Origin: Thermoanaerobaculia bacterium
GTDB lineage: Bacteria; Acidobacteriota; Thermoanaerobaculia; Multivoradales; UBA5704
Assembly: GCA_044226625.1 (NCBI GenBank)
Contig: JBGAGQ010000017.1
Coordinates: forward strand, 34,316 to 98,315
Direction of reading: 5' to 3'
DNA length: 64,000 bases
Every line of letters begins with the position of its first letter. Position 1 is the first letter of the stretch. The position numbers and the translations under genes are program-made. Shown here piece after piece: positions 1-64,000 of this stretch. The notes beneath the pieces are model-generated. The model was not told the origin of the DNA, made no database searches, and saw nothing but the letters and a program-made list of their open reading frames with translations.

Positions 1-125
1 GGGCCGACCTCGTGGTGTGGGGACGAGATCCCATGGAGGTCCCCGAGCGCGAGATCCCCGCGGCCGAGATCGATTTCACCTACGTCGACGGCGCGGCGGT
101 CTACGCCCGCCCGGGAGCGAAGTGA
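1..125 (+). CDS. C-terminal fragment of an amidohydrolase-family (YtcJ-like) protein, truncated by the window start
   Basis: Frame 3 reads ADLVVWGRDPMEVPEREIPAAEIDFTYVDGAAVYARPGAK*, matching the ADLVV...T.VDG..VY end of amidohydrolases; its TGA overlaps the GTG of the next gene (GTGA). Confidence 0.65.
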   Translation, partial: ADLVVWGRDPMEVPEREIPAAEIDFTYVDGAAVYARPGAK

Positions 126-856
126 AGCCTTCGAAGCATCTAAGACTGGTTTTCGGGCTGGCGCTCGCGGCGGCGGCGGGCGGAGCGCGCGGTGACGAGC
201 CGTCGCTCCTGCGCCACCAGATGGTCGAGCAGCAGATCCGCCAGCGCGGGATCACGGACAAGCCCGTGCTCTCGGCGATGGACCACGTGCCGCGCCATCT
301 GTTCGTCCCGGGTGCGGTGCCCTCCGACGCCTACGCCGACAAGCCGCTGCCGTTCGGGCCGAAGGGCAAATGGGGGACGATCTACCAGCCGTACGTGGTG
401 GCGTTGATGACCGATCTGCTCGAGCTCACGCCGAAAGACAAGGTGCTGGAGATCGGCACCGGCTCGGGGTATCACGCGGCGATCCTGTCGCGCCTCGCTC
501 GTGAGGTCTATTCGGTCGAGATCTCGCAGGCCGTGGCCGACCAAGCGGCCCATCGCCTGGTGTTGTTGGGTTTCAACAACGTGGCGGTGCGAGTGGGAGA
601 CGGTTATCAGGGTTGGCCGGAGAAAGGTCCGTTCGACGCGATCCTGCTCTCGGCGGCACCACCGGACGAGATTCCGAAACCGCTGCTCGCCCAGCTGAAA
701 AATGGAGGCCGTTTGGTAGCGCCCGTCGGGGACTTCTTCCAGGACCTCCAACTGATCACCAAGCGCCAGGACGGCACGATCGAGAAGCGAACGGTGAGCC
801 CGGTGAGTCTGGCGCCGATGACTGGCAAGGTTCGCGACGGGCAGAACCGGAAATAG
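122..856 (+). CDS. pcm: Protein-L-isoaspartate(D-aspartate) O-methyltransferase
   Basis: VPRHLFVP, TIYQPYVVALM, SAM motif VLEIGTGSGY, GDGYQGWPEKGPFDAI, QLKNGGRLVAPVG. Start placed at GTG 122 (GGGAG upstream, overlap with the preceding stop). Confidence 0.92.
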   Translation: MKPSKHLRLVFGLALAAAAGGARGDEPSLLRHQMVEQQIRQRGITDKPVLSAMDHVPRHLFVPGAVPSDAYADKPLPFGPKGKWGTIYQPYVVALMTDLLELTPKDKVLEIGTGSGYHAAILSRLAREVYSVEISQAVADQAAHRLVLLGFNNVAVRVGDGYQGWPEKGPFDAILLSAAPPDEIPKPLLAQLKNGGRLVAPVGDFFQDLQLITKRQDGTIEKRTVSPVSLAPMTGKVRDGQNRK

Positions 857-969
857 CCCTCGCTTCGAACATTGAGTCCGCGTGAGCGCGCGGGGCGAAG
901 ACTTCGACGCCTTTCGGTGCGCAGAGGGTGTCGCGTACCCGGCGGAATTCCCTCGTATACTCCCACGCC

Positions 970-1995
970 ATGTCCATTACCTTTGGAATCTTCTTCGGTT
1001 TCGTGACCTGGTTCATCGTCCGCTACCTGCTCGCCGGCCTGTACACGGTCGACCAGAACGAGCGGGCGGTCAAAACCGTGCTCGGGCGCGCCCAGCGGTT
1101 GCCCGGACAGTCGACGTTGCAGGACCCGATCGCGCAGGCCCTGCGGCCCGACGAACGCGATCGCTACAACTACCCGCAGGTGCGCGTGATCCCGCCGGGC
1201 GGCCCCTATTTCCGCTGGCCCTGGGAGCGCGTGCACAAGATCTCGGTCGCGACCAACACGCTCAACATGGCGTTCGATCCCGAAACGCCGAGCGCGAACT
1301 CCGGCGGCAAGCTGCTCGAGGCGGTCACGAAGGACCAGCTCAACACGGGGCTCACCGGGCAGATCCGGTATCGGGTCTCCGAGCGGAATCTCTACGCCTA
1401 TCTGTTCGGGGTGAAGAACCCGATCGCCCACGTGATGGGATATTTCGTCTCGATCCTGCGGGAGCGCATCTCGAATTTCGAGGCGCCGCATCCGTCGGGG
1501 CCGGTCGATCTGGAGAATCCGGTGAGCCCGCCGGTCCAGCTCGAGAGCCAACCTCCCGAGGCGACCGTCGTTTCCGGCATCTCGATCAACGACCTGCGCA
1601 AGAACCTTCGCGATCTGAACGATCACATGGACCGGGAGTGCCGCTCGTCCGCCGCTCGCTACGGCATCACCCTCGACGCCTCCTTGATCACCGAGATCGA
1701 TCCGCCAGCGGAGGTCGAATCCGCGCTGGCCGCGATCAACACCGCGCACAACCACGTCTCCTCGGACATCAGCCTGGCGCACGCGGCGGCGGACCAGAAG
1801 ATCGTCCAGTCCAAGCGCGCGGTCGAGATCGAAACGCTCAAGGCGGAGGGTGAGGTCGAGCCGCTGGTGCGGCTCGCCGAGCAGCTCTCCGATTTGAAGA
1901 GGCAGGGACCGCATGCCCTCTCGGCGTACCTGAGGAACGTGCGGCTCGGCCTGTTCGGCAAGGCGCAGGACGCCTTCGTGGAGGTGAAGCGATGA
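970..1995 (+). CDS. SPFH (band 7/prohibitin) domain membrane protein
   Basis: N-terminal hydrophobic helix, YTVDQNERAVKTVLG, PGGPYFRWPWERV, AVTKDQ, ITEIDPPAEVESAL and an Ala/Glu-rich coiled-coil tail; ATG at 970. Confidence 0.8.
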   Translation: MSITFGIFFGFVTWFIVRYLLAGLYTVDQNERAVKTVLGRAQRLPGQSTLQDPIAQALRPDERDRYNYPQVRVIPPGGPYFRWPWERVHKISVATNTLNMAFDPETPSANSGGKLLEAVTKDQLNTGLTGQIRYRVSERNLYAYLFGVKNPIAHVMGYFVSILRERISNFEAPHPSGPVDLENPVSPPVQLESQPPEATVVSGISINDLRKNLRDLNDHMDRECRSSAARYGITLDASLITEIDPPAEVESALAAINTAHNHVSSDISLAHAAADQKIVQSKRAVEIETLKAEGEVEPLVRLAEQLSDLKRQGPHALSAYLRNVRLGLFGKAQDAFVEVKR

Positions 1996-2885
1996 GCTTC
2001 CTGATCGCTGCGTTCGTCACGTTCCTCGTGATGATGTTCCTGGTGCCGTTTCTCCTCTGGGTGGTGCGCGTCCTCGGCCTTTACGCGATCGTCTACGAGC
2101 GGACCTGCCGCGTCTACGTGTTGTTCGGCAAGGTGATCGGTGTCCTCGACGAGCCGGGCCTCCACATCCTGCTGTTCAAGCTCGGACCGGCGGCGTTCCT
2201 GGTCAACTGGCTGGGCAAGTGCCACGTGCTCGACATGCGCCTCGATCAGGAATACTTGCGAAGCCAGCCGGTCAACTCCGAGGAAGGCGCGCCGATGGGG
2301 ATCGGCGTCTGGTACGAGATGTACATCTCGGATCCGGTCGCCTTCCTGTTCAAGAACACCGATCCCCGCGGCTCGCTGCGCGCCAACGTCAGCAACGCGA
2401 CGGTCCGTTGCCTGTCGAACATGAAACTCGCCGACATGCTGGAGACGCGCCATCAGATGAGCGCCACGGTGCGCGCCGAGGTGTCGGAGAAGTCGCACGA
2501 GTGGGGGTACAAGCTCGGCTCGGTCTACGTCCGCAAGGTCCACTTCCGCGACGGCGGCATGATCCGGCAGATCGAAGAAAAGGTGGTCAACCGTCTGCGC
2601 CAGGTCACCTCGGCGATCAAGCAGGACGGCGCTAATCAAGTGAGCATCATCACCAGCACCGCCGAGCGCCAGGCGGCGATCGAGTTCGCCAAGGCGAGCG
2701 CGATGCGACCGCAGATCGTCGGCGCCGCCTTGAACCAGATCTCGAAGGATCCGGAGATCGAGGCCGCCCTCTTCGAGATCCTCGAAAATCAGCGCTTGGT
2801 CGAGGGGAACGCGCGCGTCACCCTGATGCCCGAGGGAGGCGAGCTGCTCACGAACCTGCTCGCGGGCGGAGCGAAGCGCCTCTGA
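1992..2885 (+). CDS. Second SPFH domain membrane protein
   Basis: TM helix, VLFGKVIGVLDEPGLH, WGYKLGSVYVRKV, coiled-coil C-terminus; ATGA overlap with the previous SPFH gene. Confidence 0.8.
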   Translation: MSFLIAAFVTFLVMMFLVPFLLWVVRVLGLYAIVYERTCRVYVLFGKVIGVLDEPGLHILLFKLGPAAFLVNWLGKCHVLDMRLDQEYLRSQPVNSEEGAPMGIGVWYEMYISDPVAFLFKNTDPRGSLRANVSNATVRCLSNMKLADMLETRHQMSATVRAEVSEKSHEWGYKLGSVYVRKVHFRDGGMIRQIEEKVVNRLRQVTSAIKQDGANQVSIITSTAERQAAIEFAKASAMRPQIVGAALNQISKDPEIEAALFEILENQRLVEGNARVTLMPEGGELLTNLLAGGAKRL

Positions 2886-2897
2886 TCCGAGCCGAGA

Positions 2898-2931
2898 GAG
2901 GGGCGCCGGTCTCGAACGGTCGGCGCCCCTC
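2898..2931. repeat. GC-rich hairpin between SPFH2 and the AAA gene (no U-tract)
   Basis: gaggggcgccg(2898-2908)...cggcgcccctc(2921-2931) is a perfect 11-bp inverted repeat. Confidence 0.55.
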
Positions 2932-2966
2932 GAAGCCTTCCCGCCTCCGAGGCTCCTTTCCTTTCG

Positions 2967-4037
2967 ATGAACGCCGCCAAGACCGTCACGCCGTCGCAGT
3001 TGATGGACTTCCTGCTCAACGTGGCGGTCGTCCGTCCGGTCTTCATTTGGGGGCCGCCGGGGATTGGCAAATCGAGCCTGGTCGCTCGGTTCGCCGAGCA
3101 GCTGGGCCTGCACTGCGTTTCCCTCCTCGGCAGCCAGCTCGCGCCGGAGGACCTGATCGGCGTGCCGCAGGTGACCGACGGCGTGAGCCGCTTCTGCCCC
3201 CCGGCCGAAATCGCGCGGAACGAGCCGTACTGCCTCTTCCTCGACGAGCTAAACGCCTGCTCGCACGAGGTTCAGAAGGCGTTCTACAGCTTGATCCACG
3301 AGCGCCGGATCGGCGAGTACCGCCTGCCCGAAGGGTCGATCGTGATCGGCGCCGGGAACCGGGCCCAGGACAGCGCGATCGTCAAACCGATGTCATCGGC
3401 GCTGCTGAATCGGATGGTTCACGTCCACCTGACCGTTTCGCACCGCGACTGGATGGCCTGGGCGCACACGAGCGACGTCCACCCGTTGGTGATCGAATAC
3501 CTCGAGCTTCGTCCCGATCAGCTCTGGAGCGCGCCGCCTAAACACGAGGAGCCGTTTTCGACCCCGCGTTCTTGGCACATGTTGAGCGACGCGCTTCATC
3601 AGTTCGGGGCGGGCATCCGCGACGAGGAGATCGAAGCGCTCGCTTACGGTTGTCTTTCACCGCAGCACGCGACGCAGCTCAAGGCGTTCGCCAAGCAGAA
3701 GCGAAGCCGTTTCGCGCTCCATGCCATCTTGAAAGGCGATTCCGGGTGGCCGCACGATCCGGCGGACCGCGATGTCCTCTACTTCCTCTCGCAGTCGTTT
3801 CGGACGCATCTGCAGCGCGAGCTGCCGCAAGATCCGCAGGGACTTCAGCCGCAGCACAAACAGCTTGCCCATCGCGGCAAGGCACTGCTCAAGGAGCTGG
3901 CCGCGATCAGCCTGGAGATGGCGCAGTTGGTCGTGGCGGAGGAGGGTGGCGACGCCGCGGCGGGGAACCTGCCGAGCTGGTTCCTGGTCGAGGTCGTTCG
4001 CGACCTGCCGCGCTTGGTCGAGAAACGTGCCCCGTAA
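2967..4037 (+). CDS. MoxR-like/AAA_5 family ATPase
   Basis: Walker A WGPPGIGKS, Walker B LFLDELN, sensor GAGN, arginine finger ALLNR, and a TPRSW motif. Confidence 0.88.
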   Translation: MNAAKTVTPSQLMDFLLNVAVVRPVFIWGPPGIGKSSLVARFAEQLGLHCVSLLGSQLAPEDLIGVPQVTDGVSRFCPPAEIARNEPYCLFLDELNACSHEVQKAFYSLIHERRIGEYRLPEGSIVIGAGNRAQDSAIVKPMSSALLNRMVHVHLTVSHRDWMAWAHTSDVHPLVIEYLELRPDQLWSAPPKHEEPFSTPRSWHMLSDALHQFGAGIRDEEIEALAYGCLSPQHATQLKAFAKQKRSRFALHAILKGDSGWPHDPADRDVLYFLSQSFRTHLQRELPQDPQGLQPQHKQLAHRGKALLKELAAISLEMAQLVVAEEGGDAAAGNLPSWFLVEVVRDLPRLVEKRAP

Positions 4038-5847
4038 ACCGGAAAAGCGGCGCGAGGACCCGGCCGATCAGGCGTATCGGGAGGGGACCGACGCGATCCG
4101 CAATCATCCGCTGTTCCTGCCGCTCACCTTTCGCACGGACTTCTACCGCAACGTCCACCAAAACCTCTGCCCGCCGGGTGGTTGGGCGGTCGCCAACGTG
4201 CGGGGCCTCGTCTACTGCCACCCCAAGCGGCGGGCGAGCCCGGAGGAGTGGACCTGGGTGATCGGACACTGCCTGCTCCACTATGGATTCGGGCATTTTC
4301 AGACTCGAGCCCGTCCCGACCTTTGGAACGTTGCCTGCGACTTCTTCATCGACCGCTTTCTCGCCGATTTGAAGCTGGGCCGGCGCCCCGCGGAGATCCC
4401 CGAGCTGAAGCTTCCACCCGGGGCGCCCGCGACCTCGGAAAACGCGCTGTACGACTGGCTGTTCGAAAACGGCGTTCCCGTGGAGCTTCGCGGCGGCGGG
4501 ACCGCCGGACCGGGAGCGTTGGACCTTTCGTTCGAGGTGGACCGATGGCGGGGCAAGCTCACGCCATACGGCAAAGAGTGGAGGGACGCGCTGGGCGCGG
4601 GGCTGCGCAACGCCGTCGCAGCGGCGGTCGACGTCGCGGGAGGTAAAGCGGCGAGCCTCACCGGGGCTACGGGGCCGACCACTCCTGCCCAACGCGGAAG
4701 GTCTTGGTTCATGACCCGCTATCCGCTGCTGGGAGCGCTCGCGGCCTCGTTCCGGCTGATCGAAGACGGCGAGGTCTGCCGCCGCCTGGACGTCCACGTG
4801 GCGGCGGTCGACGCCGAGGCGCGCGAGCTCTACGTCAACCCGCAGATCGGCATGGACGACGGCGAGGCTCGCTTCGTGATGGCTCACGAGCTGCTGCACG
4901 TTGGCCTCCGCCATCAGGCTCGCTGCCAGGGGCGCGATCCGTTCCTCTGGAACGTCGCGTGCGACTACGTCATCAATGCCTGGTTGGTGGAGATGGACGT
5001 GGGACGGCCGCCGGCTTTCGGAGTGCTGCTCGATCCGGAGCTGAAGGGGCTTTCGGCGGAAGCGATCTACGACCGGATCGTCGGCGACCTCCGCCGGTTT
5101 CGGAAGATTTCGACCTTGCGCGGTGTGGGCGTCGGCGACATCCTTCCGGGCAGAAACCCGCGCTGGTGGCAGGTAGGGGAGGGGGTGGCGCTCGATGAGC
5201 TCTACCGCAACTGCCTGACCCAGGGGCTGCTCTGGCACCGCGACCAATGTCGCGGTCTCCTCCCCGCCGGCCTGATCGAAGAGATCGAGGCGCTCGCGCA
5301 GCCGGTGATTCCGTGGGACGTGCAGCTTGCGCAGTGGTTCGATCACCGGTTCCCGCCCAAGGAGAAACGGCGCACCTATGCCCGTCCGAGCCGGCGCCAG
5401 ATGGCGACTCCCGATCTGCCGCGACCTCGCTTGGCGCCCCTCGACGACGGCTCGATCCGCACCTTCGCGGTGGTCCTCGATACCTCCGGAAGCATGGATC
5501 GGAAGCTCCTGGCCAAGGCGCTCGGCGTGATCGCGAGCTATGCCGCCTCGCACGAGGTCGACGCCGTGCGGCTCGTGTTCTGCGACGCCGCCGCGTACGA
5601 CGAGGGCTACGTCCGTGCGGAGGACATCGCGGGCCGGGTGCGGGTCAAGGGCCGCGGCGGCACCGTCCTCATGCCCGGTATCGAGCTCCTCGAGAAGGCC
5701 CCGGATTTTCCGCGAAGCGGGCCGATCCTGTTGATCACCGACGGTTTCTGCGACGACCTCACGATTCGCCGTGACCACGCCTATCTCGTGCCGGCGGGGA
5801 ACTCTCTGCCCTTCTCTCCACGAGGTCCGGTGTTCGGGATTTCGTGA
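4027..5847 (+). CDS. DUF2201-type putative metallopeptidase plus vWA-like domain protein
   Basis: HEXXH (AHELLH) followed by WNVACDY, plus a C-terminal MIDAS DTSGS, GRGGT and ITDG. GTG start overlaps the AAA gene end. Confidence 0.82.
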   Translation: MPRKPEKRREDPADQAYREGTDAIRNHPLFLPLTFRTDFYRNVHQNLCPPGGWAVANVRGLVYCHPKRRASPEEWTWVIGHCLLHYGFGHFQTRARPDLWNVACDFFIDRFLADLKLGRRPAEIPELKLPPGAPATSENALYDWLFENGVPVELRGGGTAGPGALDLSFEVDRWRGKLTPYGKEWRDALGAGLRNAVAAAVDVAGGKAASLTGATGPTTPAQRGRSWFMTRYPLLGALAASFRLIEDGEVCRRLDVHVAAVDAEARELYVNPQIGMDDGEARFVMAHELLHVGLRHQARCQGRDPFLWNVACDYVINAWLVEMDVGRPPAFGVLLDPELKGLSAEAIYDRIVGDLRRFRKISTLRGVGVGDILPGRNPRWWQVGEGVALDELYRNCLTQGLLWHRDQCRGLLPAGLIEEIEALAQPVIPWDVQLAQWFDHRFPPKEKRRTYARPSRRQMATPDLPRPRLAPLDDGSIRTFAVVLDTSGSMDRKLLAKALGVIASYAASHEVDAVRLVFCDAAAYDEGYVRAEDIAGRVRVKGRGGTVLMPGIELLEKAPDFPRSGPILLITDGFCDDLTIRRDHAYLVPAGNSLPFSPRGPVFGIS

Positions 5848-5855
5848 GGAAAGGC

Positions 5856-5888
5856 GAGCCGCCTCCCGCGCTCGACGGGAGGCGACTC
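5856..5888. terminator. Probable bidirectional terminator hairpin between convergent genes
   Basis: gag-c-cgcctcccg / cgggaggcg-a-ctc stem lying between the stop codons at 5847 and 5908. Confidence 0.5.
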
Positions 5889-5907
5889 GAGGAATCGATC
5901 GCCTCGG

Positions 5908-6219
5908 TCAGACCGTGATCGGAACCGCCACGGTCCAGTTCGCCCCGACCGCCGTGCTCGCCGGCGCGGTGTAGGTTTTGGGTACGCCGCCCGTGGTGAG
6001 GGTCACTTTGAACGCCTGCGGGCCGCCCCAGTTGATCCCCACCATGATGAGGGTGTAAGCACCCGGCGCCAGGATGGCCTGCGGACGGACCGTGTAGCTC
6101 ACGGGGTCGTTGTAGCCCGATTTGATGTGGCAAATCTCCGAGCTTCCGGCGGGAGTGGAGGCCAGGATGTAGAGCTCGTTGTCCGTGGCGCTGACTTCGA
6201 TCTTCGTGGTCTGGGACAT
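5908..6219 (-). CDS. Small hypothetical protein (103 aa, beta-strand rich)
   Basis: ATG start, GC-typical codon usage, protein-like composition (ATDNELYILA, MVGINWGG); fills the gap between two genes; no family recognised. Confidence 0.65.
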   Translation of the reverse strand: MSQTTKIEVSATDNELYILASTPAGSSEICHIKSGYNDPVSYTVRPQAILAPGAYTLIMVGINWGGPQAFKVTLTTGGVPKTYTAPASTAVGANWTVAVPITV

Positions 6220-6382
6220 GACGCGATCTCCGGTGCCCGTCCGTCGAGAATCATTTCTCGCCGGCTGACGGGGAAGATCCGGTCAGGCGTCCGATGGGTT
6301 AGTGCATTCCAAAGTCGAAAAGCCGCGCCGTCGTCGATCCTTCGGCTCCGGTCCGTGTCAAGATCGCTCCCGGAGGAGCACC

Positions 6383-7045
6383 ATGAAACCATCCACCAAG
6401 AAGGCGATTCGCTGGACGGCGATCGGTCTGGGCCTGGTCGTCGTCGCGGGCGTCACCTGGGCCTTGGTCACGATCGGACCGAGCAACGTCTGGGGAATGC
6501 TGCGCTACGACACGCGGAAAGAGGGGAAGCTTCAGGTCGGGGACTCGGCGCCCGATGTGGCGCTCCTCGCGCTCGACGGGAAGACGCGCGTCCACCTGCG
6601 CGAACGGGTGGGTGAACGGCCGCTCATCGTCATCTTCGGCAGCTACACCTGACCGCCTTTCCGGCGCTCGGTCGAGCGCCTCATCGATCTCCACCGCCGC
6701 TACGGCGACAAGGCCACGTTCGTCGCGGTCTACATCCGCGAAGCGCATCCGACCGACGAGTGGCAGATGGAAAGCAACGAAAAGGAAGACGTCTGCTATC
6801 CGCAGCCAAAGAGCACCGCGGCGCGGGTGGCGATTGCGAACGATTTCGTCCGCCGCTTCCACTTTCCAATCCCGCTTTTGGTCGACCCGATCGAGAATCC
6901 GGCAGACAAGGTCTACGCCGGTTGGCCCGAGCGCTTCTATGTGATCGACGAGCAAGGGACGATCGTCTACAAGGGAAAGACCGGCCCGTTCGGATTCCAC
7001 CCCGAAGAAGTCGACGCCTGGCTCGCGAAGCGGTTCGCGAGCTGA
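6383..7045 (+). CDS. Iodothyronine-deiodinase-like thioredoxin-fold selenoprotein (Sec at TGA 6650-6652), N-terminal membrane anchor
   Basis: ORFs 6302-6652 and 6767-7045 are in one frame across a single TGA, giving FGSYT-U-PPF, YIREAHPTDEW, LVD..EN...YAGWPERFYVI and YKGKTGPFGF, all deiodinase hallmarks. SD GGAGGA precedes ATG 6383. Confidence 0.88.
6663..6680 (+). promoter_or_regulatory. Candidate bacterial SECIS element
   Basis: ggcgctc-ggtc-gagcgcc perfect hairpin with a G/U-containing loop, starting 10 nt after the UGA. Confidence 0.7.
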
Positions 7046-7173
7046 AAACGTGGGAACTCCCGAGCCTTCGCCGAAGGACAGACGGACTGCGTCGGGCCTC
7101 GTTCCGGCTCGCCGATCTAGAATGAGCCAGGATCATCGCGGTTCGTTCCCCTTCGACCGAGGAGCCCTTCTTC

Positions 7174-8058
7174 ATGAGCGTCGACAGCTTCCGCTTTGCC
7201 TCGCCGTTGATCAAGCGGTACTACCAGATGAGCCGGGTGACGAGGGAGCTGCCGATTCCTTTCACACGGCCGAGAAAGCCCATCTCTGAAAGTCGGATCT
7301 CGCTCGTCACGACGGGGGGCCTCTACCGCCGTGGCCATGACGAGCCGTTCGATCAAGACCGCGAGCGGCGCGAGCCGGCGTGGGGCGATCCGAGCTACCG
7401 CGCGATCCCGACCGACGTCGACTTGGCGGAGCTCGCGGTGGGCCATCTCCACATCAACCCGGACGACCCCTCCGCCGATCCGAACATCCTCCTTCCGATC
7501 GACCGGATCAAGGAGCTCGTTGCGGACGGCAAAGTCGGCAGCCTCGGCGCCCGCGCCTACTCATTCATGGGATACCAGGGCTTTCCCGCCGATCCTTCCG
7601 GTTGGAAGAAGATCTATGGACCGGAGGTGCTCGCGGCGCTCCAGGCCGATCGCGTGGACGCCCTCCTGCTCACCTCGGCCTGACTGGAGTGCGCGGCCAA
7701 CGTGCCCGTGTTGGCACGTCTGTTCGAAGGCGGGGGGATCGCCACGGTCGTCGTGACCAACATGCCCTTCTGGGCCGAACGGGTCGGAACCCCGCGAACG
7801 CTCGCCGTCGAGTTTCCTTTCGGTCACCCGCTCGGCGGCACGCACGATCGAGAGATGCAGCGGCGGGTGATCCTGGCGGCGCTCGAGCTCATCGAGCGAG
7901 CGAGCGCGCCGGGGGAGATCGAAGAGTTTCCGGAGAAGTGGGGCGGCTCGGTCGCCGAAGGGCGACGGATCTCCGAGCCGCGAATCCCCGCGCCGATCAC
8001 CGCCCAGATGGGGCGCCACATCGGCGCGTTCCTGCGCGGCATGCGGCGTTCGGCCTGA
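7174..8058 (+). CDS. Glycine/sarcosine/betaine/proline reductase selenoprotein B-like (GrdB/PrdB family) protein, Sec at TGA 7681-7683
   Basis: ORFs 7174-7683 and 7702-8058 are in one frame across one TGA: ISLVTTGGLY, GDPSYRAIP, DPNILLPIDR, SFMGY, VDALLLTSA-U-LEC, PRTLAVEFPFGHPLG. Confidence 0.85.
7696..7719 (+). promoter_or_regulatory. Candidate bacterial SECIS element
   Basis: Two alternative stems just downstream of the UGA: acgtgcc-cgtgtt-ggcacgt (7700-7719) or gccaac...gttggc (7696-7715). Confidence 0.55.
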
Positions 8059-8152
8059 AGCGCGGCTTCGACTTCTCGCGGACGTTCGAGGCATCGATTG
8101 CGTATATCTCGGTACATTCGGGTTTTCCTGAGACTCCTTCCGGGGTGAGACG

Positions 8153-10861
8153 ATGAAAGTCACCTTCGCGTATGCCGCCTTCGTGCGCCGATTCCTCTTT
8201 GCCTTCTCGTTCCTCTTCTTCTGCGGCGCCACGCTTCTCGTTCCTTTCGCCCGCGCCGTTTCCGGCGCGGCCAGCTCATCCCTTTCCGTGGAGCCGGTGG
8301 CGGACCTCGGCCCCCGGCCGGCGATTTCCCTGCGGACTTTGCCGCGGGGCGCGGTGCGAGTCGGGGACCGGATCTTCTTCTTCGCCTCGGACGAGGTATC
8401 ACGTTCGGAGCTCTGGACCACCGACGGAACGCAGACGGGCACGCGGCGAGTCCTGGACGTCTCCGCCCTGGGAGTCGATTCCTCGATCGTCAGCGGGTCC
8501 GGACTGGTGGCGGCGCAAGGAAGGGCCTACTTTCAAACCCTCGATCCGCTCGCGGGCTTGCGGATCTGGAGGAGCGACGGCTCGCGAGAGGGGACGGTGC
8601 CGTTCTTCTCGTTGGATCTCTTCGATGACTTGGAACAGGCGCAGCCGCCGGAAGTCGTGACAGCGGCGTTGGGTCGTGATCTCCTATTCCTGAGGACGGG
8701 CGAGGAAGGGTTGTGGGACCTGTGGCGCACCGACGGCTCGCCGTCCGGGACTCGCCGTCTGGTGTCGCTGCCGGCTCCGTCGGCCTCGAGCTCCGGTGGG
8801 AGCCAGTTCTTTGAGGCGAAAGGGCGCGCGTATTTCGCGTTGCAAGATCAGTTCTCGACGGTGACGGATCTGTGGACGACCGCCGGAACGGCGGCCGGCA
8901 CGGTTCGGCTCGCTTCCGTCCCTTCGCTACCGTCGGCACCGCGCCAGCCGGTCGCCGTGGGGGGGCGTCTCTTCTTCATCGGTTTCGAAGCGGATCACGG
9001 ATTCGAGCTTTGGACCTCCGACGGCTCGCCCGCGGGTACGCGGATCGTCCGCGATCTGACGCCGGGACGGCGCAGAACGTTCTTCGAGCAGTTCTTTCCA
9101 GGACGGCGCGCCCTCTATTTCACCCTGTCAACGCCGAGCGGAAGGGAGCTTTGGCGGAGCGACGGCAGCGAAGCCGGCACTTCCCGCCTGTCGACGGTCG
9201 ACGGCACATTCGCCACACCCGCCGCGGAGGTCGAGGGCTCGCTGCTGTTCTTTCAGGCCGGCACGCTCTGGCGCGCGCGCGGGACGGGCTCACCCCAACG
9301 TCTCGCACCGCGCCTCGATCCGTGCGGCCCGTCGGTCCTGGCCGCGGGCCGGTTCGAATTCTTCGCCGACGACGGCGCACGCGGCTGCCGTCTCTGGCGG
9401 AGCGACGGCACCGCCGGGGGTACCGTCCCGGCGGTCGCTTCACCAACCGATGCGTCGGAGGGGACGCTGGTCGCGCTCGAAGATCGTTTGGTCCTCTTCT
9501 CTCCCAACCTGTCGGAAATCCAGGTGATCGCCGGGGACCGCGTCATCCCGCTCCGGCGTCCGCGGGCCGAGCTTCGGTCGGGCGCCCCGACGTTCCTGGT
9601 CCCTTGGCAGGGCGGCATCGCCTTCGCGGCGAACGGCACGTCCCGTCGCGCGATCTACCGCTCCAACGGCACGGCGACGGGAACCCTTCCGATCGCCTCC
9701 GGGGACCTCTGGTCGCCGCTCTTCCTCGGTCTGCCTAGCGACCTCATTCCGCTGGGTGAAAACCTCGCGTACCTGTCGCTCGATGGAGTCGGGTCTTCCG
9801 GTTCTTCACTTTCGGATACGAACCCAAAGCAGCTCGACGGCTATCCGGTCGGCGCCGCTCATGACGGGCGCGTGCTCTTTTCCTTCGCCGGCCGCGCCTA
9901 TTGGCTCACGCTCTCGGCCGACGGCCGCGACGTCGAGTTGCGAAGCACCGATGGCACGGAGGCGGGAACGGCGACCGTGAGCCGCCTCTTCGACGCGCCC
10001 GTCTCGCCGTTCGGTGGCGTGACCTACGTGCCCGATTTCTTCGTCGTCCGAGCTGAGCGCTACCTCGCCTTCTTTTTCCCGGTCAACCCCAACGAGGTGT
10101 GGACGACCGACGGTACGGCGGCCGGTACGCGGAAAGCGGTTCGCCTCGACGGGCTCCACGACGGCTTTCTGCACGCCGGGGTGGCGTTCGGCGACGGGAT
10201 GCTGTTCTCGACTTGGGCGACCCAATCGCAACCTCGGATCTGGCTCACCGACGACTCGGCCCAAGGCGCTCATCCGATCGACAACTTGGCTATCCATTCC
10301 CTCGATCAGCGCCTGACTGCCGTGGGCCGCCTCGCGTTCTTCACCGCGAGGGATGGGGGAGGGGTGGAGCTTTGGGCGACCGATGGAACACCTTCGGGAG
10401 CTCATCGGGTTCGCGACATCGCGTCCGGGCGGCGCGGCTCGTATCCGCGCGACCTGACCGCCGTGGGCGATCGGCTGTTCTTCACCGCCGACGACGGAGC
10501 TTCCGGCCGCGAGCTCTGGTCGAGCGACGGCACGGCCGCGGGGACCGTCCGAGTCGCCGATCTGGTTCCCGGCCCCGGGGGCTCCTTCCCGCAAAAGCTG
10601 GCGGCCGTTTTGACCGAAGGTCCCGCCCCCGTGCTCGCCTTCGCGGCGAACGACGGCGTTCACGGCCTGGAGCCCTGGCTCCTCGAAGCCGACGGAACGA
10701 GCGTCCGAATGTTGGCGGACGTGGCCCCCGGCTTCACCTCTTCGAGCCCGGCGGAATTCCTTTCCGTAGGCGCTCACCTCTATTTTGCCGCCACGACGCG
10801 TGCCACGGGACGGGAGCTTTGGAAGGCGACGCTCCAAGACCCTGAAAACACAACGCCTTAG
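8153..10861 (+). CDS. Secreted ELWxxDGT repeat protein (beta-propeller-like)
   Basis: Hydrophobic N-terminus and many repeats: ELWTTDGT, ELWTSDGS, ELWRSDGS, ELWATDGT, ELWSSDGT. Confidence 0.85.
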   Translation: MKVTFAYAAFVRRFLFAFSFLFFCGATLLVPFARAVSGAASSSLSVEPVADLGPRPAISLRTLPRGAVRVGDRIFFFASDEVSRSELWTTDGTQTGTRRVLDVSALGVDSSIVSGSGLVAAQGRAYFQTLDPLAGLRIWRSDGSREGTVPFFSLDLFDDLEQAQPPEVVTAALGRDLLFLRTGEEGLWDLWRTDGSPSGTRRLVSLPAPSASSSGGSQFFEAKGRAYFALQDQFSTVTDLWTTAGTAAGTVRLASVPSLPSAPRQPVAVGGRLFFIGFEADHGFELWTSDGSPAGTRIVRDLTPGRRRTFFEQFFPGRRALYFTLSTPSGRELWRSDGSEAGTSRLSTVDGTFATPAAEVEGSLLFFQAGTLWRARGTGSPQRLAPRLDPCGPSVLAAGRFEFFADDGARGCRLWRSDGTAGGTVPAVASPTDASEGTLVALEDRLVLFSPNLSEIQVIAGDRVIPLRRPRAELRSGAPTFLVPWQGGIAFAANGTSRRAIYRSNGTATGTLPIASGDLWSPLFLGLPSDLIPLGENLAYLSLDGVGSSGSSLSDTNPKQLDGYPVGAAHDGRVLFSFAGRAYWLTLSADGRDVELRSTDGTEAGTATVSRLFDAPVSPFGGVTYVPDFFVVRAERYLAFFFPVNPNEVWTTDGTAAGTRKAVRLDGLHDGFLHAGVAFGDGMLFSTWATQSQPRIWLTDDSAQGAHPIDNLAIHSLDQRLTAVGRLAFFTARDGGGVELWATDGTPSGAHRVRDIASGRRGSYPRDLTAVGDRLFFTADDGASGRELWSSDGTAAGTVRVADLVPGPGGSFPQKLAAVLTEGPAPVLAFAANDGVHGLEPWLLEADGTSVRMLADVAPGFTSSSPAEFLSVGAHLYFAATTRATGRELWKATLQDPENTTP

Positions 10862-11042
10862 AAATGGGGACGGGGGCCTGACCGCGTTTTCAAGGCGCCA
10901 TGGCATGAAGGCTGCACTTTATCGAGGGCGGAACCGGCCCCCGAGAGGGTCGGACATGAATCCAAACGAAGGCCGCGGTTCCCATTGCTTGCGATTCGGA
11001 GATTTCGTTGCGAGCTGCGGTCGAGAGAAAAGGAGACATGGC

Positions 11043-11450
11043 ATGCGAACCCTGAAATCGACACTTTACGTACTTGGTACGGCGGCGTTGCTTACGCTTC
11101 CGTTGCAGGCCAACGCGGCGGCGGCCCCTCCGATGAAGACTCCTCCCGCGACCACGGCACCTGCGGCGCCGGCGGAGAACGTCCAAACCTGGACCGGCTG
11201 GATCACCGACAACTGCGACGGCGTGCATGGCGCGTCGGCCGACAACACCAAGGCGAAGGTTCAGGGTTGCAAGGAACGCGGCGGTCGCGTGGTGTTCTAC
11301 AACCTCTCGGACAAGCGTTTCTACGATCTCGACAATCTCGACCTCGCGCTGGACAACGTCGGTCACCTGGTGACCGTGAAGGGAGTCCGGGACTACAACC
11401 TGATCAAGGTCGACTCGATCGTTCCGGACGGCGCGCAGAATCCAAGCTAA
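11043..11450 (+). CDS. Small secreted hypothetical protein (DUF5818-like OB-type domain)
   Basis: SD AGGAG, signal peptide ending ANA, Pro/Ala linker, then TWTGWITDNC...GC...GHLVTVKG...IKVDSI. Confidence 0.65.
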   Translation: MRTLKSTLYVLGTAALLTLPLQANAAAAPPMKTPPATTAPAAPAENVQTWTGWITDNCDGVHGASADNTKAKVQGCKERGGRVVFYNLSDKRFYDLDNLDLALDNVGHLVTVKGVRDYNLIKVDSIVPDGAQNPS

Positions 11451-11490
11451 CGAGCTTCCCGGCCGGTTAACCGGCTCTCCTCCCCGCTCC

Positions 11491-11525
11491 GCGCGGTGCC
11501 TCCCCTCCGGCACCGCGCTTTTTTT
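11491..11525 (+). terminator. Rho-independent terminator
   Basis: gcgcggtgcc/ggcaccgcgc 10-bp stem followed by seven T. Confidence 0.8.
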
Positions 11526-11663
11526 AGGCCCCTTTCCAGCGCAAGCGCTTCTTCGCGTTCGTGCTATCCTCCCCGCACTACTTTCGGTAGAGCTTTTCGG
11601 ATCCCTCGTCCTTCTCGACGCCCGCTCGGGCGCCAAGGTTGGAGATTTCCTGGGAGGTCTGCG

Positions 11664-14600
11664 ATGGCGTTCAAGCGGTGGCTCTGGTCCGTCTTCTTTC
11701 CGCTGTTCGTCGCCTTGACGCTTCCCGCGTTCGGGCCGGTCACCGAGGTCGGCGCGCAGCCCGCGATTCCCTCGGGCGACATCTGCTCGGCGGACCTCCC
11801 GCTTCCCAGCGCTTTTCCCGCGAACAAGTCGGAGTACGAGATCATCCTCGGCCGCTTTTTCCGGGCGAAGTGTTACGAGAAGCTCGGTTGGCCGCACGAT
11901 AAGCAGTTGCGGCCCACAGGGCCGACGGTGGCGGCGCTCGCCGCCGGAACGACCGATCCTCACATGCCGCCCGCCTGGCAGACGACCACGCTCGGCACCC
12001 ACACCACCGTGGTCATCTACTACTCGCCGGACGTCTTTCGCTGGATGTGCGAGACCGAGGCGCGGCACGATCCGAAATTCGTCGCCCAGTGCAAGGTGCG
12101 CTGCCCGACCTGCAGGCTCGAATCGGAAGGTACGGTTGCGCCGATCGCGCCGATCGCCGACGGCTCGATGATCATCAAGCTGATGTACGGCGCGACATCG
12201 GCCGAGGATCTCGAGAACCCGCAGGTGCCGACCGGCGAGGCGAACATGTTCGCCCACATGGTCAAAGACGCGAAGGCCTCGAAGGACGGTTGGTTCTGGG
12301 GCAACTGGGATCCGCAGGCGACCGAGTTCTCGCAGCTCGACTGGCCGCCGCCGGTGAACCTGCCGTATCCGTGGATGGGCTTCGGCTACTACTGCATGAA
12401 CTGCCACGCCTCGGCCAAAGCCGAGTCGACGTTCTCGGATCTCAACAACGTGCTCGGCGACCCGGACACGTTCACCAAGTTCTATTTCCAGGACCAGCCG
12501 CCGATTCCTACGGTCGGGGCCAAAGAGCCGCCACCGATCGAGATGAAGTCGGCGCACGAGCGGTTCGAGGCGCTCCAGAACCTTCAGGCGCTCGGCACCG
12601 GCCCGCTGTGGAACGAGGTTCCCTGGCCGAACTCGGCGGTCAACCGGGTGAGCCAGCCCTCTTCGACCTATCGGCAGAGCTTCCTTTCGACCTACGGCGC
12701 GAAGCGGATCGTGCCTCCCGATTCGAAGACGATCCTGCCGCTCTACATGCCGCCTGAAGTTTACGACCACCGATTCCCCGGGCCCGTGGCGCCGCCGCCG
12801 TTCATGACCTCCGATCAGTGCGTCGGCTGCCACGCGGCGGGCTCGACCGGTATCCACTTCGACATGACGGTCCAGAAGCCCGATCAGCCGGCGTTCACCA
12901 ACCTGGTGAACATCGCCGAATACGGCGAGTGGCGCAGCTCGCCGATGGGGCTCGGTGGGCGCGATCCGATCTTCTTTTCCCAGCTCGAAACGGAGCAGGC
13001 GGCGCACCCCGCGCTCGCGAAGCTCGCGCCCGACCTCTGCCTCCATTGCCACGGCGTCATGGGGCAGCGGCAGTTCTGCCTCGACCAGTTCCCCGACCGC
13101 GAGAAAGGGAACGCCGTCTGCAACAACACGGACCTCCTGGGGTTGAACCAGGACTCGCAGCCGATCGTGCCGCGGCGCCTGTTCACGCGCGAGCAGGTGA
13201 ACGCCATCCCGTTCCGGGCGAAGACCGAACAGGACTTGCAGAACGCCAAATACGGCGGTCTCGCGCGCGACGGGATTTCGTGCACCACCTGCCACCACAT
13301 CGAGATCGATCCGAAGACTCCCATCGGCCACACCTTCACCGGCGATTTCCGGACCGGTCCGGACGACGTCCTCCACGGGCCGTTCGACAAGCCGCAGCAG
13401 GTGCCGATGGATCACACGCTCGGCAGCAAGCCGATCGAGTACCCGCTGATCCGCTCGTCGAAAGTCTGCGGTAGCTGCCACAGCGTCGTGCTCCCCGTGT
13501 TCGACGGCGACAAGCCGTGGGTGCGCCCCGGCGGCAAAAAGCCGGAGATCATCATCGAGCAGGCGACCTATCCGGAGTGGGTCTTCAGCGACTTCCGCGA
13601 CGACGGGCCGACGCCGCGCTCCTGCCAGAGCTGCCACATGGCGTCCTCCTACCCGGGGCTGCCGTCGCCACTTACGAGCAAGATCGCCTCGATCCAAGAG
13701 GCGAGCAACATGCCGCAGACGGAGAACCGTCTTCCGCAGTCCGACATCGACCTCCAGCCGCGCTCGCCCTACGGCCGGCACACGCTGGTCGGTCTGAACG
13801 TCTTCTTCAACCAGTTCGCCCAGCAGTTCCCCGACATCCTCGGCATTCGGATTCAAGATCCGATGCTCGGTGGCACCGGCATCGCGCCGCTCACCACCAC
13901 CTACAACTCGATGATTCAGCAGGCGGACACGGGGACCGCGACGGCGGAGGTGACGGGCGTGCGGCAGACGGCGGATGCGCTCGTGGCGGACGTCAAAGTC
14001 ACGAACCTCGCCGGGCACAAATTCCCCTCCGGCGTCGGCTTCCGTCGCGCGTTCCTGACCTTCGAGGTGCTCGATTCGGCGGGCAACGACCTTTGGATCT
14101 CCGGCCGCAGCACGGACGACGGCGTGATCGTCGGGCCGGACGGCTCGCCGATCGCGGGCGAGTTCATGTGGGGCAACGAGTGCACACCAGTCCCGGGCAA
14201 GGACCAGAAAACCCAGCCGCATTACGAGACGATCACCCGGCAGGATCAGGTCCAGATCTATCAGGAGCTGGTACGCGACCCGCGCGGCCGGCTCACCACG
14301 AGCTTCCTTTCGCTCGCGAACGAAGTGAAGGACAACCGCCTCCTACCGCGGGGCTGGACGCCGAGCGTCCAGCTGGCGGAGATGGACGGCCTCGGCAGCC
14401 CCAAGCTCTCCGCCGCGGCTCTCGTCCACCGCGTGCTCCCTGACCTGCCCGACGGCAAAGGCGGGACGGTCGACGACCCCTGGTACAAGCCGGTCTCTGA
14501 AGGGGGCAAAGGCGGGGGAGGGGACGAGCTGGTCTACGCCGTGCCGCTCAAGGATCTCAAAGGAACCGCGGTCTCCGTGCGCGTCACCCTCTACTACCAG

Positions 14601-14819
14601 TCGATTCCGCCGTTCTACCTCCAGGACCGCTTCTGCTCGACCCCGAACCGGCCGGACACCTCACGCCTCTTCTTCCTCGCCGGGCACACGGACCTCTCCG
14701 GAACCCGGGCCGAAGGGTGGAAGCTCTCGGTGGTCTCGTCGGGGAGGGTGGCGGTGGAAACGAAGGCGGCGTCCGTCGAGCCTCCGCGAGAAGCGAGGCG
14801 TGGGGGTGGGAGTCGGTAG
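11664..14819 (+). CDS. Large exported multiheme c-type cytochrome with an N-terminal cytochrome P460-like domain
   Basis: SD GGGAGG and a signal peptide; six CxxCH (CMNCH, CVGCH, CLHCH, CTTCH, CGSCH, CQSCH); P460-like GSMIIK...MVK...GWFW...C..CH; C-terminal VTNLAGHKFPSG domain. Confidence 0.82.
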   Translation: MAFKRWLWSVFFPLFVALTLPAFGPVTEVGAQPAIPSGDICSADLPLPSAFPANKSEYEIILGRFFRAKCYEKLGWPHDKQLRPTGPTVAALAAGTTDPHMPPAWQTTTLGTHTTVVIYYSPDVFRWMCETEARHDPKFVAQCKVRCPTCRLESEGTVAPIAPIADGSMIIKLMYGATSAEDLENPQVPTGEANMFAHMVKDAKASKDGWFWGNWDPQATEFSQLDWPPPVNLPYPWMGFGYYCMNCHASAKAESTFSDLNNVLGDPDTFTKFYFQDQPPIPTVGAKEPPPIEMKSAHERFEALQNLQALGTGPLWNEVPWPNSAVNRVSQPSSTYRQSFLSTYGAKRIVPPDSKTILPLYMPPEVYDHRFPGPVAPPPFMTSDQCVGCHAAGSTGIHFDMTVQKPDQPAFTNLVNIAEYGEWRSSPMGLGGRDPIFFSQLETEQAAHPALAKLAPDLCLHCHGVMGQRQFCLDQFPDREKGNAVCNNTDLLGLNQDSQPIVPRRLFTREQVNAIPFRAKTEQDLQNAKYGGLARDGISCTTCHHIEIDPKTPIGHTFTGDFRTGPDDVLHGPFDKPQQVPMDHTLGSKPIEYPLIRSSKVCGSCHSVVLPVFDGDKPWVRPGGKKPEIIIEQATYPEWVFSDFRDDGPTPRSCQSCHMASSYPGLPSPLTSKIASIQEASNMPQTENRLPQSDIDLQPRSPYGRHTLVGLNVFFNQFAQQFPDILGIRIQDPMLGGTGIAPLTTTYNSMIQQADTGTATAEVTGVRQTADALVADVKVTNLAGHKFPSGVGFRRAFLTFEVLDSAGNDLWISGRSTDDGVIVGPDGSPIAGEFMWGNECTPVPGKDQKTQPHYETITRQDQVQIYQELVRDPRGRLTTSFLSLANEVKDNRLLPRGWTPSVQLAEMDGLGSPKLSAAALVHRVLPDLPDGKGGTVDDPWYKPVSEGGKGGGGDELVYAVPLKDLKGTAVSVRVTLYYQSIPPFYLQDRFCSTPNRPDTSRLFFLAGHTDLSGTRAEGWKLSVVSSGRVAVETKAASVEPPREARRGGGSR

Positions 14820-14834
14820 GACCCGGAGTGGATC

Positions 14835-14860
14835 GTAGGGGCGGAGCTGCCTCCGCCCCT
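14835..14860. repeat. GTAG-type REP-like palindrome
   Basis: gt-aggggcggag-ctgc-ctccgcccct; a near-identical unit occurs at 45976-45999 inside the NRPS. Confidence 0.65.
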
Positions 14861-14933
14861 CCTCCCGACGTAATCGATCGTTGGTTCGTCGGCGGCAGAG
14901 AGGCGCTGTCGGCGAGAGCTTCACGCGCAGCAT

Positions 14934-15180
14934 CGGCCCAACGGGCCGAAAGAATCCAGCCCAGGGCTGAGGCCGAAGGCCAATGCCCTGGGTGGAAAGG
15001 CATCAGGTGCGGCGGCCTGAAAGGCCGCTAGATCGATGGCGGCGAAAGGCCCACCCGCGGAGCGCGCAATTGCGCCCCGTCTAGCGGCCTTTCAGGCCGC
15101 GGGAATTTGTGGTCTTTCGGTCCCAGGGCATCGGCCTTCGGCCTCAGCCCTGGGCTAGATTCTGCCGGCCCGTTGGGCCG
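14934..15180. repeat. Nested inverted-repeat element (REPIN/MITE-like)
   Basis: Outer 59-bp arms 14934-14992 and 15122-15180 are near-perfect reverse complements; inner 21-bp arms 15012-15032 and 15080-15100 are perfect; each arm contains its own small palindromes. Confidence 0.8.
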
Positions 15181-15375
15181 GTTCACTGCGGCCGACCCAC
15201 GGCGTCGAGCCCGGCGTGATCCGTATCACGATGTCGTCGCCTTGGGCGATCTGCGGCCCGGAGGGCCCGTCCTGGCACCCCGCCGACGACCTGGTGCTGG
15301 CCGTGCTGTACAAGTTCCTCAAGGATTGCAGGGCTCTTGGCGGTGCACTCCGTTCGGACGGTGGGCGCGACGGCC

Positions 15376-16140
15376 TCAGCCGGAGAACAGCACGCTCAGG
15401 CAGGTGACGCTCCCCTCCGCCTTCTGAAGCTCCGAGACGTCGACGGTGACGATCTCCGCGCCACGCTCGGCGAGGAGGTGGCGTGTGTGAGGGAAGCCCG
15501 CGGGGAGGAGTACGCGGTCGGCGAGTGTGAGGGTGTTTGCGCCCCACGGTTCGTCGTCGGGGAGCGCGACGACTTCTCCATGGAGAGTGGACGTGTCCAC
15601 CCAAGCGGGATTCGCAAGGAAGAACCCGGCCGCGTAGGTGACTCCCGTCTTGAGGTGGAGGCAGTCGGTGAGCGGGACCGATACCACCGCATAACCGTAC
15701 GGGCGAAGCGCCACGGCGAGCGCCTCGTGCGCCTCCGGATTGGTGCGGGCGGAGCGTCCGACATAGAGGGTTTTGCCGACCCGGAGGACGTCGCCCCCTT
15801 CGAGCCGTGCTTCCGGCGGCAGGTGGAGGAGCGGCCGGTAGCGGCCGACGGATTCAGCGACGCTTTCGACCTCGCCTTCGCGGCTCGGAGCGCCCGGGTG
15901 GCCGACGATCGCGAGCTCGTCCAGGACGACGATCGGATCTTCGACGAAGACCGCGTCGGGCTGGTCGGGGAGATCCGGGAGCCATTCGATCTCGTACCCC
16001 GCCGCCTCGAGCGCGGCGACGTACGCCCGATGTTGCGCGGCGGCCTTCGGCAGGTCGATCGACTCACGGTTGCGAAACGAAAGCTCGCAGTCGGCGAGCG
16101 ACCGGCTGACGGGACGGACGATCGCGTGAAGGCTCGTCAT
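15376..16140 (-). CDS. Dimethylarginine dimethylaminohydrolase (dimethylargininase) family amidinotransferase
   Basis: QH..Y, PDAVFVED, LEGGDVL, LHLKT, SELQKAEGSVTCLS. Confidence 0.9.
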   Translation of the reverse strand: MTSLHAIVRPVSRSLADCELSFRNRESIDLPKAAAQHRAYVAALEAAGYEIEWLPDLPDQPDAVFVEDPIVVLDELAIVGHPGAPSREGEVESVAESVGRYRPLLHLPPEARLEGGDVLRVGKTLYVGRSARTNPEAHEALAVALRPYGYAVVSVPLTDCLHLKTGVTYAAGFFLANPAWVDTSTLHGEVVALPDDEPWGANTLTLADRVLLPAGFPHTRHLLAERGAEIVTVDVSELQKAEGSVTCLSVLFSG

Positions 16141-16146
16141 CTCGAC

Positions 16147-16794
16147 TCAGCGTTTCTTCCGGCCGCGTGCGGACCCGGGCCGAGAGGACGGAGCCGGGAC
16201 GGGCTCTAACCGTTCCCCGCGAAGATCGGCGAGATAGAAACCCGCCCAGAGGAGGAACGGCAGGCCGAGCTTGAAAGGGAGGTCCAATAGGTGCTTCAAG
16301 AGGCCGTAGAAATTCTGGGCGAACGCACCATAGTGGGCGGCGCTCCAGGCGCCGAGTCCCGTCGCGTATTCGGCCTTGACGATCAAGAAGACGAGCAAAA
16401 TGTCGAACAGCACGGTGATGCCGATCGCCCAGGCGAGGTTCTCGAGCTTCCGCCGCCACGGGACGCCGGGGATCGCGAGGAACAGCGTACCGACGAGGAT
16501 CAGGTGGAAGTGGACGTCGGTGACCTGGAAGCCGTGGACGAGGCTTTTCGACGGCGGAAAGTCGCGCCGCTGGACGAACGCCGAGTCGCGGTCGCGCGGC
16601 AGGAGGTTCGTGGCGTCCGGGCTCTCGGTGAGGTGGAGGAGCGACTGAGCGCCTCCCAAGAGCAGCCGGTTGTAGAGCGGTGTGGCGAGGAACCAGACGA
16701 CCGCGACCGGCACGATCAGCAGCAGGAGATTCCGCACGAATCCCGGCAGTTGGGGCCGGGCGGCGGCTTCGAGATCGCCGATGGGCTCGGTCAT
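16147..16794 (-). CDS. Exosortase H-associated membrane protein (putative)
   Basis: Several hydrophobic helices, directly downstream of xrtH; ATG at 16794. Confidence 0.6.
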   Translation of the reverse strand: MTEPIGDLEAAARPQLPGFVRNLLLLIVPVAVVWFLATPLYNRLLLGGAQSLLHLTESPDATNLLPRDRDSAFVQRRDFPPSKSLVHGFQVTDVHFHLILVGTLFLAIPGVPWRRKLENLAWAIGITVLFDILLVFLIVKAEYATGLGAWSAAHYGAFAQNFYGLLKHLLDLPFKLGLPFLLWAGFYLADLRGERLEPVPAPSSRPGSARGRKKR

Positions 16795-16838
16795 ACGGTC
16801 AACGCTCGCGTCGTTCCGTTGAAACGGCGACCGGTCCG

Positions 16839-17396
16839 TTAGGCCGCGCTCTCGCCCGAGGCCGCCGGGTGGGGAAGGCGGTTCGCCCAGTAGATCCAGA
16901 GCAGGACGCTCGCGAGGATGACCACCGTCTGCCAGATCACCGTATGCGACGCGTTGAAGATCTTGGGGAAGTAGACGCCGGTGAGGTAGAGGGCGACCAC
17001 GCGCACCAGGTTGATCGCCTGGATCGCGACGATACCGAGGATTAGACCTTTGAGCTTCGATTTCCAAGGCGCGGGAAAGGCGAGGACGGCGGCGAGGAAG
17101 ATCAGCATCGCCTCCACCCCGTTGCAGCCGTTCTTGATGTTCACCGAGAAGCGTTTGCCGTGGATCAGCGTCCCCTCCTGCGTCACTCCCTGGCCGATCG
17201 CCTTGAGCACCCCGGCGCTCGCCGAAGCGACTCCGCCGGTGAAGGGCTCGATCGCGTGGTCGTTTACCCAGTTTAGCGAGATCAGGGCGAAGCTCGCTCC
17301 GAGGATCACCGCGAACAGGACGAGAAAACGGATCTCGCGTCGGTTTTTCTGGAAGAAGCCCTGGGTCGAGCTCGAGTCCGTGGGGGAGGTGGTCAT
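16839..17396 (-). CDS. xrtH: Exosortase H
   Basis: Catalytic Cys in NIKNGCNGVEA, VLAFPAPW, Arg in INLVR, His in HTVIWQ. Confidence 0.85.
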   Translation of the reverse strand: MTTSPTDSSSTQGFFQKNRREIRFLVLFAVILGASFALISLNWVNDHAIEPFTGGVASASAGVLKAIGQGVTQEGTLIHGKRFSVNIKNGCNGVEAMLIFLAAVLAFPAPWKSKLKGLILGIVAIQAINLVRVVALYLTGVYFPKIFNASHTVIWQTVVILASVLLWIYWANRLPHPAASGESAA

Positions 17397-17540
17397 GCGA
17401 CGTGATTCTCCAGAAAAAGGCCATTCCTCGGCCGGTTCACCCTCCGCGTTCCCTCTGCCCGCGGTTCAGCCGCGGTGGGGCCGCGAGGGGACAGCCGCTT
17501 GAATTCGAACCCGGTGGATTCTATCGCTAGAGGCCTCGGT

Positions 17541-17570
17541 TTGACCTTCCGCCCTGGGCCGCCATATCCT
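17541..17570 (+). promoter_or_regulatory. Putative sigma70 promoter of pyrR-pyrB-pyrC
   Basis: TTGACC-18 nt-TATCCT, ending 18 nt before the pyrR ATG. Confidence 0.45.
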
Positions 17571-17588
17571 CCGCCGGGTTCCAACGAC

Positions 17589-18149
17589 ATGCAGAAAGCT
17601 CTCACCCCGAAAGCGACGATCCTCGAAGCCCCTGAAATGGCGCGGATCGTCCGTCGGATGGCGGGGGAGATCGCGGAGAAGAACCGCGGCGTCAAGGACC
17701 TCCTTCTGATCGGCATCCGCACGCGCGGCGTGCCGCTCGCCGAGTCGCTCGCCCAGGAGATCGGCCGGATGGAGGGGCACGCGGTTCCGACCGGCGTGCT
17801 CGACATCACCCTCTACCGGGACGACCTGTCGACGATCGGGCAGCACCCCCTGGTCAAAGAGACCCACCTGCCGCCGATCGACGGCGCGGTCGTGGTCCTT
17901 TGCGACGACGTGCTCTATACCGGGCGGACCGTGCGCGCCGCCCTCGATCATCTGGTCGACTACGGCCGGCCGCGCGCCGTGCAGCTTGCCGTGCTGGTCG
18001 ACCGGGGGCACCGGGAGCTGCCGATCCAGGCGGATTTCGTCGGCCGCGTCGTGCCGACCTCGGCCGACGAGGTGGTCGAGGTCGCTTTCCCGTCGACTGA
18101 CGGCGGTGCCGAGCAGGTCCGCATCCTCGAACGGACCTCCGCTTCCTGA
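17589..18149 (+). CDS. pyrR: Bifunctional pyr operon regulator/uracil phosphoribosyltransferase
   Basis: [49 protein letters not shown]. Confidence 0.95.
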
Positions 18150-19111
18150 TGTCGACCGAAACGCCCCCTTCGCCGGTTCGCTGGACCCGGAAGGACCTGC
18201 TCGGGATCGCCGAGCTGTCGCCGGAGGAGATCCAGCTGATCCTGGATACGGCGCTCTCGCTCCAGGCGATCGAGAAGCGGCCGATCAAGAAGGTCCCGAC
18301 GCTCCGCGGAAAGACGGTGATCAACCTCTTCTTCGAGGCGTCGACCCGAACCCGGTCGAGCTTCGAGATCGCGGAGAAGCGCCTCTCGGCCGATACGCTC
18401 AACTTCTCGGCCTCCGGTTCCGCGCTCGAGAAGGGCGAGAGCCTGATCGACACGGCGCTCAACCTCGAAGCGATGGCGCCGGATATGATCGTGATCCGGC
18501 ACAAACATCCGGGAGCTCCCCACCTGCTCGCCCGGCGCCTCAAATCGGGGGTGGTGAATGCCGGCGACGGCGCGCACGAGCACCCGACCCAGGCGCTGCT
18601 CGACGCGTTCACGATCCTCCAGAAGAAGGGGCGGATCGCGGGGCTCAAGGTGGCGATCGTCGGTGACATCGGCCATAGCCGCGTGGTGCGCTCGAACGTC
18701 CACCTGCTCACCAAGCTCGGCGCGCGCGTGGTGGTCGCCGGCCCGCGGACGCTGATGCCGGTCGAGATGGAGAAGATGGGAGTCGAGGTCTGCTACTCGC
18801 TCGACGAGGCGTTGCGCGACGCCGACGTGGTGATGATGTTGCGCATCCAGATCGAGAGGGGAGGCGGTACGGCTTTCCCGTCGGTCCGCGAATATTTCCA
18901 GATGTTCGGCCTGTCCAAGGCGCGCCTGTCGCTCGCCAAGGACGACGCGATCATCATGCACCCCGGGCCGATGAACCGCGGGGTGGAGATTTCGAGCGAG
19001 GTGGCGGACGGTCCCTGGTCGGTGATCCTCGAACAGGTGGCCAACGGGGTCGCGGTCCGAATGGCGGTGCTCTACCTGCTGTCCGGCGCGCATGAGGAGA
19101 TCGGTCGATGA
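18149..19111 (+). CDS. pyrB: Aspartate carbamoyltransferase catalytic subunit
   Basis: [35 protein letters not shown]. Confidence 0.96.
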
Positions 19112-20391
19112 GCAGGGCGTTGATCCAGGGAGGTCGTCTGGTCGATCCGAGCCAGGGGCTCGACGGGCGGCTCGACCTGTTGATCGAGGACGGCGTGGTG
19201 GCACGGATCGACGAGCGGATCGAACCGCTGGAAGGCGTCGAGCCGTTCGACGCCACCGGCCTGGTTGTCTCGCCCGGTCTGATCGACATCCACGTCCACC
19301 TGCGCGAGCCGGGCTTCGAATACAAAGAGACCGTTCAAACGGGGACCCGCGCGGCGGCGGCCGGCGGGTTCACTTCCGTCGCCTGCATGGCGAATACCGA
19401 TCCGGTGCACGACAATCGCTCGGTCACCGGCCACATCCTCTCGGAAGCCGAGCGCTGGGGTTACGCGCGGGTCTATCCGATCGGCGCAATCAGCAAGGGG
19501 CTGCTGGGCGTCGAGCTCGCCGAGATCGGCGAGATGGTAAACGCCGGCGCGGTCGCGGTGTCGGACGACGGCAAGCCCGTGATGAACGCCGAGCTGATGC
19601 GCCGGGCGTTGCTCTACGCCCAGCATTTCGGCATCCCGGTGATCCAGCACGCCGAGGACCTGCATCTTTCGGGCAAAGGCGTGATGCACGAAGGGGAGTG
19701 GTCGACCCGGCTCGGCCTCGAAGGAATTCCGGGATCGGCCGAGGACGTGATGGTCGCGCGCGACCTGATCCTCCTCGAAGATTCGGGCGGCCGCTACCAC
19801 GTGGCGCACCTCTCCACCGCGCGAAGCCTGGAGCTCGTGCGGCGCGCGAAGGCCAAGGGCATTCCGGTCACCTGCGAGGTGACACCCCACCATCTCGTGC
19901 TCACCGACGAAGAGGTGGCGAAGACCTCGTTCTCCACCCAGACCAAGATGAAGCCGCCGCTCCGCTCCGAGCGCGATCGCGTGGCCATGATCGAGGGGCT
20001 GGTCGACGGTACGATCGACGCGATCGCCTCGGATCACGCGCCGCATCACGCCGACGAGAAAGAAGTCGAGTACAACTGCGCCCCGTTCGGCATCCTGGGC
20101 CTTGAGACGACCCTGCCGCTCTGCCTCACCCGTCTGGTCCACGCCGGGGTGATCTCGCTCTCCCGCTTCGTCGAGCTGCTCACCATCGGCCCGGCTAAAG
20201 CGCTGAACCTCCCCGTCGGCTCGCTCGCGCCAGGGAAACCCGCCGACGTGACGATCTTCGACCCCGACCGTGAAGTCGTGATCGAGCCCGAATCCTTCCG
20301 CAGCAAGAGCCGCAACACCCCTTTCGGAGGCTGGAAGCTCAAGGGAGCGCCGGTCGCAACGTTTCTCTCGGGGCGGCGGGTCGTCCTGTAA
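19108..20391 (+). CDS. pyrC: Dihydroorotase
   Basis: [39 protein letters not shown]; located in the pyr operon. Confidence 0.94.
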
Positions 20392-20594
20392 CCGATAGAT
20401 TTTTCGTAGAGCAGCATCTCCGCGCGGCGGCATCGCCGGGCGCCCTCTGTCCCGCTGTTCACTCTGAAGGCTGCCGGGATTGAGGTTCAAGAACGGGGAC
20501 CTGCCCGAGCTGGCGCGTGCGGGAGAAGCCCTGTTGGACGAGTAGTCCGGTAAAGCACCAGACATTCCAGGCCTCTCGACTTCTAAGGTCGATG

Positions 20595-22172
20595 TCAGAC
20601 CTGTCGCGGTAACCGCACCTCGATCGTCGCCCCACCCATCCGTCCAGAGAGGGCGCGGACGTTACCTCCGTAGCCTTCGACGATCGCGCGGACGATGGCG
20701 AGGCCGAGGCCGGAGTGGGCGCTTGCGGCGCGGCCTTCGGGGCGGGAGGAGAAGAAGCGTTCGAAGACGCGTTCGCGGTCGGCCTCCGGGATTCCTGGGC
20801 CCTGGTCGGAGATTTCGACGCCGACTTGGGTGTCGGAGGAGCGAAGTCGGATCGCGATCGTTCCCTGCGGCGGCGAGAAGCTCGCGGCGTTGTCGAGGAG
20901 GTTTTCGAACGCCTGGGCAAGGCGATCGGGGCTCGCGCGGGTCCAGTGCTTCTCGTCGGGGATGTCCAGCTCGAACCGTAGCGTCGGATAGCGCAGCTTG
21001 AATCCTTCGACCAGGCCGGCGAGGAGATCGCTCAACACCAGTCGCTCGGTCGGCTCGGCCTCGAGGCGGGCGTCGATCGCGGTGATCTCGGCGACGCTTC
21101 CGAGCAATCGTTCGAGGCGGGAGATCTCGGCGAGGGCCAGGTGAGAGAGCCGGACCCGCTCGGCGGGCTCGCTTTCGCCGTCGAGCAGCTCGATCGCGTT
21201 GCGGATCGCCGCGAGCGGGTTCTTGAACTCGTGCGCCACGTCGGCTGCGAACGATTCGATGAAGCCAAGGTGCCCTTGGAGACGCGCGGTGAGCGCTTCG
21301 AGCGCGCGAGCGAGCTCGCCGATCTCGTCCCGCCGTTTCGATCCTCGGAACCGGCCGCGCAGTCGGCCGCGGCGGTCGACCAAGTCGGCGGCCTGGGACG
21401 AAAGCTGTGCCACCGGCCGGCTGATCGTCGTCGCGAGCAGGAAGGAGAGGAGGATCGCCGCACCGATCGAGACGAGAAGGATTTCGAAGATCCGGAGGCG
21501 CACCGCGTAGAGAGAGCGCAGTACGCGCACGGTCGATTGGGTGACGACGACGGCGCCGATCACTTTCCCGCCTCCCCGAATCGGAATCGCGCTGTGCAGG
21601 GTGAGCGACCGTTGGCCGGGCGAACGCTCGACCCCTCCGCCGTAGCGGCCGGAGAGCGCGGCGGAGAGCGCCGTGGCGAGGCCGCTCTTCCGGGTCTCGG
21701 CACGCGGCGATCGCGTCGAGGGCGCCGCGTTCCGGGCCGCGAAGAGCGGCTCGGTGAAGCGGAAGATCGCCGCCCCCAGGCGGTAGACGAGGCTGCGCCG
21801 CTCGGGAGAGTCGCGCGCTGCCTCTCCTCCCGGATCGCTCGCATAGCGATCGGCGGGCGGCGGCTTCGCAGGAGCGCCCCGGCTCGAATCCGCGAGCAAG
21901 CCGCGGGCGTCGTAGACGCGCAGGCGGCTTTCGGTCCGCGCTTCGAGCCGGCCGAGCAACGCCCCGGCGTCGGTCGGTGTCAGCTCGGCCCTCCCGCCGA
22001 GCGCGGCCGAGACGAGACGCCCCTGCTGCACCATGGCCTTCTCCTGCTGGGTGAGCAGTTCCCGTTCGTAGAGGTCGAGGTAGAACAGGCCCGAAACGGG
22101 GAGGAACACGAGCAGAAGGTTGAACAGGAGCAGCCGCGTCGAGAGGCGCGACACCAGGCGCGGTCGCATCAT
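20595..22172 (-). CDS. Membrane sensor histidine kinase (ChvG/CreC-like, HAMP-HisKA-HATPase)
   Basis: Two TM segments, HAMP RRDEIGELA, H-box AHEFKNPL, N-box ENLLDNA, DQGPGI, GLGLAIV. Confidence 0.9.
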   Translation of the reverse strand: MMRPRLVSRLSTRLLLFNLLLVFLPVSGLFYLDLYERELLTQQEKAMVQQGRLVSAALGGRAELTPTDAGALLGRLEARTESRLRVYDARGLLADSSRGAPAKPPPADRYASDPGGEAARDSPERRSLVYRLGAAIFRFTEPLFAARNAAPSTRSPRAETRKSGLATALSAALSGRYGGGVERSPGQRSLTLHSAIPIRGGGKVIGAVVVTQSTVRVLRSLYAVRLRIFEILLVSIGAAILLSFLLATTISRPVAQLSSQAADLVDRRGRLRGRFRGSKRRDEIGELARALEALTARLQGHLGFIESFAADVAHEFKNPLAAIRNAIELLDGESEPAERVRLSHLALAEISRLERLLGSVAEITAIDARLEAEPTERLVLSDLLAGLVEGFKLRYPTLRFELDIPDEKHWTRASPDRLAQAFENLLDNAASFSPPQGTIAIRLRSSDTQVGVEISDQGPGIPEADRERVFERFFSSRPEGRAASAHSGLGLAIVRAIVEGYGGNVRALSGRMGGATIEVRLPRQV

Positions 22173-22262
22173 GCCCGGCCTCGGAAGCTCACGCGGTTGA
22201 CGGCAGACGATCGGTTGGTGCGGCTCGCCTGATGACTCATCGGAGGTCGCGCAACCGGCGGG

Positions 22263-22976
22263 TCAATCAGGCTCCCGAAGCCGATAGCCGAGGCCGTAGA
22301 CGGTCTCGATCGCCTCGGCTCCCGCAGGGTCGGCTTCCGCGAGCTTCTTGCGCAGCCGCTTGACGTGGCTGTCGATCGTCCGCTCGGAGACGTAGGCGTC
22401 GTAAGGATAGCCCTCCTGCATCAGCTGGGCGCGCGTCTTGACGTGCCCCGGCCGCCGGGCAAGGGCGGCAAGCAGGGTGAACTCGGTGACCGTGAGGTCG
22501 AGTGCCGTCTCGCCCGAGCGCGCTCGGTAGCGTTTGGGATCCAGCGTGAGCGCGCCGACGTGGATCAGCTGCTCGGGCTCTTCGGGCTCCGCGGCGTGGG
22601 CCGCGCGGCGCAGCAGGACCTTCACCCTCGCGACCATCTCGCGGAGCGAAAACGGCTTGCAGAGGTAGTCGTCCGCCCCCAGCTCCAGGCCGAGCACCCG
22701 GTCGAACTCCTCGTCTCGCGAGGTGACGAAGAGAATCGGCAGACGTTCCGAATGCGCACGCAGCCGGCGGCAGAGCTCGCGCCCGTCGAGGCCCGGCAGG
22801 AGGATGTCGAGGATCGCCAGGTCCGGAAGCCCTCGCTCGAAAGAGGTCCAGGCGGCCAGACCGTCGGCGTACGGTTCGACCCGATAGCCTTCGCGGGCGA
22901 GCGCCGTGCGCATCGTCTCGCGCACGCCTTCCTCGTCCTCGACCAGAGCGATCCGGGCTCCGCTAGGGGGTGTCAT
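22263..22976 (-). CDS. OmpR-family response regulator (ChvI/CreB-like)
   Basis: LVEDE, ILDILLP, GADDYLCKPF, winged helix RTIDSHVKRLRKK, IETVYGLGY. Confidence 0.92.
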   Translation of the reverse strand: MTPPSGARIALVEDEEGVRETMRTALAREGYRVEPYADGLAAWTSFERGLPDLAILDILLPGLDGRELCRRLRAHSERLPILFVTSRDEEFDRVLGLELGADDYLCKPFSLREMVARVKVLLRRAAHAAEPEEPEQLIHVGALTLDPKRYRARSGETALDLTVTEFTLLAALARRPGHVKTRAQLMQEGYPYDAYVSERTIDSHVKRLRKKLAEADPAGAEAIETVYGLGYRLREPD

Positions 22977-23149
22977 GTCGCGAAACTCTAGCCCAGCCTC
23001 GCCGCGATGGCCCTCGCGCCACGATTTCGCCATGATCTTCCTCGGCGATGCCATCCATCGGCCGCACCACGTCCTTCGCGCTTCGCTCGAATGGCCGCGA
23101 ACCGGGCGCCGGCCTTTGGTGCCGCGCGTCAGATCGGAGGGACTCTGAG

Positions 23150-24571
23150 ATGTTCGAAACGGAACGGCCGCGCTCTTGGCGCGACTCGAAATTGATCAAG
23201 GTGATGGGCGTCGGGATTCTGGTGCTGCTGCTCCTGATTCCGCTCGCCATGGTGCACGGCCTGGTGAGCGAACGGCAGCAGCGCCAGCTGTCGGTCGAGC
23301 AGGAGCTCGCTTCCGTCTGGGGTGGCGCCCAGAAAATCGGCGGACCGGTGCTCACGGTTCCCTACAGCTCGCTCTGCGACGTGCAGTCGACGGCGCCGAA
23401 CGGGCAGATGACTCACGTGCTCGAGAACTGCGAGAAGCAGGCGCATTTCCTTCCGGAGACGTTGTCGATCGAGGGGCGGGTCGTGCCGGAAGTCCGTTCG
23501 CGCGGAATCTTCGACGTGGTCGTCTACCGGACCGAGCTCAAGATCTCGGGAACGTTCGCGCCTCCGAACTTCGACGAGCTCGCGCGCGACGCCACGGCGG
23601 GGGCGGGGGGGCCGGTCGGGGAGCCCCACAGGGAGCGCGCGTCCCTCGGAATGGGGATCCCCGATCTCCGTGGCATCCGGGGCCGGGTCGACCTCGACTG
23701 GCACGGAAGGAAGGTTGCGTTCTCGCCCGGCGCGGCGGATCCGAATCTCTGGGCCACGGGGCTCCGGGCGCCGCTCGCCGTCGTCGCGGGCGACCTCACC
23801 AAGGCCCCCGACGGTGGCCGCATTCCGTTTGCCTTCACGATCAATCTGGCCGGCTCCAGCCGGCTCGATGTGCTGCCGTTCGGTCGGCAGACCCACGTCC
23901 GGCTCGCCTCGTCCTGGGGGAGCCCGGGGTTCACCGGCGCGTTCCTCCCTGAGACGCGGCAGGTCGGGAAAGACGGCTTCAACGCCACCTGGAACGTCTC
24001 GTACTACGGCCGGAGCTATCCGCAACTCTGGTCTTCGGAACAGACCCCCGAGCTCTCCTCGGCGATCAACGGCTCGGCGTTCGGTGTCGACTTCGTCCAG
24101 CCGGTCGACGTCTATCAGCAGACCGAGCGGTCGGTGAAATACGGCGCGCTCTTCCTGGTGCTCACCTTCGTCACCTTCTTCCTCTTCGAGTTGTTCCAAC
24201 CGATCCGGGTCCACCCGGTGCAGTACCTGATGGTCGGCTCGGCGCTCTGCCTGTTCTACGTGTTGTTGCTGTCGGTCGCCGAGCAGCTTTCGTTTGCGAT
24301 CGCGTACCTGATCGCTGGAGGGGCGACGGTGGCGCTGCTGGGCGCCTACGCCGGAGCGGTGCTCAAGAGCGCAGCCCGCGCGACGGTTTTCGCGGGGGTC
24401 CTCGCGATGCTCTATGCCTACCTCTATGTCCTCCTCCAGGCGGAGGACTACGCGCTTCTGCTCGGCTCGGTCGGCCTGTTCCTGATCCTCGCTCTGGTGA
24501 TGTTGATCACGCGCAAGGTCGATTGGTACGGCGGGACGCCGTCGGCGGCCGGAGCGACGAGAGCGGTTTAG
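23150..24571 (+). CDS. creD: Cell envelope integrity protein CreD
   Basis: LLLIPL, WGGAQKIGGP, RSRGIF, SW.SPGF.GAFLP, ERSVKYG, HPVQYLMVG, LLQAEDYALLLGS, TRKVDWY. Confidence 0.92.
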   Translation: MFETERPRSWRDSKLIKVMGVGILVLLLLIPLAMVHGLVSERQQRQLSVEQELASVWGGAQKIGGPVLTVPYSSLCDVQSTAPNGQMTHVLENCEKQAHFLPETLSIEGRVVPEVRSRGIFDVVVYRTELKISGTFAPPNFDELARDATAGAGGPVGEPHRERASLGMGIPDLRGIRGRVDLDWHGRKVAFSPGAADPNLWATGLRAPLAVVAGDLTKAPDGGRIPFAFTINLAGSSRLDVLPFGRQTHVRLASSWGSPGFTGAFLPETRQVGKDGFNATWNVSYYGRSYPQLWSSEQTPELSSAINGSAFGVDFVQPVDVYQQTERSVKYGALFLVLTFVTFFLFELFQPIRVHPVQYLMVGSALCLFYVLLLSVAEQLSFAIAYLIAGGATVALLGAYAGAVLKSAARATVFAGVLAMLYAYLYVLLQAEDYALLLGSVGLFLILALVMLITRKVDWYGGTPSAAGATRAV

Positions 24572-24682
24572 AAAGAGCCGCCCAGGATTCACTGGGGCCG
24601 CGAAATCGGGTGGAGCCGCGTATGATGCGGTCCACCCGGATTTCGTGGACGGACTTTCGCCGGGAAGAGAGGATTCGGGCGG

Positions 24683-25441
24683 ATGTTCGGTCTCGACGAA
24701 TGGCTGGTCGCGCAGAACGCCACCGGGGCGATGGCGCTCGTGGTGGCCTTGTTGCTCGGCCTTCGGCACGCGACCGATCCCGACCATCTGACGGCGATCT
24801 CGACTCTCGTCCTTTCGGACCGGCGCGACGGCACTCGCCGGGCGACCAGGCTCGGCTTAGCCTGGGGGCTGGGGCATGCGACGACGCTCTTCGTCTTCGG
24901 TCTGCCGGTCATCCTGTTTCGAAGCTACCTGCCGAAAGCCGTCCAGGCGGCGGCGGAGGCCACCATCGGTCTGGTGATCGCGGCCCTCGCGATCCGCCTT
25001 CTGTTGCGCTGGCGCCGCGGCGCCTTCCACATCCATCCCCACGAGCACGAGGGACGGCTCCATGCCCATCCCCACGCGCACGAGCTGCGGGCCGATTCGG
25101 AGCACGACTCGGTGAGGGCCCATGGGCATCGCCATGCCGAATCGCTGGGCCGCTCGCCGCTCACCGCATTCGGGATCGGTCTGCTACACGGGATCGGCGG
25201 TTCGGCTGCGGTGGGAGTCTTGCTGGTCGGAGCGGTGGCAGGTCGGGGACGAGGCGTGCTCGCGCTCTTACTGTTCGCGGCCGCGACGGCGGTTTCGATG
25301 GCGCTGGTCTCGTCGGCGTTCGGCTACGCTCTCGCGCGCGGTCCGCTCTCGCGTCTGCTCGTGCGCTGGGTCCCGCTGTTCGGGGTGTCGGGGGTGCTTT
25401 TCGGTCTCTGGTACGCCTACGCCGCGTTGCTCGGGATTTAG
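24683..25441 (+). CDS. High-affinity nickel/cobalt transporter family protein (NiCoT/UreH-like)
   Basis: LGLRHATDPDHL, WGLGH, His-rich loop HIHPHEHEG..HAHPHAH, GLLHGIGGS. Confidence 0.82.
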   Translation: MFGLDEWLVAQNATGAMALVVALLLGLRHATDPDHLTAISTLVLSDRRDGTRRATRLGLAWGLGHATTLFVFGLPVILFRSYLPKAVQAAAEATIGLVIAALAIRLLLRWRRGAFHIHPHEHEGRLHAHPHAHELRADSEHDSVRAHGHRHAESLGRSPLTAFGIGLLHGIGGSAAVGVLLVGAVAGRGRGVLALLLFAAATAVSMALVSSAFGYALARGPLSRLLVRWVPLFGVSGVLFGLWYAYAALLGI

Positions 25442-25506
25442 CTCCAAGGAGAGCTTCCGGGATTGCCCTCGGATCGTCGGAGAGTCGATTCACGCGAGCG
25501 CCAACG

Positions 25507-25539
25507 AAAAACGGCGCCTCGTGACCTTCGAGGCGCCGT
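25507..25539 (-). terminator. Rho-independent terminator for the minus-strand gene (possibly bidirectional)
   Basis: acggcgcctcg/cgaggcgccgt 11-bp stem preceded by an A run on + (U-tract on -). Confidence 0.7.
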
Positions 25540-25604
25540 CTCGTCCTGACTCAAGTCTTCAATATTCCTCAACCCGTGCCGAGACCGGCGCGGGATGGTG
25601 TCGT

Positions 25605-25973
25605 TTACTCCTCTTCTCCCGAGTCGGCCTGGCACTGGACCAGCTCTTTGCTGGTGATCGTCCAGGTGCCCTTGCCGCCGCAGATGTCGACCGCTTCGAC
25701 GACGCACTCGTCGCCCTCTTCGTCGACGAGCTTGACGTCATAGGTATCGCACGGAATGTTGGAAAGCTTGAAAGACTCGTTCGTGCCGATCACGTCATCG
25801 CGCAGCTGGTCCGGGCCCCACTCCTCCTGCTCGGCGGGGGAGAGGAAGAACTGATGGATCTCCCACTCGCTCTTGTTGACGACCGTCACAGTGGCGTTAG
25901 CGGCGGAGGCGGCAGTCGGAAGAGCCGCAGCGATGGCGCAGAGCCCTCCCACGAGCAACACGATCTTCTTCAA
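25605..25973 (-). CDS. Small secreted hypothetical protein
   Basis: SD AAGGAG before a TTG start, signal peptide, VVNKS..EI..FFLSP...WGPD.L, YDVKLVDEEGDEC. Confidence 0.75.
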   Translation of the reverse strand: MKKIVLLVGGLCAIAAALPTAASAANATVTVVNKSEWEIHQFFLSPAEQEEWGPDQLRDDVIGTNESFKLSNIPCDTYDVKLVDEEGDECVVEAVDICGGKGTWTITSKELVQCQADSGEEE

Positions 25974-26033
25974 GAGATTCTCCTTTCGGTGTAGGCCTAG
26001 AGGATACCACGCGCCGAGCTAGAATTCGCCGCG

Positions 26034-28781
26034 ATGTGGCCTTCCGCACGCTCCTCCGCCCTCTGTTTTTGCCTCGTCGCCACGGCTTTTTCACCCGCTT
26101 CTTCGCCGGCCCAAATCGCACCCTCGTCCCATTTTTCCGTGCCGATCGACGTGGTGGATGGGAAGGGGAAGAGCGTCGAGGAGATCTCCGCCTCCGACCT
26201 GGAGGTCGTCGTCGGCAACGGACTGCCGGCGTCCGCCGTAGATCTCGGCCGGATGACCCCGGACCGGCCATGGCGGATCGTCCTGTACTTCGATCGCGTG
26301 ACGAGCGGTACCCGCTCTTTGCGCGCGGCGGCGGACGTGCTCTCGGAGCAGCTGCCGGCTCTCGTGGCTTCCGGCGAGGTGGAGGTCGTCGTCGCGGAGC
26401 CCGCTCCGCGGGAGCTGGTTCCGCCGACGCGCTCGGCGGCAGCGCTCGAAGAGGCGCTTGCCCAGCTCTTCGTCACCGTGGAGGGGCGCGACGACTTGCG
26501 CGAAGGGAGGGCTCGCTTCGCGGCCCGCGCGGCGGAAGCGGGGTCCGTTCGTCGTGGTGGTGAAGCGGAGGAGGCGCTGGCCGCCGAGCAGCGGACGGCG
26601 CTTCGGCAGCAGGATCGATTCCTGACCTTTCTGGCCCAGCCGGCTTCCGAAGCGGAGAATTCCACCGCCCCTCCGGGACCGCGCGCGGTCGTGCTCGTGA
26701 GCGACGGCTATGACCTCGATCCGGCTCCCGCCTACGGGCTCTCGCAAGCAGGGATTCCGCCTCTCGATCGCGCGGCGCGGGCGACCGCCGATGCCGCCGC
26801 GGATCTGGGTTGGACCGTCTTCGCGCTACGTCTTGGCGATGAAAAACTGCCGGACACCCGGCGGTGGGGGCTCGCGCCAATGCAAGGGGGCCTCGGCGGG
26901 CGCGTGACCTTGCCGGTGCCGGGCCCACCGGTCCCCCTCGAGCGAGCGCTTCCGTCGCTCGCCGATCCGGAGGCTCCGCTGCGTCTCCTCACGGAGGCGA
27001 GCGGCGGCGCGATGGCCGCGTCGCGCGGCGCCGTGTCGTCCCTCATCGCCTCGTTGAGCCGCCGCTGGCTCCTCACCTGGGACGGCCCGGAGATCGCGCC
27101 AGGAACGGGAGTGCCGCTCGAAATCCGAGTGAAGAAGGCGGGGCGGTTCGCGCTCGCCCCGCGACGCCTCGGTACGGGAGTCCCGGCCGAGGTGGCGGCG
27201 GCGCGGGGACGGTCGCTGCTTGCGGGCGACGACCTGGACCTCGATTTCGATCTCAAAGCTGAACGTGTGTCGGAGGCGGAGTCGTCGCCCGCCGCTCCGG
27301 CGCCGACACCCAATGCGGAGCCGTCTGCACGGATCGAGGCGCGCATGGAGAAGCTGGCGGACGATCCGGCGCTTCGCTTCACCCGCCTCGCCGATCTCTT
27401 ATCGCCGCCGCAGGCGCTCGAGCCGCCGTCTTCATCGTCGGGAGATCCCGCTGCCGTGTCCTCGGAGGTACGGGTCGCGCGCTGGCCCCTCGCCCCCAGC
27501 GATCCCGGCCGTGGAGTCCTGATCGTCGACGATCCACGGACGGGGAGATTGGGCGCGGCGCTGATCGAGAGGCCGGAAGCCGAGGAGCCTGCCGTTCTGG
27601 CCGAGGCCGAGGCCTCTTCGTCCCGCGCGACGGCTCCGGTCCGCCGGCCGAAGAACGGCCTCACCGTGCGCATTCTTCGTCCGTTGCCCGGAAGGGCCGC
27701 GGGACCGGTCGAGGTCGAGGCCGACGTGCGCTGGGCGTCCGAAGCGCGGCTCGAACGGGTGGAGTTCTTCTGGGATGACGAGCTTCAGGCGACCGCGTAC
27801 GAGGCGCCGTTCCGTCGATCCGTGCCGGTGCCGCGCGACGGCACGGTGGGATTTTTGCGCGTCGCGGCCCGTTTGGCCGACGGAACGATCGCCGACGACG
27901 CCGTCCTGATGAACGCCGGCGCGGCGGGGGAGCGGGTCGACGTCCGGCTGGTCGAAGTACCGGTAATCGTCACCGATCGCGACGGCCGGCCCGTTCGGGG
28001 CCTCGCGCGCGAGGATTTTCGGCTCAAGAGAAACGGCACGCCGCAGGAGATCGCGGGATTCGCCGACGCGGGGGACCTGCCTCTCACCCTTGCGCTCGCG
28101 GTCGATTCCTCGGCGAGCATGTTTCTCAAGCTTCCGCGCGTCGAGCGCGCGGCGCGTTCGCTTCTCCTCTCGGCGCTCGCGCCTCGCGATCGGGCTCTGC
28201 TGATCGATTTCGACTCCTCGCCGCGGCTGGTCTCGCATCCCACGCGAGACCTGGCTTCCGTCGCGGAAGCGCTCTCGTCGCTCTCGGCCGACGGCGGCAC
28301 GGCGCTTTGGAGCGCCGTGAGCTTCGGGCTTTCGGAGCTTTCGGGAGTGGCCGGAAGGAAAGCTTTGGTGGTCTATTCCGATGGTGTGGGCGAGGAGGAC
28401 CCGACCTCCTACGGCGAGTGCCTTCGCGCCGCGCGGTCGGCCCGCGTGCCGGTCTATCTGGTCCTTTCCGCCTCGCTTTCGGCGCGGAAGGCGGGATCGC
28501 TTCTGCGCGAGCCGCTCGGCGAGAAGCTCGAGCGGCTGGCCCGGGCGACGGGGGGCGACGCGATCTTCCTCGACGCAAGCTTGGGAGCGGATCCCGGGCC
28601 GACCGACGACCTCTCGTCGGTCTACCGGCGCATCCTCGCGGAGCTTCGAAGCCAATACGTCCTCACGTTCTATCCGCCGGAAGGGAGCAGCGACAGCTGG
28701 CAAGACTTGGCGGTCGAGGTGAAAAAGCCGGGCCTTTCGGCTCGCGCGCTCGAGGGGTACGTGCCCCGACACTCACGCTGA
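26034..28781 (+). CDS. Acidobacterial VWA-related domain protein (degenerate N-terminal VWA, Ig-like, C-terminal VWA)
   Basis: Signal peptide, VLVSDG, VTDRDGRPVRGL..EDF, MIDAS DSSASM, GGTALW, RKALVVYSDG, ATGG, ELRSQYVL. Confidence 0.8.
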   Translation: MWPSARSSALCFCLVATAFSPASSPAQIAPSSHFSVPIDVVDGKGKSVEEISASDLEVVVGNGLPASAVDLGRMTPDRPWRIVLYFDRVTSGTRSLRAAADVLSEQLPALVASGEVEVVVAEPAPRELVPPTRSAAALEEALAQLFVTVEGRDDLREGRARFAARAAEAGSVRRGGEAEEALAAEQRTALRQQDRFLTFLAQPASEAENSTAPPGPRAVVLVSDGYDLDPAPAYGLSQAGIPPLDRAARATADAAADLGWTVFALRLGDEKLPDTRRWGLAPMQGGLGGRVTLPVPGPPVPLERALPSLADPEAPLRLLTEASGGAMAASRGAVSSLIASLSRRWLLTWDGPEIAPGTGVPLEIRVKKAGRFALAPRRLGTGVPAEVAAARGRSLLAGDDLDLDFDLKAERVSEAESSPAAPAPTPNAEPSARIEARMEKLADDPALRFTRLADLLSPPQALEPPSSSSGDPAAVSSEVRVARWPLAPSDPGRGVLIVDDPRTGRLGAALIERPEAEEPAVLAEAEASSSRATAPVRRPKNGLTVRILRPLPGRAAGPVEVEADVRWASEARLERVEFFWDDELQATAYEAPFRRSVPVPRDGTVGFLRVAARLADGTIADDAVLMNAGAAGERVDVRLVEVPVIVTDRDGRPVRGLAREDFRLKRNGTPQEIAGFADAGDLPLTLALAVDSSASMFLKLPRVERAARSLLLSALAPRDRALLIDFDSSPRLVSHPTRDLASVAEALSSLSADGGTALWSAVSFGLSELSGVAGRKALVVYSDGVGEEDPTSYGECLRAARSARVPVYLVLSASLSARKAGSLLREPLGEKLERLARATGGDAIFLDASLGADPGPTDDLSSVYRRILAELRSQYVLTFYPPEGSSDSWQDLAVEVKKPGLSARALEGYVPRHSR

Positions 28782-28856
28782 AGCCGAACGCCGCCGCGTG
28801 AAACAGGTCCCCGAGGACCGGCGTAGTGGAGAGCGACGCCCTTGGGGGAAACTCTC

Positions 28857-31310
28857 ATGCGCTCGCTTCTCGACGACCTCAAATACGCACTTCGCTTGCT
28901 TCGGAAAAGCCCCGGTTTCGCTTCGGCCTCGATCCTCACGCTAGCGCTCGCCATCGGCGCCAACACGGCGATTTTTTCGGTGGCCTACGGCATTTTGCTC
29001 GCGCCGCCGCCGTTTCCCGATCCTGAACGCCTCGCCGAGGTGCTCCGCAAATTCTCGCAAGGGACGGTGCCGTCGGTTTCCTCGACCCGTTTCTTCTATT
29101 GGCGCGAAAACAGCAAGGCGTTCTCCGACCTCGCCGTTTACGACGACATCGGCTCGGGCTTCAACTTGACCGGCGACGGCAAGCCGGAGCGGATCGTCGG
29201 CTCTCGTGTCTCGCGCGATTTCTTCCGCGTCTTGAGGGTCAATCCCACCCTCGGCCGCTCCTTCGCCGCGGAGGAAGACGCTCCTGGTGGGCCGCGGGCC
29301 GTGGTCCTCTCCGACGCCCTGTGGCACCGCCGTTTCGGAGGCGATCCCAAGGCGGTCGGGCGGGTGATTCAGTTGAACGGCGATCCATACTCGGTCGTGG
29401 GGGTGATGCCCGCCTCGTTCCGCTACCCTCCGACCGCCGAGCTTTGGACGGCTCTTCAGGCGAACCCCGCGACGACCGAGGTGGCCAACTATCTGCGTTT
29501 GATGGGCCGGCTCGCCCCAGGAAAGAGCTTGGAGGAAGCGCAGGCGGAAGCGCCGCTTCTCGCCAAGTCGCTCGGCAAGCGCTATCCCAACCTCCCCTTC
29601 TCGCCCGACGAGAGCGCGACGGTGCAGAGCCTGCAAGACCGATTGGGGCGCGGGGTGCGACCTGCGCTCGTAATCCTGCTCGGTGCGGTCGGCTGTGTTC
29701 TGCTCATTGCCTGCGTCAACATCGCGAACCTTCAGCTCGCCCGCGGCGCCGCCAGGCAGCGCGAGCTCGCGATCCGCTCAGCGCTCGGCGCGGGATCGCG
29801 GCGAATCTCTCGGCAACTGCTCACCGAAAGCCTGCTCCTCGCTCTGGTCGGCGGAGCGATCGGCGTCGGCCTCGGGGCACTGGCGATTCGGCCGCTGCTC
29901 GCGCTGTCGCCCGTACCGCTCAACCCTCTCCGGCCGATCGAGGTCAACGGCGGCGTGCTCGCCTTCGCTCTCGGCTTGTCACTCCTTTCAGGGCTCCTCT
30001 TCGGCCTCGCCCCAGCCCTTCAGGTGCTGCGCTCCGAGGTGGCCGATCCGCTGCGCGAGGGGGCGGGCCGCATCACCCTGGGCAAGAAAGGGCTTCTCGC
30101 TCGCAGGTTGCTCGTCGTGGGCGAGGTGGCGCTCGCGCTCGTCCTTCTGGTCGGCGCGAGCTTGCTCGCCAAGAGCTTCGTCGGCATGGTGAGGACGAAT
30201 CCAGGGATCGAGGTCGACGGCGTCCTCACGCAAAAGATCTCCCTGCCGGAGAAGCGCTACGGCGATCCTGCCGCTCTCGATCGCTTCGCCCGGGAGACTT
30301 CGGAAAGGGTGGCGGCCCTGCCTGGAGTGGAGAGCGCCGCTTTCGCGAGCACGCTGCCTCTCGAAGACGGTCCCGACATGTTCTTCATGGTCGAGGGGCG
30401 CGATCCCAACGCGGCCGACGCCGGTTTCGATCCTCAGATCCGGATCGTGAGCGAGGGCTATTTCGCGGCGATGGGGATTCCGATCGTTCGCGGGCGCGGC
30501 TTCGATTCGAGCGATCGGGCCGACTCGGCGCCGGTCGTGGTCTTGAATCAGGCGGCGGCGAAGCTGATCTGGCCCAAAGGGGATCCTCTCGCCGGCCGCT
30601 TGATCATGGGATCGCCAAAGGTTCCGGAGCTGTCGGACATGCGGCCTCGGCCGGTCGTCGGCATCGTCGGCGACGTTCGCGAATCGGGTCTCCAGCAACC
30701 GCCTCCTCCGGTCGTCTACCTCGCCGCCGGCCAGGTGCCTGAAGGGCTTCTCACTCTGCTGGTCCGCTTGATCCCCGCCTCTTTCGTGGTACGTGGACAG
30801 GGCTCGCCAGAGGCGCTCGCGGCTCCGGTCGCCAAGGCGATCTGGTCGGTCGACCCTGACCTGCCCGTAACCAACGTGCTCACCATGCGCGAGGTGCTCC
30901 GGCGCTCAGTCGGTAGCGACTCGTGGAACGCGGCGTTGCTCGGGATCCTCGCCCTCGCGGCGCTCGCCCTCGCGGCGATCGGCATCTACGGAGTGCTCTC
31001 GTTCCTCGTCGAGCAGCGCACGCGAGAGATCGGCGTTCGCATGGCGCTCGGCGCGAGCGCCCGCGAGGTCACCCGCCTGGTCCTCCAGCAAGGGGGCGTG
31101 CCGGTCGGAATCGGGCTGCTGCTCGGTCTCGGCGGGGCATTCGCGTTGACCCGATATCTCGAGAGCTTGGTCTACGGAATGAGCGTCCGCGATCCGCTCG
31201 CCTTCGTCCTGGGCGCCGGCTCGCTCGGGGCGGTCGCGCTGTTCGCGAGCTTCGTTCCGGCGCGTCGAGCGAGCCGGCTCGACCCGCTGGTGGCGTTGCG
31301 GCGGGACTAG
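28857..31310 (+). CDS. ADOP family duplicated ABC permease (MacB/FtsX-like)
   Basis: DLKYALRLLRKSPGF, TLALAIGANTAIFS, LLIACVNIANL, RELAIRSALGA, RTREIGVRMALGA, PARRASRLDPLVALR. Confidence 0.92.
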   Translation: MRSLLDDLKYALRLLRKSPGFASASILTLALAIGANTAIFSVAYGILLAPPPFPDPERLAEVLRKFSQGTVPSVSSTRFFYWRENSKAFSDLAVYDDIGSGFNLTGDGKPERIVGSRVSRDFFRVLRVNPTLGRSFAAEEDAPGGPRAVVLSDALWHRRFGGDPKAVGRVIQLNGDPYSVVGVMPASFRYPPTAELWTALQANPATTEVANYLRLMGRLAPGKSLEEAQAEAPLLAKSLGKRYPNLPFSPDESATVQSLQDRLGRGVRPALVILLGAVGCVLLIACVNIANLQLARGAARQRELAIRSALGAGSRRISRQLLTESLLLALVGGAIGVGLGALAIRPLLALSPVPLNPLRPIEVNGGVLAFALGLSLLSGLLFGLAPALQVLRSEVADPLREGAGRITLGKKGLLARRLLVVGEVALALVLLVGASLLAKSFVGMVRTNPGIEVDGVLTQKISLPEKRYGDPAALDRFARETSERVAALPGVESAAFASTLPLEDGPDMFFMVEGRDPNAADAGFDPQIRIVSEGYFAAMGIPIVRGRGFDSSDRADSAPVVVLNQAAAKLIWPKGDPLAGRLIMGSPKVPELSDMRPRPVVGIVGDVRESGLQQPPPPVVYLAAGQVPEGLLTLLVRLIPASFVVRGQGSPEALAAPVAKAIWSVDPDLPVTNVLTMREVLRRSVGSDSWNAALLGILALAALALAAIGIYGVLSFLVEQRTREIGVRMALGASAREVTRLVLQQGGVPVGIGLLLGLGGAFALTRYLESLVYGMSVRDPLAFVLGAGSLGAVALFASFVPARRASRLDPLVALRRD

Positions 31311-31496
31311 AGGCCGCAGCCACACCCCAGAGCGTCGCGGGCGATCCGGTTCATTGGATCGCCTTCGGGCCTTGGGGATTCACCTCGTTTCCCCCGTCCC
31401 GCCTTGCGGCGGCATCCGTCGATTTGCCACAATGCGGCGACGGGCGCGAGACGCTCCTCCCGCGGTCCTCCATCCTCCGGAACAACGAGGGAATCC

Positions 31497-32594
31497 ATGT
31501 CTGAAAAGATCCAGTTCTTCCTTCCCGGCCCGACCTATGTCCTCGAAGAGGTTCGGCAGGCGATGACGAAGCCGATGGTCGGCCACCGTTCGGCGGGCTT
31601 CAAGACCTTCTATCTGGGCCTCTCGGCGAAGCTGCCGAAGCTCCTCCGCACCTCGGGCGACGTGATGGTCGCCTCCGGCAGCTCGACGCTCGTGATGGAG
31701 AGCGCGGTCGTCTCTTGCGTTCCGCAATCCGTACTGAACCTCACCTGCGGCGCGTTTTCCGAGCGCTGGCACAAGATCAGTAAATCGGTGGGCAAGGACG
31801 CCGACAAGCTCGCGTTCCCCTGGGGCCAGCCGATCGATCCGGATCTGGTGCGGAAGGCCCTCGAGCGGAAGAAATACGACGCGGTCACGATGGTCCACAA
31901 CGAGACCTCGACCGGCGTGATGAGCCCGATCGCCGACGTCGCCCGCGTGATCCGCGAATCGAGCGACGCGCTGGTGATCGTCGACGCGGTCTCTTCGCTC
32001 GGCGGCGCGCCAGTCGAGACGGAGGCCTGGGGGATCGACATCACGCTCGCGGGCACCCAGAAGGCGATCGCCGTGCCGCCCGGGCTCACCGTCTTCACCC
32101 TGTCCGATCGCGCCGCGGAGCAAGCCGCCAAGGTCCCCTTCCGGGGCTTCTACACCGACCTGCTCAATTACCGGGACAAGCATCGCGAGGGCGGGTTCAT
32201 CACCACGCCGGCGATTCCGCTCCTCTACGCGCTCGACCGGCAGATGGACGTCATCCTCGCCGAGGGAATGGAGGCGCGGTGGGAGCGCCATGCCGCGCTA
32301 CAGAAGCAGACGGCGGATTGGGCCGCCGCCCGCAGCATCTCGTTCGCTTCGGCCGAAGGCGCCCGGTCGCTCACCGTGAGCTGCTTCACCGCTCCCGAAG
32401 GACTCGACCCGCAGGCGCTCACCAAGGCGCTCACGGCGCGTGGCACGACGATCGGCGGTGGTTATGGCGATTGGAAACCGACGACTTTCCGCATCGGCCA
32501 TATGGGCGAGGTGCGCGAGAGCGACCTCACGGCGTTGCTCGCCCAGATCGACGAAGAGATGGCTCGCCTGACGGCTCCGGCCGCGATCGCCTGA
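31497..32594 (+). CDS. Class V PLP aminotransferase (alanine-glyoxylate/serine-pyruvate family; probable phosphoserine aminotransferase role)
   Basis: PGPT, GHRS, VHNETSTG, VDAVSSLG, PLP lysine in GTQKA, FRIGHMG; adjacent to a serA-like domain. Confidence 0.88.
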   Translation: MSEKIQFFLPGPTYVLEEVRQAMTKPMVGHRSAGFKTFYLGLSAKLPKLLRTSGDVMVASGSSTLVMESAVVSCVPQSVLNLTCGAFSERWHKISKSVGKDADKLAFPWGQPIDPDLVRKALERKKYDAVTMVHNETSTGVMSPIADVARVIRESSDALVIVDAVSSLGGAPVETEAWGIDITLAGTQKAIAVPPGLTVFTLSDRAAEQAAKVPFRGFYTDLLNYRDKHREGGFITTPAIPLLYALDRQMDVILAEGMEARWERHAALQKQTADWAAARSISFASAEGARSLTVSCFTAPEGLDPQALTKALTARGTTIGGGYGDWKPTTFRIGHMGEVRESDLTALLAQIDEEMARLTAPAAIA

Positions 32595-32600
32595 ACTTCG

Positions 32601-34721
32601 ATGCCCGATTCGATCCCGTCCACGAACCTGCCCACGACCTCGCAGCCGATGCCGAAGATCCTGATCGCCGACCCCCTCGACCCCTACGGGCTCGAGCTCT
32701 TGACCAAGGCCGGCGCGGAGATCCGCGTCGTGGCGCGCGACGAGCGCGGCCGGCTCGCCGAGCTGATCGCCGACGTCGACGCCCTCGTCGTCCGGAGCGC
32801 CACGCAGGTGACCGCCGAGCTGATGCAGGCGGGAAAGAACCTCAAGGCGGTCGGGCGTGCGGGCGTCGGGGTCGACAACGTGGACGTCGGAGCCGCCGCC
32901 GAGCTCGGCATCCCGGTGGTGAACGCTCCGACCGCGAACCTCACCTCGGCGACCGAGCACACCCTGGCTCTGTTGCTCGCGCTGGCCCGCCAGGTGCCGG
33001 CCGCCGACGCGTCGATGAAGCGCGGGGAATGGGACCGGACGAGCTTCCTAGGAACCGAGCTCGACGGCAAGACGCTCGGGGTGGTCGGCTTCGGTCGTAT
33101 CGGCCAGCGCGTCGCCGAGCGGGCCAAGTCGTTCGGCATGTCGATCGTCGCCGCCGATCCCTACGGGGATGCCGAAGTCGCCCGCCGCCTCGGCGTCGAG
33201 CTCGTTTCGATCGACGAGCTGATCGCTCGGGCGGACGCGATCACGCTCCACACCCCGCTCATCGAGGCGACCCGCAACGTCATTTCGCGCGAGCGGATCG
33301 CCGCGATGAAGCCGGGGACGTTGCTGGTCAACTGCGCGCGGGGCGGGTTGATCGACGACCAGGCGCTGCTCGAAGCGCTCGATGCCGGAACGATCGGCGG
33401 CGCGGCGTTCGACGTGTACGAAAAGGAGCCGCCGGTCGACCGTCGGCTCGCGGAGCACCCGCGGGTAGTCGCGACACCGCACATCGGCGCTCAAACGCGG
33501 GAGGCCCAGCGGCGCATCTCGGAGGAGATGGCCCATCGGCTCCTGCCGCTCCTCGGCCTCAAGGTGCCCGCCTCGGCTTCTATGGCGGCGACGGCTCCTA
33601 TGGCGGCCGGGCCGACGCCGAACACGGCCACCGGGAAGCTCCGGGTAGGCGTCATCTTCGGCGGCCGGAGCGTGGAACATCAGGTTTCGCTCCGCTCGGC
33701 CCGCACCGTGGTCCAGGGTCTCGAAGAGGCTGGGTATACCCCCGTGCCTTTGGCGATCGCGGAAGACGGTTGCTGGCTCTCGCCGGAGCGGTCGGCGGCG
33801 ATCCTGCTCGACGGGGCGTTGGCCGTGCCGCCCGAGGGCAAGTCCGTCGCCTCGACCCTGGGCGCGCTGACCGGGGCCTCGGTCGATGCGCTCTTTCCGA
33901 TCGTCCATGGCACCTGGGGTGAGGACGGCACGTTGCAAGGGCTTTGCGAGATGCTCGACCTCCCCTATGTGGGGCCGGGCGTCGCGACGAGCGCCCTCGC
34001 GATGGACAAGCGGCTCGCCAAGCGCCAGTTGCGCGCGGCCGGCGTGCCGGTGGTCGACGACGAGACGACCGACCGCGCGGGGTTCGAGCGCGACCGGGAG
34101 GAGATCGTCCGCCGGGCCTCCCGATTCCCTTACCCGCTGTTCGTCAAGCCGAGCGTCGGCGGCTCGAGTGTCGGCGTCGCCAAGGTCGAGCGTCCGGAAG
34201 ACCTCGCGGCCGCCGTCGAGCTCGCGCTTCGATTCGACGAGGCGGTGCTCGTCGAGCGCGGTGTCCGGGGGCGCGAGCTTGAATGTGCCGTGCTCGGCGG
34301 CGCCGGCCGCATTGAGGCCTCCGGAGTCGGTGAGATCGTCCCGGGGAATGCCTTCTACGACTACGCGGACAAATACCTGCAGGACACCGCCCGGCTGATC
34401 GCCCCGGCCGAGATCTCTCGGGAGGTCGAAGAGAGGCTACGCTCGATCGCGGTCGCCGCCTTCGACGCCCTTGGCGGCTCGGGGATGGCCCGGGTCGATT
34501 TCTTCCTCGAGGGCGAAGATCTCTACGTCAACGAGATCAACACCCTGCCCGGTTTCACCAGCATCTCGATGTACCCGCGCCTCTGGGGGCTCTCGGGTCT
34601 CCCGCTGCCGAAGCTCGTGGGCCGGTTGGTGGAGATCGCGATCGAGCGCCATGCCGAGCGTCGCCGGCTCGACGCCGGGATCAAGCAGTTCCTGGGAGAG
34701 CTCGCCGCAGCCTCCTCCTAG
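32601..34721 (+). CDS. Fusion of SerA-like D-2-hydroxyacid (phosphoglycerate) dehydrogenase and D-alanine--D-alanine ligase
   Basis: N-half: VRSAT, RAGVGVDNVD, GVVGFGRIG, VNCARGG, TPHIGAQT. C-half: IFGGRSVEHQVS, HGTWGEDG, FVKP..GGSSVG, FYDYADKY, ARVDFF, NEINTLPGFT. One ORF with no internal stop; the start may be 32649. Confidence 0.88.
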   Translation: MPDSIPSTNLPTTSQPMPKILIADPLDPYGLELLTKAGAEIRVVARDERGRLAELIADVDALVVRSATQVTAELMQAGKNLKAVGRAGVGVDNVDVGAAAELGIPVVNAPTANLTSATEHTLALLLALARQVPAADASMKRGEWDRTSFLGTELDGKTLGVVGFGRIGQRVAERAKSFGMSIVAADPYGDAEVARRLGVELVSIDELIARADAITLHTPLIEATRNVISRERIAAMKPGTLLVNCARGGLIDDQALLEALDAGTIGGAAFDVYEKEPPVDRRLAEHPRVVATPHIGAQTREAQRRISEEMAHRLLPLLGLKVPASASMAATAPMAAGPTPNTATGKLRVGVIFGGRSVEHQVSLRSARTVVQGLEEAGYTPVPLAIAEDGCWLSPERSAAILLDGALAVPPEGKSVASTLGALTGASVDALFPIVHGTWGEDGTLQGLCEMLDLPYVGPGVATSALAMDKRLAKRQLRAAGVPVVDDETTDRAGFERDREEIVRRASRFPYPLFVKPSVGGSSVGVAKVERPEDLAAAVELALRFDEAVLVERGVRGRELECAVLGGAGRIEASGVGEIVPGNAFYDYADKYLQDTARLIAPAEISREVEERLRSIAVAAFDALGGSGMARVDFFLEGEDLYVNEINTLPGFTSISMYPRLWGLSGLPLPKLVGRLVEIAIERHAERRRLDAGIKQFLGELAAASS

Positions 34722-34819
34722 CCACCTCTTGGCCTTGCCGGCGGAGCCGCTTTGAGCGCTCACGCCGGCCGGGCAAACTTTCCGGTCGACGGTAGGCCGA
34801 AGATTGGTAATCTCCGAAC

Positions 34820-35704
34820 GTGCACTTCACCGACCTCGTTCTTGCTCGGGCGCGGGAAAGATCGCCGCTCGTCCTCGGAATCGATCCCGATTTCATCCTG
34901 ATGCCTCCGGCCCTCCGGCCGGGGGAAGGAGCCACGGCGGGCGAGATATCGCGCCGCTTGGTGGCTTTCACCGAGTTGGTCCTCGAGGCGGCCGCGCCTT
35001 ATTGCTGCGCGGCCAAGCCGCAGAGCGCCTTCTTCGAGCAGCATGGGAGCGCGGGCGTCGCGGCGCTCGCCGAATGTATGGCGAAGATCCGCGCCGCCGG
35101 CTTGCCGATCTTGCTCGACGTGAAGCGCGGCGACATCGGGTCGACGGCGGCGGCCTACGCCCGCGGTTACCTCGGCGACACCGATCTCGCGGCGGATGCC
35201 ATCACGGTCAATCCCTTCCTCGGAAGCGACTCCCTCGCGCCCTTCGTCGGTGCCGCGACGGCTTCGGGCAAGGGCGTCTTCGTCCTGGTCAAGACCTCGA
35301 ATCCCGGCTCGCGAGATCTGATGGATCTCGAGGTCACCGGCGGCACGGTCTCGGCCCGACTCGCCCGACAGGTCGAGCAGGCGACGAGCCTCGGGGTCGG
35401 CTCGAGCGGATACGGACTCATCGGAGCGGTCGTCGGCTCGACCTACCCCGGGCAGGCCGCGGCGTTACGCGGGCTAATGCCGCACGCTCCGGTTCTCGTG
35501 CCCGGCCTGGGAGCCCAAGGAGGCTCACTCGACGCGGTTCGCGCCGTGGCCGGTGCCGACGGAGGAGGGGTGCTCGTCCCCGTATCGCGGCGTCTCACCT
35601 ATCCGACGTCGGAGGAGATCACCGCGGCTGGTGGCTACGCCGCGGCCGTGCGCGCGAATGCCCAGCGTTTCGCCGAGGAGCTTCGGGGCGCTCTCGACGG
35701 GTAG
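34820..35704 (+). CDS. pyrF: Orotidine-5'-phosphate decarboxylase (subfamily 2)
   Basis: LGIDP, KPQSAFFE, DVKRGDIGST, TVNPFLG, KTSNPGS, LVPGLGAQGG. Confidence 0.93.
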   Translation: MHFTDLVLARARERSPLVLGIDPDFILMPPALRPGEGATAGEISRRLVAFTELVLEAAAPYCCAAKPQSAFFEQHGSAGVAALAECMAKIRAAGLPILLDVKRGDIGSTAAAYARGYLGDTDLAADAITVNPFLGSDSLAPFVGAATASGKGVFVLVKTSNPGSRDLMDLEVTGGTVSARLARQVEQATSLGVGSSGYGLIGAVVGSTYPGQAAALRGLMPHAPVLVPGLGAQGGSLDAVRAVAGADGGGVLVPVSRRLTYPTSEEITAAGGYAAAVRANAQRFAEELRGALDG

Positions 35705-35796
35705 GCGAGGCGGCGGACGGCGTGTCCCCCTTTCGGCTCCCGTTCGCACAGGAGCGATAGCCACTCGCCAAGCAGCCCGCCCTCGAACCTCCTCTC

Positions 35797-38700
35797 GTGC
35801 CGCCGCCCCTCGATCCACCGACCGCTGAGCGGCGGGAGCTTCCCACGGAACCGCCTCTTCGGGCGCCGATGGCGCTCGGCCAAGAGGCGCTCTGGTTCCT
35901 CTCGAAGCTCGCTCCGGACTCCCGCGCCTACCATCTCTGCGGTGCCGCCCGGCTCGTCGAGCCCCTCGCTCCGGGCCTTCCCGAGTCGCTCCGGCACGCG
36001 TTCTCAGAGCTCTCCGCGCGACATCCGGCTCTCCGCACGACGTTCGGCGAAGGCGAGGACGGGCGTCCGGAACAGCGGATCGGTGAGGCCCCGGGCATCC
36101 CCTTTCGATTCGAGGTTGCCGCGGGAACTACGGAATCCGAAGCGCTCTTGGCGGCGCACCTCGATCTTCCGTTCGATCTCGGCCGCGGGCCCCTCGCGCG
36201 GGCCGGGCTGATCGCGAACGGCGACGAGGCGGTGCTCTGGCTTGCGGCGCACCACCTGGTCGCCGATTTCTGGTCGCTCGCGGTGATGCTCCGAGATCTC
36301 GGAGAGGTTCTCGCGGCCCAACGTGCGGACCTCGCTCCAGGGGATCCCGCGCCGGAACGTGAGGCCGAGGGTACTCCCGGGAAGCGCGGAGGCGGCGGTC
36401 CGCAGCTCACCTATGCGCAGTGGGCGCTCTGGCAACGGGACCGCGCGGAACGAGAGGAGGGGCGGCGCGAGCTGGAGGCCTGGCGCCGTCTTCTCGCGGG
36501 AGAGCTGCCGCCGCTGGAGCTGCCGACGGATCGGCCGCGGCGCCCCAGGGAGACCTGGGCAGGGGGGGCCGTCGACATCAGCTTGAGCGAGAAGGCGACG
36601 CGGGCGCTCGCGCAGATCGCGAGAGGCGGCAAGACGAACCTATTCGCCGCGATCGTGACGGCGTTTCAAGCGTTTCTCGGCCGCCTGTCCGGACAGGACG
36701 AGCTGATCGTGGGTACTCCGACCTCCGGACGGTTCGGCGCTCGGGTCGCCGACCAGGTCGGATATTTCGTCAACCCGGTGCCGATCCGAGCCGATCTCTC
36801 GGGAGATCCCTCGATTCAGGGGTTGTTGGCGCGCCAGCGGTCGGTCGTCCAGGCCGCGCTCGCGCTGCAGGCTTTTCCATTTTCCCGATTGGCCGAAGAG
36901 ATCCAGGCGGAGCGCCAGACCGGGCGCGCGCCACTCTTCGACGTCATGCTCGCCTATGAGAAAGCGCGCGGTGGAGAGGGCTTCTGGGGCTTCGCGCTCG
37001 GCTTGCCCGGAATGCGCGTCGACCTCGGCGGCCTGGCGCTCGAATCGCTGCGGGTCGAGCCGTCGGGTTCGCCGTTCGACCTCTCGCTCGCGGTTGCGGA
37101 GGTCGGCGGCGGCCTCGCCGGCTCGTTGCGCTACTCGGAGGAGCTGTTCGACCGGTCGACGATCGAGCGCTGGTCGCGCTGGCTCATGCGTTGGCTCGAG
37201 TGGATCGCCGCGGCGCCTGCTCGGCGGTTGTCCGAGGTGCCCTATTTCTCGGCGGAGGAGAGTGCGGAGCTCTGGGCGGATCGAGGGCGCGAGGAAGGAC
37301 CAGAGCCGCGGGAAAGGCGGATCCACGACTTCGTCGAGACGTGGGCGCGGGAGCGGCCGGCGGCGCCGGCTTTGGAGTCGGAGCATGAGCCGGGGCGGCG
37401 GTACACGTGGGCGGATTTGGACGCGCACACCGATCGGCTGGCGCGGCGGTTGGCGGGGTTGGGTGTCGGACCGGAGAAGGTGGTCGGAGTTTCGATAGAG
37501 CGCTCGGTCGATCGAGTGTTGGCGATGGTCGCGATCTGGAAGGCGGGCGGGTGCTATCTGCCGATCGATCCGGAGTTGCCGGTCGAGAGACGACGGCTGA
37601 TGGTGGTGGATTCGGGGACGGTAGCGCTGGTCGGCCGGAGTGCCTACTGGGAGGACCTGACGTCGGGGTGGGAGGGGTGGCACGGGCGCGTAGCGCCGCT
37701 TCTTCTCAGGAAGGAGAGTGGGCTTCCAGAGACGGAGGACTTCGGACCGGAAGAGCTGCCTCGATCGGCGGTGGCGGAAAACCTTGCGTATCTGATTTAT
37801 ACGTCCGGGTCGACGGGGACTCCGAAGGGCGTGGGAATCAGCCATCGCCATGCCGTGGGGCACTTTGCGGCGGCATCGCGGTTCTATCGAATGGATGGGA
37901 CCGACCGGGTGGTGCAGTTCGCCTCCGCAAGCTTCGACGTTTCGATGGAGCAGGTGGGCGTCGCGTTGGCGAGTGGGGGCGAATTGGTGGTGCGCGGACC
38001 GGAACTGCCGAATCCGTTGGAGCTTTCGGCGTGGATGACGCGTTGGGGCATTACGAACGCGAACCTTCCGACCGCCGTTTGGACGGAGTGGAGCCGGGCG
38101 GAAGATCCGCTGCCCGAGGGTTTGCGGGTGCTGGTCACGGGCGGCGAGGCGATGACCCCCGCGGCGGCGGAGCGGTTTCGGAAACGGATGGCGATGCGGC
38201 CGACGTCTCCCGTGGTCTTCAACGGCTACGGTCCGACGGAGACGGTGGTGACCGCCACCTGCTTCGACCTCAGAGGCGAGATTTCGGACGGCAGCGCCGT
38301 TTCGATCGGAATGCTGCTTCCGAGGCGGCATGGTGCGGTTGTCGATCGACGGGGCCATCTCCTTCCCCTGGGAATTCCGGGCGAGCTCGCTCTCGGCGGC
38401 CTGCTCGCGCGGGGGTATCTCGATCGGCCGGACCTCACGGCCGAGCGGTTCCGTCCCGACTTTCTGGCCGGGGCGCCGGTCGGAGGCCGCCTCTACCACA
38501 CCGGCGACCGCGTCCGGCTTCGGCTCGACGGTACGCTCGATTACCTCGGCCGCATCGATCAACAGATCAAGATCCGGGGCATCCGCATCGAACCGGGGGA
38601 GATCGAGGCCGCCATCGAAACGCACCCGGCGATCCGGGAGGCGATCGTCTTCGCCCGCGAGTCGTCGCTCGGTCTCCGGCTGATCGCCTGGGTTCGACGG

Positions 38701-41700
38701 GTAGAAGGAGCGACGGAGGACGAGGCGGCGCCCGCTGTGCTGCGCGCGTTCCTCAAAGATCGGCTCCCCGAGGCGATGGTGCCGGTGGCGTTCGTCGCGG
38801 TCGAAGAGTGGCCGATCGGAGCGAGCGGCAAGGTCGATCGGCGCGCGTTGCCGGAGCCGAGTTTCGCGAGCGGAGAGGCCGAGCGAATCGCGCCTCGGAC
38901 GCCGCTCGAAGTCGAGATCGAAAGATTGTTCGCCGAGCTTCTCGGGTGCGCGGAGGTTGGCGCCGAAGAGGACTTCTTTGCGCTCGGTGGGCATTCGCTC
39001 CTGGTGACGCAGCTGGTTTCGCGGATTCGGCGGGGGTTTGGGGTGGAGTTGGGCCTTGCGGAGCTGTTTGCTGGGGCGACCGTCGCGGGGATTGCGGCGC
39101 GGGTGGCTTCGGAGAAGGAAAAGCGAAAGCTCATCGAGGGGAGTGAGGTCCAAGCGATCGAGAGGGTAGCGCGCGGGTCGGACGACGTGCCGCTGTCGTT
39201 TGCTCAGGAGCGGTTGTGGTTCGTCGATCGACTGGAGCCCGGACGGGCGACGTACAACGTCGGGTTTCGGTTGGTACTCGGAGGCGAGCTAAGGGTGCCC
39301 GCGTTGGAGGCGGCGCTCGCCACTGTGGTCGCACGGCACGAGCCGTTGCGAACGCGGTATGCGCAACCGGGGGACGTCGCCCGGCAGGAGGTCGATCCTC
39401 CTTCGGTGAGCTTTTCGCGCTGGCCGCTCGTCGATCTCGCGGCGGTGCTCGATGCGGGAAGACCGGTCGAAGCGGCGCGCATCGGGCGAAACGAGGGTCG
39501 CCGACCGTTCGACCTCGCACGAGGTCCGGTGTGGCGCGCCGTGCTGGCCCGCCGCGGCCCGGCGCTCCATGACGCGATCTTCACCTTCCACCACATAGCG
39601 ATCGACGGCTGGTCGCTCGCGGTTTTCTCGCGCGAGATCGCCGAGGTCTACTCGTCCTTCGTCGAGAAGCGCCCCGCACGTCTTCCTGAGCTGCCGATCA
39701 CCTACGCGGACTGGGCGATCTGGCAGAGGCGCCACCTCTCGGGCGAGCGCTACGAGCGCGAGCTTTCCTGGAGGCGATCGCACCTCAAGGGCGCGCCGGA
39801 GGCGACCGAGCTTCCCGTCGATCGCCCGCGACCGGCCGTGCCGAAACGGAACGCTGCCCAGGTCCGCCGCACTCTGCCGTCTCAGTTGGCAAAGTCGATC
39901 GCCACCCGCGCGAACGCCGAAGCCTCGACTCCCTTCATGATGCTTTTCGCAGCCTGGGCAGGCCTCCTGAGCCGCCTAGGTTCGGGCACCGATCTCGTGA
40001 TCGGAACCCCGATCGCGAACCGCAACCGCGCCGAGACGGAAGGCCTGATCGGGTTCTTCGTCAACTCGCTCGCGATCCGGGTAACCGCCGATCCCTCCGC
40101 GCCGTTACGGTCGTTGGTCTCCTCCGTGCGGGAGGCGTCGGTCGGAGCGTTCGCTCACCAGGACTTCCCGTTCGAGAGATTGGTAGCGGAGCTCGGCGTC
40201 ACGCGCGGAGGAAACGTCCCACCGATCTACCAGGTTTCGTTCGCATTCCAGAACCTCCCGGTGCCTGTGATGCTGCCAGGGCTGACGACGACGGTCGAAG
40301 AGCTGGACGGCGGCGCAGCGAAGCTCGATCTCGGGTTGGTGGTGACGCCGGTCGAAGATCGGCTGGAAGCGCAGTTGGAAGTGAACCTCGATCTGTTCGA
40401 TCCAGCGACCGGAGCGCGGCTGCTGGCCGGGTTCGAGCGAATGGCCTGGGAGTTGACAGAGGCCCCGGAGCGGCTGCTCGCTGAAGCCGAGCTTCTGGGG
40501 CGGGCGGAGCGGCATCAACTGCTCTACGAATGGAATGAGGGCGGGGGACAGTTGCCCGGCCGGGTCATTCACGACTTCGTGCGGCGGTGGGCTCGCGAAC
40601 GGCCGGACGCGTTGGCGTTGGAGTCGGAGCATGAGCCGGGGCGGCTGTACTCGTGGGCGGAGCTGGACACGCATACCGAACGTATGGCGCGGCGGTTGGT
40701 GGGGCTGGGTGTGGGCCCGGAGAGGGTCGTCGGGGTTTCGATCGAGCGGTCGGTCGATCGCGTATTGGGGATGGTGGCGATTTGGAAGGCGGGCGGTTGC
40801 TATCTGCCGATCGATCCGGAGTTGCCGGTCGAGAGACGACGGTTGTTGGTGGTGGATTCGGGGGCGGTGGCGGTCGTTGGCCGGAGTGCCTACTGGGAGG
40901 ATCTGACGTCGGGGTGGGACGGGTGGCACGGTCGGGTGGCGCCGCTGCTTGTCAGTAAGGAGGGAGGGCTTCCGGAGGGGGAGGACTTCGGAGCGGAAGA
41001 GCGGGCTCGATGGGCGGTGGCGGAAAACCTTGCGTATCTGATCTATACGTCGGGGTCGACCGGGACTCCGAAGGGCGTGGGGATCAGCCATCGGCATGCG
41101 GTGGGACATTTCGTGGCCGCGTCTGGGTTCTATCGGATGGATGGGAGCGACCGGGTGGTGCAGTTCGCCTCCGCGAGCTTCGACGTTTCGATGGAGCAGG
41201 TGGGCGTCGCGTTGGCGAGTGGGGGCGCATTGGTCGTGCGCGGGCCTGAGATGCCGAATCCCTTGGAGCTTTCGGCTTGGATGACGCGGTGGGGCATCAC
41301 GAACGCGAACCTTCCGACGGCTGTTTGGACCGAGTGGAGCCAGGCTGAGGATCCCCTGCCCGAGGGGTTGCGGGTGCTGGTGACGGGCGGCGAGGCGATG
41401 ACCCCCGCGGCCGCGGAGCGATTCCGGAAACGGATGGCGATGCGGCCGACGTCTCCCGTGGTCTACAACGGCTATGGCCCGACGGAGACGGTGGTCACCG
41501 CCACCTGTTACGACCTCCGCTTTGGGCGCCTCTCGGAATCGGGCTCGGTTTCGATCGGCCGCCTCTTGCCGAGTCGCACGGGCTACGTGGTTGACGGGGA
41601 GGACCGGCTGGTACCGCTGGGCGGAATCGGCGAGCTGGTGCTGGGTGGTCTGCTCGCGCGAGGCTATCTCGATCGTCCAGACCTTACGGCCGAGCGATTC

Positions 41701-44700
41701 CGTCCCAATCCCTTCACTGACAAAGACGGCGAGAGGCTGTATCGAACCGGCGACCGCGTTCGGCAGCGGGGCGACGGTAGCTTCGACTATCTGGGCCGAC
41801 TCGATCAGCAGATCAAGATCCGCGGTTTCCGGATCGAGCCGGGGGAGATCGAAGCGGCGCTCGAAGCGTATCCGCACATCAAAGAAGCGATCGTGCTGGC
41901 CCGCGACTCGGCCGCGACGGGCAAACGGTTGATCGCCTGGGTACGACGCGCCGGAGACGGCGCCAACCCTCACGCCACGTCCGACTCGCTGTCCTCCGAG
42001 CTGAGCTCATTCCTCAAGGGTCGATTGCCCGACTACATGGTGCCGATGGCGATCGTCGAGGTCGACGAGTGGCCGCTTTCGCCATCGGGCAAGATCGATC
42101 GGCGCGCTCTGCCCGATCCTGCGTTCCAAGAGACATTCGAGAAGATTGCACCGCGCACGCCGACGGAAGAGATCGTCGCGGGGATGTTCGGGGAGCTTCT
42201 CGGCGCCTCCGACGTCGGGGCCGAGGCCGATTTCTTCGCCCTCGGTGGCCACTCGCTGCTCGCGACGCAGTTGGCGTCCCGCATCCGAAAGACGTTCGGC
42301 GTCGAGCTTCCCCTCGCAGAGCTTTTTTCGGGTTCGACGGTCGCGCAAATCGCCGAGCGGATCGAGGCGGCCTCGGGCGCGGCTCCGGCGCCGGCGATCG
42401 TTCGTGCGGCCGACGCCGAACGGGAGGGTGTTCTCTCCTTCGCCGAGGAGCGCCTTTGGTTCCTGGACCGGTTGGCGCCGGGACGATCGACGTACAACGT
42501 CGGTTTCCGCCTCTCGCTCAGGGGGCCCCTGGTGCCGTCAGCGCTGCGCTCCGCGTTGGCCGGGGTGGTGAGCCGGCACGCTCCGCTTCGGAGCCGATTC
42601 GGGGAGCGAGAGGGAATTCCTTTCACGACGATCGGGCCCGCGGAGGCTATGGATGGCTTCCGCCTCCCGAAGATCGATCTTTCGGTTCTCGGGTCGAAAC
42701 GGAAGAGAGAAGGCGCGCGGGTGGCCGCTGCGGAAGGGCGGCGTTCGTTCGATCTTTCGCGCGGGCCGGTTGTTCGCGCGACGCTCGTGCGCATCGACAC
42801 GGAGCGCCACGATCTGCTGGTGGTCTTTCACCACATCGCAACGGACGGCTGGTCGCTCTCGGTCTTCTCGCGCGAGGTGGCCGAGCTGTATGCCGCCGCG
42901 GTCGAAGGACGCCTGGCGGTGCTCCCGCCGTTGTCGATCGAGTACGCCGACTGGGCGGTCTGGCAGCGCGCGTGGCTCTCGGGTAAGAAGTATGCCGGGG
43001 AGCTCTCGTGGTGGCGAAGCCGGCTCGAGGGCATGCCGGAGACGATCGACCTGCCGAGCGATCGGCCGCGGCCTCGGGGTGAGGCGATGCATGCCGCCGA
43101 ATGGGTACGCCGCGATCTCGGTAGCGACTTGGCCGCACGGATCGGCGCGCGGGCTCGTGCCTCGGGCTCGACGCCGTTCATGGTTTTGCTCGCGGCGTGG
43201 GCGGGTCTCCTTTCGCGGCTGGGGGCGGGTGGCGACGTTCCCGTCGGGGCGCCGATCGCGAATCGCAACCGGTCTGAGATCGAAGGTCTGATCGGGTTCT
43301 TCGTCAACTCGTTGGTGATGAGGGTCCGGGCGGAGGCCGGCGCCACGCTCGGGATTCTCCTCGAAAACGCGCGGGAGACCGCGCTCGCGGCGTATGCCCA
43401 TCAGGATTTCCCCTTCGATCGGCTGGTCGGCGACCGGGCGGGCGCGCGCGGAGGGGGAGCGCCGCCGATGTTCCAGACCTCGCTGGTCTTCCAGAACCTC
43501 CCCGAGACGGCGGAGCTGCCGGGGCTCTTGGCGACGATCGAACCGCTCGACGGTGGCGTCGCCAAGCTCGACCTGTCGTTGGTGATCACCCCACGCAGAG
43601 CGGAGGACGGTTCCGGCTTGTCCGCCCTCCTGGAGATCGATCTCGATGTGTTCGACCCCGCGACGGGCGCGCGGCTTCTCGCCGGTTTCGAGCGTCTTTC
43701 GGAGCAAATGGCAAACCAACCCGATCGGCTTCTCGCCGAGGCGGAGCTGCTTGCCCTCGAGGAGCGGCATCAGCTGCTCGTCGAATGGAACGATGGCGCG
43801 GCGGGGTTTCGCGCCCCGGTGCTCTGCATCCACGACTTCGTACGGAAGTGGGCGCGGGAACGGCCCGACGGTTTGGCTCTCGAGTCCGTGCATGAGCCCG
43901 GGAGACGCTACACCTGGGCGGAGCTGGAGGCGCACACGGAACGGCTCTCCCGACGGCTCACGGCGCTCGGTGTGGGACCGGAGGGGGTGGTCGCCGTGTC
44001 GCTCCCCTGGTCGGTCGATCGCCTGCTTGCGATGGTTGCGATTTGGAAGGCGGGAGGCTGTTATCTGCCGGTCGATCCGGAGCTACCCGTCGAGCGACGG
44101 AGGCTCCTTCTGATGGATTCCGCGGCGGTGGCGTTCGTCGGCCGCACGGCTTTCTGGAACGAGCTAATGGAGGAATGGGAACCGCGGGGCGCGGGTTTCG
44201 CGCCGCTCCTACTCGATGAAGCTAGCGGTTTGCCTCTGGAGTCTGGACCGGAGGGGAATTCGCGCGAGGCCGCGCCCCAGGGCCTGGCCTACCTGATCTA
44301 CACGTCGGGTTCGACGGGAACGCCGAAGGGAGTTGCGGTCTCGCACGAGGACGCGGTGGGGCATTTCGCTTCGGCCGCCGCGTTCTATCGCATGGATGCA
44401 AGCGAGCGGGTGATCCAGTTTGCCTCGGCGAGCTTCGACGTCTCGATGGAACAGGTGGGAACGGCCCTCGCCTGCGGCGGCACGTTGGTCGTGCGCGGGC
44501 CGGAGCTGCCGCCCCCGCTCGATTTGACCGATTGGCTGGAGCGCCATCGGATCACGCATGCGAATTTGCCGACGGCGGTCTGGGCCGAGTGGAGCCGCGC
44601 GGACGGACCGCTGCCGCGGGATCTGCGGGTGCTGGTGACGGCGGGCGAGGTGATGTCGCCCCAGGCCGCGGAGCGCTTTCTCGTCCGGGCCGCGGAGAGC

Positions 44701-47700
44701 GATGTGCCGCCGAGGATCTTGAACGGCTACGGACCGACCGAGGCCGTGGTGATCGCGACCTGCCACGACATCGCGCAGGGCCGGCTGCCGGAGTCGGGCT
44801 CGGTCTCGATCGGCCGTAGCCTGCCCGGGCGCTCGGCGTTGGTGATCGATGGGTCCGGAACCATCCAGCCCCTCGGCGGCCGCGGCGAGCTTGCGCTGGG
44901 AGGTTTTCTCGCACGGGGATATCTCGGACGTCCGGATCTCACCGCCGAGCGATTCCGCCCCGATCCGTTCGGCGCGGACCGCGGGAGTCCGGGGGCTCGC
45001 CTCTACTGGACTGGAGACCGGGTCCGTATCGCCGGCTCGGGCGCGATCGATTTCTTCGGCCGCATCGACCAGCAGGTGAAGATCCGCGGCTTCCGCATCG
45101 AGCCGGGGGAGATCGAATCGGCGCTCGCCGACGCTCCAGGGGTCGGAGAGGCGATCGTCCTCGCGCGGGCGGGTGCGACGGGCGAGGCGCGGTTGCTCGC
45201 CTGGTATCGGCCGGCCTCGTCGAAGGAGGTTCCGGTCGATCCGACGGAGCTGCGGCGGTTCCTCGCGGCGCGGCTGCCCGACTACATGGTCCCGGCGGCG
45301 TTCGTCGCCGTCGAGGGGTGGCCGAAGAGCCCGAGCGGGAAGATCGACAAGAGGGCGCTGCCGGAGCCGGAGGTGGAGGCCGCGCGCTACGTCGCGCCGC
45401 GGACTCCGATCGAGCGGGGCCTCGCCGAGGCGTTCTCCGAGATGCTGGGGGTCGTGGAGGTCGGGGCGGACGACGACTTCTTCGCGCTCGGTGGGCACTC
45501 GCTGCTTGCGACGCGTCTGGTCTCGCGGATTCGGCGGGAGTTTGGGGTGGAGTTGGGCCTGGCGGAATTGTTCGCTGGCGCGACGGTCTCGGGGATTGCG
45601 GCGCGGGTGGCCGCGGAACGGGAAAAGCAAAAGCTCATTGAGGGGAGTGAGGTCGGAGCGATCGAGCGTCGGGGGGGCGGCTCGGATGTGGTGCCGCTGT
45701 CGTTTGCTCAGGAACGATTGTGGTTCATCGATCGCTCGGAGCCCGGGCGGGCGACCTATAACGTCGGGTTTCGACTGGTGCTCGGGGGCGAGCTGTGCGT
45801 ACCCGCGTTGGAGACGGCGCTCGCTGCCCTGGTCGCTCGGCACGAGCCGCTGCGCACGCGGTACGCGCAACCGGGAGATGTCGCTCGGCAGGAGATCGAT
45901 CCACCTTCGCCGAGATTCTCAAGCCTTTCGCGTGTCGATCTTGAGGCGATCTCGAGGGTCAATCGGTCCTTTTCCGTAGGGGCGGAGCTTGCCTCCGCCC
46001 GCGAGCATCGCAATCCAATGGCGGAGGCAAGCTCGGCCCCTACGTTGGGTGAGTTCGTCTCATCCATTGCGTCGGTCGAGGCGGCGCGGATCGGCCGCCT
46101 GCTCGGGCGTCGACCGTTCGACCTCGGCCGTGGACCGGTGATGCGGGCGATATTGGTCCGGCGAGGGCCGGCGCTCCACGACGCGATCTTCACCTTCCAC
46201 CACATTGCGATCGACGGCTGGTCGCTCGCGGTCTTCTCCCGCGAGATCGCCGAGGCCTATTCCTCCTTCGTCGACAATCGAACGGCACGACTTATCGATC
46301 TGCCGATCTCCTACGCGGACTGGGCGATCTGGCAGCGGCGCCAGCTCTCCGGCGAGCGCTACGAGCGCGAGCTCGTCTGGTGGAGAACTCAACTCGAAGG
46401 CGCGCCGGAGGCGATCGAGCTTGCGGTCGATCGGCCCCGGCCCTCCTCTCCGAAGCGGCAAGCTGCGCAAGTTTGCCGCTCGCTGCCGCCGCAGCTGGCA
46501 ACCTCGATCGCCGCCCGCGCGAACGCCGAAGCCTCGACCCCCTTCATGATGCTTTTGGCAGCCTGGGCAGGCCTCCTGAGCCGCCTGGGGGCGGGCCGTG
46601 ACCTCGTGATCGGCACCCCGATCGCGAACCGCAACCGCGCGGAAACGGAAGGCCTGATCGGCTTCTTCGTCAATTCTCTCGCGATCCGGGTGACCGCCGA
46701 TCCGACCGCGCCGATGAGGTCGCTCCTGTCCTCGGTTCGCGAAGCGTCGTTCGGGGCGTTCGCCCATCAGGACTTCCCCTTCGAGCGGTTGGTAGCGGAG
46801 CTCGGCGTTGCCCGAGGAGGAAATGTCCCGCCGATCTATCAGGTGTCGTTCGCGTTTCAGAACCTCCCTGCTCCGGTGATGCTGCCGGGTCTGACGACAA
46901 CGATCGAAGAGCTGGACGGCGGAACGGCGAAGCTCGATCTCGGGCTGGTGGTGACGCCCTTCGAGGACCGACTGGAAGCGCAGTTGGAGGTCAACCTCGA
47001 TCTGTTCGATCCGGCCACCGGCGCGCGGTTGCTGGCCAAGTTCGAGCGGATGGCGCGGGAGTTGGCGGAGGCCCCGGAGAGGCCGTTGGCAGAAGCGGAG
47101 CTTCTGGGGCCGTTGGAGCGGCACCAACTGCTCTATGAATGGAATGAGGGCGGAGCGGAGTTGCCGGAACGGATCCTTCACGCCTTCCTGCGACGGTGGG
47201 CTCGCGAACGACCTACGGCGTCGGCGTTGGAGTCGGAACATGAGCCGGGACGGGTGTACTCGTGGTCGGAGTTGGATGCCCATACGGACCGATTGGCGCG
47301 GCGGCTGGCGGGGTTGGGCGTGGGGCCGGAGTGGGTGGTCGGGGTTTCGCTGGAACGGTCGGTCGATCGTGTGTTGGCGATGGTGGCGATTTGGAAAGCG
47401 GGTGGGTGCTATATGCCGATCGATCCCGAGCTTCCCGTCGAGAGACGACGGTTGTTGGTGGCAGATTCGGGAGCGGTGGCGGTAGTGACTCGCGTTGCCT
47501 TCTGGGGGGACCTTACGTCGGATTGGGAGGGGTGGCACGGACGGGTGGCGCCGCTTCTCCTCGGTAAAGAGGATGGCCTTCCGGAGGGCGGGTACTTCGG
47601 GCCGGAAGAGAGTCCTCGATCGGCGCTGGCGGAAAACCTTGCGTATCTGATCTATACGTCGGGTTCGACGGGGATGCCGAAGGGCGTGGGCGTGAGCCAC

Positions 47701-50700
47701 CGAGCCGCGGCGGGGCATTTTGCGGCGGCGAAGGCTTTTTACGGACTGGGGGATAGGGACCGAATCGTCCAGTTCGCGGAGGCGAGCTTCGACGTTTCGA
47801 TGGAGCAGGTGGGCCTGTCGCTCGCCTGCGGCTGCGCGCTGGTGGTGCGAGGTCCGGCGCTGCCCCTGGATCTTCCGGCTTGGCTCGACCGGTTGGCGAT
47901 CACCGACGCGAACCTGCCGACCGCCGTCTGGAGCGAATGGGCGCATTCCGACGCTCCGATCCCCGAGGCGCTTCGTGTTCTGGTCGTCGGCGGAGAGGCG
48001 ATGGCTCCCGCCGCCGCGGTCCGCTTTCGAGAAAAGCTGGCCGAATGCGGGCGCCCGCCGCGGCTGCTCAACGCGTACGGGCCGACCGAGGCGGTCGTGA
48101 CCGCCACGGCTTTCGATCTCCGTCAGGGGCCACTGCCCGAGTCGGGTTCGATCTCCATCGGTCGGCTCCTACCGGGCCGGACGGGTTACGTGGTGGATGA
48201 GGAGGGCCGGCTTGCACCGCTCGGCGGAATCGGCGAGCTGGTGTTGGGCGGACTGCTCGCGCGAGGGTATCTCGATCGACCGGACCTCACGGCCGAGCGA
48301 TTCCGTCCCAACCCTTTTGCCGGCGAGGACGGTGAGAGGCTCTATCGCACCGGCGACCGCGTGCGGCAGCGGGGCGAGGGATCGTTCGATTACCTGGGCC
48401 GGATCGACCAGCAGATCAAGGTCCGCGGCTTCCGCATCGAGCCGGGGGAGATCGAAGCCGCCCTCGAATCGCACCCGCAGATCCAAGAGGCGATCGTCCT
48501 CGCACGCGAATCCGTGGGCGTGGGAAAGCGTTTGATCGCTTGGCTCCGACGGACCCTCACGGCCGAATCGTCGCGCGACGAGAAGGGATGGACCGCCGAC
48601 CTGCGGGCCTATCTCATGGGTAGGCTGCCGGAGTACATGGTGCCTTCGGCGTTCGTCGCGGTGGAACGGTGGCCCGTCTCCCCGAGTGGAAAAATTGATC
48701 GCCGCGCCCTTCCAGATCCGGTCTTCGCCGAGGAGGCCCGGGAGCGGACCGCCCCACGGACGCCCACCGAAGAGATCGTGGCGGGACTCTTCGCCGAGCT
48801 ACTTGGGGCATCCGATCTCGGATCGGAGGCGGACTTCTTCGCGCTCGGCGGCCATTCGCTGCTGGCGACCCGCTTGGTCTCCAGGGTACGAAAGATTTTT
48901 GAGGTCGAGCTCCCCCTCGCCGAGCTGTTTTCGGTTTCGACGGTGGCGGGCGTCGCCTCCCGGATCGACTCTTTGCGCGGGTCCGGATCTCCTTCGGCGC
49001 TTCAGATGGCGCCGCCGCTCTTGCCGCCGCCGCGCCGCCCGGCTGAGATACCACTTTCGTTCGCCCAGGAGCGGCTGTGGTTCCTCGATCGGCTCGAGCC
49101 TGGAAGCGCGACGTACAACGCCGGGCTTCGTCTGAGGCTTGGGGGGGAGTTCGACGAGACGGCGCTGCTCGAGGCCCTTCGAACGCTGATCGCGCGACAC
49201 GAACCGCTACGCACCCGGATCGTCGAGTCGAACGGGGGGCCGATCCAGGCGATCGACCCTGCAACGGAGGCCGCGCGGGCTTTTCGCTGGCCGCGCGTCG
49301 ACCTGGCGGGGATCTCTCCGAAGGCCGAAGGAGAGGCCGCGCGCCTCGCCCGGTCGGAGGGCCGGCGCCCGTTCGACCTCGCGCGATCCTCCATGTTGCG
49401 CGCGGCTCGGGTGGTGCTCGGCACCGGGCGATGCGACCTGCTCCTCGTCTTCCACCACATCGCGACGGACGGTTGGTCGCTCGGCATCTTCTCCCGCGAG
49501 TTGGTGGAGCTCTATACCGCTTGGATCGAGCATCGAAAGCCGGCGCTCGCCGCACTGCCGCTCGGTTACGCCGATTGGTCGCTCTGGCAGCGGGCGTGGC
49601 TCTCGGGCGCGGTGTACGAGCGAGAGCTCGCCTGGTGGCGCGAACGTCTCGCGGGAGCGCCCGAGGCACTCGATTTGCCGTTCGATCATCCGCGCCCCGC
49701 GTACCCTTCCCGCAGAGGATGGTCGGTCGAGGGCAAGCTCGCCGAAGAGCTTTCGGGGCGACTCGCGGCGTGCGCCGGAAGCGTGGGAGCGACGCTTTCG
49801 ATGGTTTTGCTCGCGGCTTGGTGCGCGCTTCTCGAACGCTTCGGCGCCGGGCTCGATCAGGTGCTCGCGATGCCGATCGCGAATCGGAACCGTTCGGAAA
49901 CCGAGGGCTTGGTCGGCTTCTTCGTCAACACGCTCGCCCTGAGGATCGAGATCCCGAGACGGAACGTCGCGCTCGGAGATCTCATCTCACGCGTCCGGGA
50001 CGCGTCGCTCGCGGCCTACGCCCATCAAGACTTTCCGTTCGAGAAATTGGCGGAGCGCGGGGGAACGCCTCCGGGTCAGGTCTCCTTCGCGTTTCAGAAC
50101 CTCCCGGAGCCGGTCGTCCTGCCCGGCGTGGAGATGACCGCGGAGGAGCTCTCCGGGGAGGGCGCGAAGTTCGATCTCGGCTTGATCGTGGTTCCAGGGC
50201 GGAACTCCGGTGATTCGATGAGGACACGGATCGAGATCTCGCTCGACCGGTTCGACCCGGCGACGGGGGCTCGGTTGCTCGCCGCGTTCGAGCGGATGGC
50301 GGTGGCGGTGGCCGGACATCCGGAGCGAGCGCTGGGTGACGTGGAGGTTTTCGGGCCGGCGGAGCGGCACCAGATGCTCTGCGAATGGAACGCGAGCGGG
50401 TGGGAGAGGGGTTGGGAGAGGGCCGCGTTCGTAGAGGCTCGCGTGCAGGACTTCGTGACGCGGTGGGCTCGTGAGCGGCCGGAGGCCCTCGCGTTGAAGT
50501 CGGAGCACGAACCGGCGAGAGGAGTTTCTTGGGCTGCGCTGGAGGAGCACACGGATGCGCTCGCTCGGCGGCTCGCGGGGCTGGGTGTCGGACCGGAAAA
50601 GGTGGTCGCGGTGTCGTTGGATTGGTCGGTCGATCGGGTCTTGGCGATGGTCGCTGTTTGGAAGGCGGGCGGGTGTTATCTACCGGTCGATCCGGTCCTG

Positions 50701-53700
50701 CCGGTGGAGCGGCAACGATTGTTGGTGGTGGATTCCGGGGCGGTAGTCGTGGTCAGCCGCGGTGCCTTCTTGGAGGGCCTGACGGCGGGTTGGGAGGGGT
50801 GGAGCGGGAGGGTCGCGCCGCTTCTTCTCAGTAAGGAGAGTGGGCTTCCGGAGGGGGTGGACTTCGGAGCGGCGGTGGCTCCTCGGAAGGTGGTGGCGGA
50901 AAACCTTGCTTATCTGATCTATACCTCGGGGTCGACGGGGATGCCGAAAGGGGTCGGGGTCGCGCATGGCGAGGCGGTGAGGCATTTCGCTTCGTCGGTG
51001 GAACGGTATGGATGGAGCGAGCGCGATCGAGTGGCCTTGTTGGGAGCGATGAGCTTCGATCTTTCGGTCGATCAGGTGGGATGTGCATTGGCCGCGGGGG
51101 CGACGCTCGTCGTTCGCGGGCCGGAGATGCCGGCGCCGTCCGAGTTCTCGGCTTGGTTGGAGCGGCTGCAGATTTCTTGCGTGACGATGCCCACGCCGCT
51201 GTTTGCCGAATGGACGCGAAGCGATCGGCCGCTGCCGGAAGCTTTGCGGATGTTCTACGCCGGAGGCGAGGCGATGCCGGCCGAGGCGGCGAGTCGGCTG
51301 AGGGAACGGGTCGAGCGGGGTTCTTCTCTCTTGGCGCTCAACGCCTATGGACCGACCGAGGCGGTAGTTGCGGCGACCTGCCATGACGTCTTGCGGGGCG
51401 CGCTTCCGGAAGTGGGTTCGGTTTCGATCGGCCGCTTGCTGCCAGGGCGCGTGGGCTTCGTCGTCGACGAAGTCGGGAACCCGGTGCCGCTCGGAGGGAC
51501 CGGCGAGCTGGCGCTCGGCGGACCGCTCGCGCGAGGGTATCTCGATCGGCCGGACCTTACGGCCGAGCGATTCCGTCCCAACCCCTTTACTGACAAAGAC
51601 GGCGAGAGGCTCTATCGCACCGGCGACCGCGTAAGGCAGCGGGGCGACGGCACCTTCGATCACCTCGGCCGGCTCGATCAACAGGTGAAGATCCGCGGCT
51701 TCCGCATCGAGCTGGGCGAGATCGAAGCGGCGCTCGCCGCGCATCCTCAGGTGATCGATTCGGTCGTTGCGGTGCGCGAGGCACCAAAGATCGGGGACCG
51801 ACTGGTCGCTTGGGTTCGCCTGCGAGAGCAGGTCAAAGGGCCGGACTTACGTGCGCACCTGGCGAGGATCCTGCCGGAGTACATGGTGCCGGCGGCCTTC
51901 GTCGAGGTCGAGGTTTGGCCGTTGACGCCTTCGGGGAAGATCGACCGGCGGGCGCTGCCCGATCCGGTCTTCGACGGCGAGGTGGGCAAGAGCACGGCGC
52001 CTCGCACGCCGATCGAGGAGATCCTGGCGGGAGTGTTCGGGGAATTGCTCGGAGTCGGTGGGGTCGGAGTGGATGGCGATTTCTTCGCGCTTGGTGGGCA
52101 TTCGTTGCTCGCGACGCGATTGGTTTCGCGGGTGCGCGAGGTCTTCGGAATCGAGCTGCCGCTGGCGGAGGTTTTCGCGCGCTCGACAGTCGAGGGCGTG
52201 GCAGCGGCGGTGGAAGAAAAGCTCAACGAGGGGAAGAGGGCCGAACCGATTGCGCGCGGGGCGAGCGAGTCGGACGAGGTGCCGTTGTCTTTCGCGCAGG
52301 AGCGATTGTGGTTCCTCGATCGATTGGAGCCGGGCTCGGCGGCGTACAACATCGGTTTTCGATTGACGCTCGAAGGGGCACTGTCGGTGCCGGCCCTGGA
52401 GGCCGCGCTCTCGCATGTCGTCGCACGGCACGAGCCGTTGCGGACGCGCTACGTGCAGGTCGGAGACGTGGCGCGGCAGATCGTCGATCCGCCTTCGACG
52501 AGTTTTTCGCGCTTTCCGTGCGTCGATCTGCAGGGGATTTCGCCTATCGACTCGCCTATGTCGGCTGGATCCGTCGTGTCGGACGAGGCCGCGCGAATCG
52601 GTGGCCTTCTCGGCCGCAGGCCGTTCGACCTCGCGCGCGGTCCGGTGGTGCGCGTGCTTTTGGTCCGCCGCGGCCCGGCGCTCCACGACGCGATCTTCAG
52701 CTTCCATCACATCGCAATCGACGGCTGGTCGATGTCGGTCTTCTCGCGCGAGATCGCTGAGGCCTACACCTCCTTCGTTGAAAAGAGAGCGGCGCACCTG
52801 CCGGGCCTGCCGATCTCTTACTCGGACTGGACCCTCTGGCAGCGGCGCCAGCTCTCGGGTGAGCGTTACGAGCGCGAGCTCGCTTGGTGGAAAGCCCGGC
52901 TGGCCGGCGCGCCGGAGGCGCTCGAGTTGCCGACGGACCGACCGCGGCCGTCCGCCCCGAAGCGCCGAGCGGCAATCGCCCGATGCTTGCTACCGCCCGA
53001 GCTAGCACGAACGATCCGCACGCGCGCGAACGCCGAAGCCTCAACTCCCTTCATGATGCTTTTGGCAGCCTGGGCAGGCCTCTTGAGCCGCCTGGGTTCG
53101 GGCCGCGATCTGGTGATCGGCACGCCGATCGCAAACCGCAATCGCGCCGAGACCGAAGGCCTGATCGGCTTCTTCGTCAACTCGCTGGCCCTCCGGATAA
53201 CTGCCGATCCTTCCGCGCCCCTGCGCTCGTTGCTGACCCATGCGCGCGAAGCCTCGATCGGCGCGTTCGCGCATCAGGACTTCCCGTTCGAGCGTCTAGT
53301 GGCGGAGCTGGGCGTCGCGCGCGGAGGGAACGTCCCGCCGATCTATCAGGTGTCGTTCGCGTTCCAAAACCTGCCGGATGTGGCACCAGAGGCGTTTAAC
53401 CTCCCGGGATTGGAGACCACCGTTGCGGGCCTCTCCGGCGGAGCGGCAAAGCTCGATCTCGCTCTCGTGGTGTCGCCGGTCCAAGAGGGTTGGCTCGCCG
53501 AGCTGGAGCTGAACACGGATCAGTTCGATCCGGCGACCGGCGCGCGGCTGCTGGCCGGGTTCGAGCGGATGGCACGGGTCGTGGCGGAAGCTCCCGAGCA
53601 GCGGCTTGCCGAGGCGGAGCTTCTGGGGCGACTGGAGCGGCATCAACTGCTCTATGAATGGAATGAGGGCGGGGAGGAATTGCCCGCGAGCGTAGTGCAC

Positions 53701-55599
53701 GACTTCGTGCGGCGGTGGGCGCGCGAAAAGCCAACGGCGTTGGCTTTGGAGTCCGAGCACGAGCCGGGGCGAAAGTATTCATGGATGGAGTTGGAGAGGC
53801 ACACGGATCGCCTGGCGCGTCGATTGGCGGGTCTGGGTGTTGGCCCGGAGAAGGTGGTCGGAGTCTCGATCGAGCGGTCGGTCGATCGGGTGCTCGCGAT
53901 GATCGCGATCTGGAAAGCGGGCGGTTGCTATCTACCGATCGATCCGGAGCTGCCTGTGGAACGACGGCGATTGCTGGTGGTGGATTCCGGGGCGGTTGCG
54001 GTGGTCGTCCGCGGTGCCTACTGGGAGGACCTGACGTCGGGGTGGGAGGGGTGGCACGGACGCGTTGCGCCGCTTCTTGTCAGTAAGGAGAGTGGGCTTC
54101 CGGAGGGGGAGGACTTCGGAGCGGAGGAGAGTCCTCGATCAGCGGTGGCGGAAAACCTTGCGTATCTCATTTATACGTCGGGTTCGACCGGAACTCCGAA
54201 GGGTGTGGGCGTGAGCCATCGACATGGGGTGGGCCACTTCGCGGCAGCTTCTGAGTTTTACCGGATGGATGGCACCGATCGGGTGGTGCAGTTCGCTTCG
54301 GCGAGCTTCGACGTTTCGATGGAGCAGGTCGGTGTCGCGTTGGCGAGCGGCGGGACTTTGGTGGTGCGGGGCTCGGAGCTGCCGAATCCGTTGGAGCTTT
54401 CGGCCTGGATGACTCGGTGGGGCATTACGAACGCGAATTTGCCTACGGCGGTCTGGACGGAGTGGAGCCGCGCGGAGGATCCGCTGCCCGAGGTCTTGAG
54501 GGTTCTGGTCACGGGCGGCGAAGCGATGACGCCCGCGGCGGCGGAGCGGTTCCGGAAACGGATGGCGATGCGGCCCGGAGGCCCGGTCGTTTACAACGGC
54601 TACGGTCCGACCGAGACAGTGGTGACGGCGACCTGCTACGACCTCTCGGTCGGACGGCTGGCGGAATCCGGCTCGGTTTCGATCGGCCGGCTGTTGCCGA
54701 GCCGCACGGGTTATGTGGTCGACGAAGCGAATCGGTTGGCACCGCTGGGCGGCCTGGGCGAGCTGGTGCTGGGTGGCTTGCTCGCGCGAGGGTATCTCGA
54801 TCGGCCAGACCTTACGGCCGAGCGATTCCGCCCCAACCCCTTTACTGGCAAATGCGGCGAGAGGCTGTATCGAACCGGCGATCGCGTCCGGCAGCGGGGC
54901 GACGGCAGTTTCGACTACCTCGGTCGGCTCGATCAGCAGATCAAAATCCGCGGTTTCCGGATCGAGCCGGGAGAGATCGAGGCCGCTCTCGGCGCGCATC
55001 CCGCAGTGAGGGACTCGATCGTCCTCGCGCGCGAGGCGCCAGGCGTCGGCAAGCGGCTGGTGGCCTGGGTGCGATGGATCGACGGCCTTCGTCCGTCCTT
55101 GGGCTCCGAGCGCTTCGTCGAGCTGCGCAGGTTTGTCGCGGGCCGGTTGCCCGACTACATGGTTCCCTCGGCGTTCGCGGAGGTGGAGGAGTGGCCGCTC
55201 GGCCCCACGGGCAAGATCGATCGACGCGCGTTGCCCGAACCAGAACGACTCGCCGCGGGCCCACGAACGGCGCCGAAGTCGGCAATCCAATGTTTGATCG
55301 CCGAGCTCTGGCGCGAAACGCTTCCGGAGGCGACTTCCGATCTTGCGATCGAAGACGGCTTCTTCGATTTGGGGGGGCACTCGTTGCTCGCGGTAGGGCT
55401 CCTATCCAAAATCTCGGCGACGTTTCGGGTAGAGCTGAAGCTCAAGAGCCTGTTCGAAACGCCAACGATCGCCGGGCTCGAAGCGGCGGTTCTCGCGGCG
55501 GAAACCCGACCCGGCCAGAGCGAGACGATCGCGCGCGTCCTCCTCAAAGTCCGGGGCCTCTCGCCCGATGCCAAGCGAGAGTTGCTCGCTTCGGGATAG
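35797..55599 (+). CDS. Six-module non-ribosomal peptide synthetase, (C-A-PCP)x6, no TE/E/MT domain
   Basis: Six HHxxxD motifs (about 36250, 39589, 42829, 46198, 49453, 52705), six YTSGSTG.PKG A3 motifs and six FF.LGGHS PCP motifs (about 38986, 42244, 45490, 48847, 52093, 55372); exact start uncertain. Confidence 0.95.
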   Translation: MPPPLDPPTAERRELPTEPPLRAPMALGQEALWFLSKLAPDSRAYHLCGAARLVEPLAPGLPESLRHAFSELSARHPALRTTFGEGEDGRPEQRIGEAPGIPFRFEVAAGTTESEALLAAHLDLPFDLGRGPLARAGLIANGDEAVLWLAAHHLVADFWSLAVMLRDLGEVLAAQRADLAPGDPAPEREAEGTPGKRGGGGPQLTYAQWALWQRDRAEREEGRRELEAWRRLLAGELPPLELPTDRPRRPRETWAGGAVDISLSEKATRALAQIARGGKTNLFAAIVTAFQAFLGRLSGQDELIVGTPTSGRFGARVADQVGYFVNPVPIRADLSGDPSIQGLLARQRSVVQAALALQAFPFSRLAEEIQAERQTGRAPLFDVMLAYEKARGGEGFWGFALGLPGMRVDLGGLALESLRVEPSGSPFDLSLAVAEVGGGLAGSLRYSEELFDRSTIERWSRWLMRWLEWIAAAPARRLSEVPYFSAEESAELWADRGREEGPEPRERRIHDFVETWARERPAAPALESEHEPGRRYTWADLDAHTDRLARRLAGLGVGPEKVVGVSIERSVDRVLAMVAIWKAGGCYLPIDPELPVERRRLMVVDSGTVALVGRSAYWEDLTSGWEGWHGRVAPLLLRKESGLPETEDFGPEELPRSAVAENLAYLIYTSGSTGTPKGVGISHRHAVGHFAAASRFYRMDGTDRVVQFASASFDVSMEQVGVALASGGELVVRGPELPNPLELSAWMTRWGITNANLPTAVWTEWSRAEDPLPEGLRVLVTGGEAMTPAAAERFRKRMAMRPTSPVVFNGYGPTETVVTATCFDLRGEISDGSAVSIGMLLPRRHGAVVDRRGHLLPLGIPGELALGGLLARGYLDRPDLTAERFRPDFLAGAPVGGRLYHTGDRVRLRLDGTLDYLGRIDQQIKIRGIRIEPGEIEAAIETHPAIREAIVFARESSLGLRLIAWVRRVEGATEDEAAPAVLRAFLKDRLPEAMVPVAFVAVEEWPIGASGKVDRRALPEPSFASGEAERIAPRTPLEVEIERLFAELLGCAEVGAEEDFFALGGHSLLVTQLVSRIRRGFGVELGLAELFAGATVAGIAARVASEKEKRKLIEGSEVQAIERVARGSDDVPLSFAQERLWFVDRLEPGRATYNVGFRLVLGGELRVPALEAALATVVARHEPLRTRYAQPGDVARQEVDPPSVSFSRWPLVDLAAVLDAGRPVEAARIGRNEGRRPFDLARGPVWRAVLARRGPALHDAIFTFHHIAIDGWSLAVFSREIAEVYSSFVEKRPARLPELPITYADWAIWQRRHLSGERYERELSWRRSHLKGAPEATELPVDRPRPAVPKRNAAQVRRTLPSQLAKSIATRANAEASTPFMMLFAAWAGLLSRLGSGTDLVIGTPIANRNRAETEGLIGFFVNSLAIRVTADPSAPLRSLVSSVREASVGAFAHQDFPFERLVAELGVTRGGNVPPIYQVSFAFQNLPVPVMLPGLTTTVEELDGGAAKLDLGLVVTPVEDRLEAQLEVNLDLFDPATGARLLAGFERMAWELTEAPERLLAEAELLGRAERHQLLYEWNEGGGQLPGRVIHDFVRRWARERPDALALESEHEPGRLYSWAELDTHTERMARRLVGLGVGPERVVGVSIERSVDRVLGMVAIWKAGGCYLPIDPELPVERRRLLVVDSGAVAVVGRSAYWEDLTSGWDGWHGRVAPLLVSKEGGLPEGEDFGAEERARWAVAENLAYLIYTSGSTGTPKGVGISHRHAVGHFVAASGFYRMDGSDRVVQFASASFDVSMEQVGVALASGGALVVRGPEMPNPLELSAWMTRWGITNANLPTAVWTEWSQAEDPLPEGLRVLVTGGEAMTPAAAERFRKRMAMRPTSPVVYNGYGPTETVVTATCYDLRFGRLSESGSVSIGRLLPSRTGYVVDGEDRLVPLGGIGELVLGGLLARGYLDRPDLTAERFRPNPFTDKDGERLYRTGDRVRQRGDGSFDYLGRLDQQIKIRGFRIEPGEIEAALEAYPHIKEAIVLARDSAATGKRLIAWVRRAGDGANPHATSDSLSSELSSFLKGRLPDYMVPMAIVEVDEWPLSPSGKIDRRALPDPAFQETFEKIAPRTPTEEIVAGMFGELLGASDVGAEADFFALGGHSLLATQLASRIRKTFGVELPLAELFSGSTVAQIAERIEAASGAAPAPAIVRAADAEREGVLSFAEERLWFLDRLAPGRSTYNVGFRLSLRGPLVPSALRSALAGVVSRHAPLRSRFGEREGIPFTTIGPAEAMDGFRLPKIDLSVLGSKRKREGARVAAAEGRRSFDLSRGPVVRATLVRIDTERHDLLVVFHHIATDGWSLSVFSREVAELYAAAVEGRLAVLPPLSIEYADWAVWQRAWLSGKKYAGELSWWRSRLEGMPETIDLPSDRPRPRGEAMHAAEWVRRDLGSDLAARIGARARASGSTPFMVLLAAWAGLLSRLGAGGDVPVGAPIANRNRSEIEGLIGFFVNSLVMRVRAEAGATLGILLENARETALAAYAHQDFPFDRLVGDRAGARGGGAPPMFQTSLVFQNLPETAELPGLLATIEPLDGGVAKLDLSLVITPRRAEDGSGLSALLEIDLDVFDPATGARLLAGFERLSEQMANQPDRLLAEAELLALEERHQLLVEWNDGAAGFRAPVLCIHDFVRKWARERPDGLALESVHEPGRRYTWAELEAHTERLSRRLTALGVGPEGVVAVSLPWSVDRLLAMVAIWKAGGCYLPVDPELPVERRRLLLMDSAAVAFVGRTAFWNELMEEWEPRGAGFAPLLLDEASGLPLESGPEGNSREAAPQGLAYLIYTSGSTGTPKGVAVSHEDAVGHFASAAAFYRMDASERVIQFASASFDVSMEQVGTALACGGTLVVRGPELPPPLDLTDWLERHRITHANLPTAVWAEWSRADGPLPRDLRVLVTAGEVMSPQAAERFLVRAAESDVPPRILNGYGPTEAVVIATCHDIAQGRLPESGSVSIGRSLPGRSALVIDGSGTIQPLGGRGELALGGFLARGYLGRPDLTAERFRPDPFGADRGSPGARLYWTGDRVRIAGSGAIDFFGRIDQQVKIRGFRIEPGEIESALADAPGVGEAIVLARAGATGEARLLAWYRPASSKEVPVDPTELRRFLAARLPDYMVPAAFVAVEGWPKSPSGKIDKRALPEPEVEAARYVAPRTPIERGLAEAFSEMLGVVEVGADDDFFALGGHSLLATRLVSRIRREFGVELGLAELFAGATVSGIAARVAAEREKQKLIEGSEVGAIERRGGGSDVVPLSFAQERLWFIDRSEPGRATYNVGFRLVLGGELCVPALETALAALVARHEPLRTRYAQPGDVARQEIDPPSPRFSSLSRVDLEAISRVNRSFSVGAELASAREHRNPMAEASSAPTLGEFVSSIASVEAARIGRLLGRRPFDLGRGPVMRAILVRRGPALHDAIFTFHHIAIDGWSLAVFSREIAEAYSSFVDNRTARLIDLPISYADWAIWQRRQLSGERYERELVWWRTQLEGAPEAIELAVDRPRPSSPKRQAAQVCRSLPPQLATSIAARANAEASTPFMMLLAAWAGLLSRLGAGRDLVIGTPIANRNRAETEGLIGFFVNSLAIRVTADPTAPMRSLLSSVREASFGAFAHQDFPFERLVAELGVARGGNVPPIYQVSFAFQNLPAPVMLPGLTTTIEELDGGTAKLDLGLVVTPFEDRLEAQLEVNLDLFDPATGARLLAKFERMARELAEAPERPLAEAELLGPLERHQLLYEWNEGGAELPERILHAFLRRWARERPTASALESEHEPGRVYSWSELDAHTDRLARRLAGLGVGPEWVVGVSLERSVDRVLAMVAIWKAGGCYMPIDPELPVERRRLLVADSGAVAVVTRVAFWGDLTSDWEGWHGRVAPLLLGKEDGLPEGGYFGPEESPRSALAENLAYLIYTSGSTGMPKGVGVSHRAAAGHFAAAKAFYGLGDRDRIVQFAEASFDVSMEQVGLSLACGCALVVRGPALPLDLPAWLDRLAITDANLPTAVWSEWAHSDAPIPEALRVLVVGGEAMAPAAAVRFREKLAECGRPPRLLNAYGPTEAVVTATAFDLRQGPLPESGSISIGRLLPGRTGYVVDEEGRLAPLGGIGELVLGGLLARGYLDRPDLTAERFRPNPFAGEDGERLYRTGDRVRQRGEGSFDYLGRIDQQIKVRGFRIEPGEIEAALESHPQIQEAIVLARESVGVGKRLIAWLRRTLTAESSRDEKGWTADLRAYLMGRLPEYMVPSAFVAVERWPVSPSGKIDRRALPDPVFAEEARERTAPRTPTEEIVAGLFAELLGASDLGSEADFFALGGHSLLATRLVSRVRKIFEVELPLAELFSVSTVAGVASRIDSLRGSGSPSALQMAPPLLPPPRRPAEIPLSFAQERLWFLDRLEPGSATYNAGLRLRLGGEFDETALLEALRTLIARHEPLRTRIVESNGGPIQAIDPATEAARAFRWPRVDLAGISPKAEGEAARLARSEGRRPFDLARSSMLRAARVVLGTGRCDLLLVFHHIATDGWSLGIFSRELVELYTAWIEHRKPALAALPLGYADWSLWQRAWLSGAVYERELAWWRERLAGAPEALDLPFDHPRPAYPSRRGWSVEGKLAEELSGRLAACAGSVGATLSMVLLAAWCALLERFGAGLDQVLAMPIANRNRSETEGLVGFFVNTLALRIEIPRRNVALGDLISRVRDASLAAYAHQDFPFEKLAERGGTPPGQVSFAFQNLPEPVVLPGVEMTAEELSGEGAKFDLGLIVVPGRNSGDSMRTRIEISLDRFDPATGARLLAAFERMAVAVAGHPERALGDVEVFGPAERHQMLCEWNASGWERGWERAAFVEARVQDFVTRWARERPEALALKSEHEPARGVSWAALEEHTDALARRLAGLGVGPEKVVAVSLDWSVDRVLAMVAVWKAGGCYLPVDPVLPVERQRLLVVDSGAVVVVSRGAFLEGLTAGWEGWSGRVAPLLLSKESGLPEGVDFGAAVAPRKVVAENLAYLIYTSGSTGMPKGVGVAHGEAVRHFASSVERYGWSERDRVALLGAMSFDLSVDQVGCALAAGATLVVRGPEMPAPSEFSAWLERLQISCVTMPTPLFAEWTRSDRPLPEALRMFYAGGEAMPAEAASRLRERVERGSSLLALNAYGPTEAVVAATCHDVLRGALPEVGSVSIGRLLPGRVGFVVDEVGNPVPLGGTGELALGGPLARGYLDRPDLTAERFRPNPFTDKDGERLYRTGDRVRQRGDGTFDHLGRLDQQVKIRGFRIELGEIEAALAAHPQVIDSVVAVREAPKIGDRLVAWVRLREQVKGPDLRAHLARILPEYMVPAAFVEVEVWPLTPSGKIDRRALPDPVFDGEVGKSTAPRTPIEEILAGVFGELLGVGGVGVDGDFFALGGHSLLATRLVSRVREVFGIELPLAEVFARSTVEGVAAAVEEKLNEGKRAEPIARGASESDEVPLSFAQERLWFLDRLEPGSAAYNIGFRLTLEGALSVPALEAALSHVVARHEPLRTRYVQVGDVARQIVDPPSTSFSRFPCVDLQGISPIDSPMSAGSVVSDEAARIGGLLGRRPFDLARGPVVRVLLVRRGPALHDAIFSFHHIAIDGWSMSVFSREIAEAYTSFVEKRAAHLPGLPISYSDWTLWQRRQLSGERYERELAWWKARLAGAPEALELPTDRPRPSAPKRRAAIARCLLPPELARTIRTRANAEASTPFMMLLAAWAGLLSRLGSGRDLVIGTPIANRNRAETEGLIGFFVNSLALRITADPSAPLRSLLTHAREASIGAFAHQDFPFERLVAELGVARGGNVPPIYQVSFAFQNLPDVAPEAFNLPGLETTVAGLSGGAAKLDLALVVSPVQEGWLAELELNTDQFDPATGARLLAGFERMARVVAEAPEQRLAEAELLGRLERHQLLYEWNEGGEELPASVVHDFVRRWAREKPTALALESEHEPGRKYSWMELERHTDRLARRLAGLGVGPEKVVGVSIERSVDRVLAMIAIWKAGGCYLPIDPELPVERRRLLVVDSGAVAVVVRGAYWEDLTSGWEGWHGRVAPLLVSKESGLPEGEDFGAEESPRSAVAENLAYLIYTSGSTGTPKGVGVSHRHGVGHFAAASEFYRMDGTDRVVQFASASFDVSMEQVGVALASGGTLVVRGSELPNPLELSAWMTRWGITNANLPTAVWTEWSRAEDPLPEVLRVLVTGGEAMTPAAAERFRKRMAMRPGGPVVYNGYGPTETVVTATCYDLSVGRLAESGSVSIGRLLPSRTGYVVDEANRLAPLGGLGELVLGGLLARGYLDRPDLTAERFRPNPFTGKCGERLYRTGDRVRQRGDGSFDYLGRLDQQIKIRGFRIEPGEIEAALGAHPAVRDSIVLAREAPGVGKRLVAWVRWIDGLRPSLGSERFVELRRFVAGRLPDYMVPSAFAEVEEWPLGPTGKIDRRALPEPERLAAGPRTAPKSAIQCLIAELWRETLPEATSDLAIEDGFFDLGGHSLLAVGLLSKISATFRVELKLKSLFETPTIAGLEAAVLAAETRPGQSETIARVLLKVRGLSPDAKRELLASG
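45976..46043. repeat. REP doublet (REPIN-like) inside the NRPS coding sequence, in frame
   Basis: gtaggggcggagcttgcctccgcc (45976-45999) and ggcggaggcaagctcggcccctac (46020-46043) are 24-bp inverted repeats with one mismatch. Confidence 0.78.
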
Positions 55600-55748
55600 G
55601 CACGGGCCGTACTGAGAGAGATTCCGATGCTCTTCTGGTCGGTGGCGCTTCTATGCGACCTCGAACGCTTAGCCGGCGAGGCCGGATCTCATTCGGAATG
55701 GCGAGCCGGTTTACGCCTTCGATTGGGGCTATCCACCCAGGATAGGAC

Positions 55749-58178
55749 TCACGGCTTCTCCACGACCTCGATGACGATCGTGCCCTCCACCTCTTTCGCG
55801 ACCGCCTTCCCGCCGTTCTGGAGCTTGCCGAACAGTAGCTGGTCGGTGAGCGGCTGGCGGATCGACTCGTCGATCACGCGACCGAGCGGGCGGGCGCCGA
55901 AGGCGGGGTCGTAGCCCTTCTGAGCGAGCAACGCGCGCGCCTCGGGGGTGAGCCCGAGCGTCACCTTCTTCGCTTCGAGCTGCTTGCCGAGCTCGCCGAT
56001 CATCTTGTCGACGATCCGCTCCATCACCGCGGGATCGAGCGGGCGGAAGCGGAGTCGGGCGTCGAGCCGGTTGCGGAACTCGGGGCTGAACAGACGCTCG
56101 AAGGCCTGGTCGCCCGCGGGGTCGCCGCGGTACGACGGAGCGCCGGGGCGGTCGTGGACCATCTCGGCGCGGCTTTCTCCGGCCGGCGCAGCGCCGAAGC
56201 CGGGGGTCCGCTGCGCCATTTCGCGCGCGCCGACGTTCGAGGTCATGAGCAGGATTACATGGCGGAAATCGGTCGCTTTGCCGTTCGTGTCGGTGAGCGT
56301 GCCGTGGTCCATCACCTGAAGCAGAAGGTTGAAGACGTCTTCGTGCGCTTTTTCGACCTCGTCGAGGAGCAGCACGGCGTGCGGGCTTTTTGCGACCGCC
56401 TCGGTCAATAGGCCGCCGCGGTCGTAGCCGACGTAGCCCGGCGGGGCGCCGACCAGCCGGGAGACCGTGTGGCGCTCCATGTACTCGCTCATGTCGAAAC
56501 GGAGGAACGCGATGCCGAGCGTCGCGGCGAGCTGCTTCGCCATCTCGGTCTTGCCGACGCCCGTGGGACCCGTGAGCAGGAACGAGCCTACGGGTTTCTG
56601 CGGCTCGCGGAGCCCGGCTCGGGAGACCTTGATCGCCGCGACCAGGCGCTCGATCGCCGCGTCCTGCCCGAATACCACCGCCTTGAGCTCCCCTTCGAGG
56701 TTCTGCAGCCGGTCGCGGTCGCTGCCGTGGACGCGCTTGGGAGGAATCTGCGCCATCGTGGCGAGGATCTTCTCGACCTCGGGCGCGCCGACCCGCTTGC
56801 CGCCCGCAAGCGAAACCGCTGCACCCGCTTCGTCGAGCAGATCGATCGCTTTGTCCGGCAGCCTCTTGTCGCGCAGGTGGCGCTCGGCGAGCTCCGCCGC
56901 GGCGCGGAGCGCGGCCTTGGTGTAGGCGATGCCGTGGTGCAGCTCGTAGCGCTCGCGGAGCCCTTCGAGGATGCGCACGGTCTCCTCGACCGTCGGCTCG
57001 AGCACCTCCACCTTCTGGAAGCGCCGGGCGAGCGCCGCGTCGCGCTGGAAGTTCTGCCGGTACTCCTCCCAAGTGGTGGCACCGATGCAGCGGAGGATGC
57101 CGTCCTGGAGGGCGGGCTTGAGCAAGTTCGAGGCGTCCATCGAGCCACGCCCGGCGGCGCCGGCGCCGATCAGGGTGTGGATCTCGTCGATGAAGAGGAT
57201 CGGTCTCCGGTCGCGGGCGGCGCCGGTCCGCGGGCTCTTGGCCGGCTCGTTACCCTCGGACCGATCGTCGGCGCCCGTCGCGACGTCCTTCTGCGAATCG
57301 GCGGTATGTATCGCGGCGAGTGAGGCGAGCACGGCTTTCAACCGGTTCTCGAAATCGCCCCGGAACCGGGTGCCGGCGAGCAGCGCGCCGAGGTCTAGCC
57401 GGAAGATTCGCGTCTCGGCGAAGCGCTCGGGAACGTCTCCCTTCGCGATGCGCAAGGCGAGCCCCTCGACGAGGGCGGTCTTGCCCACGCCGGGATCGCC
57501 GACGTAGATCGGGTTGTTCTTCCGCCGCCGCTGCAGGATGTGGAGCGTTCGCTCGATCTCGCGGTCGCGGCCGATCAACGGATCGATCGCTCCTTTCTTG
57601 GCGAACGCCGTGAGCTCCTGGCAGAACGCGCGAAGCGGATCGCCGACGGGCGCAGCGTCGCCCTCCTCGTCGTCTTCATCGCGCTCGCCGGTGGCGCCGT
57701 GGTCGGCGTCCGACGGGCGGTCGAACGAGCCCGGCGAGGCGGGCGAGAGCCGGGACACGCCGTGCGACAAGAAGGAAATGACGTCGAGCCGCGAGACCCC
57801 CTGCTCGTCGAGCAGCGAGATCGCGTACGTATCGGGCTCGGCAAACAGGGCGACCAGGACGTCGGAGCCGCGTACTTCGTCGCGGCCGGAGCCGGCGACC
57901 TGGGCGCTCGCCCGCGCCAGTGCATGCCGGACCCCCAGTCCCAACCGAGGCTCGAAATCCTCGTCGTCGATGCGGTCGATCTCCTCGGCGAGGAACTTCG
58001 CGAGCTGGCGTTTCAACAGCTCGAGATCGGCGCCGGAATGGCGCAGGACGTCGGCGGTGCCGCGATCGAGCGTCAGGGCGTAGAGGAGGTGCTCCACACC
58101 GGCGTATTCATGGCCGAGCCGGGCGGCTTCGGAAAGCGCCACCGACAGGCTGATCTGAAGCGACTGCGAGAGGTTCAA
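55749..58178 (-). CDS. clpA: ATP-dependent Clp protease ATP-binding subunit ClpA
   Basis: Clp N domain, [62 protein letters not shown]; follows clpS. Confidence 0.93.
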
Positions 58179-58507
58179 GCGTCTCCTTCGGCGGGCTCGA
58201 GCGTGAGCAGGAGCGGCATGCCCTCGGCGCGCGCTTCCGCGGTCACCTCGGCGATCTTGGTTTCGGCGATCTCCCTGGAATAAACCCCAGCGATACCGAC
58301 TCCTTGGTGATGGACCTCGAGCATGATCTGCGTCGCCTCGCCCGGAGGGCGGCGGAAATGGGTGACCAGGACGTGGACGACGAACTCCATGCTGGTGAAG
58401 TCGTCGTTGTGCAGTAGCACCTTGTAACGCTTCGGACGGGCGGTCTTCTTCCTTCTCTCGACGGCGAGGCCCGATTCGCCCGAAGGAGCATCGGTGGGGC
58501 GGGTCAT
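58175..58507 (-). CDS. clpS: Clp protease adaptor ClpS
   Basis: YKVLLHNDDFTSMEFVV, MLEVH..G, EIAETK, PL...LE. Confidence 0.95.
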   Translation of the reverse strand: MTRPTDAPSGESGLAVERRKKTARPKRYKVLLHNDDFTSMEFVVHVLVTHFRRPPGEATQIMLEVHHQGVGIAGVYSREIAETKIAEVTAEARAEGMPLLLTLEPAEGDA

Positions 58508-58908
58508 GGCGTCATCCAGTTTTCAATCACCAGGCCGGGGATTCGAGAGAATTCTCCTTCGTTGTTGGTGACCAGGACTTGCTTCGTCGCGAGGGCGTGC
58601 CCAGCAATCAGGTTGTCCAGCGCTCCGATCTTCCGGCCGGTCCTTCCGAGGTGCCCGCGGACGCGCGCGCTGGCTAATGCGGCTTCCTGGTCGAAGGAGA
58701 GAACACGCAGGGGGGTGAGGAAAGCGTCCAAGCGATCATGGGCGCGGCCCGGGTCCATGCTCTTCTCGGCGCCTAGCCGAAGCTCATGGACGGTGATGAC
58801 GCTGAGCGAGATCGCCGCTCGGCCCACGGCTTCGAGTTTCTTTCGCACTTCCGGAGGCCGGTGATTTAGGGCGTAGATGCAGATGTTTGTATCGAGCAAG
58901 TAGATCAG
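58504..58908 (-). CDS. vapC: VapC PIN-domain toxin (start CTG 58908 or TTG 58899)
   Basis: (M)IYLLDTNICIY, ITVHEL, IGALDNLIAGHA, LVTNNEGEFSRIPGL.IENW. Confidence 0.9.
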   Translation of the reverse strand: MIYLLDTNICIYALNHRPPEVRKKLEAVGRAAISLSVITVHELRLGAEKSMDPGRAHDRLDAFLTPLRVLSFDQEAALASARVRGHLGRTGRKIGALDNLIAGHALATKQVLVTNNEGEFSRIPGLVIENWMTP

Positions 58909-59141
58909 ATGCTCAGCTCCTCGCGATCCGCTTCCACCTGCGGGGGACGTTCAAAATTCGCTGGCATACCGTCGAACGCGGTCCAAAACTCGGCGGGCCA
59001 CTCAGTGGCGGAGAGGGGCTCCAGGATGATCCTGTCCCCATCGCGTCGAATCACGACCTCCTCGGCGTCGTCCGCGAACCGAAAGCCCTTCGGCAGCCGG
59101 ACGACCTGGCTGTCACCGCTCCAAAAGATCTTCGTCGTCAT
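58905..59141 (-). CDS. vapB: VapB antitoxin (AbrB/SpoVT fold)
   Basis: MTTKIFWSGDSQVVRLPKGFRF...V.IRRDGDRIILEP with an acidic tail; SD GGGAGG; directly upstream of vapC. Confidence 0.9.
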   Translation of the reverse strand: MTTKIFWSGDSQVVRLPKGFRFADDAEEVVIRRDGDRIILEPLSATEWPAEFWTAFDGMPANFERPPQVEADREELSI

Positions 59142-59160
59142 CGTCGCCTCCCCTCGGAAA

Positions 59161-59166
59161 ATTATA
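59161..59166 (-). promoter_or_regulatory. Putative -10 box for vapB
   Basis: Perfect TATAAT on the minus strand in GC-rich DNA, about 20 nt upstream of the vapB ATG; no clear -35. Confidence 0.45.
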
Positions 59167-59170
59167 CGCC

Positions 59171-60700
59171 CTACTTCCCGGCGAGCTCGGCGAGCATTGC
59201 GGTGTACATCTCGAGGTTCAGGAGCATCCTGTCGCGACCGATCCACTCGTGCTCGCTGTGGCCGGTGTAGACCTCGCCAGGCATTCCGGGACCGAAGTTG
59301 ACGCCGTTCGGAAAGAGACGCGCGTGCGTGCCGCCGCCGATCGAGATCGGCTTTGCGTCGGCTTTGCCGGTGTAATGGGCGAAGACGCCGAGGAGGACCG
59401 GGATGTGCGGCGCGCTCTCGATGTAGTGGGGGTCGTAGATGTCGCTCTTCAGGGCGACCGGGACCTGGCTCGCCTTCGTCCAGGCCTCGACCGCTTCGCG
59501 GATCGAATCTTCGACCTCGCTCTTCGTGCGCCCGGCAGGCCGCCGGAGGTTGAGCCCCGCCACGAAACGACCGTCGACGACCTTGAGCGTTCCGAGCGAT
59601 AGCGTCGCCTTGCCCATGAACGGATGCTCGTAGCCGAGGTGTCCGAACTTCTCGGCGTAGATTCCGGTGCCCACGAGGTCGTCGAGCAACCGGACCATCC
59701 GCGCGGCCTGGCCGTCGGGCCAGCGTTCGCGGTTCAACAGCGCCGCGAGGTGGGCGATCGCGTTCTTGCCGTCCCATGGAGTGGAGGAATGCGCCGAGAC
59801 CCCGCGGGCGCGGACCACCAGATCGCCCTCTCCGCGCGGTTCGAACGTGAAACGGACGTCGCCGTCGTGCCGCGCCGCGGAAATCAGCCTAGCGGTGATC
59901 TCCGGGGTGGCACCGGCGATCGTCGCCTCGGCGTCTTCGGGCACCTGGGAGAGAAAGAATCCGCCGGAGACGCTCGCGAGCCGCGGACCGTCGCCGCTCG
60001 CCGGGACCGGATCGATTCCGAGCTCGATCGAGCACCAGCCCTTCTCGGCGATGACCACGGGGTAATCGGCGTCGAGGCCGACGTTCAGCGCGGGCGGGAT
60101 CCAGCCCTCGAGGAGCTTCTGCATCGGTTCCCAGTCCGATTCTTCGCTCATCGAAACGATCAGCTCGATTCGCTTGCCGTCGGCGAGCCCCCGGTCGGCG
60201 AGCGCTTTCATCGCGTAGAGGGCGGTCGCGAGAGGCCCCTTGTCGTCCTCGGTGCCGCGGCCGAGCAGCTTGCCTGGCTCGCTTTCGGCGTCGAGTGTGA
60301 ACGGATCCTTCGCCCATTTCGAGGGGTCGACCGGTTGCACGTCGCCGTGGACGATCAGGCCGATGCGATCGGCGGGGATCGCGTCGCGCTTGCCGACGCC
60401 GATCAACACCACGCCTCCGCGGTCCGCGAAGTCGAAGCCCAGCTCTTTCGCCTTGGCCGCGAGATAGGCCGAGAGCTTTTTCACCTCAGGGTTGTCGGCC
60501 GCCGGCACGCCTTCGCGGGCGACCGTACGGAACGCGACCATCTCGCCGAGGGTGGCGATCGATCGGTCGCCGTAGGTCGCCTTGGCGTAGGCGGCCGTCT
60601 CGACCGAGCGCGGCGAAGGATTCGGCGGCGGCGCCGCGACGGCGGCGTGCGCCACGCCGAGGAACAACATCGCCGCGCGGGCGAGGGGACGAATCAGCAC
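59171..60700 (-). CDS. Exported M20 family (PepV/Sapep-like) dipeptidase
   Basis: Signal-like N-terminus, HGDVQP, GRGTEDDKGP, SEES, GVSAHSS.P, IGGGT, NFGP, H...E; GTG start with SD GAGGAGG. Confidence 0.85.
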   Translation of the reverse strand: MLIRPLARAAMLFLGVAHAAVAAPPPNPSPRSVETAAYAKATYGDRSIATLGEMVAFRTVAREGVPAADNPEVKKLSAYLAAKAKELGFDFADRGGVVLIGVGKRDAIPADRIGLIVHGDVQPVDPSKWAKDPFTLDAESEPGKLLGRGTEDDKGPLATALYAMKALADRGLADGKRIELIVSMSEESDWEPMQKLLEGWIPPALNVGLDADYPVVIAEKGWCSIELGIDPVPASGDGPRLASVSGGFFLSQVPEDAEATIAGATPEITARLISAARHDGDVRFTFEPRGEGDLVVRARGVSAHSSTPWDGKNAIAHLAALLNRERWPDGQAARMVRLLDDLVGTGIYAEKFGHLGYEHPFMGKATLSLGTLKVVDGRFVAGLNLRRPAGRTKSEVEDSIREAVEAWTKASQVPVALKSDIYDPHYIESAPHIPVLLGVFAHYTGKADAKPISIGGGTHARLFPNGVNFGPGMPGEVYTGHSEHEWIGRDRMLLNLEMYTAMLAELAGK

Positions 60701-60714
60701 GGTTTCATGCCTCC

Positions 60715-62082
60715 TCAGTGCGCCGCGATCCAATCGAGGAGCGGGCGCCAGAACAGGGTGGGGGCGTTGGTCGCGGTGAAGATGTCGACGTGGCCGATCT
60801 CGGTCGCGCGCGCCGAAGGCGGGCCGAGGCGGACCACGTGGGTGGTCACGTCGTCGCTGCCGAGGACGGTGGTCGTATAGACGCCGTACTCGCCCACGCC
60901 TCCTCCCGCGCCGAGGTAAAGGATCGGAACCTCGATGTCTCCCAGATGATCGTCGAACGGCACGTCGTCCTGGTCGCAGATCGGCGCGTCGCCGTCGGCG
61001 AGAAGGCGATTCGGCTCGAGTGGCGAAGCGCCCTCGAGGAAGTCGTACCAGTGCGCCTCGGAAGTGTAGGTCAGGCCGGTCGGGAGGCCCGCTCCGTCGA
61101 ACGTGCCGCCGGTGAAATGGTAGAGCGGTACGAACGACTGTCCGGGTGGCAGGAACTGATAGGTGGCCGATCCGGCCAGCCGTCCGACCTCGAGATTCGT
61201 GAGACCGGGGACGATCGGCGACCCGCCGCTCGGGGCGGTCTCGGCAAGGGTGCCGAGCGCGACGAACAGCCCGCCGGAGGTCGCCACGGTCTGCCCCGCG
61301 GCGAGCAGTGCCTCGTTGCTCGCGAGGCGGGCGCAAGCGGCGGCGCGGATCGCCGGGTCGTCGGACTTGAGGAGCGAATCGACCAGCACCGCGCCGCGGG
61401 TCTGCCGGAGCCCCGGCGGCAGCTGGCTCTCGGCGCCGAGGTAGACCAGGACGGTCTGGGCGCCGCGGCTCCAACCGAGGAGATGGACCTTCCGGTTCCC
61501 GTTGCCGGTCGCGAGGCGGATGCCGCGGGCAACCGCGAGACCGATTCCGAGGTCCCGGGCGTCCGTCTCGATTCCCCAATCGGCGATCTCCTCGAGGTCG
61601 GTGGCGTCGGCGGGCAGGAGGGTCCAGCGAAAATCGATGCCCCAGACGTCGACGCCGCGTTGCGCGAGATAGACCGGAAGCGCCGCGGAATCCGCGACGG
61701 CCGGCGAGGCGACCGCGGAAAGGAACGCGGCGTCGAAGTTCCAGGCGTCGCCGTGGGCAAGGAAGATCGCCTTGGCCGCGTGGGCCGGGTGGCCGGGCGA
61801 GCTCTCCTTGACCACCCGGTGGAGGCCGATGACGTCACGCTCGCCGAGCCCTACCCGCAGCTGGGCCGAATACTCGGCGACGTTGCCCGAGAGCACGCGG
61901 CGGGAGAAGCTCCCCGGCACCACGAACCCGCCGACGGACGCGGCGCGCGCGCCCCGTTCGAAGGCCGCCGCCGAGGCGGCGTTCGCCTCCGCGGACCGAG
62001 CGCTCGCTCCGAAGGAGCCCGACGCGATGCCGAGGAGAGTGGCGAAGAGAGCAAGTGTGGGGAACGTCTTCGTTCGGCTCAT
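60715..62082 (-). CDS. Secreted alpha/beta-hydrolase-fold protein
   Basis: Signal peptide, FLAHG, DVWGIDFR, nucleophile elbow GWSRG, C-terminal GHVD. Confidence 0.72.
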   Translation of the reverse strand: MSRTKTFPTLALFATLLGIASGSFGASARSAEANAASAAAFERGARAASVGGFVVPGSFSRRVLSGNVAEYSAQLRVGLGERDVIGLHRVVKESSPGHPAHAAKAIFLAHGDAWNFDAAFLSAVASPAVADSAALPVYLAQRGVDVWGIDFRWTLLPADATDLEEIADWGIETDARDLGIGLAVARGIRLATGNGNRKVHLLGWSRGAQTVLVYLGAESQLPPGLRQTRGAVLVDSLLKSDDPAIRAAACARLASNEALLAAGQTVATSGGLFVALGTLAETAPSGGSPIVPGLTNLEVGRLAGSATYQFLPPGQSFVPLYHFTGGTFDGAGLPTGLTYTSEAHWYDFLEGASPLEPNRLLADGDAPICDQDDVPFDDHLGDIEVPILYLGAGGGVGEYGVYTTTVLGSDDVTTHVVRLGPPSARATEIGHVDIFTATNAPTLFWRPLLDWIAAH

Positions 62083-62210
62083 TCCTGGCTTCCTCCCGGG
62101 TTCGGACGTGCGACGCACGATCCGGCGTCATCTTGAACCCTGCGCAGTATATCGAGCCGACGGAGGGGAGGCCGCCGCAACCCGCGCGGGGCTACGCCGT
62201 AGCACCTTTC

Positions 62211-64000
62211 GTGAGCTTTGCGCGAAACCTTCGCCTCGCCCTCCGCAATGTCCGGCGGACCCCCGGATTCACGGCCGCAGTGGTCGCCACCCTGGCCCTC
62301 GGAATCGGCGCCTCAACGGCGATGTGGAGCCTCGCCGACGCGGTGCTGCTCGCTCCTCGGCCGTTCGCCGAACCCGACCGTCTGGTCGCGATCTGGGGAG
62401 AGATTCCGAACCGGGCGCCGTGGATCGAGGTGGCCCTGGCCGATTACGACCGTTGGCGCCAGCGCTCGTCGTCGTTCTCCGAGCTCGCCCTCGTCGGCTC
62501 GTCGGTCGCCGACTCGATTCTGGGGCCGACCAGCCGCGGGGGAGAGCCGTCTCACGTCCGAAACCGAGTGGCGACCAGCAATCTCTTTTCCGTCCTGGGT
62601 GTGCGCGCCGCCTTCGGGCGAACACTACAGACCAAGGACGATCACCCGGGCGCCGAGCCGGTGGCGGTGATCTCCGACGGACTCTGGCGCCGGAGGTTCG
62701 GAGCCGACCGGGCGATCGTCGGCCGCTCCGTGCCGATCGACGGGCAGCCGACGACCGTCGTCGGCGTGCTGCCCGCGGGGTTCGACTACCCGGACGGCAC
62801 GGAGGTCTGGAGCCCGGCCGCCTGGGCCTATGCCGAACCGGATCTGCTCAAGTTGCGCATCTTCGAGGGGATCGGCCGCCTGGCCCCCGGAATCACCTTC
62901 GAGGCGGCTTGCGCCGACCTGGACGCCGTCTCGACGAGCATCGCGCAGGAACACCCCGAGCTGGCCGGCTACCGGGCCCGTCCCCGACCGCTCGTGACGG
63001 AGATCCTGGGCGATGCCCGTCCGGCACTTCACCTGCTCCTGGCGGCCTCCGGCCTGCTGCTCGCCATCGGCTGCGCGAACGTGGCGGGGCTCTGGCTCGC
63101 CCGAGCCGCCGGGCGGCGGCGGGAAACCGCAATCCGCCGGGCACTTGGCGCGGGAGGCGGCCGGCTCGCCGGAGAGATCCTCACCGAGAGCTCGCTTGCC
63201 GCGCTGGTGGCGGCGCTTCTCGGCTGGCTGCTCGCCCGCTTGGGTGTCGCCGCCGTCGCGTGGCTCGCGCCGGCCGACCTGCCGGCGCTCCGCTCCGTCG
63301 CGGTCGAGGGGCGCGCCTTCGGAGTCGCTCTGGCCGTGGCGCTCACCGCCGGGCTTTCCGCTGGCCTCCCACCGCTCGCCGCGGCGCTCCGAAGCAGCCT
63401 CGCGGCGGAGATGCACGAGGGCGCTCGAGCCGCGGCCTCGCGTGGCGCGGTCCGTTCGCGTGGCCTGCTGATGGTCGGCGAGGTCGCCCTCACCCTGGTG
63501 CTCCTAGTCGCCTCCGCCCTCCTCGGCCGGAGCCTCGCCGCGCTCGACCGCACCGACGTCGGGTTTCGTCCGGAGGGTTTGCTCGCCGTCCGCGTTCAGG
63601 TGAACGGTTCGGCGTATGCCGAGCCGGAGACCCAGGGGGCGTTCTTTCGGCGGACGGTCGAACGTCTGCAAGCGTTGCCCGGTGTCGAGCACGCCTCGGC
63701 GGTCCTCTTGCGCCCGTTCTCCGGGCCGATCGGCTGGGATTATTCGTTCGCGGTCGAGGGGCAGAGCGAGCGGGAGTGGCGCGGCAACCCGCTCACCAAC
63801 CACGAACGGGTGAGCCCCGGATACTTTTCGACCCTCGGTATTCCACTCCTCGCCGGCCGCGATTTCGCCTGGAGCGACGACGCCTCGACCCCCCGGGTCG
63901 CGATCCTGAGCGAGACCGCGGCGCGGCGCTTCTTCCCGAACGGCCCGGCGCTCGGACGTCGGCTCCGGGTGCTGGAAGGCGACAGCCCGTGGATCACCGT
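62211..64000 (+). CDS. ADOP family duplicated ABC permease, truncated by the window end
   Basis: Read by hand from GTG 62211: SFARNLRLALRNVRRTPGFTAAVVATLALGIGASTAMWS..., LLAIGCANVAGL, RETAIRRALGA; runs off the window, so absent from the ORF track. Confidence 0.88.
   Translation, partial: MSFARNLRLALRNVRRTPGFTAAVVATLALGIGASTAMWSLADAVLLAPRPFAEPDRLVAIWGEIPNRAPWIEVALADYDRWRQRSSSFSELALVGSSVADSILGPTSRGGEPSHVRNRVATSNLFSVLGVRAAFGRTLQTKDDHPGAEPVAVISDGLWRRRFGADRAIVGRSVPIDGQPTTVVGVLPAGFDYPDGTEVWSPAAWAYAEPDLLKLRIFEGIGRLAPGITFEAACADLDAVSTSIAQEHPELAGYRARPRPLVTEILGDARPALHLLLAASGLLLAIGCANVAGLWLARAAGRRRETAIRRALGAGGGRLAGEILTESSLAALVAALLGWLLARLGVAAVAWLAPADLPALRSVAVEGRAFGVALAVALTAGLSAGLPPLAAALRSSLAAEMHEGARAAASRGAVRSRGLLMVGEVALTLVLLVASALLGRSLAALDRTDVGFRPEGLLAVRVQVNGSAYAEPETQGAFFRRTVERLQALPGVEHASAVLLRPFSGPIGWDYSFAVEGQSEREWRGNPLTNHERVSPGYFSTLGIPLLAGRDFAWSDDASTPRVAILSETAARRFFPNGPALGRRLRVLEGDSPWIT

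Follow-up and report, generated by a model that had tools for sequence, protein, structure and literature searches.

A deiodinase-like selenoprotein gene with an in-frame TGA and a candidate SECIS hairpin in a Thermoanaerobaculia bacterium

Deiodinases and their bacterial relatives

A bacterial selenoprotein family, the "deiodinase-like protein", was described in 2005 by Zhang, Fomenko and Gladyshev (PMC1088965). In the available portion of that paper, members come from marine metagenomes and are recognised by a PF00837 domain, by a TGA that interrupts the frame where homologues have Cys, and by a SECIS element downstream. The family is presumed to have a redox function, and reviews from 2022 and 2026 list it without a known one (PMC9312934, PMC13188914). 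No functional study of any bacterial deiodinase-like member was found in the literature searched, and the family comprises 4191 clusters at 50% identity (E up to 0.001). Vertebrate Dio1–3 (structures 4tr3 and 9h48) are membrane-anchored thioredoxin-fold proteins with a deiodinase-specific loop. The proton relay of Dio2 is named as S127, T129, Y157, E160, H162 and H182 in the available text of PMC11592359.

The analysis presented here indicates that a gene on the plus strand at 6383..7045 of the window, the whole 64-kb stretch of DNA analysed, encodes a 220-aa protein that by its sequence belongs to the bacterial deiodinase-like family. It is an intact gene for an N-terminally membrane-anchored thioredoxin-fold selenoprotein and, as a finding, adds one more ordinary member to a catalogued family of selenoproteins. 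The probability that it is both of the deiodinase family and decoded with selenocysteine (Sec) is put at about 0.88, a figure that does not extend to the substrate. The original prediction, a real iodothyronine-deiodinase family gene that encodes Sec, is borne out by Pfam, PDB and fold matches and by retention of the TGA across all 80 related loci. Its description of the gene as hidden holds for ORF callers only, since publication of the bacterial family dates back to 2005 (PMC1088965, as far as its available text goes). Like the described members, the protein has the PF00837 domain, the TGA aligned with Cys and a SECIS-like hairpin downstream. Where the review tables give UxxC (PMC9312934, PMC13188914), all 81 sequences of the present clade read U-P-P-F, which lacks the Cys at +3. 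The clade also differs in being drawn mainly from Thermoanaerobaculia/Acidobacteriota MAGs, rather than from the marine metagenomes of the available 2005 text, and in carrying a short transmembrane anchor and a clade-specific Cys138.

The assignment to the deiodinase family is supported by several comparisons of the thioredoxin-fold catalytic domain (residues 45–217; 6515..7033). This region matches Pfam PF00837 (T4_deiodinase) with an E-value of 5.7e-36 and 124.4 bits against a cutoff of 27, and a phmmer search of the PDB returned Dio2 (9h48, E 2e-22) and Dio3 (4tr3, E 7.6e-22). The AF2 model (pLDDT 88, pTM 0.80) retrieved the same structures in Foldseek, with E-values of 4.4e-14 for 9h48 and 1.3e-13 for 4tr3 and TM-scores relative to the target of 0.82 and 0.79, respectively. 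The runners-up were DsbE/ResA-type proteins at ~1e-8, about five orders of magnitude behind mouse Dio2/Dio3. Identity to the vertebrate enzymes is 30–32%, and the deiodinase-specific loop is present and highly conserved. NCBIfam NF038285 (deiodinase_rel) gave an E-value of 2.2e-60 and 204.9 bits, below its cutoff of 250, over profile positions 177–338 of 347 only: the C-terminal catalytic half matches strongly, and the present protein lacks the family's N-terminal half.

Dio1–3 and the present protein have in common G-S-x-T-U-P-P-F, Y-I-x-E-A-H-P-x-D-x-W and (F/P)-E-R-x-Y-V-I. The forms predicted earlier for this gene, FGSYT-U-PPF, YIREAHPTDEW and YAGWPERFYVI, were all found in the translation with TGA as U. 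At an offset of 40, the Dio2 relay maps onto S87, T89, U90, Y117, E120 and H122, all of which are conserved. The second relay His (Dio2 His182) aligns with Pro142, which is invariant in relatives and is Pro in 106 of the 133 representatives covering the position, leaving five of the six relay residues. In the alignments, Ile163 stands at the distal Cys205 of Dio2, Tyr88 at the proximal Cys168 of Dio3 and Thr200 at Dio3 Arg275, the Arg275/Lys241 position. We take the two cysteines to be the recycling residues of the vertebrate enzymes and Arg275/Lys241 to be the substrate clamp. The missing second relay His, recycling Cys and clamp Arg/Lys count against deiodinase-type chemistry specifically. 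The only other cysteine of the present protein, Cys138 (6794..6796), lies in the deiodinase-specific loop, is an addition relative to Dio1–3 and is at least 90% conserved among close homologues. Thyroid hormones are not expected as substrates, and the topology may be opposite to that of the vertebrate proteins.

Decoding of the in-frame TGA

The coding sequence extends from ATG 6383 to a TGA stop at 7043–7045. A Shine-Dalgarno-like GGAGGAG (6372..6378), read off the sequence, lies 4 nt 5' of the ATG, and the start is backed by close homologues that open with MKPS or MKPA. As predicted, ORF callers break the gene at TGA 6650..6652, giving 6302..6652 and 6767..7045, and readthrough yields 220 aa with U90 at this codon. 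In a single shared frame, GC3 is 0.78 for one half of the gene and 0.82 for the other, both coding-type values.

In each of the 80 best related loci, drawn from a contig collection with one genome per species, the homologous codon is TGA. Most of these loci are from Thermoanaerobaculia/Acidobacteriota MAGs, which also hold the closest relatives (78–84% identity), and the motif around the TGA is FGS[YF]T-U-PPF or LGSFT-U-PPF in every locus. Across the relatives, amino-acid conservation is strong and the frame is kept on both sides of the TGA. In the first protein search, C-terminal pieces of 121–161 aa (48–56% query coverage, 66–83% identity) make up 111 of the 120 top-ranking database proteins; to judge by their sequences, these are ORFs cut at the TGA. 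The full-length relatives from that search carry either C (4) or W (5) here. More widely, in pairwise alignments of the best 150 representatives at 50% identity, the residue is C in 115; W and S account for 6 each, a further 6 have some other residue, and 17 do not cover the site. The Cys/Sec pairing that the original prediction proposed to look for is therefore present, as distant homologues carry Cys at the U90 position. Comparison with relatives shows, as far as sequences can, that the UGA at 6650–6652 is decoded as selenocysteine.

Two other readings of the TGA were weighed. A true stop, whether in a pseudogene, through a sequencing error or between two separate small genes, would agree with the split made by standard ORF calling and with the lack of visible Sec machinery within the window. 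It is close to refuted and deserves very little credence, given the preserved frame and strong conservation flanking the TGA in the relatives, the coding-type GC3 of both halves, the covariation in the downstream hairpin and the adjoining second gene interrupted by TGA. Because the same codon is TGA in 80 of the 80 best related loci, it is neither a sequencing error nor the mark of a pseudogene; the reservation entered with the original prediction, that 6650 might turn out to be TGC or TGG, is answered in the same way. Genome-wide reading of TGA as Trp or Gly (code 4 or 25) would explain the W at the site in some database homologues. That reading is refuted: TGA is not reassigned in this genome, since it terminates 13 of the 24 genes in the window, including the 6383–7045 gene and its neighbour. 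It is also opposed by a G+C content of 65–71% and by Cys, not Trp, in 115 of the 133 representatives covering the site. The W forms are on short metagenome contigs for which the gene caller may have picked code 4, and the W at the active site is probably a TGA read under that code.

The ability of the host genome to decode Sec, on which the original prediction also depended, is supported by a neighbouring gene. A PrdB/GrdB-like gene at 7174–8058 adjoins the deiodinase-like gene and, on comparison with its homologues, also encodes a selenoprotein: its UxxC motif contains an in-frame TGA (7681–7683), and it has a hairpin of its own at 7700–7719. Of 120 homologue matches, 116 are truncated at that codon, 111 of them with a length of exactly 169 aa, and the full-length homologues have C or W at the TGA position. 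Acidobacteria are named as a Sec-using phylum in the available text of PMC1794560. Within the 64-kb window, none of selA, selB, selD and tRNA-Sec was found; ARAGORN detected 0 tRNA genes there and, in 60 of the 80 loci, three ordinary tRNAs and no tRNA-Sec. The pairing of the two selenoprotein genes was seen by tblastn in 0 of the 80 other loci. Besides these two, no TGA-interrupted gene was found in the window. Five further same-frame TGA junctions were rejected, four as boundaries of separate genes and one as an antisense frame of an NRPS gene. Standard callers split or truncate both selenoprotein genes and hundreds of database relatives (111/120 and 116/120 of the best matches), which calls for annotation of Acidobacteriota genomes that takes Sec into account.

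A conserved hairpin downstream of the TGA

Bacterial SECIS elements, as set out in the available portion of PMC1088965, are stable stem-loops that closely follow the UGA on its 3' side and whose small apical loop includes a G, and the hairpin at 6663..6680 has this form. The sequence GGCGCUC-GGUC-GAGCGCC begins 10 nt past the UGA, forms a 7-bp stem with a GGUC loop at 6670–6673 and in isolation folds with -14.3 kcal/mol. Its position inside the coding region differs from that of the vertebrate Dio1–3 element, which is in the 3'UTR. Taken alone, this short hairpin is weak evidence for a SECIS. The folding energy of a 54-nt stretch does not stand out from that of shuffles (z = -0.29, equalled by 68 of 200), and its minimum-free-energy structure differs from the hairpin. 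In the hairpin's favour, however, only 15 of the 1048 TGA triplets in the window (1.4%) have a perfect 7-bp hairpin that begins 5–20 nt 3' of them. Since the folding energy of the single sequence is indistinguishable from that of shuffles, comparative tests were relied on. Rfam returned 0 matches at the gathering threshold in the whole window, and it holds no model for this hairpin.

The comparative tests point to a constrained RNA. Across 76 distinct sequences, base pairing is retained in 86.7% of cells, and three pairs of the hairpin show double changes (16 cells). The covariation score is 0.120 against 0.040 in shuffles, a value matched by 0 of 500. Compensatory changes from U-A to G-C alter two amino acids (S to A, E to A) in five sequences. 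The outermost pair forms in 25 of the 76 distinct sequences, and 5–6 of the 7 pairs are conserved (core 6664–6679); the perfect hairpin originally reported 10 nt after the UGA is thus present as described, with only part of its stem conserved. Third-position entropy falls to 0.19, 0.10, 0.10 and 0.00 bits in codons +5 to +8, compared with 0.9–1.5 for four-fold codons elsewhere, and this collapse of synonymous variation coincides exactly with the stem and loop. A conserved core with compensatory changes and lost synonymous variation fits a bacterial SECIS, and the comparative data show the TGA and the hairpin core to be under selection. The earlier proposal of a bacterial SECIS therefore stands as that of a functional-looking element, by covariation and synonymous-site constraint. 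The 6-bp conserved core and GGUC apical loop would act as the SECIS for SelB and Sec-tRNA(Sec), and the RNA would in turn constrain the encoded peptide RRSVER.

Anchor, neighbourhood and candidate chemistry

The N-terminal membrane anchor proposed earlier is recovered as a predicted transmembrane segment at residues 13–31 (AIGLGLVVVAGVTWALVTI; 6419..6475), with a mean Kyte-Doolittle hydropathy of 2.28 and a helix at residues 3–31 in the AF2 model. In the 24 sequences with at least six N-flank residues, out of 43 scored, K/R average 3.4 on the N-terminal side of the anchor versus 2.5 on the C-terminal side, and D/E 0.1 versus 1.0. This modest charge bias mildly favours an N-in orientation and weakly suggests that the catalytic domain is outside, or periplasmic.

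The neighbourhood offers little guide to function. A tblastn search with nine flanking window proteins against the 80 loci found no shared neighbour, except one match of an ELWxxDGT-repeat protein in a single locus. De novo clustering of neighbouring ORFs from 81 sources (the 80 loci and the window) recovered a DUF2127 membrane protein in 42, a Ser/Thr kinase in 41, an FmdA/AmdA-like protein in 35 and a response regulator in 34, all of them absent from the window. These recurrent neighbours include no obvious reductant or substrate-pathway gene and were rejected as functional partners, being taken as lineage synteny or large paralogous families; no conserved neighbour pointing to a substrate or reductant was found among the 80 loci and the window. 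Between 5800 and 8300 there were 0 promoter-like sites and three terminator-like sites (2.2 expected from shuffles), none of which lies between the two selenoprotein genes.

Dehalogenase or peroxidase activity, as put forward in the original prediction, is a candidate function for the protein. In the proposed mechanism, the Sec90 selenolate would be held by a network of Ser87, Thr89, Tyr117, Glu120, His122 and Trp127 and would attack an electrophilic atom of a small substrate sitting under the deiodinase-specific loop. Resolution of the oxidised selenium would then fall to Cys138, which is specific to the clade, together with an external thiol reductant. A halogenated aromatic, from which the halogen would be removed reductively, is a tentative choice of substrate with the odds somewhat against it.

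A slightly weaker case can be made for a Prx- or GPx-like selenocysteine peroxidase, in which Sec90 would reduce H2O2 or organic hydroperoxides and Cys138 or an external thiol would recycle it. The Pfam Redoxin (37.1 bits, cutoff 26.6) and AhpC-TSA (30.5 bits, cutoff 26) models score just above their cutoffs, the fold search also retrieves Prx/Bcp and thiol peroxidase structures, and a Prx-like motif and module in deiodinases is reported in the available text of PMC11592359. The confinement of Cys138 to the Sec clade is also in keeping with a peroxidase. However, the deiodinase model is far ahead (124 bits versus 30–37), and the deiodinase-specific loop is retained and highly conserved. The peroxidatic motif of Prx has T-x-x-C spacing, whereas the active site here is T-U, and the genes nearby include none for AhpF, thioredoxin reductase or another partner in peroxide stress. 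A peroxide substrate is rather unlikely. Less likely again is a TlpA/ResA/DsbE-type function, in which the protein would face the periplasm from its membrane anchor as a thiol-disulfide (selenol-disulfide) oxidoreductase and work on proteins, not on a small molecule. A protein or low-molecular-weight disulfide outside the membrane, as a substrate class, is put at similar odds. The architecture of an N-terminal anchor and thioredoxin-fold domain is shared with that group, DsbE, ResA and other membrane-associated thioredoxins are the best fold matches after Dio2/Dio3, NCBIfam gives a weak ResA match, and the charge bias would place the domain outside. Those periplasmic thioredoxins use CxxC and lack the deiodinase loop, whereas the site here is U-P-P-F, with neither CxxC nor UxxC, and the Dio-type relay residues are conserved. 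Sequence identity to them is 13–24%, and no cytochrome-maturation or DsbD/CcdA genes were seen nearby.

Returning to dehalogenation, soil Acidobacteriota (Thermoanaerobaculia and relatives) may carry, almost universally as the Sec form, a periplasm-facing selenoenzyme that reductively dehalogenates natural organohalogens (for example iodinated, brominated or chlorinated phenolics) through a Sec90/Cys138 selenenyl-sulfide cycle replacing the vertebrate cysteines. This extended proposal is improbable as a whole. If true, the protein would be a free-living counterpart of the thyroid-hormone deiodinases and would represent a selenium-dependent route of soil halogen cycling that had not been recognised before. 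An enzyme acting on halogenated aromatics would be relevant to how deiodinases arose as well as to that cycling.

Finally, concrete hypotheses for testing arise from three features of the clade: it strictly retains Sec, its Cys138 is linked to Sec, and it conserves the deiodinase loop. Cys138 is a candidate resolving residue on the basis of its distribution. Among the distant representatives, Cys is present at position 138 in 4 of the 6 forms with W at the active site and in 3 of the 115 with Cys there.

A TGA codon probably read as selenocysteine

The deiodinase-like gene runs on the forward strand from ATG 6383 to TGA 7043-7045 as a single frame whose sole interruption is TGA 6650-6652. ORF calling under table 11 breaks it into 6302..6652 and 6767..7045. 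When the internal TGA is translated as U, one 220-aa protein results that contains FGSYT-U-PPF, YIREAHPTDEW and YAGWPERFYVI, which bears out the original prediction of a hidden gene with these three motifs. Each stop-to-stop half has, in that same frame, the composition of coding sequence (GC3 0.78 and 0.82; GC2 0.54 and 0.42), GGAGGAG at 6372-6378 (+) lies upstream of the ATG, and the protein shares an MKPS/MKPA N-terminus with its closest homologues.

A scan of genome_contigs, in which each species is represented by one genome, yielded 569 confirmed relatives; the best 80 were kept. These loci are mostly from Thermoanaerobaculia, Holophagales and Acidobacteriota MAGs, with a few from Polyangia, Planctomycetota and Pseudomonadota; the top five relatives are 78-84% identical to the deiodinase-like protein. 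TGA occupies the homologous codon in 80 of 80 loci, inside FGS[YF]T-U-PPF or LGSFT-U-PPF. This conservation excludes a sequencing error or pseudogene at 6650-6652, including the TGC or TGG at 6650 that the original prediction had considered. A reassigned genetic code is likewise excluded, since TGA is an ordinary stop that terminates 13 of the 24 window genes, the deiodinase-like gene included.

The hairpin downstream of the UGA

The hairpin GGCGCUC-GGUC-GAGCGCC (6663-6680, +) lies 10 nt after the UGA and has an isolated fold of -14.3 kcal/mol. The single sequence hardly makes a case for it beyond chance; the decisive evidence is comparative. Folding of a 54-nt stretch was no better than that of dinucleotide shuffles (z = -0.29) and gave a different MFE structure, a weak signal that is unsurprising at 65-71% G+C. 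A perfect 7-bp hairpin nevertheless starts 5-20 nt downstream of only 15 of the 1048 TGA triplets of the window, counted on both strands in any frame. Rfam has no family covering 6663-6680.

An ungapped alignment of 48 nt around the TGA joined the window to the 80 loci, with the stem named as columns 17-23 paired with 28-34. The named stem pairs in 86.7% of 532 cells; when the 3' partner is slid by 1 to 3 columns, only 31-67% of cells pair. Both partners are altered in three of the seven stem pairs (16 cells), and three pairs are invariant and so uninformative on covariation. The covariation score is 0.120 versus 0.040 +/- 0.008 in shuffles and was equalled in 0 of 500 shuffles, a significance that the shuffle control overstates because related sequences share ancestry. 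The slid-column controls and the pattern at synonymous sites are free of this weakness.

Among the double changes are replacements of G-C by C-G and by A-U at two synonymous third positions (10 cells). A further double change, U-A to G-C, occurs in five of the related loci (L060, L061, L065, L077 and L078) and replaces both a Ser and a Glu by Ala, so that RRSVER becomes RRAVAR. This is an RNA-level compensatory change visible as a paired amino-acid change. Independent of covariation, synonymous variation collapses exactly at the hairpin: third-position entropy at codons +5 to +8 (CGC, TCG, GTC, GAG) is 0.19, 0.10, 0.10 and 0.00 bits, whereas four-fold codons in other parts of the same stretch (Pro +1 and +2, Arg +15 and +20, Thr +25, Ala +31, Pro +33) have 0.9-1.5 bits.

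The predicted perfect hairpin is present, but only 25 of 76 distinct sequences form its outermost pair, so that the conserved element, as judged from the alignment, is a 6-bp stem (6664-6669 with 6674-6679) with a GGUC loop. The GU of the loop lies about 21-23 nt from the U of the UGA, presumably close to its position in E. coli fdhF. A small G-containing apical loop just 3' of the UGA is typical of bacterial SECIS elements (PMC1088965). Comparison across the relatives identifies the in-frame hairpin as the element that would direct UGA recoding.

Family, active site and candidate activity

The protein matches Pfam PF00837 (T4_deiodinase) over residues 45-217 with 124.4 bits (cutoff 27), and Redoxin and AhpC-TSA weakly. 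NCBIfam also holds a relative of the family, NF038285 'deiodinase_rel', which is matched by its C-terminal half only (profile 177-338 of 347; 204.9 versus a cutoff of 250), indicating that the deiodinase-like protein is shorter in architecture. The closest solved structures by sequence are mouse Dio2 (9h48, E 2e-22) and Dio3 (4tr3, E 7.6e-22). An AlphaFold2 model from a 44-row alignment (pLDDT 88, pTM 0.80) places a helix at the N-terminus (3-31) and is less confident over a loop at residues ~121-140. In fold, the PDB entries most similar to the model are again 9h48 (E 4.4e-14, TM 0.82) and 4tr3 (1.3e-13, 0.79; TM relative to target), followed at ~1e-8 by DsbE, ResA and other membrane-associated thioredoxins.

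In 2005, deiodinase-like selenoproteins of bacteria, which have Cys homologues and bacterial SECIS elements, were described from the Sargasso Sea; the authors suggested for them a redox role distinct from the deiodination of thyroid hormones (PMC1088965). Lists of prokaryotic selenoproteins predicted by computation include the family (PMC9312934; PMC13188914). The window gene thus adds to a known family. PMC13188914 contains none of 'Acidobacteri', 'Thermoanaerobaculia' or 'soil', and titles and abstract openings of main articles in the open literature on bacterial and prokaryotic deiodinases yielded no functional study of a bacterial member. Unlike the UxxC tabulated for the family, the window's clade has U-P-P-F. 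This motif, the strict retention of Sec in Acidobacteriota MAGs, the link of Cys138 to Sec and the fixing of RRSVER by the SECIS may be newly described; such clade-level details are refinements of a known family, not a new category.

A word-indexed protein search returned 848 matches. Among the best 120, 111 are C-terminal pieces of 121-161 aa (48-56% query coverage, 66-83% identity); the other nine are long, with Cys (four) or Trp (five) at the Sec position, the latter probably a TGA translated with code 4 on short contigs. An exhaustive search of 50%-identity representatives gave 4191 at E <=0.001, 1513 at <=1e-10 and 93 at <=1e-30; many of these proteins span 400-900 aa and carry the domain at their C-terminus. 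Pairwise alignment of the 150 best representatives puts Cys at the active site in 115, Trp in 6, Ser in 6 and another residue in 6; the remaining 17 are short fragments that do not cover the site. In the wider family Cys forms are thus the majority, and the clade of the window is a Sec clade. Cys138, the protein's only other cysteine, belongs to the deiodinase-specific loop, with conservation of at least 90% in the alignment of homologous proteins; among the 150 representatives, Cys occupies this position in four of six Trp (presumed Sec) forms versus only 3 of 115 Cys forms, a distribution that fits a Sec-specific partner residue.

In Dio2 the relay set around Sec130 comprises Ser127, Thr129, Tyr157, Glu160, His162 and His182 (PMC11592359). 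At an offset of 40, S87, T89, U90, Y117, E120 and H122 correspond to these residues and Sec130, and all are clade-conserved. The second relay histidine, His182, is replaced by an invariant Pro142, and the distal Cys205 of Dio2 aligns with Ile163; the proximal Cys and the clamp residue Arg275 of Dio3 align with Tyr88 and Thr200. The missing second His, clamp residue and vertebrate cysteines argue against simple equivalence with thyroid-hormone deiodinases.

An N-terminal membrane anchor, also predicted originally, is supported by a 19-residue hydrophobic segment (residues 13-31, mean hydropathy 2.28), which falls within the modelled helix and has a comparable counterpart in homologues whose N-terminus is covered. 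In the 24 of 43 scored sequences with at least six N-flank residues, this flank has 3.4 K/R and 0.1 D/E, versus 2.5 and 1.0 in the 15 residues that follow the segment. Under the positive-inside rule, the bias is mild support for an N-terminus in the cytoplasm and a catalytic domain outside, a tentative topology.

The selenoprotein, its SECIS and its anchor are thus supported, while the dehalogenase or peroxidase activity proposed with them has to be inferred. The Sec90 selenolate would act as nucleophile within the conserved Ser/Thr/Tyr/Glu/His network, beneath the conserved deiodinase loop, and would be recycled via Cys138 and an external thiol. The deiodinase-specific loop contributes to thyronine recognition and proton relay (PMC11592359). 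Because this loop is retained, a small aromatic or otherwise small-molecule substrate seems more likely than a protein disulfide, and reductive dehalogenation (probability roughly 0.35) is for that reason placed slightly above its rivals. Peroxide reduction is nearly as probable, and TlpA/ResA-like disulfide exchange less so.

Neighboring genes and selenocysteine decoding

A PrdB/GrdB-like gene (7174-8058, +) begins 128 nt downstream and is interrupted by TGA 7681-7683, where ORF callers break it into 7174..7683 and 7702..8058. Readthrough gives 294 aa with T-S-A-U-L-E-C, a UxxC motif; the protein matches PF07355 and, far under the cutoff of 300, TIGR04483 PrdB (118.7 bits). A hairpin, ACGUGCC-CGUGUU-GGCACGU (7700-7719, +), follows 16 nt after this UGA. 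Of the best 120 homologues, 116 align with no more than the first 57% of the query, and a length of exactly 169 aa in 111 means truncation at the same codon; at this position full-length homologues carry Cys or Trp. PrdB-like selenoproteins of environmental bacteria are already catalogued (42 sequences; PMC1088965, Table 1), and Acidobacteria are among the phyla with selenoproteins (three families, four proteins; PMC1794560, Table 2). The PrdB/GrdB-like gene is a good indirect sign of Sec decoding in the organism. The 64-kb window contains no selA, selB, selD or tRNA-Sec, and no tRNA-Sec was found in the 60 of 80 loci scanned.

Upstream of the deiodinase-like gene lie, on the same strand, genes for a PCMT methyltransferase, two SPFH/Band-7 proteins, an AAA ATPase and a DUF2201 metallopeptidase-like protein and, on the opposite strand, a 103-aa ORF without a match. 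Downstream of the selenoprotein genes are a 902-aa ELWxxDGT-repeat protein (8153-10861, +; TIGR04534, seven repeats, E 6e-114) and a 1107-aa cytochrome P460-domain protein (11496-14819, +). The latter also gives a very weak match (E 2.7e-4, far under cutoff) to the ExtKL model for a multihaem (seleno)protein. A PrdB-like gene occurs in 0 of 80 fetched flanks of the deiodinase-like loci, which share no other neighbor with the window, and no operon-level functional link is therefore proposed.

Elsewhere, a single 6600-aa NRPS ORF (35797-55599, +), with about six AMP-binding, seven condensation and six PP-binding domain matches, lies within a stretch of strong positive GC skew (0.10-0.12). A 706-aa fusion of a D-isomer-specific 2-hydroxyacid dehydrogenase and a D-Ala-D-Ala ligase (32601-34721, +) is directly preceded by a class-V aminotransferase (31404-32594), a combination presumably reminiscent of VanH-VanA-type depsipeptide or D-lactate ligation. 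A creBC-like two-component pair on the reverse strand (histidine kinase 20595-22172, response regulator 22263-23054) is divergent from a gene for the inner-membrane protein CreD (23048-24571; PF06123, E 8.5e-150). Pyrimidine biosynthesis genes at 17475-20391 and 34820-35704 (+), encoding PyrR/phosphoribosyltransferase-like, aspartate carbamoyltransferase and dihydroorotase proteins and, further on, OMP decarboxylase, are ordinary housekeeping context.
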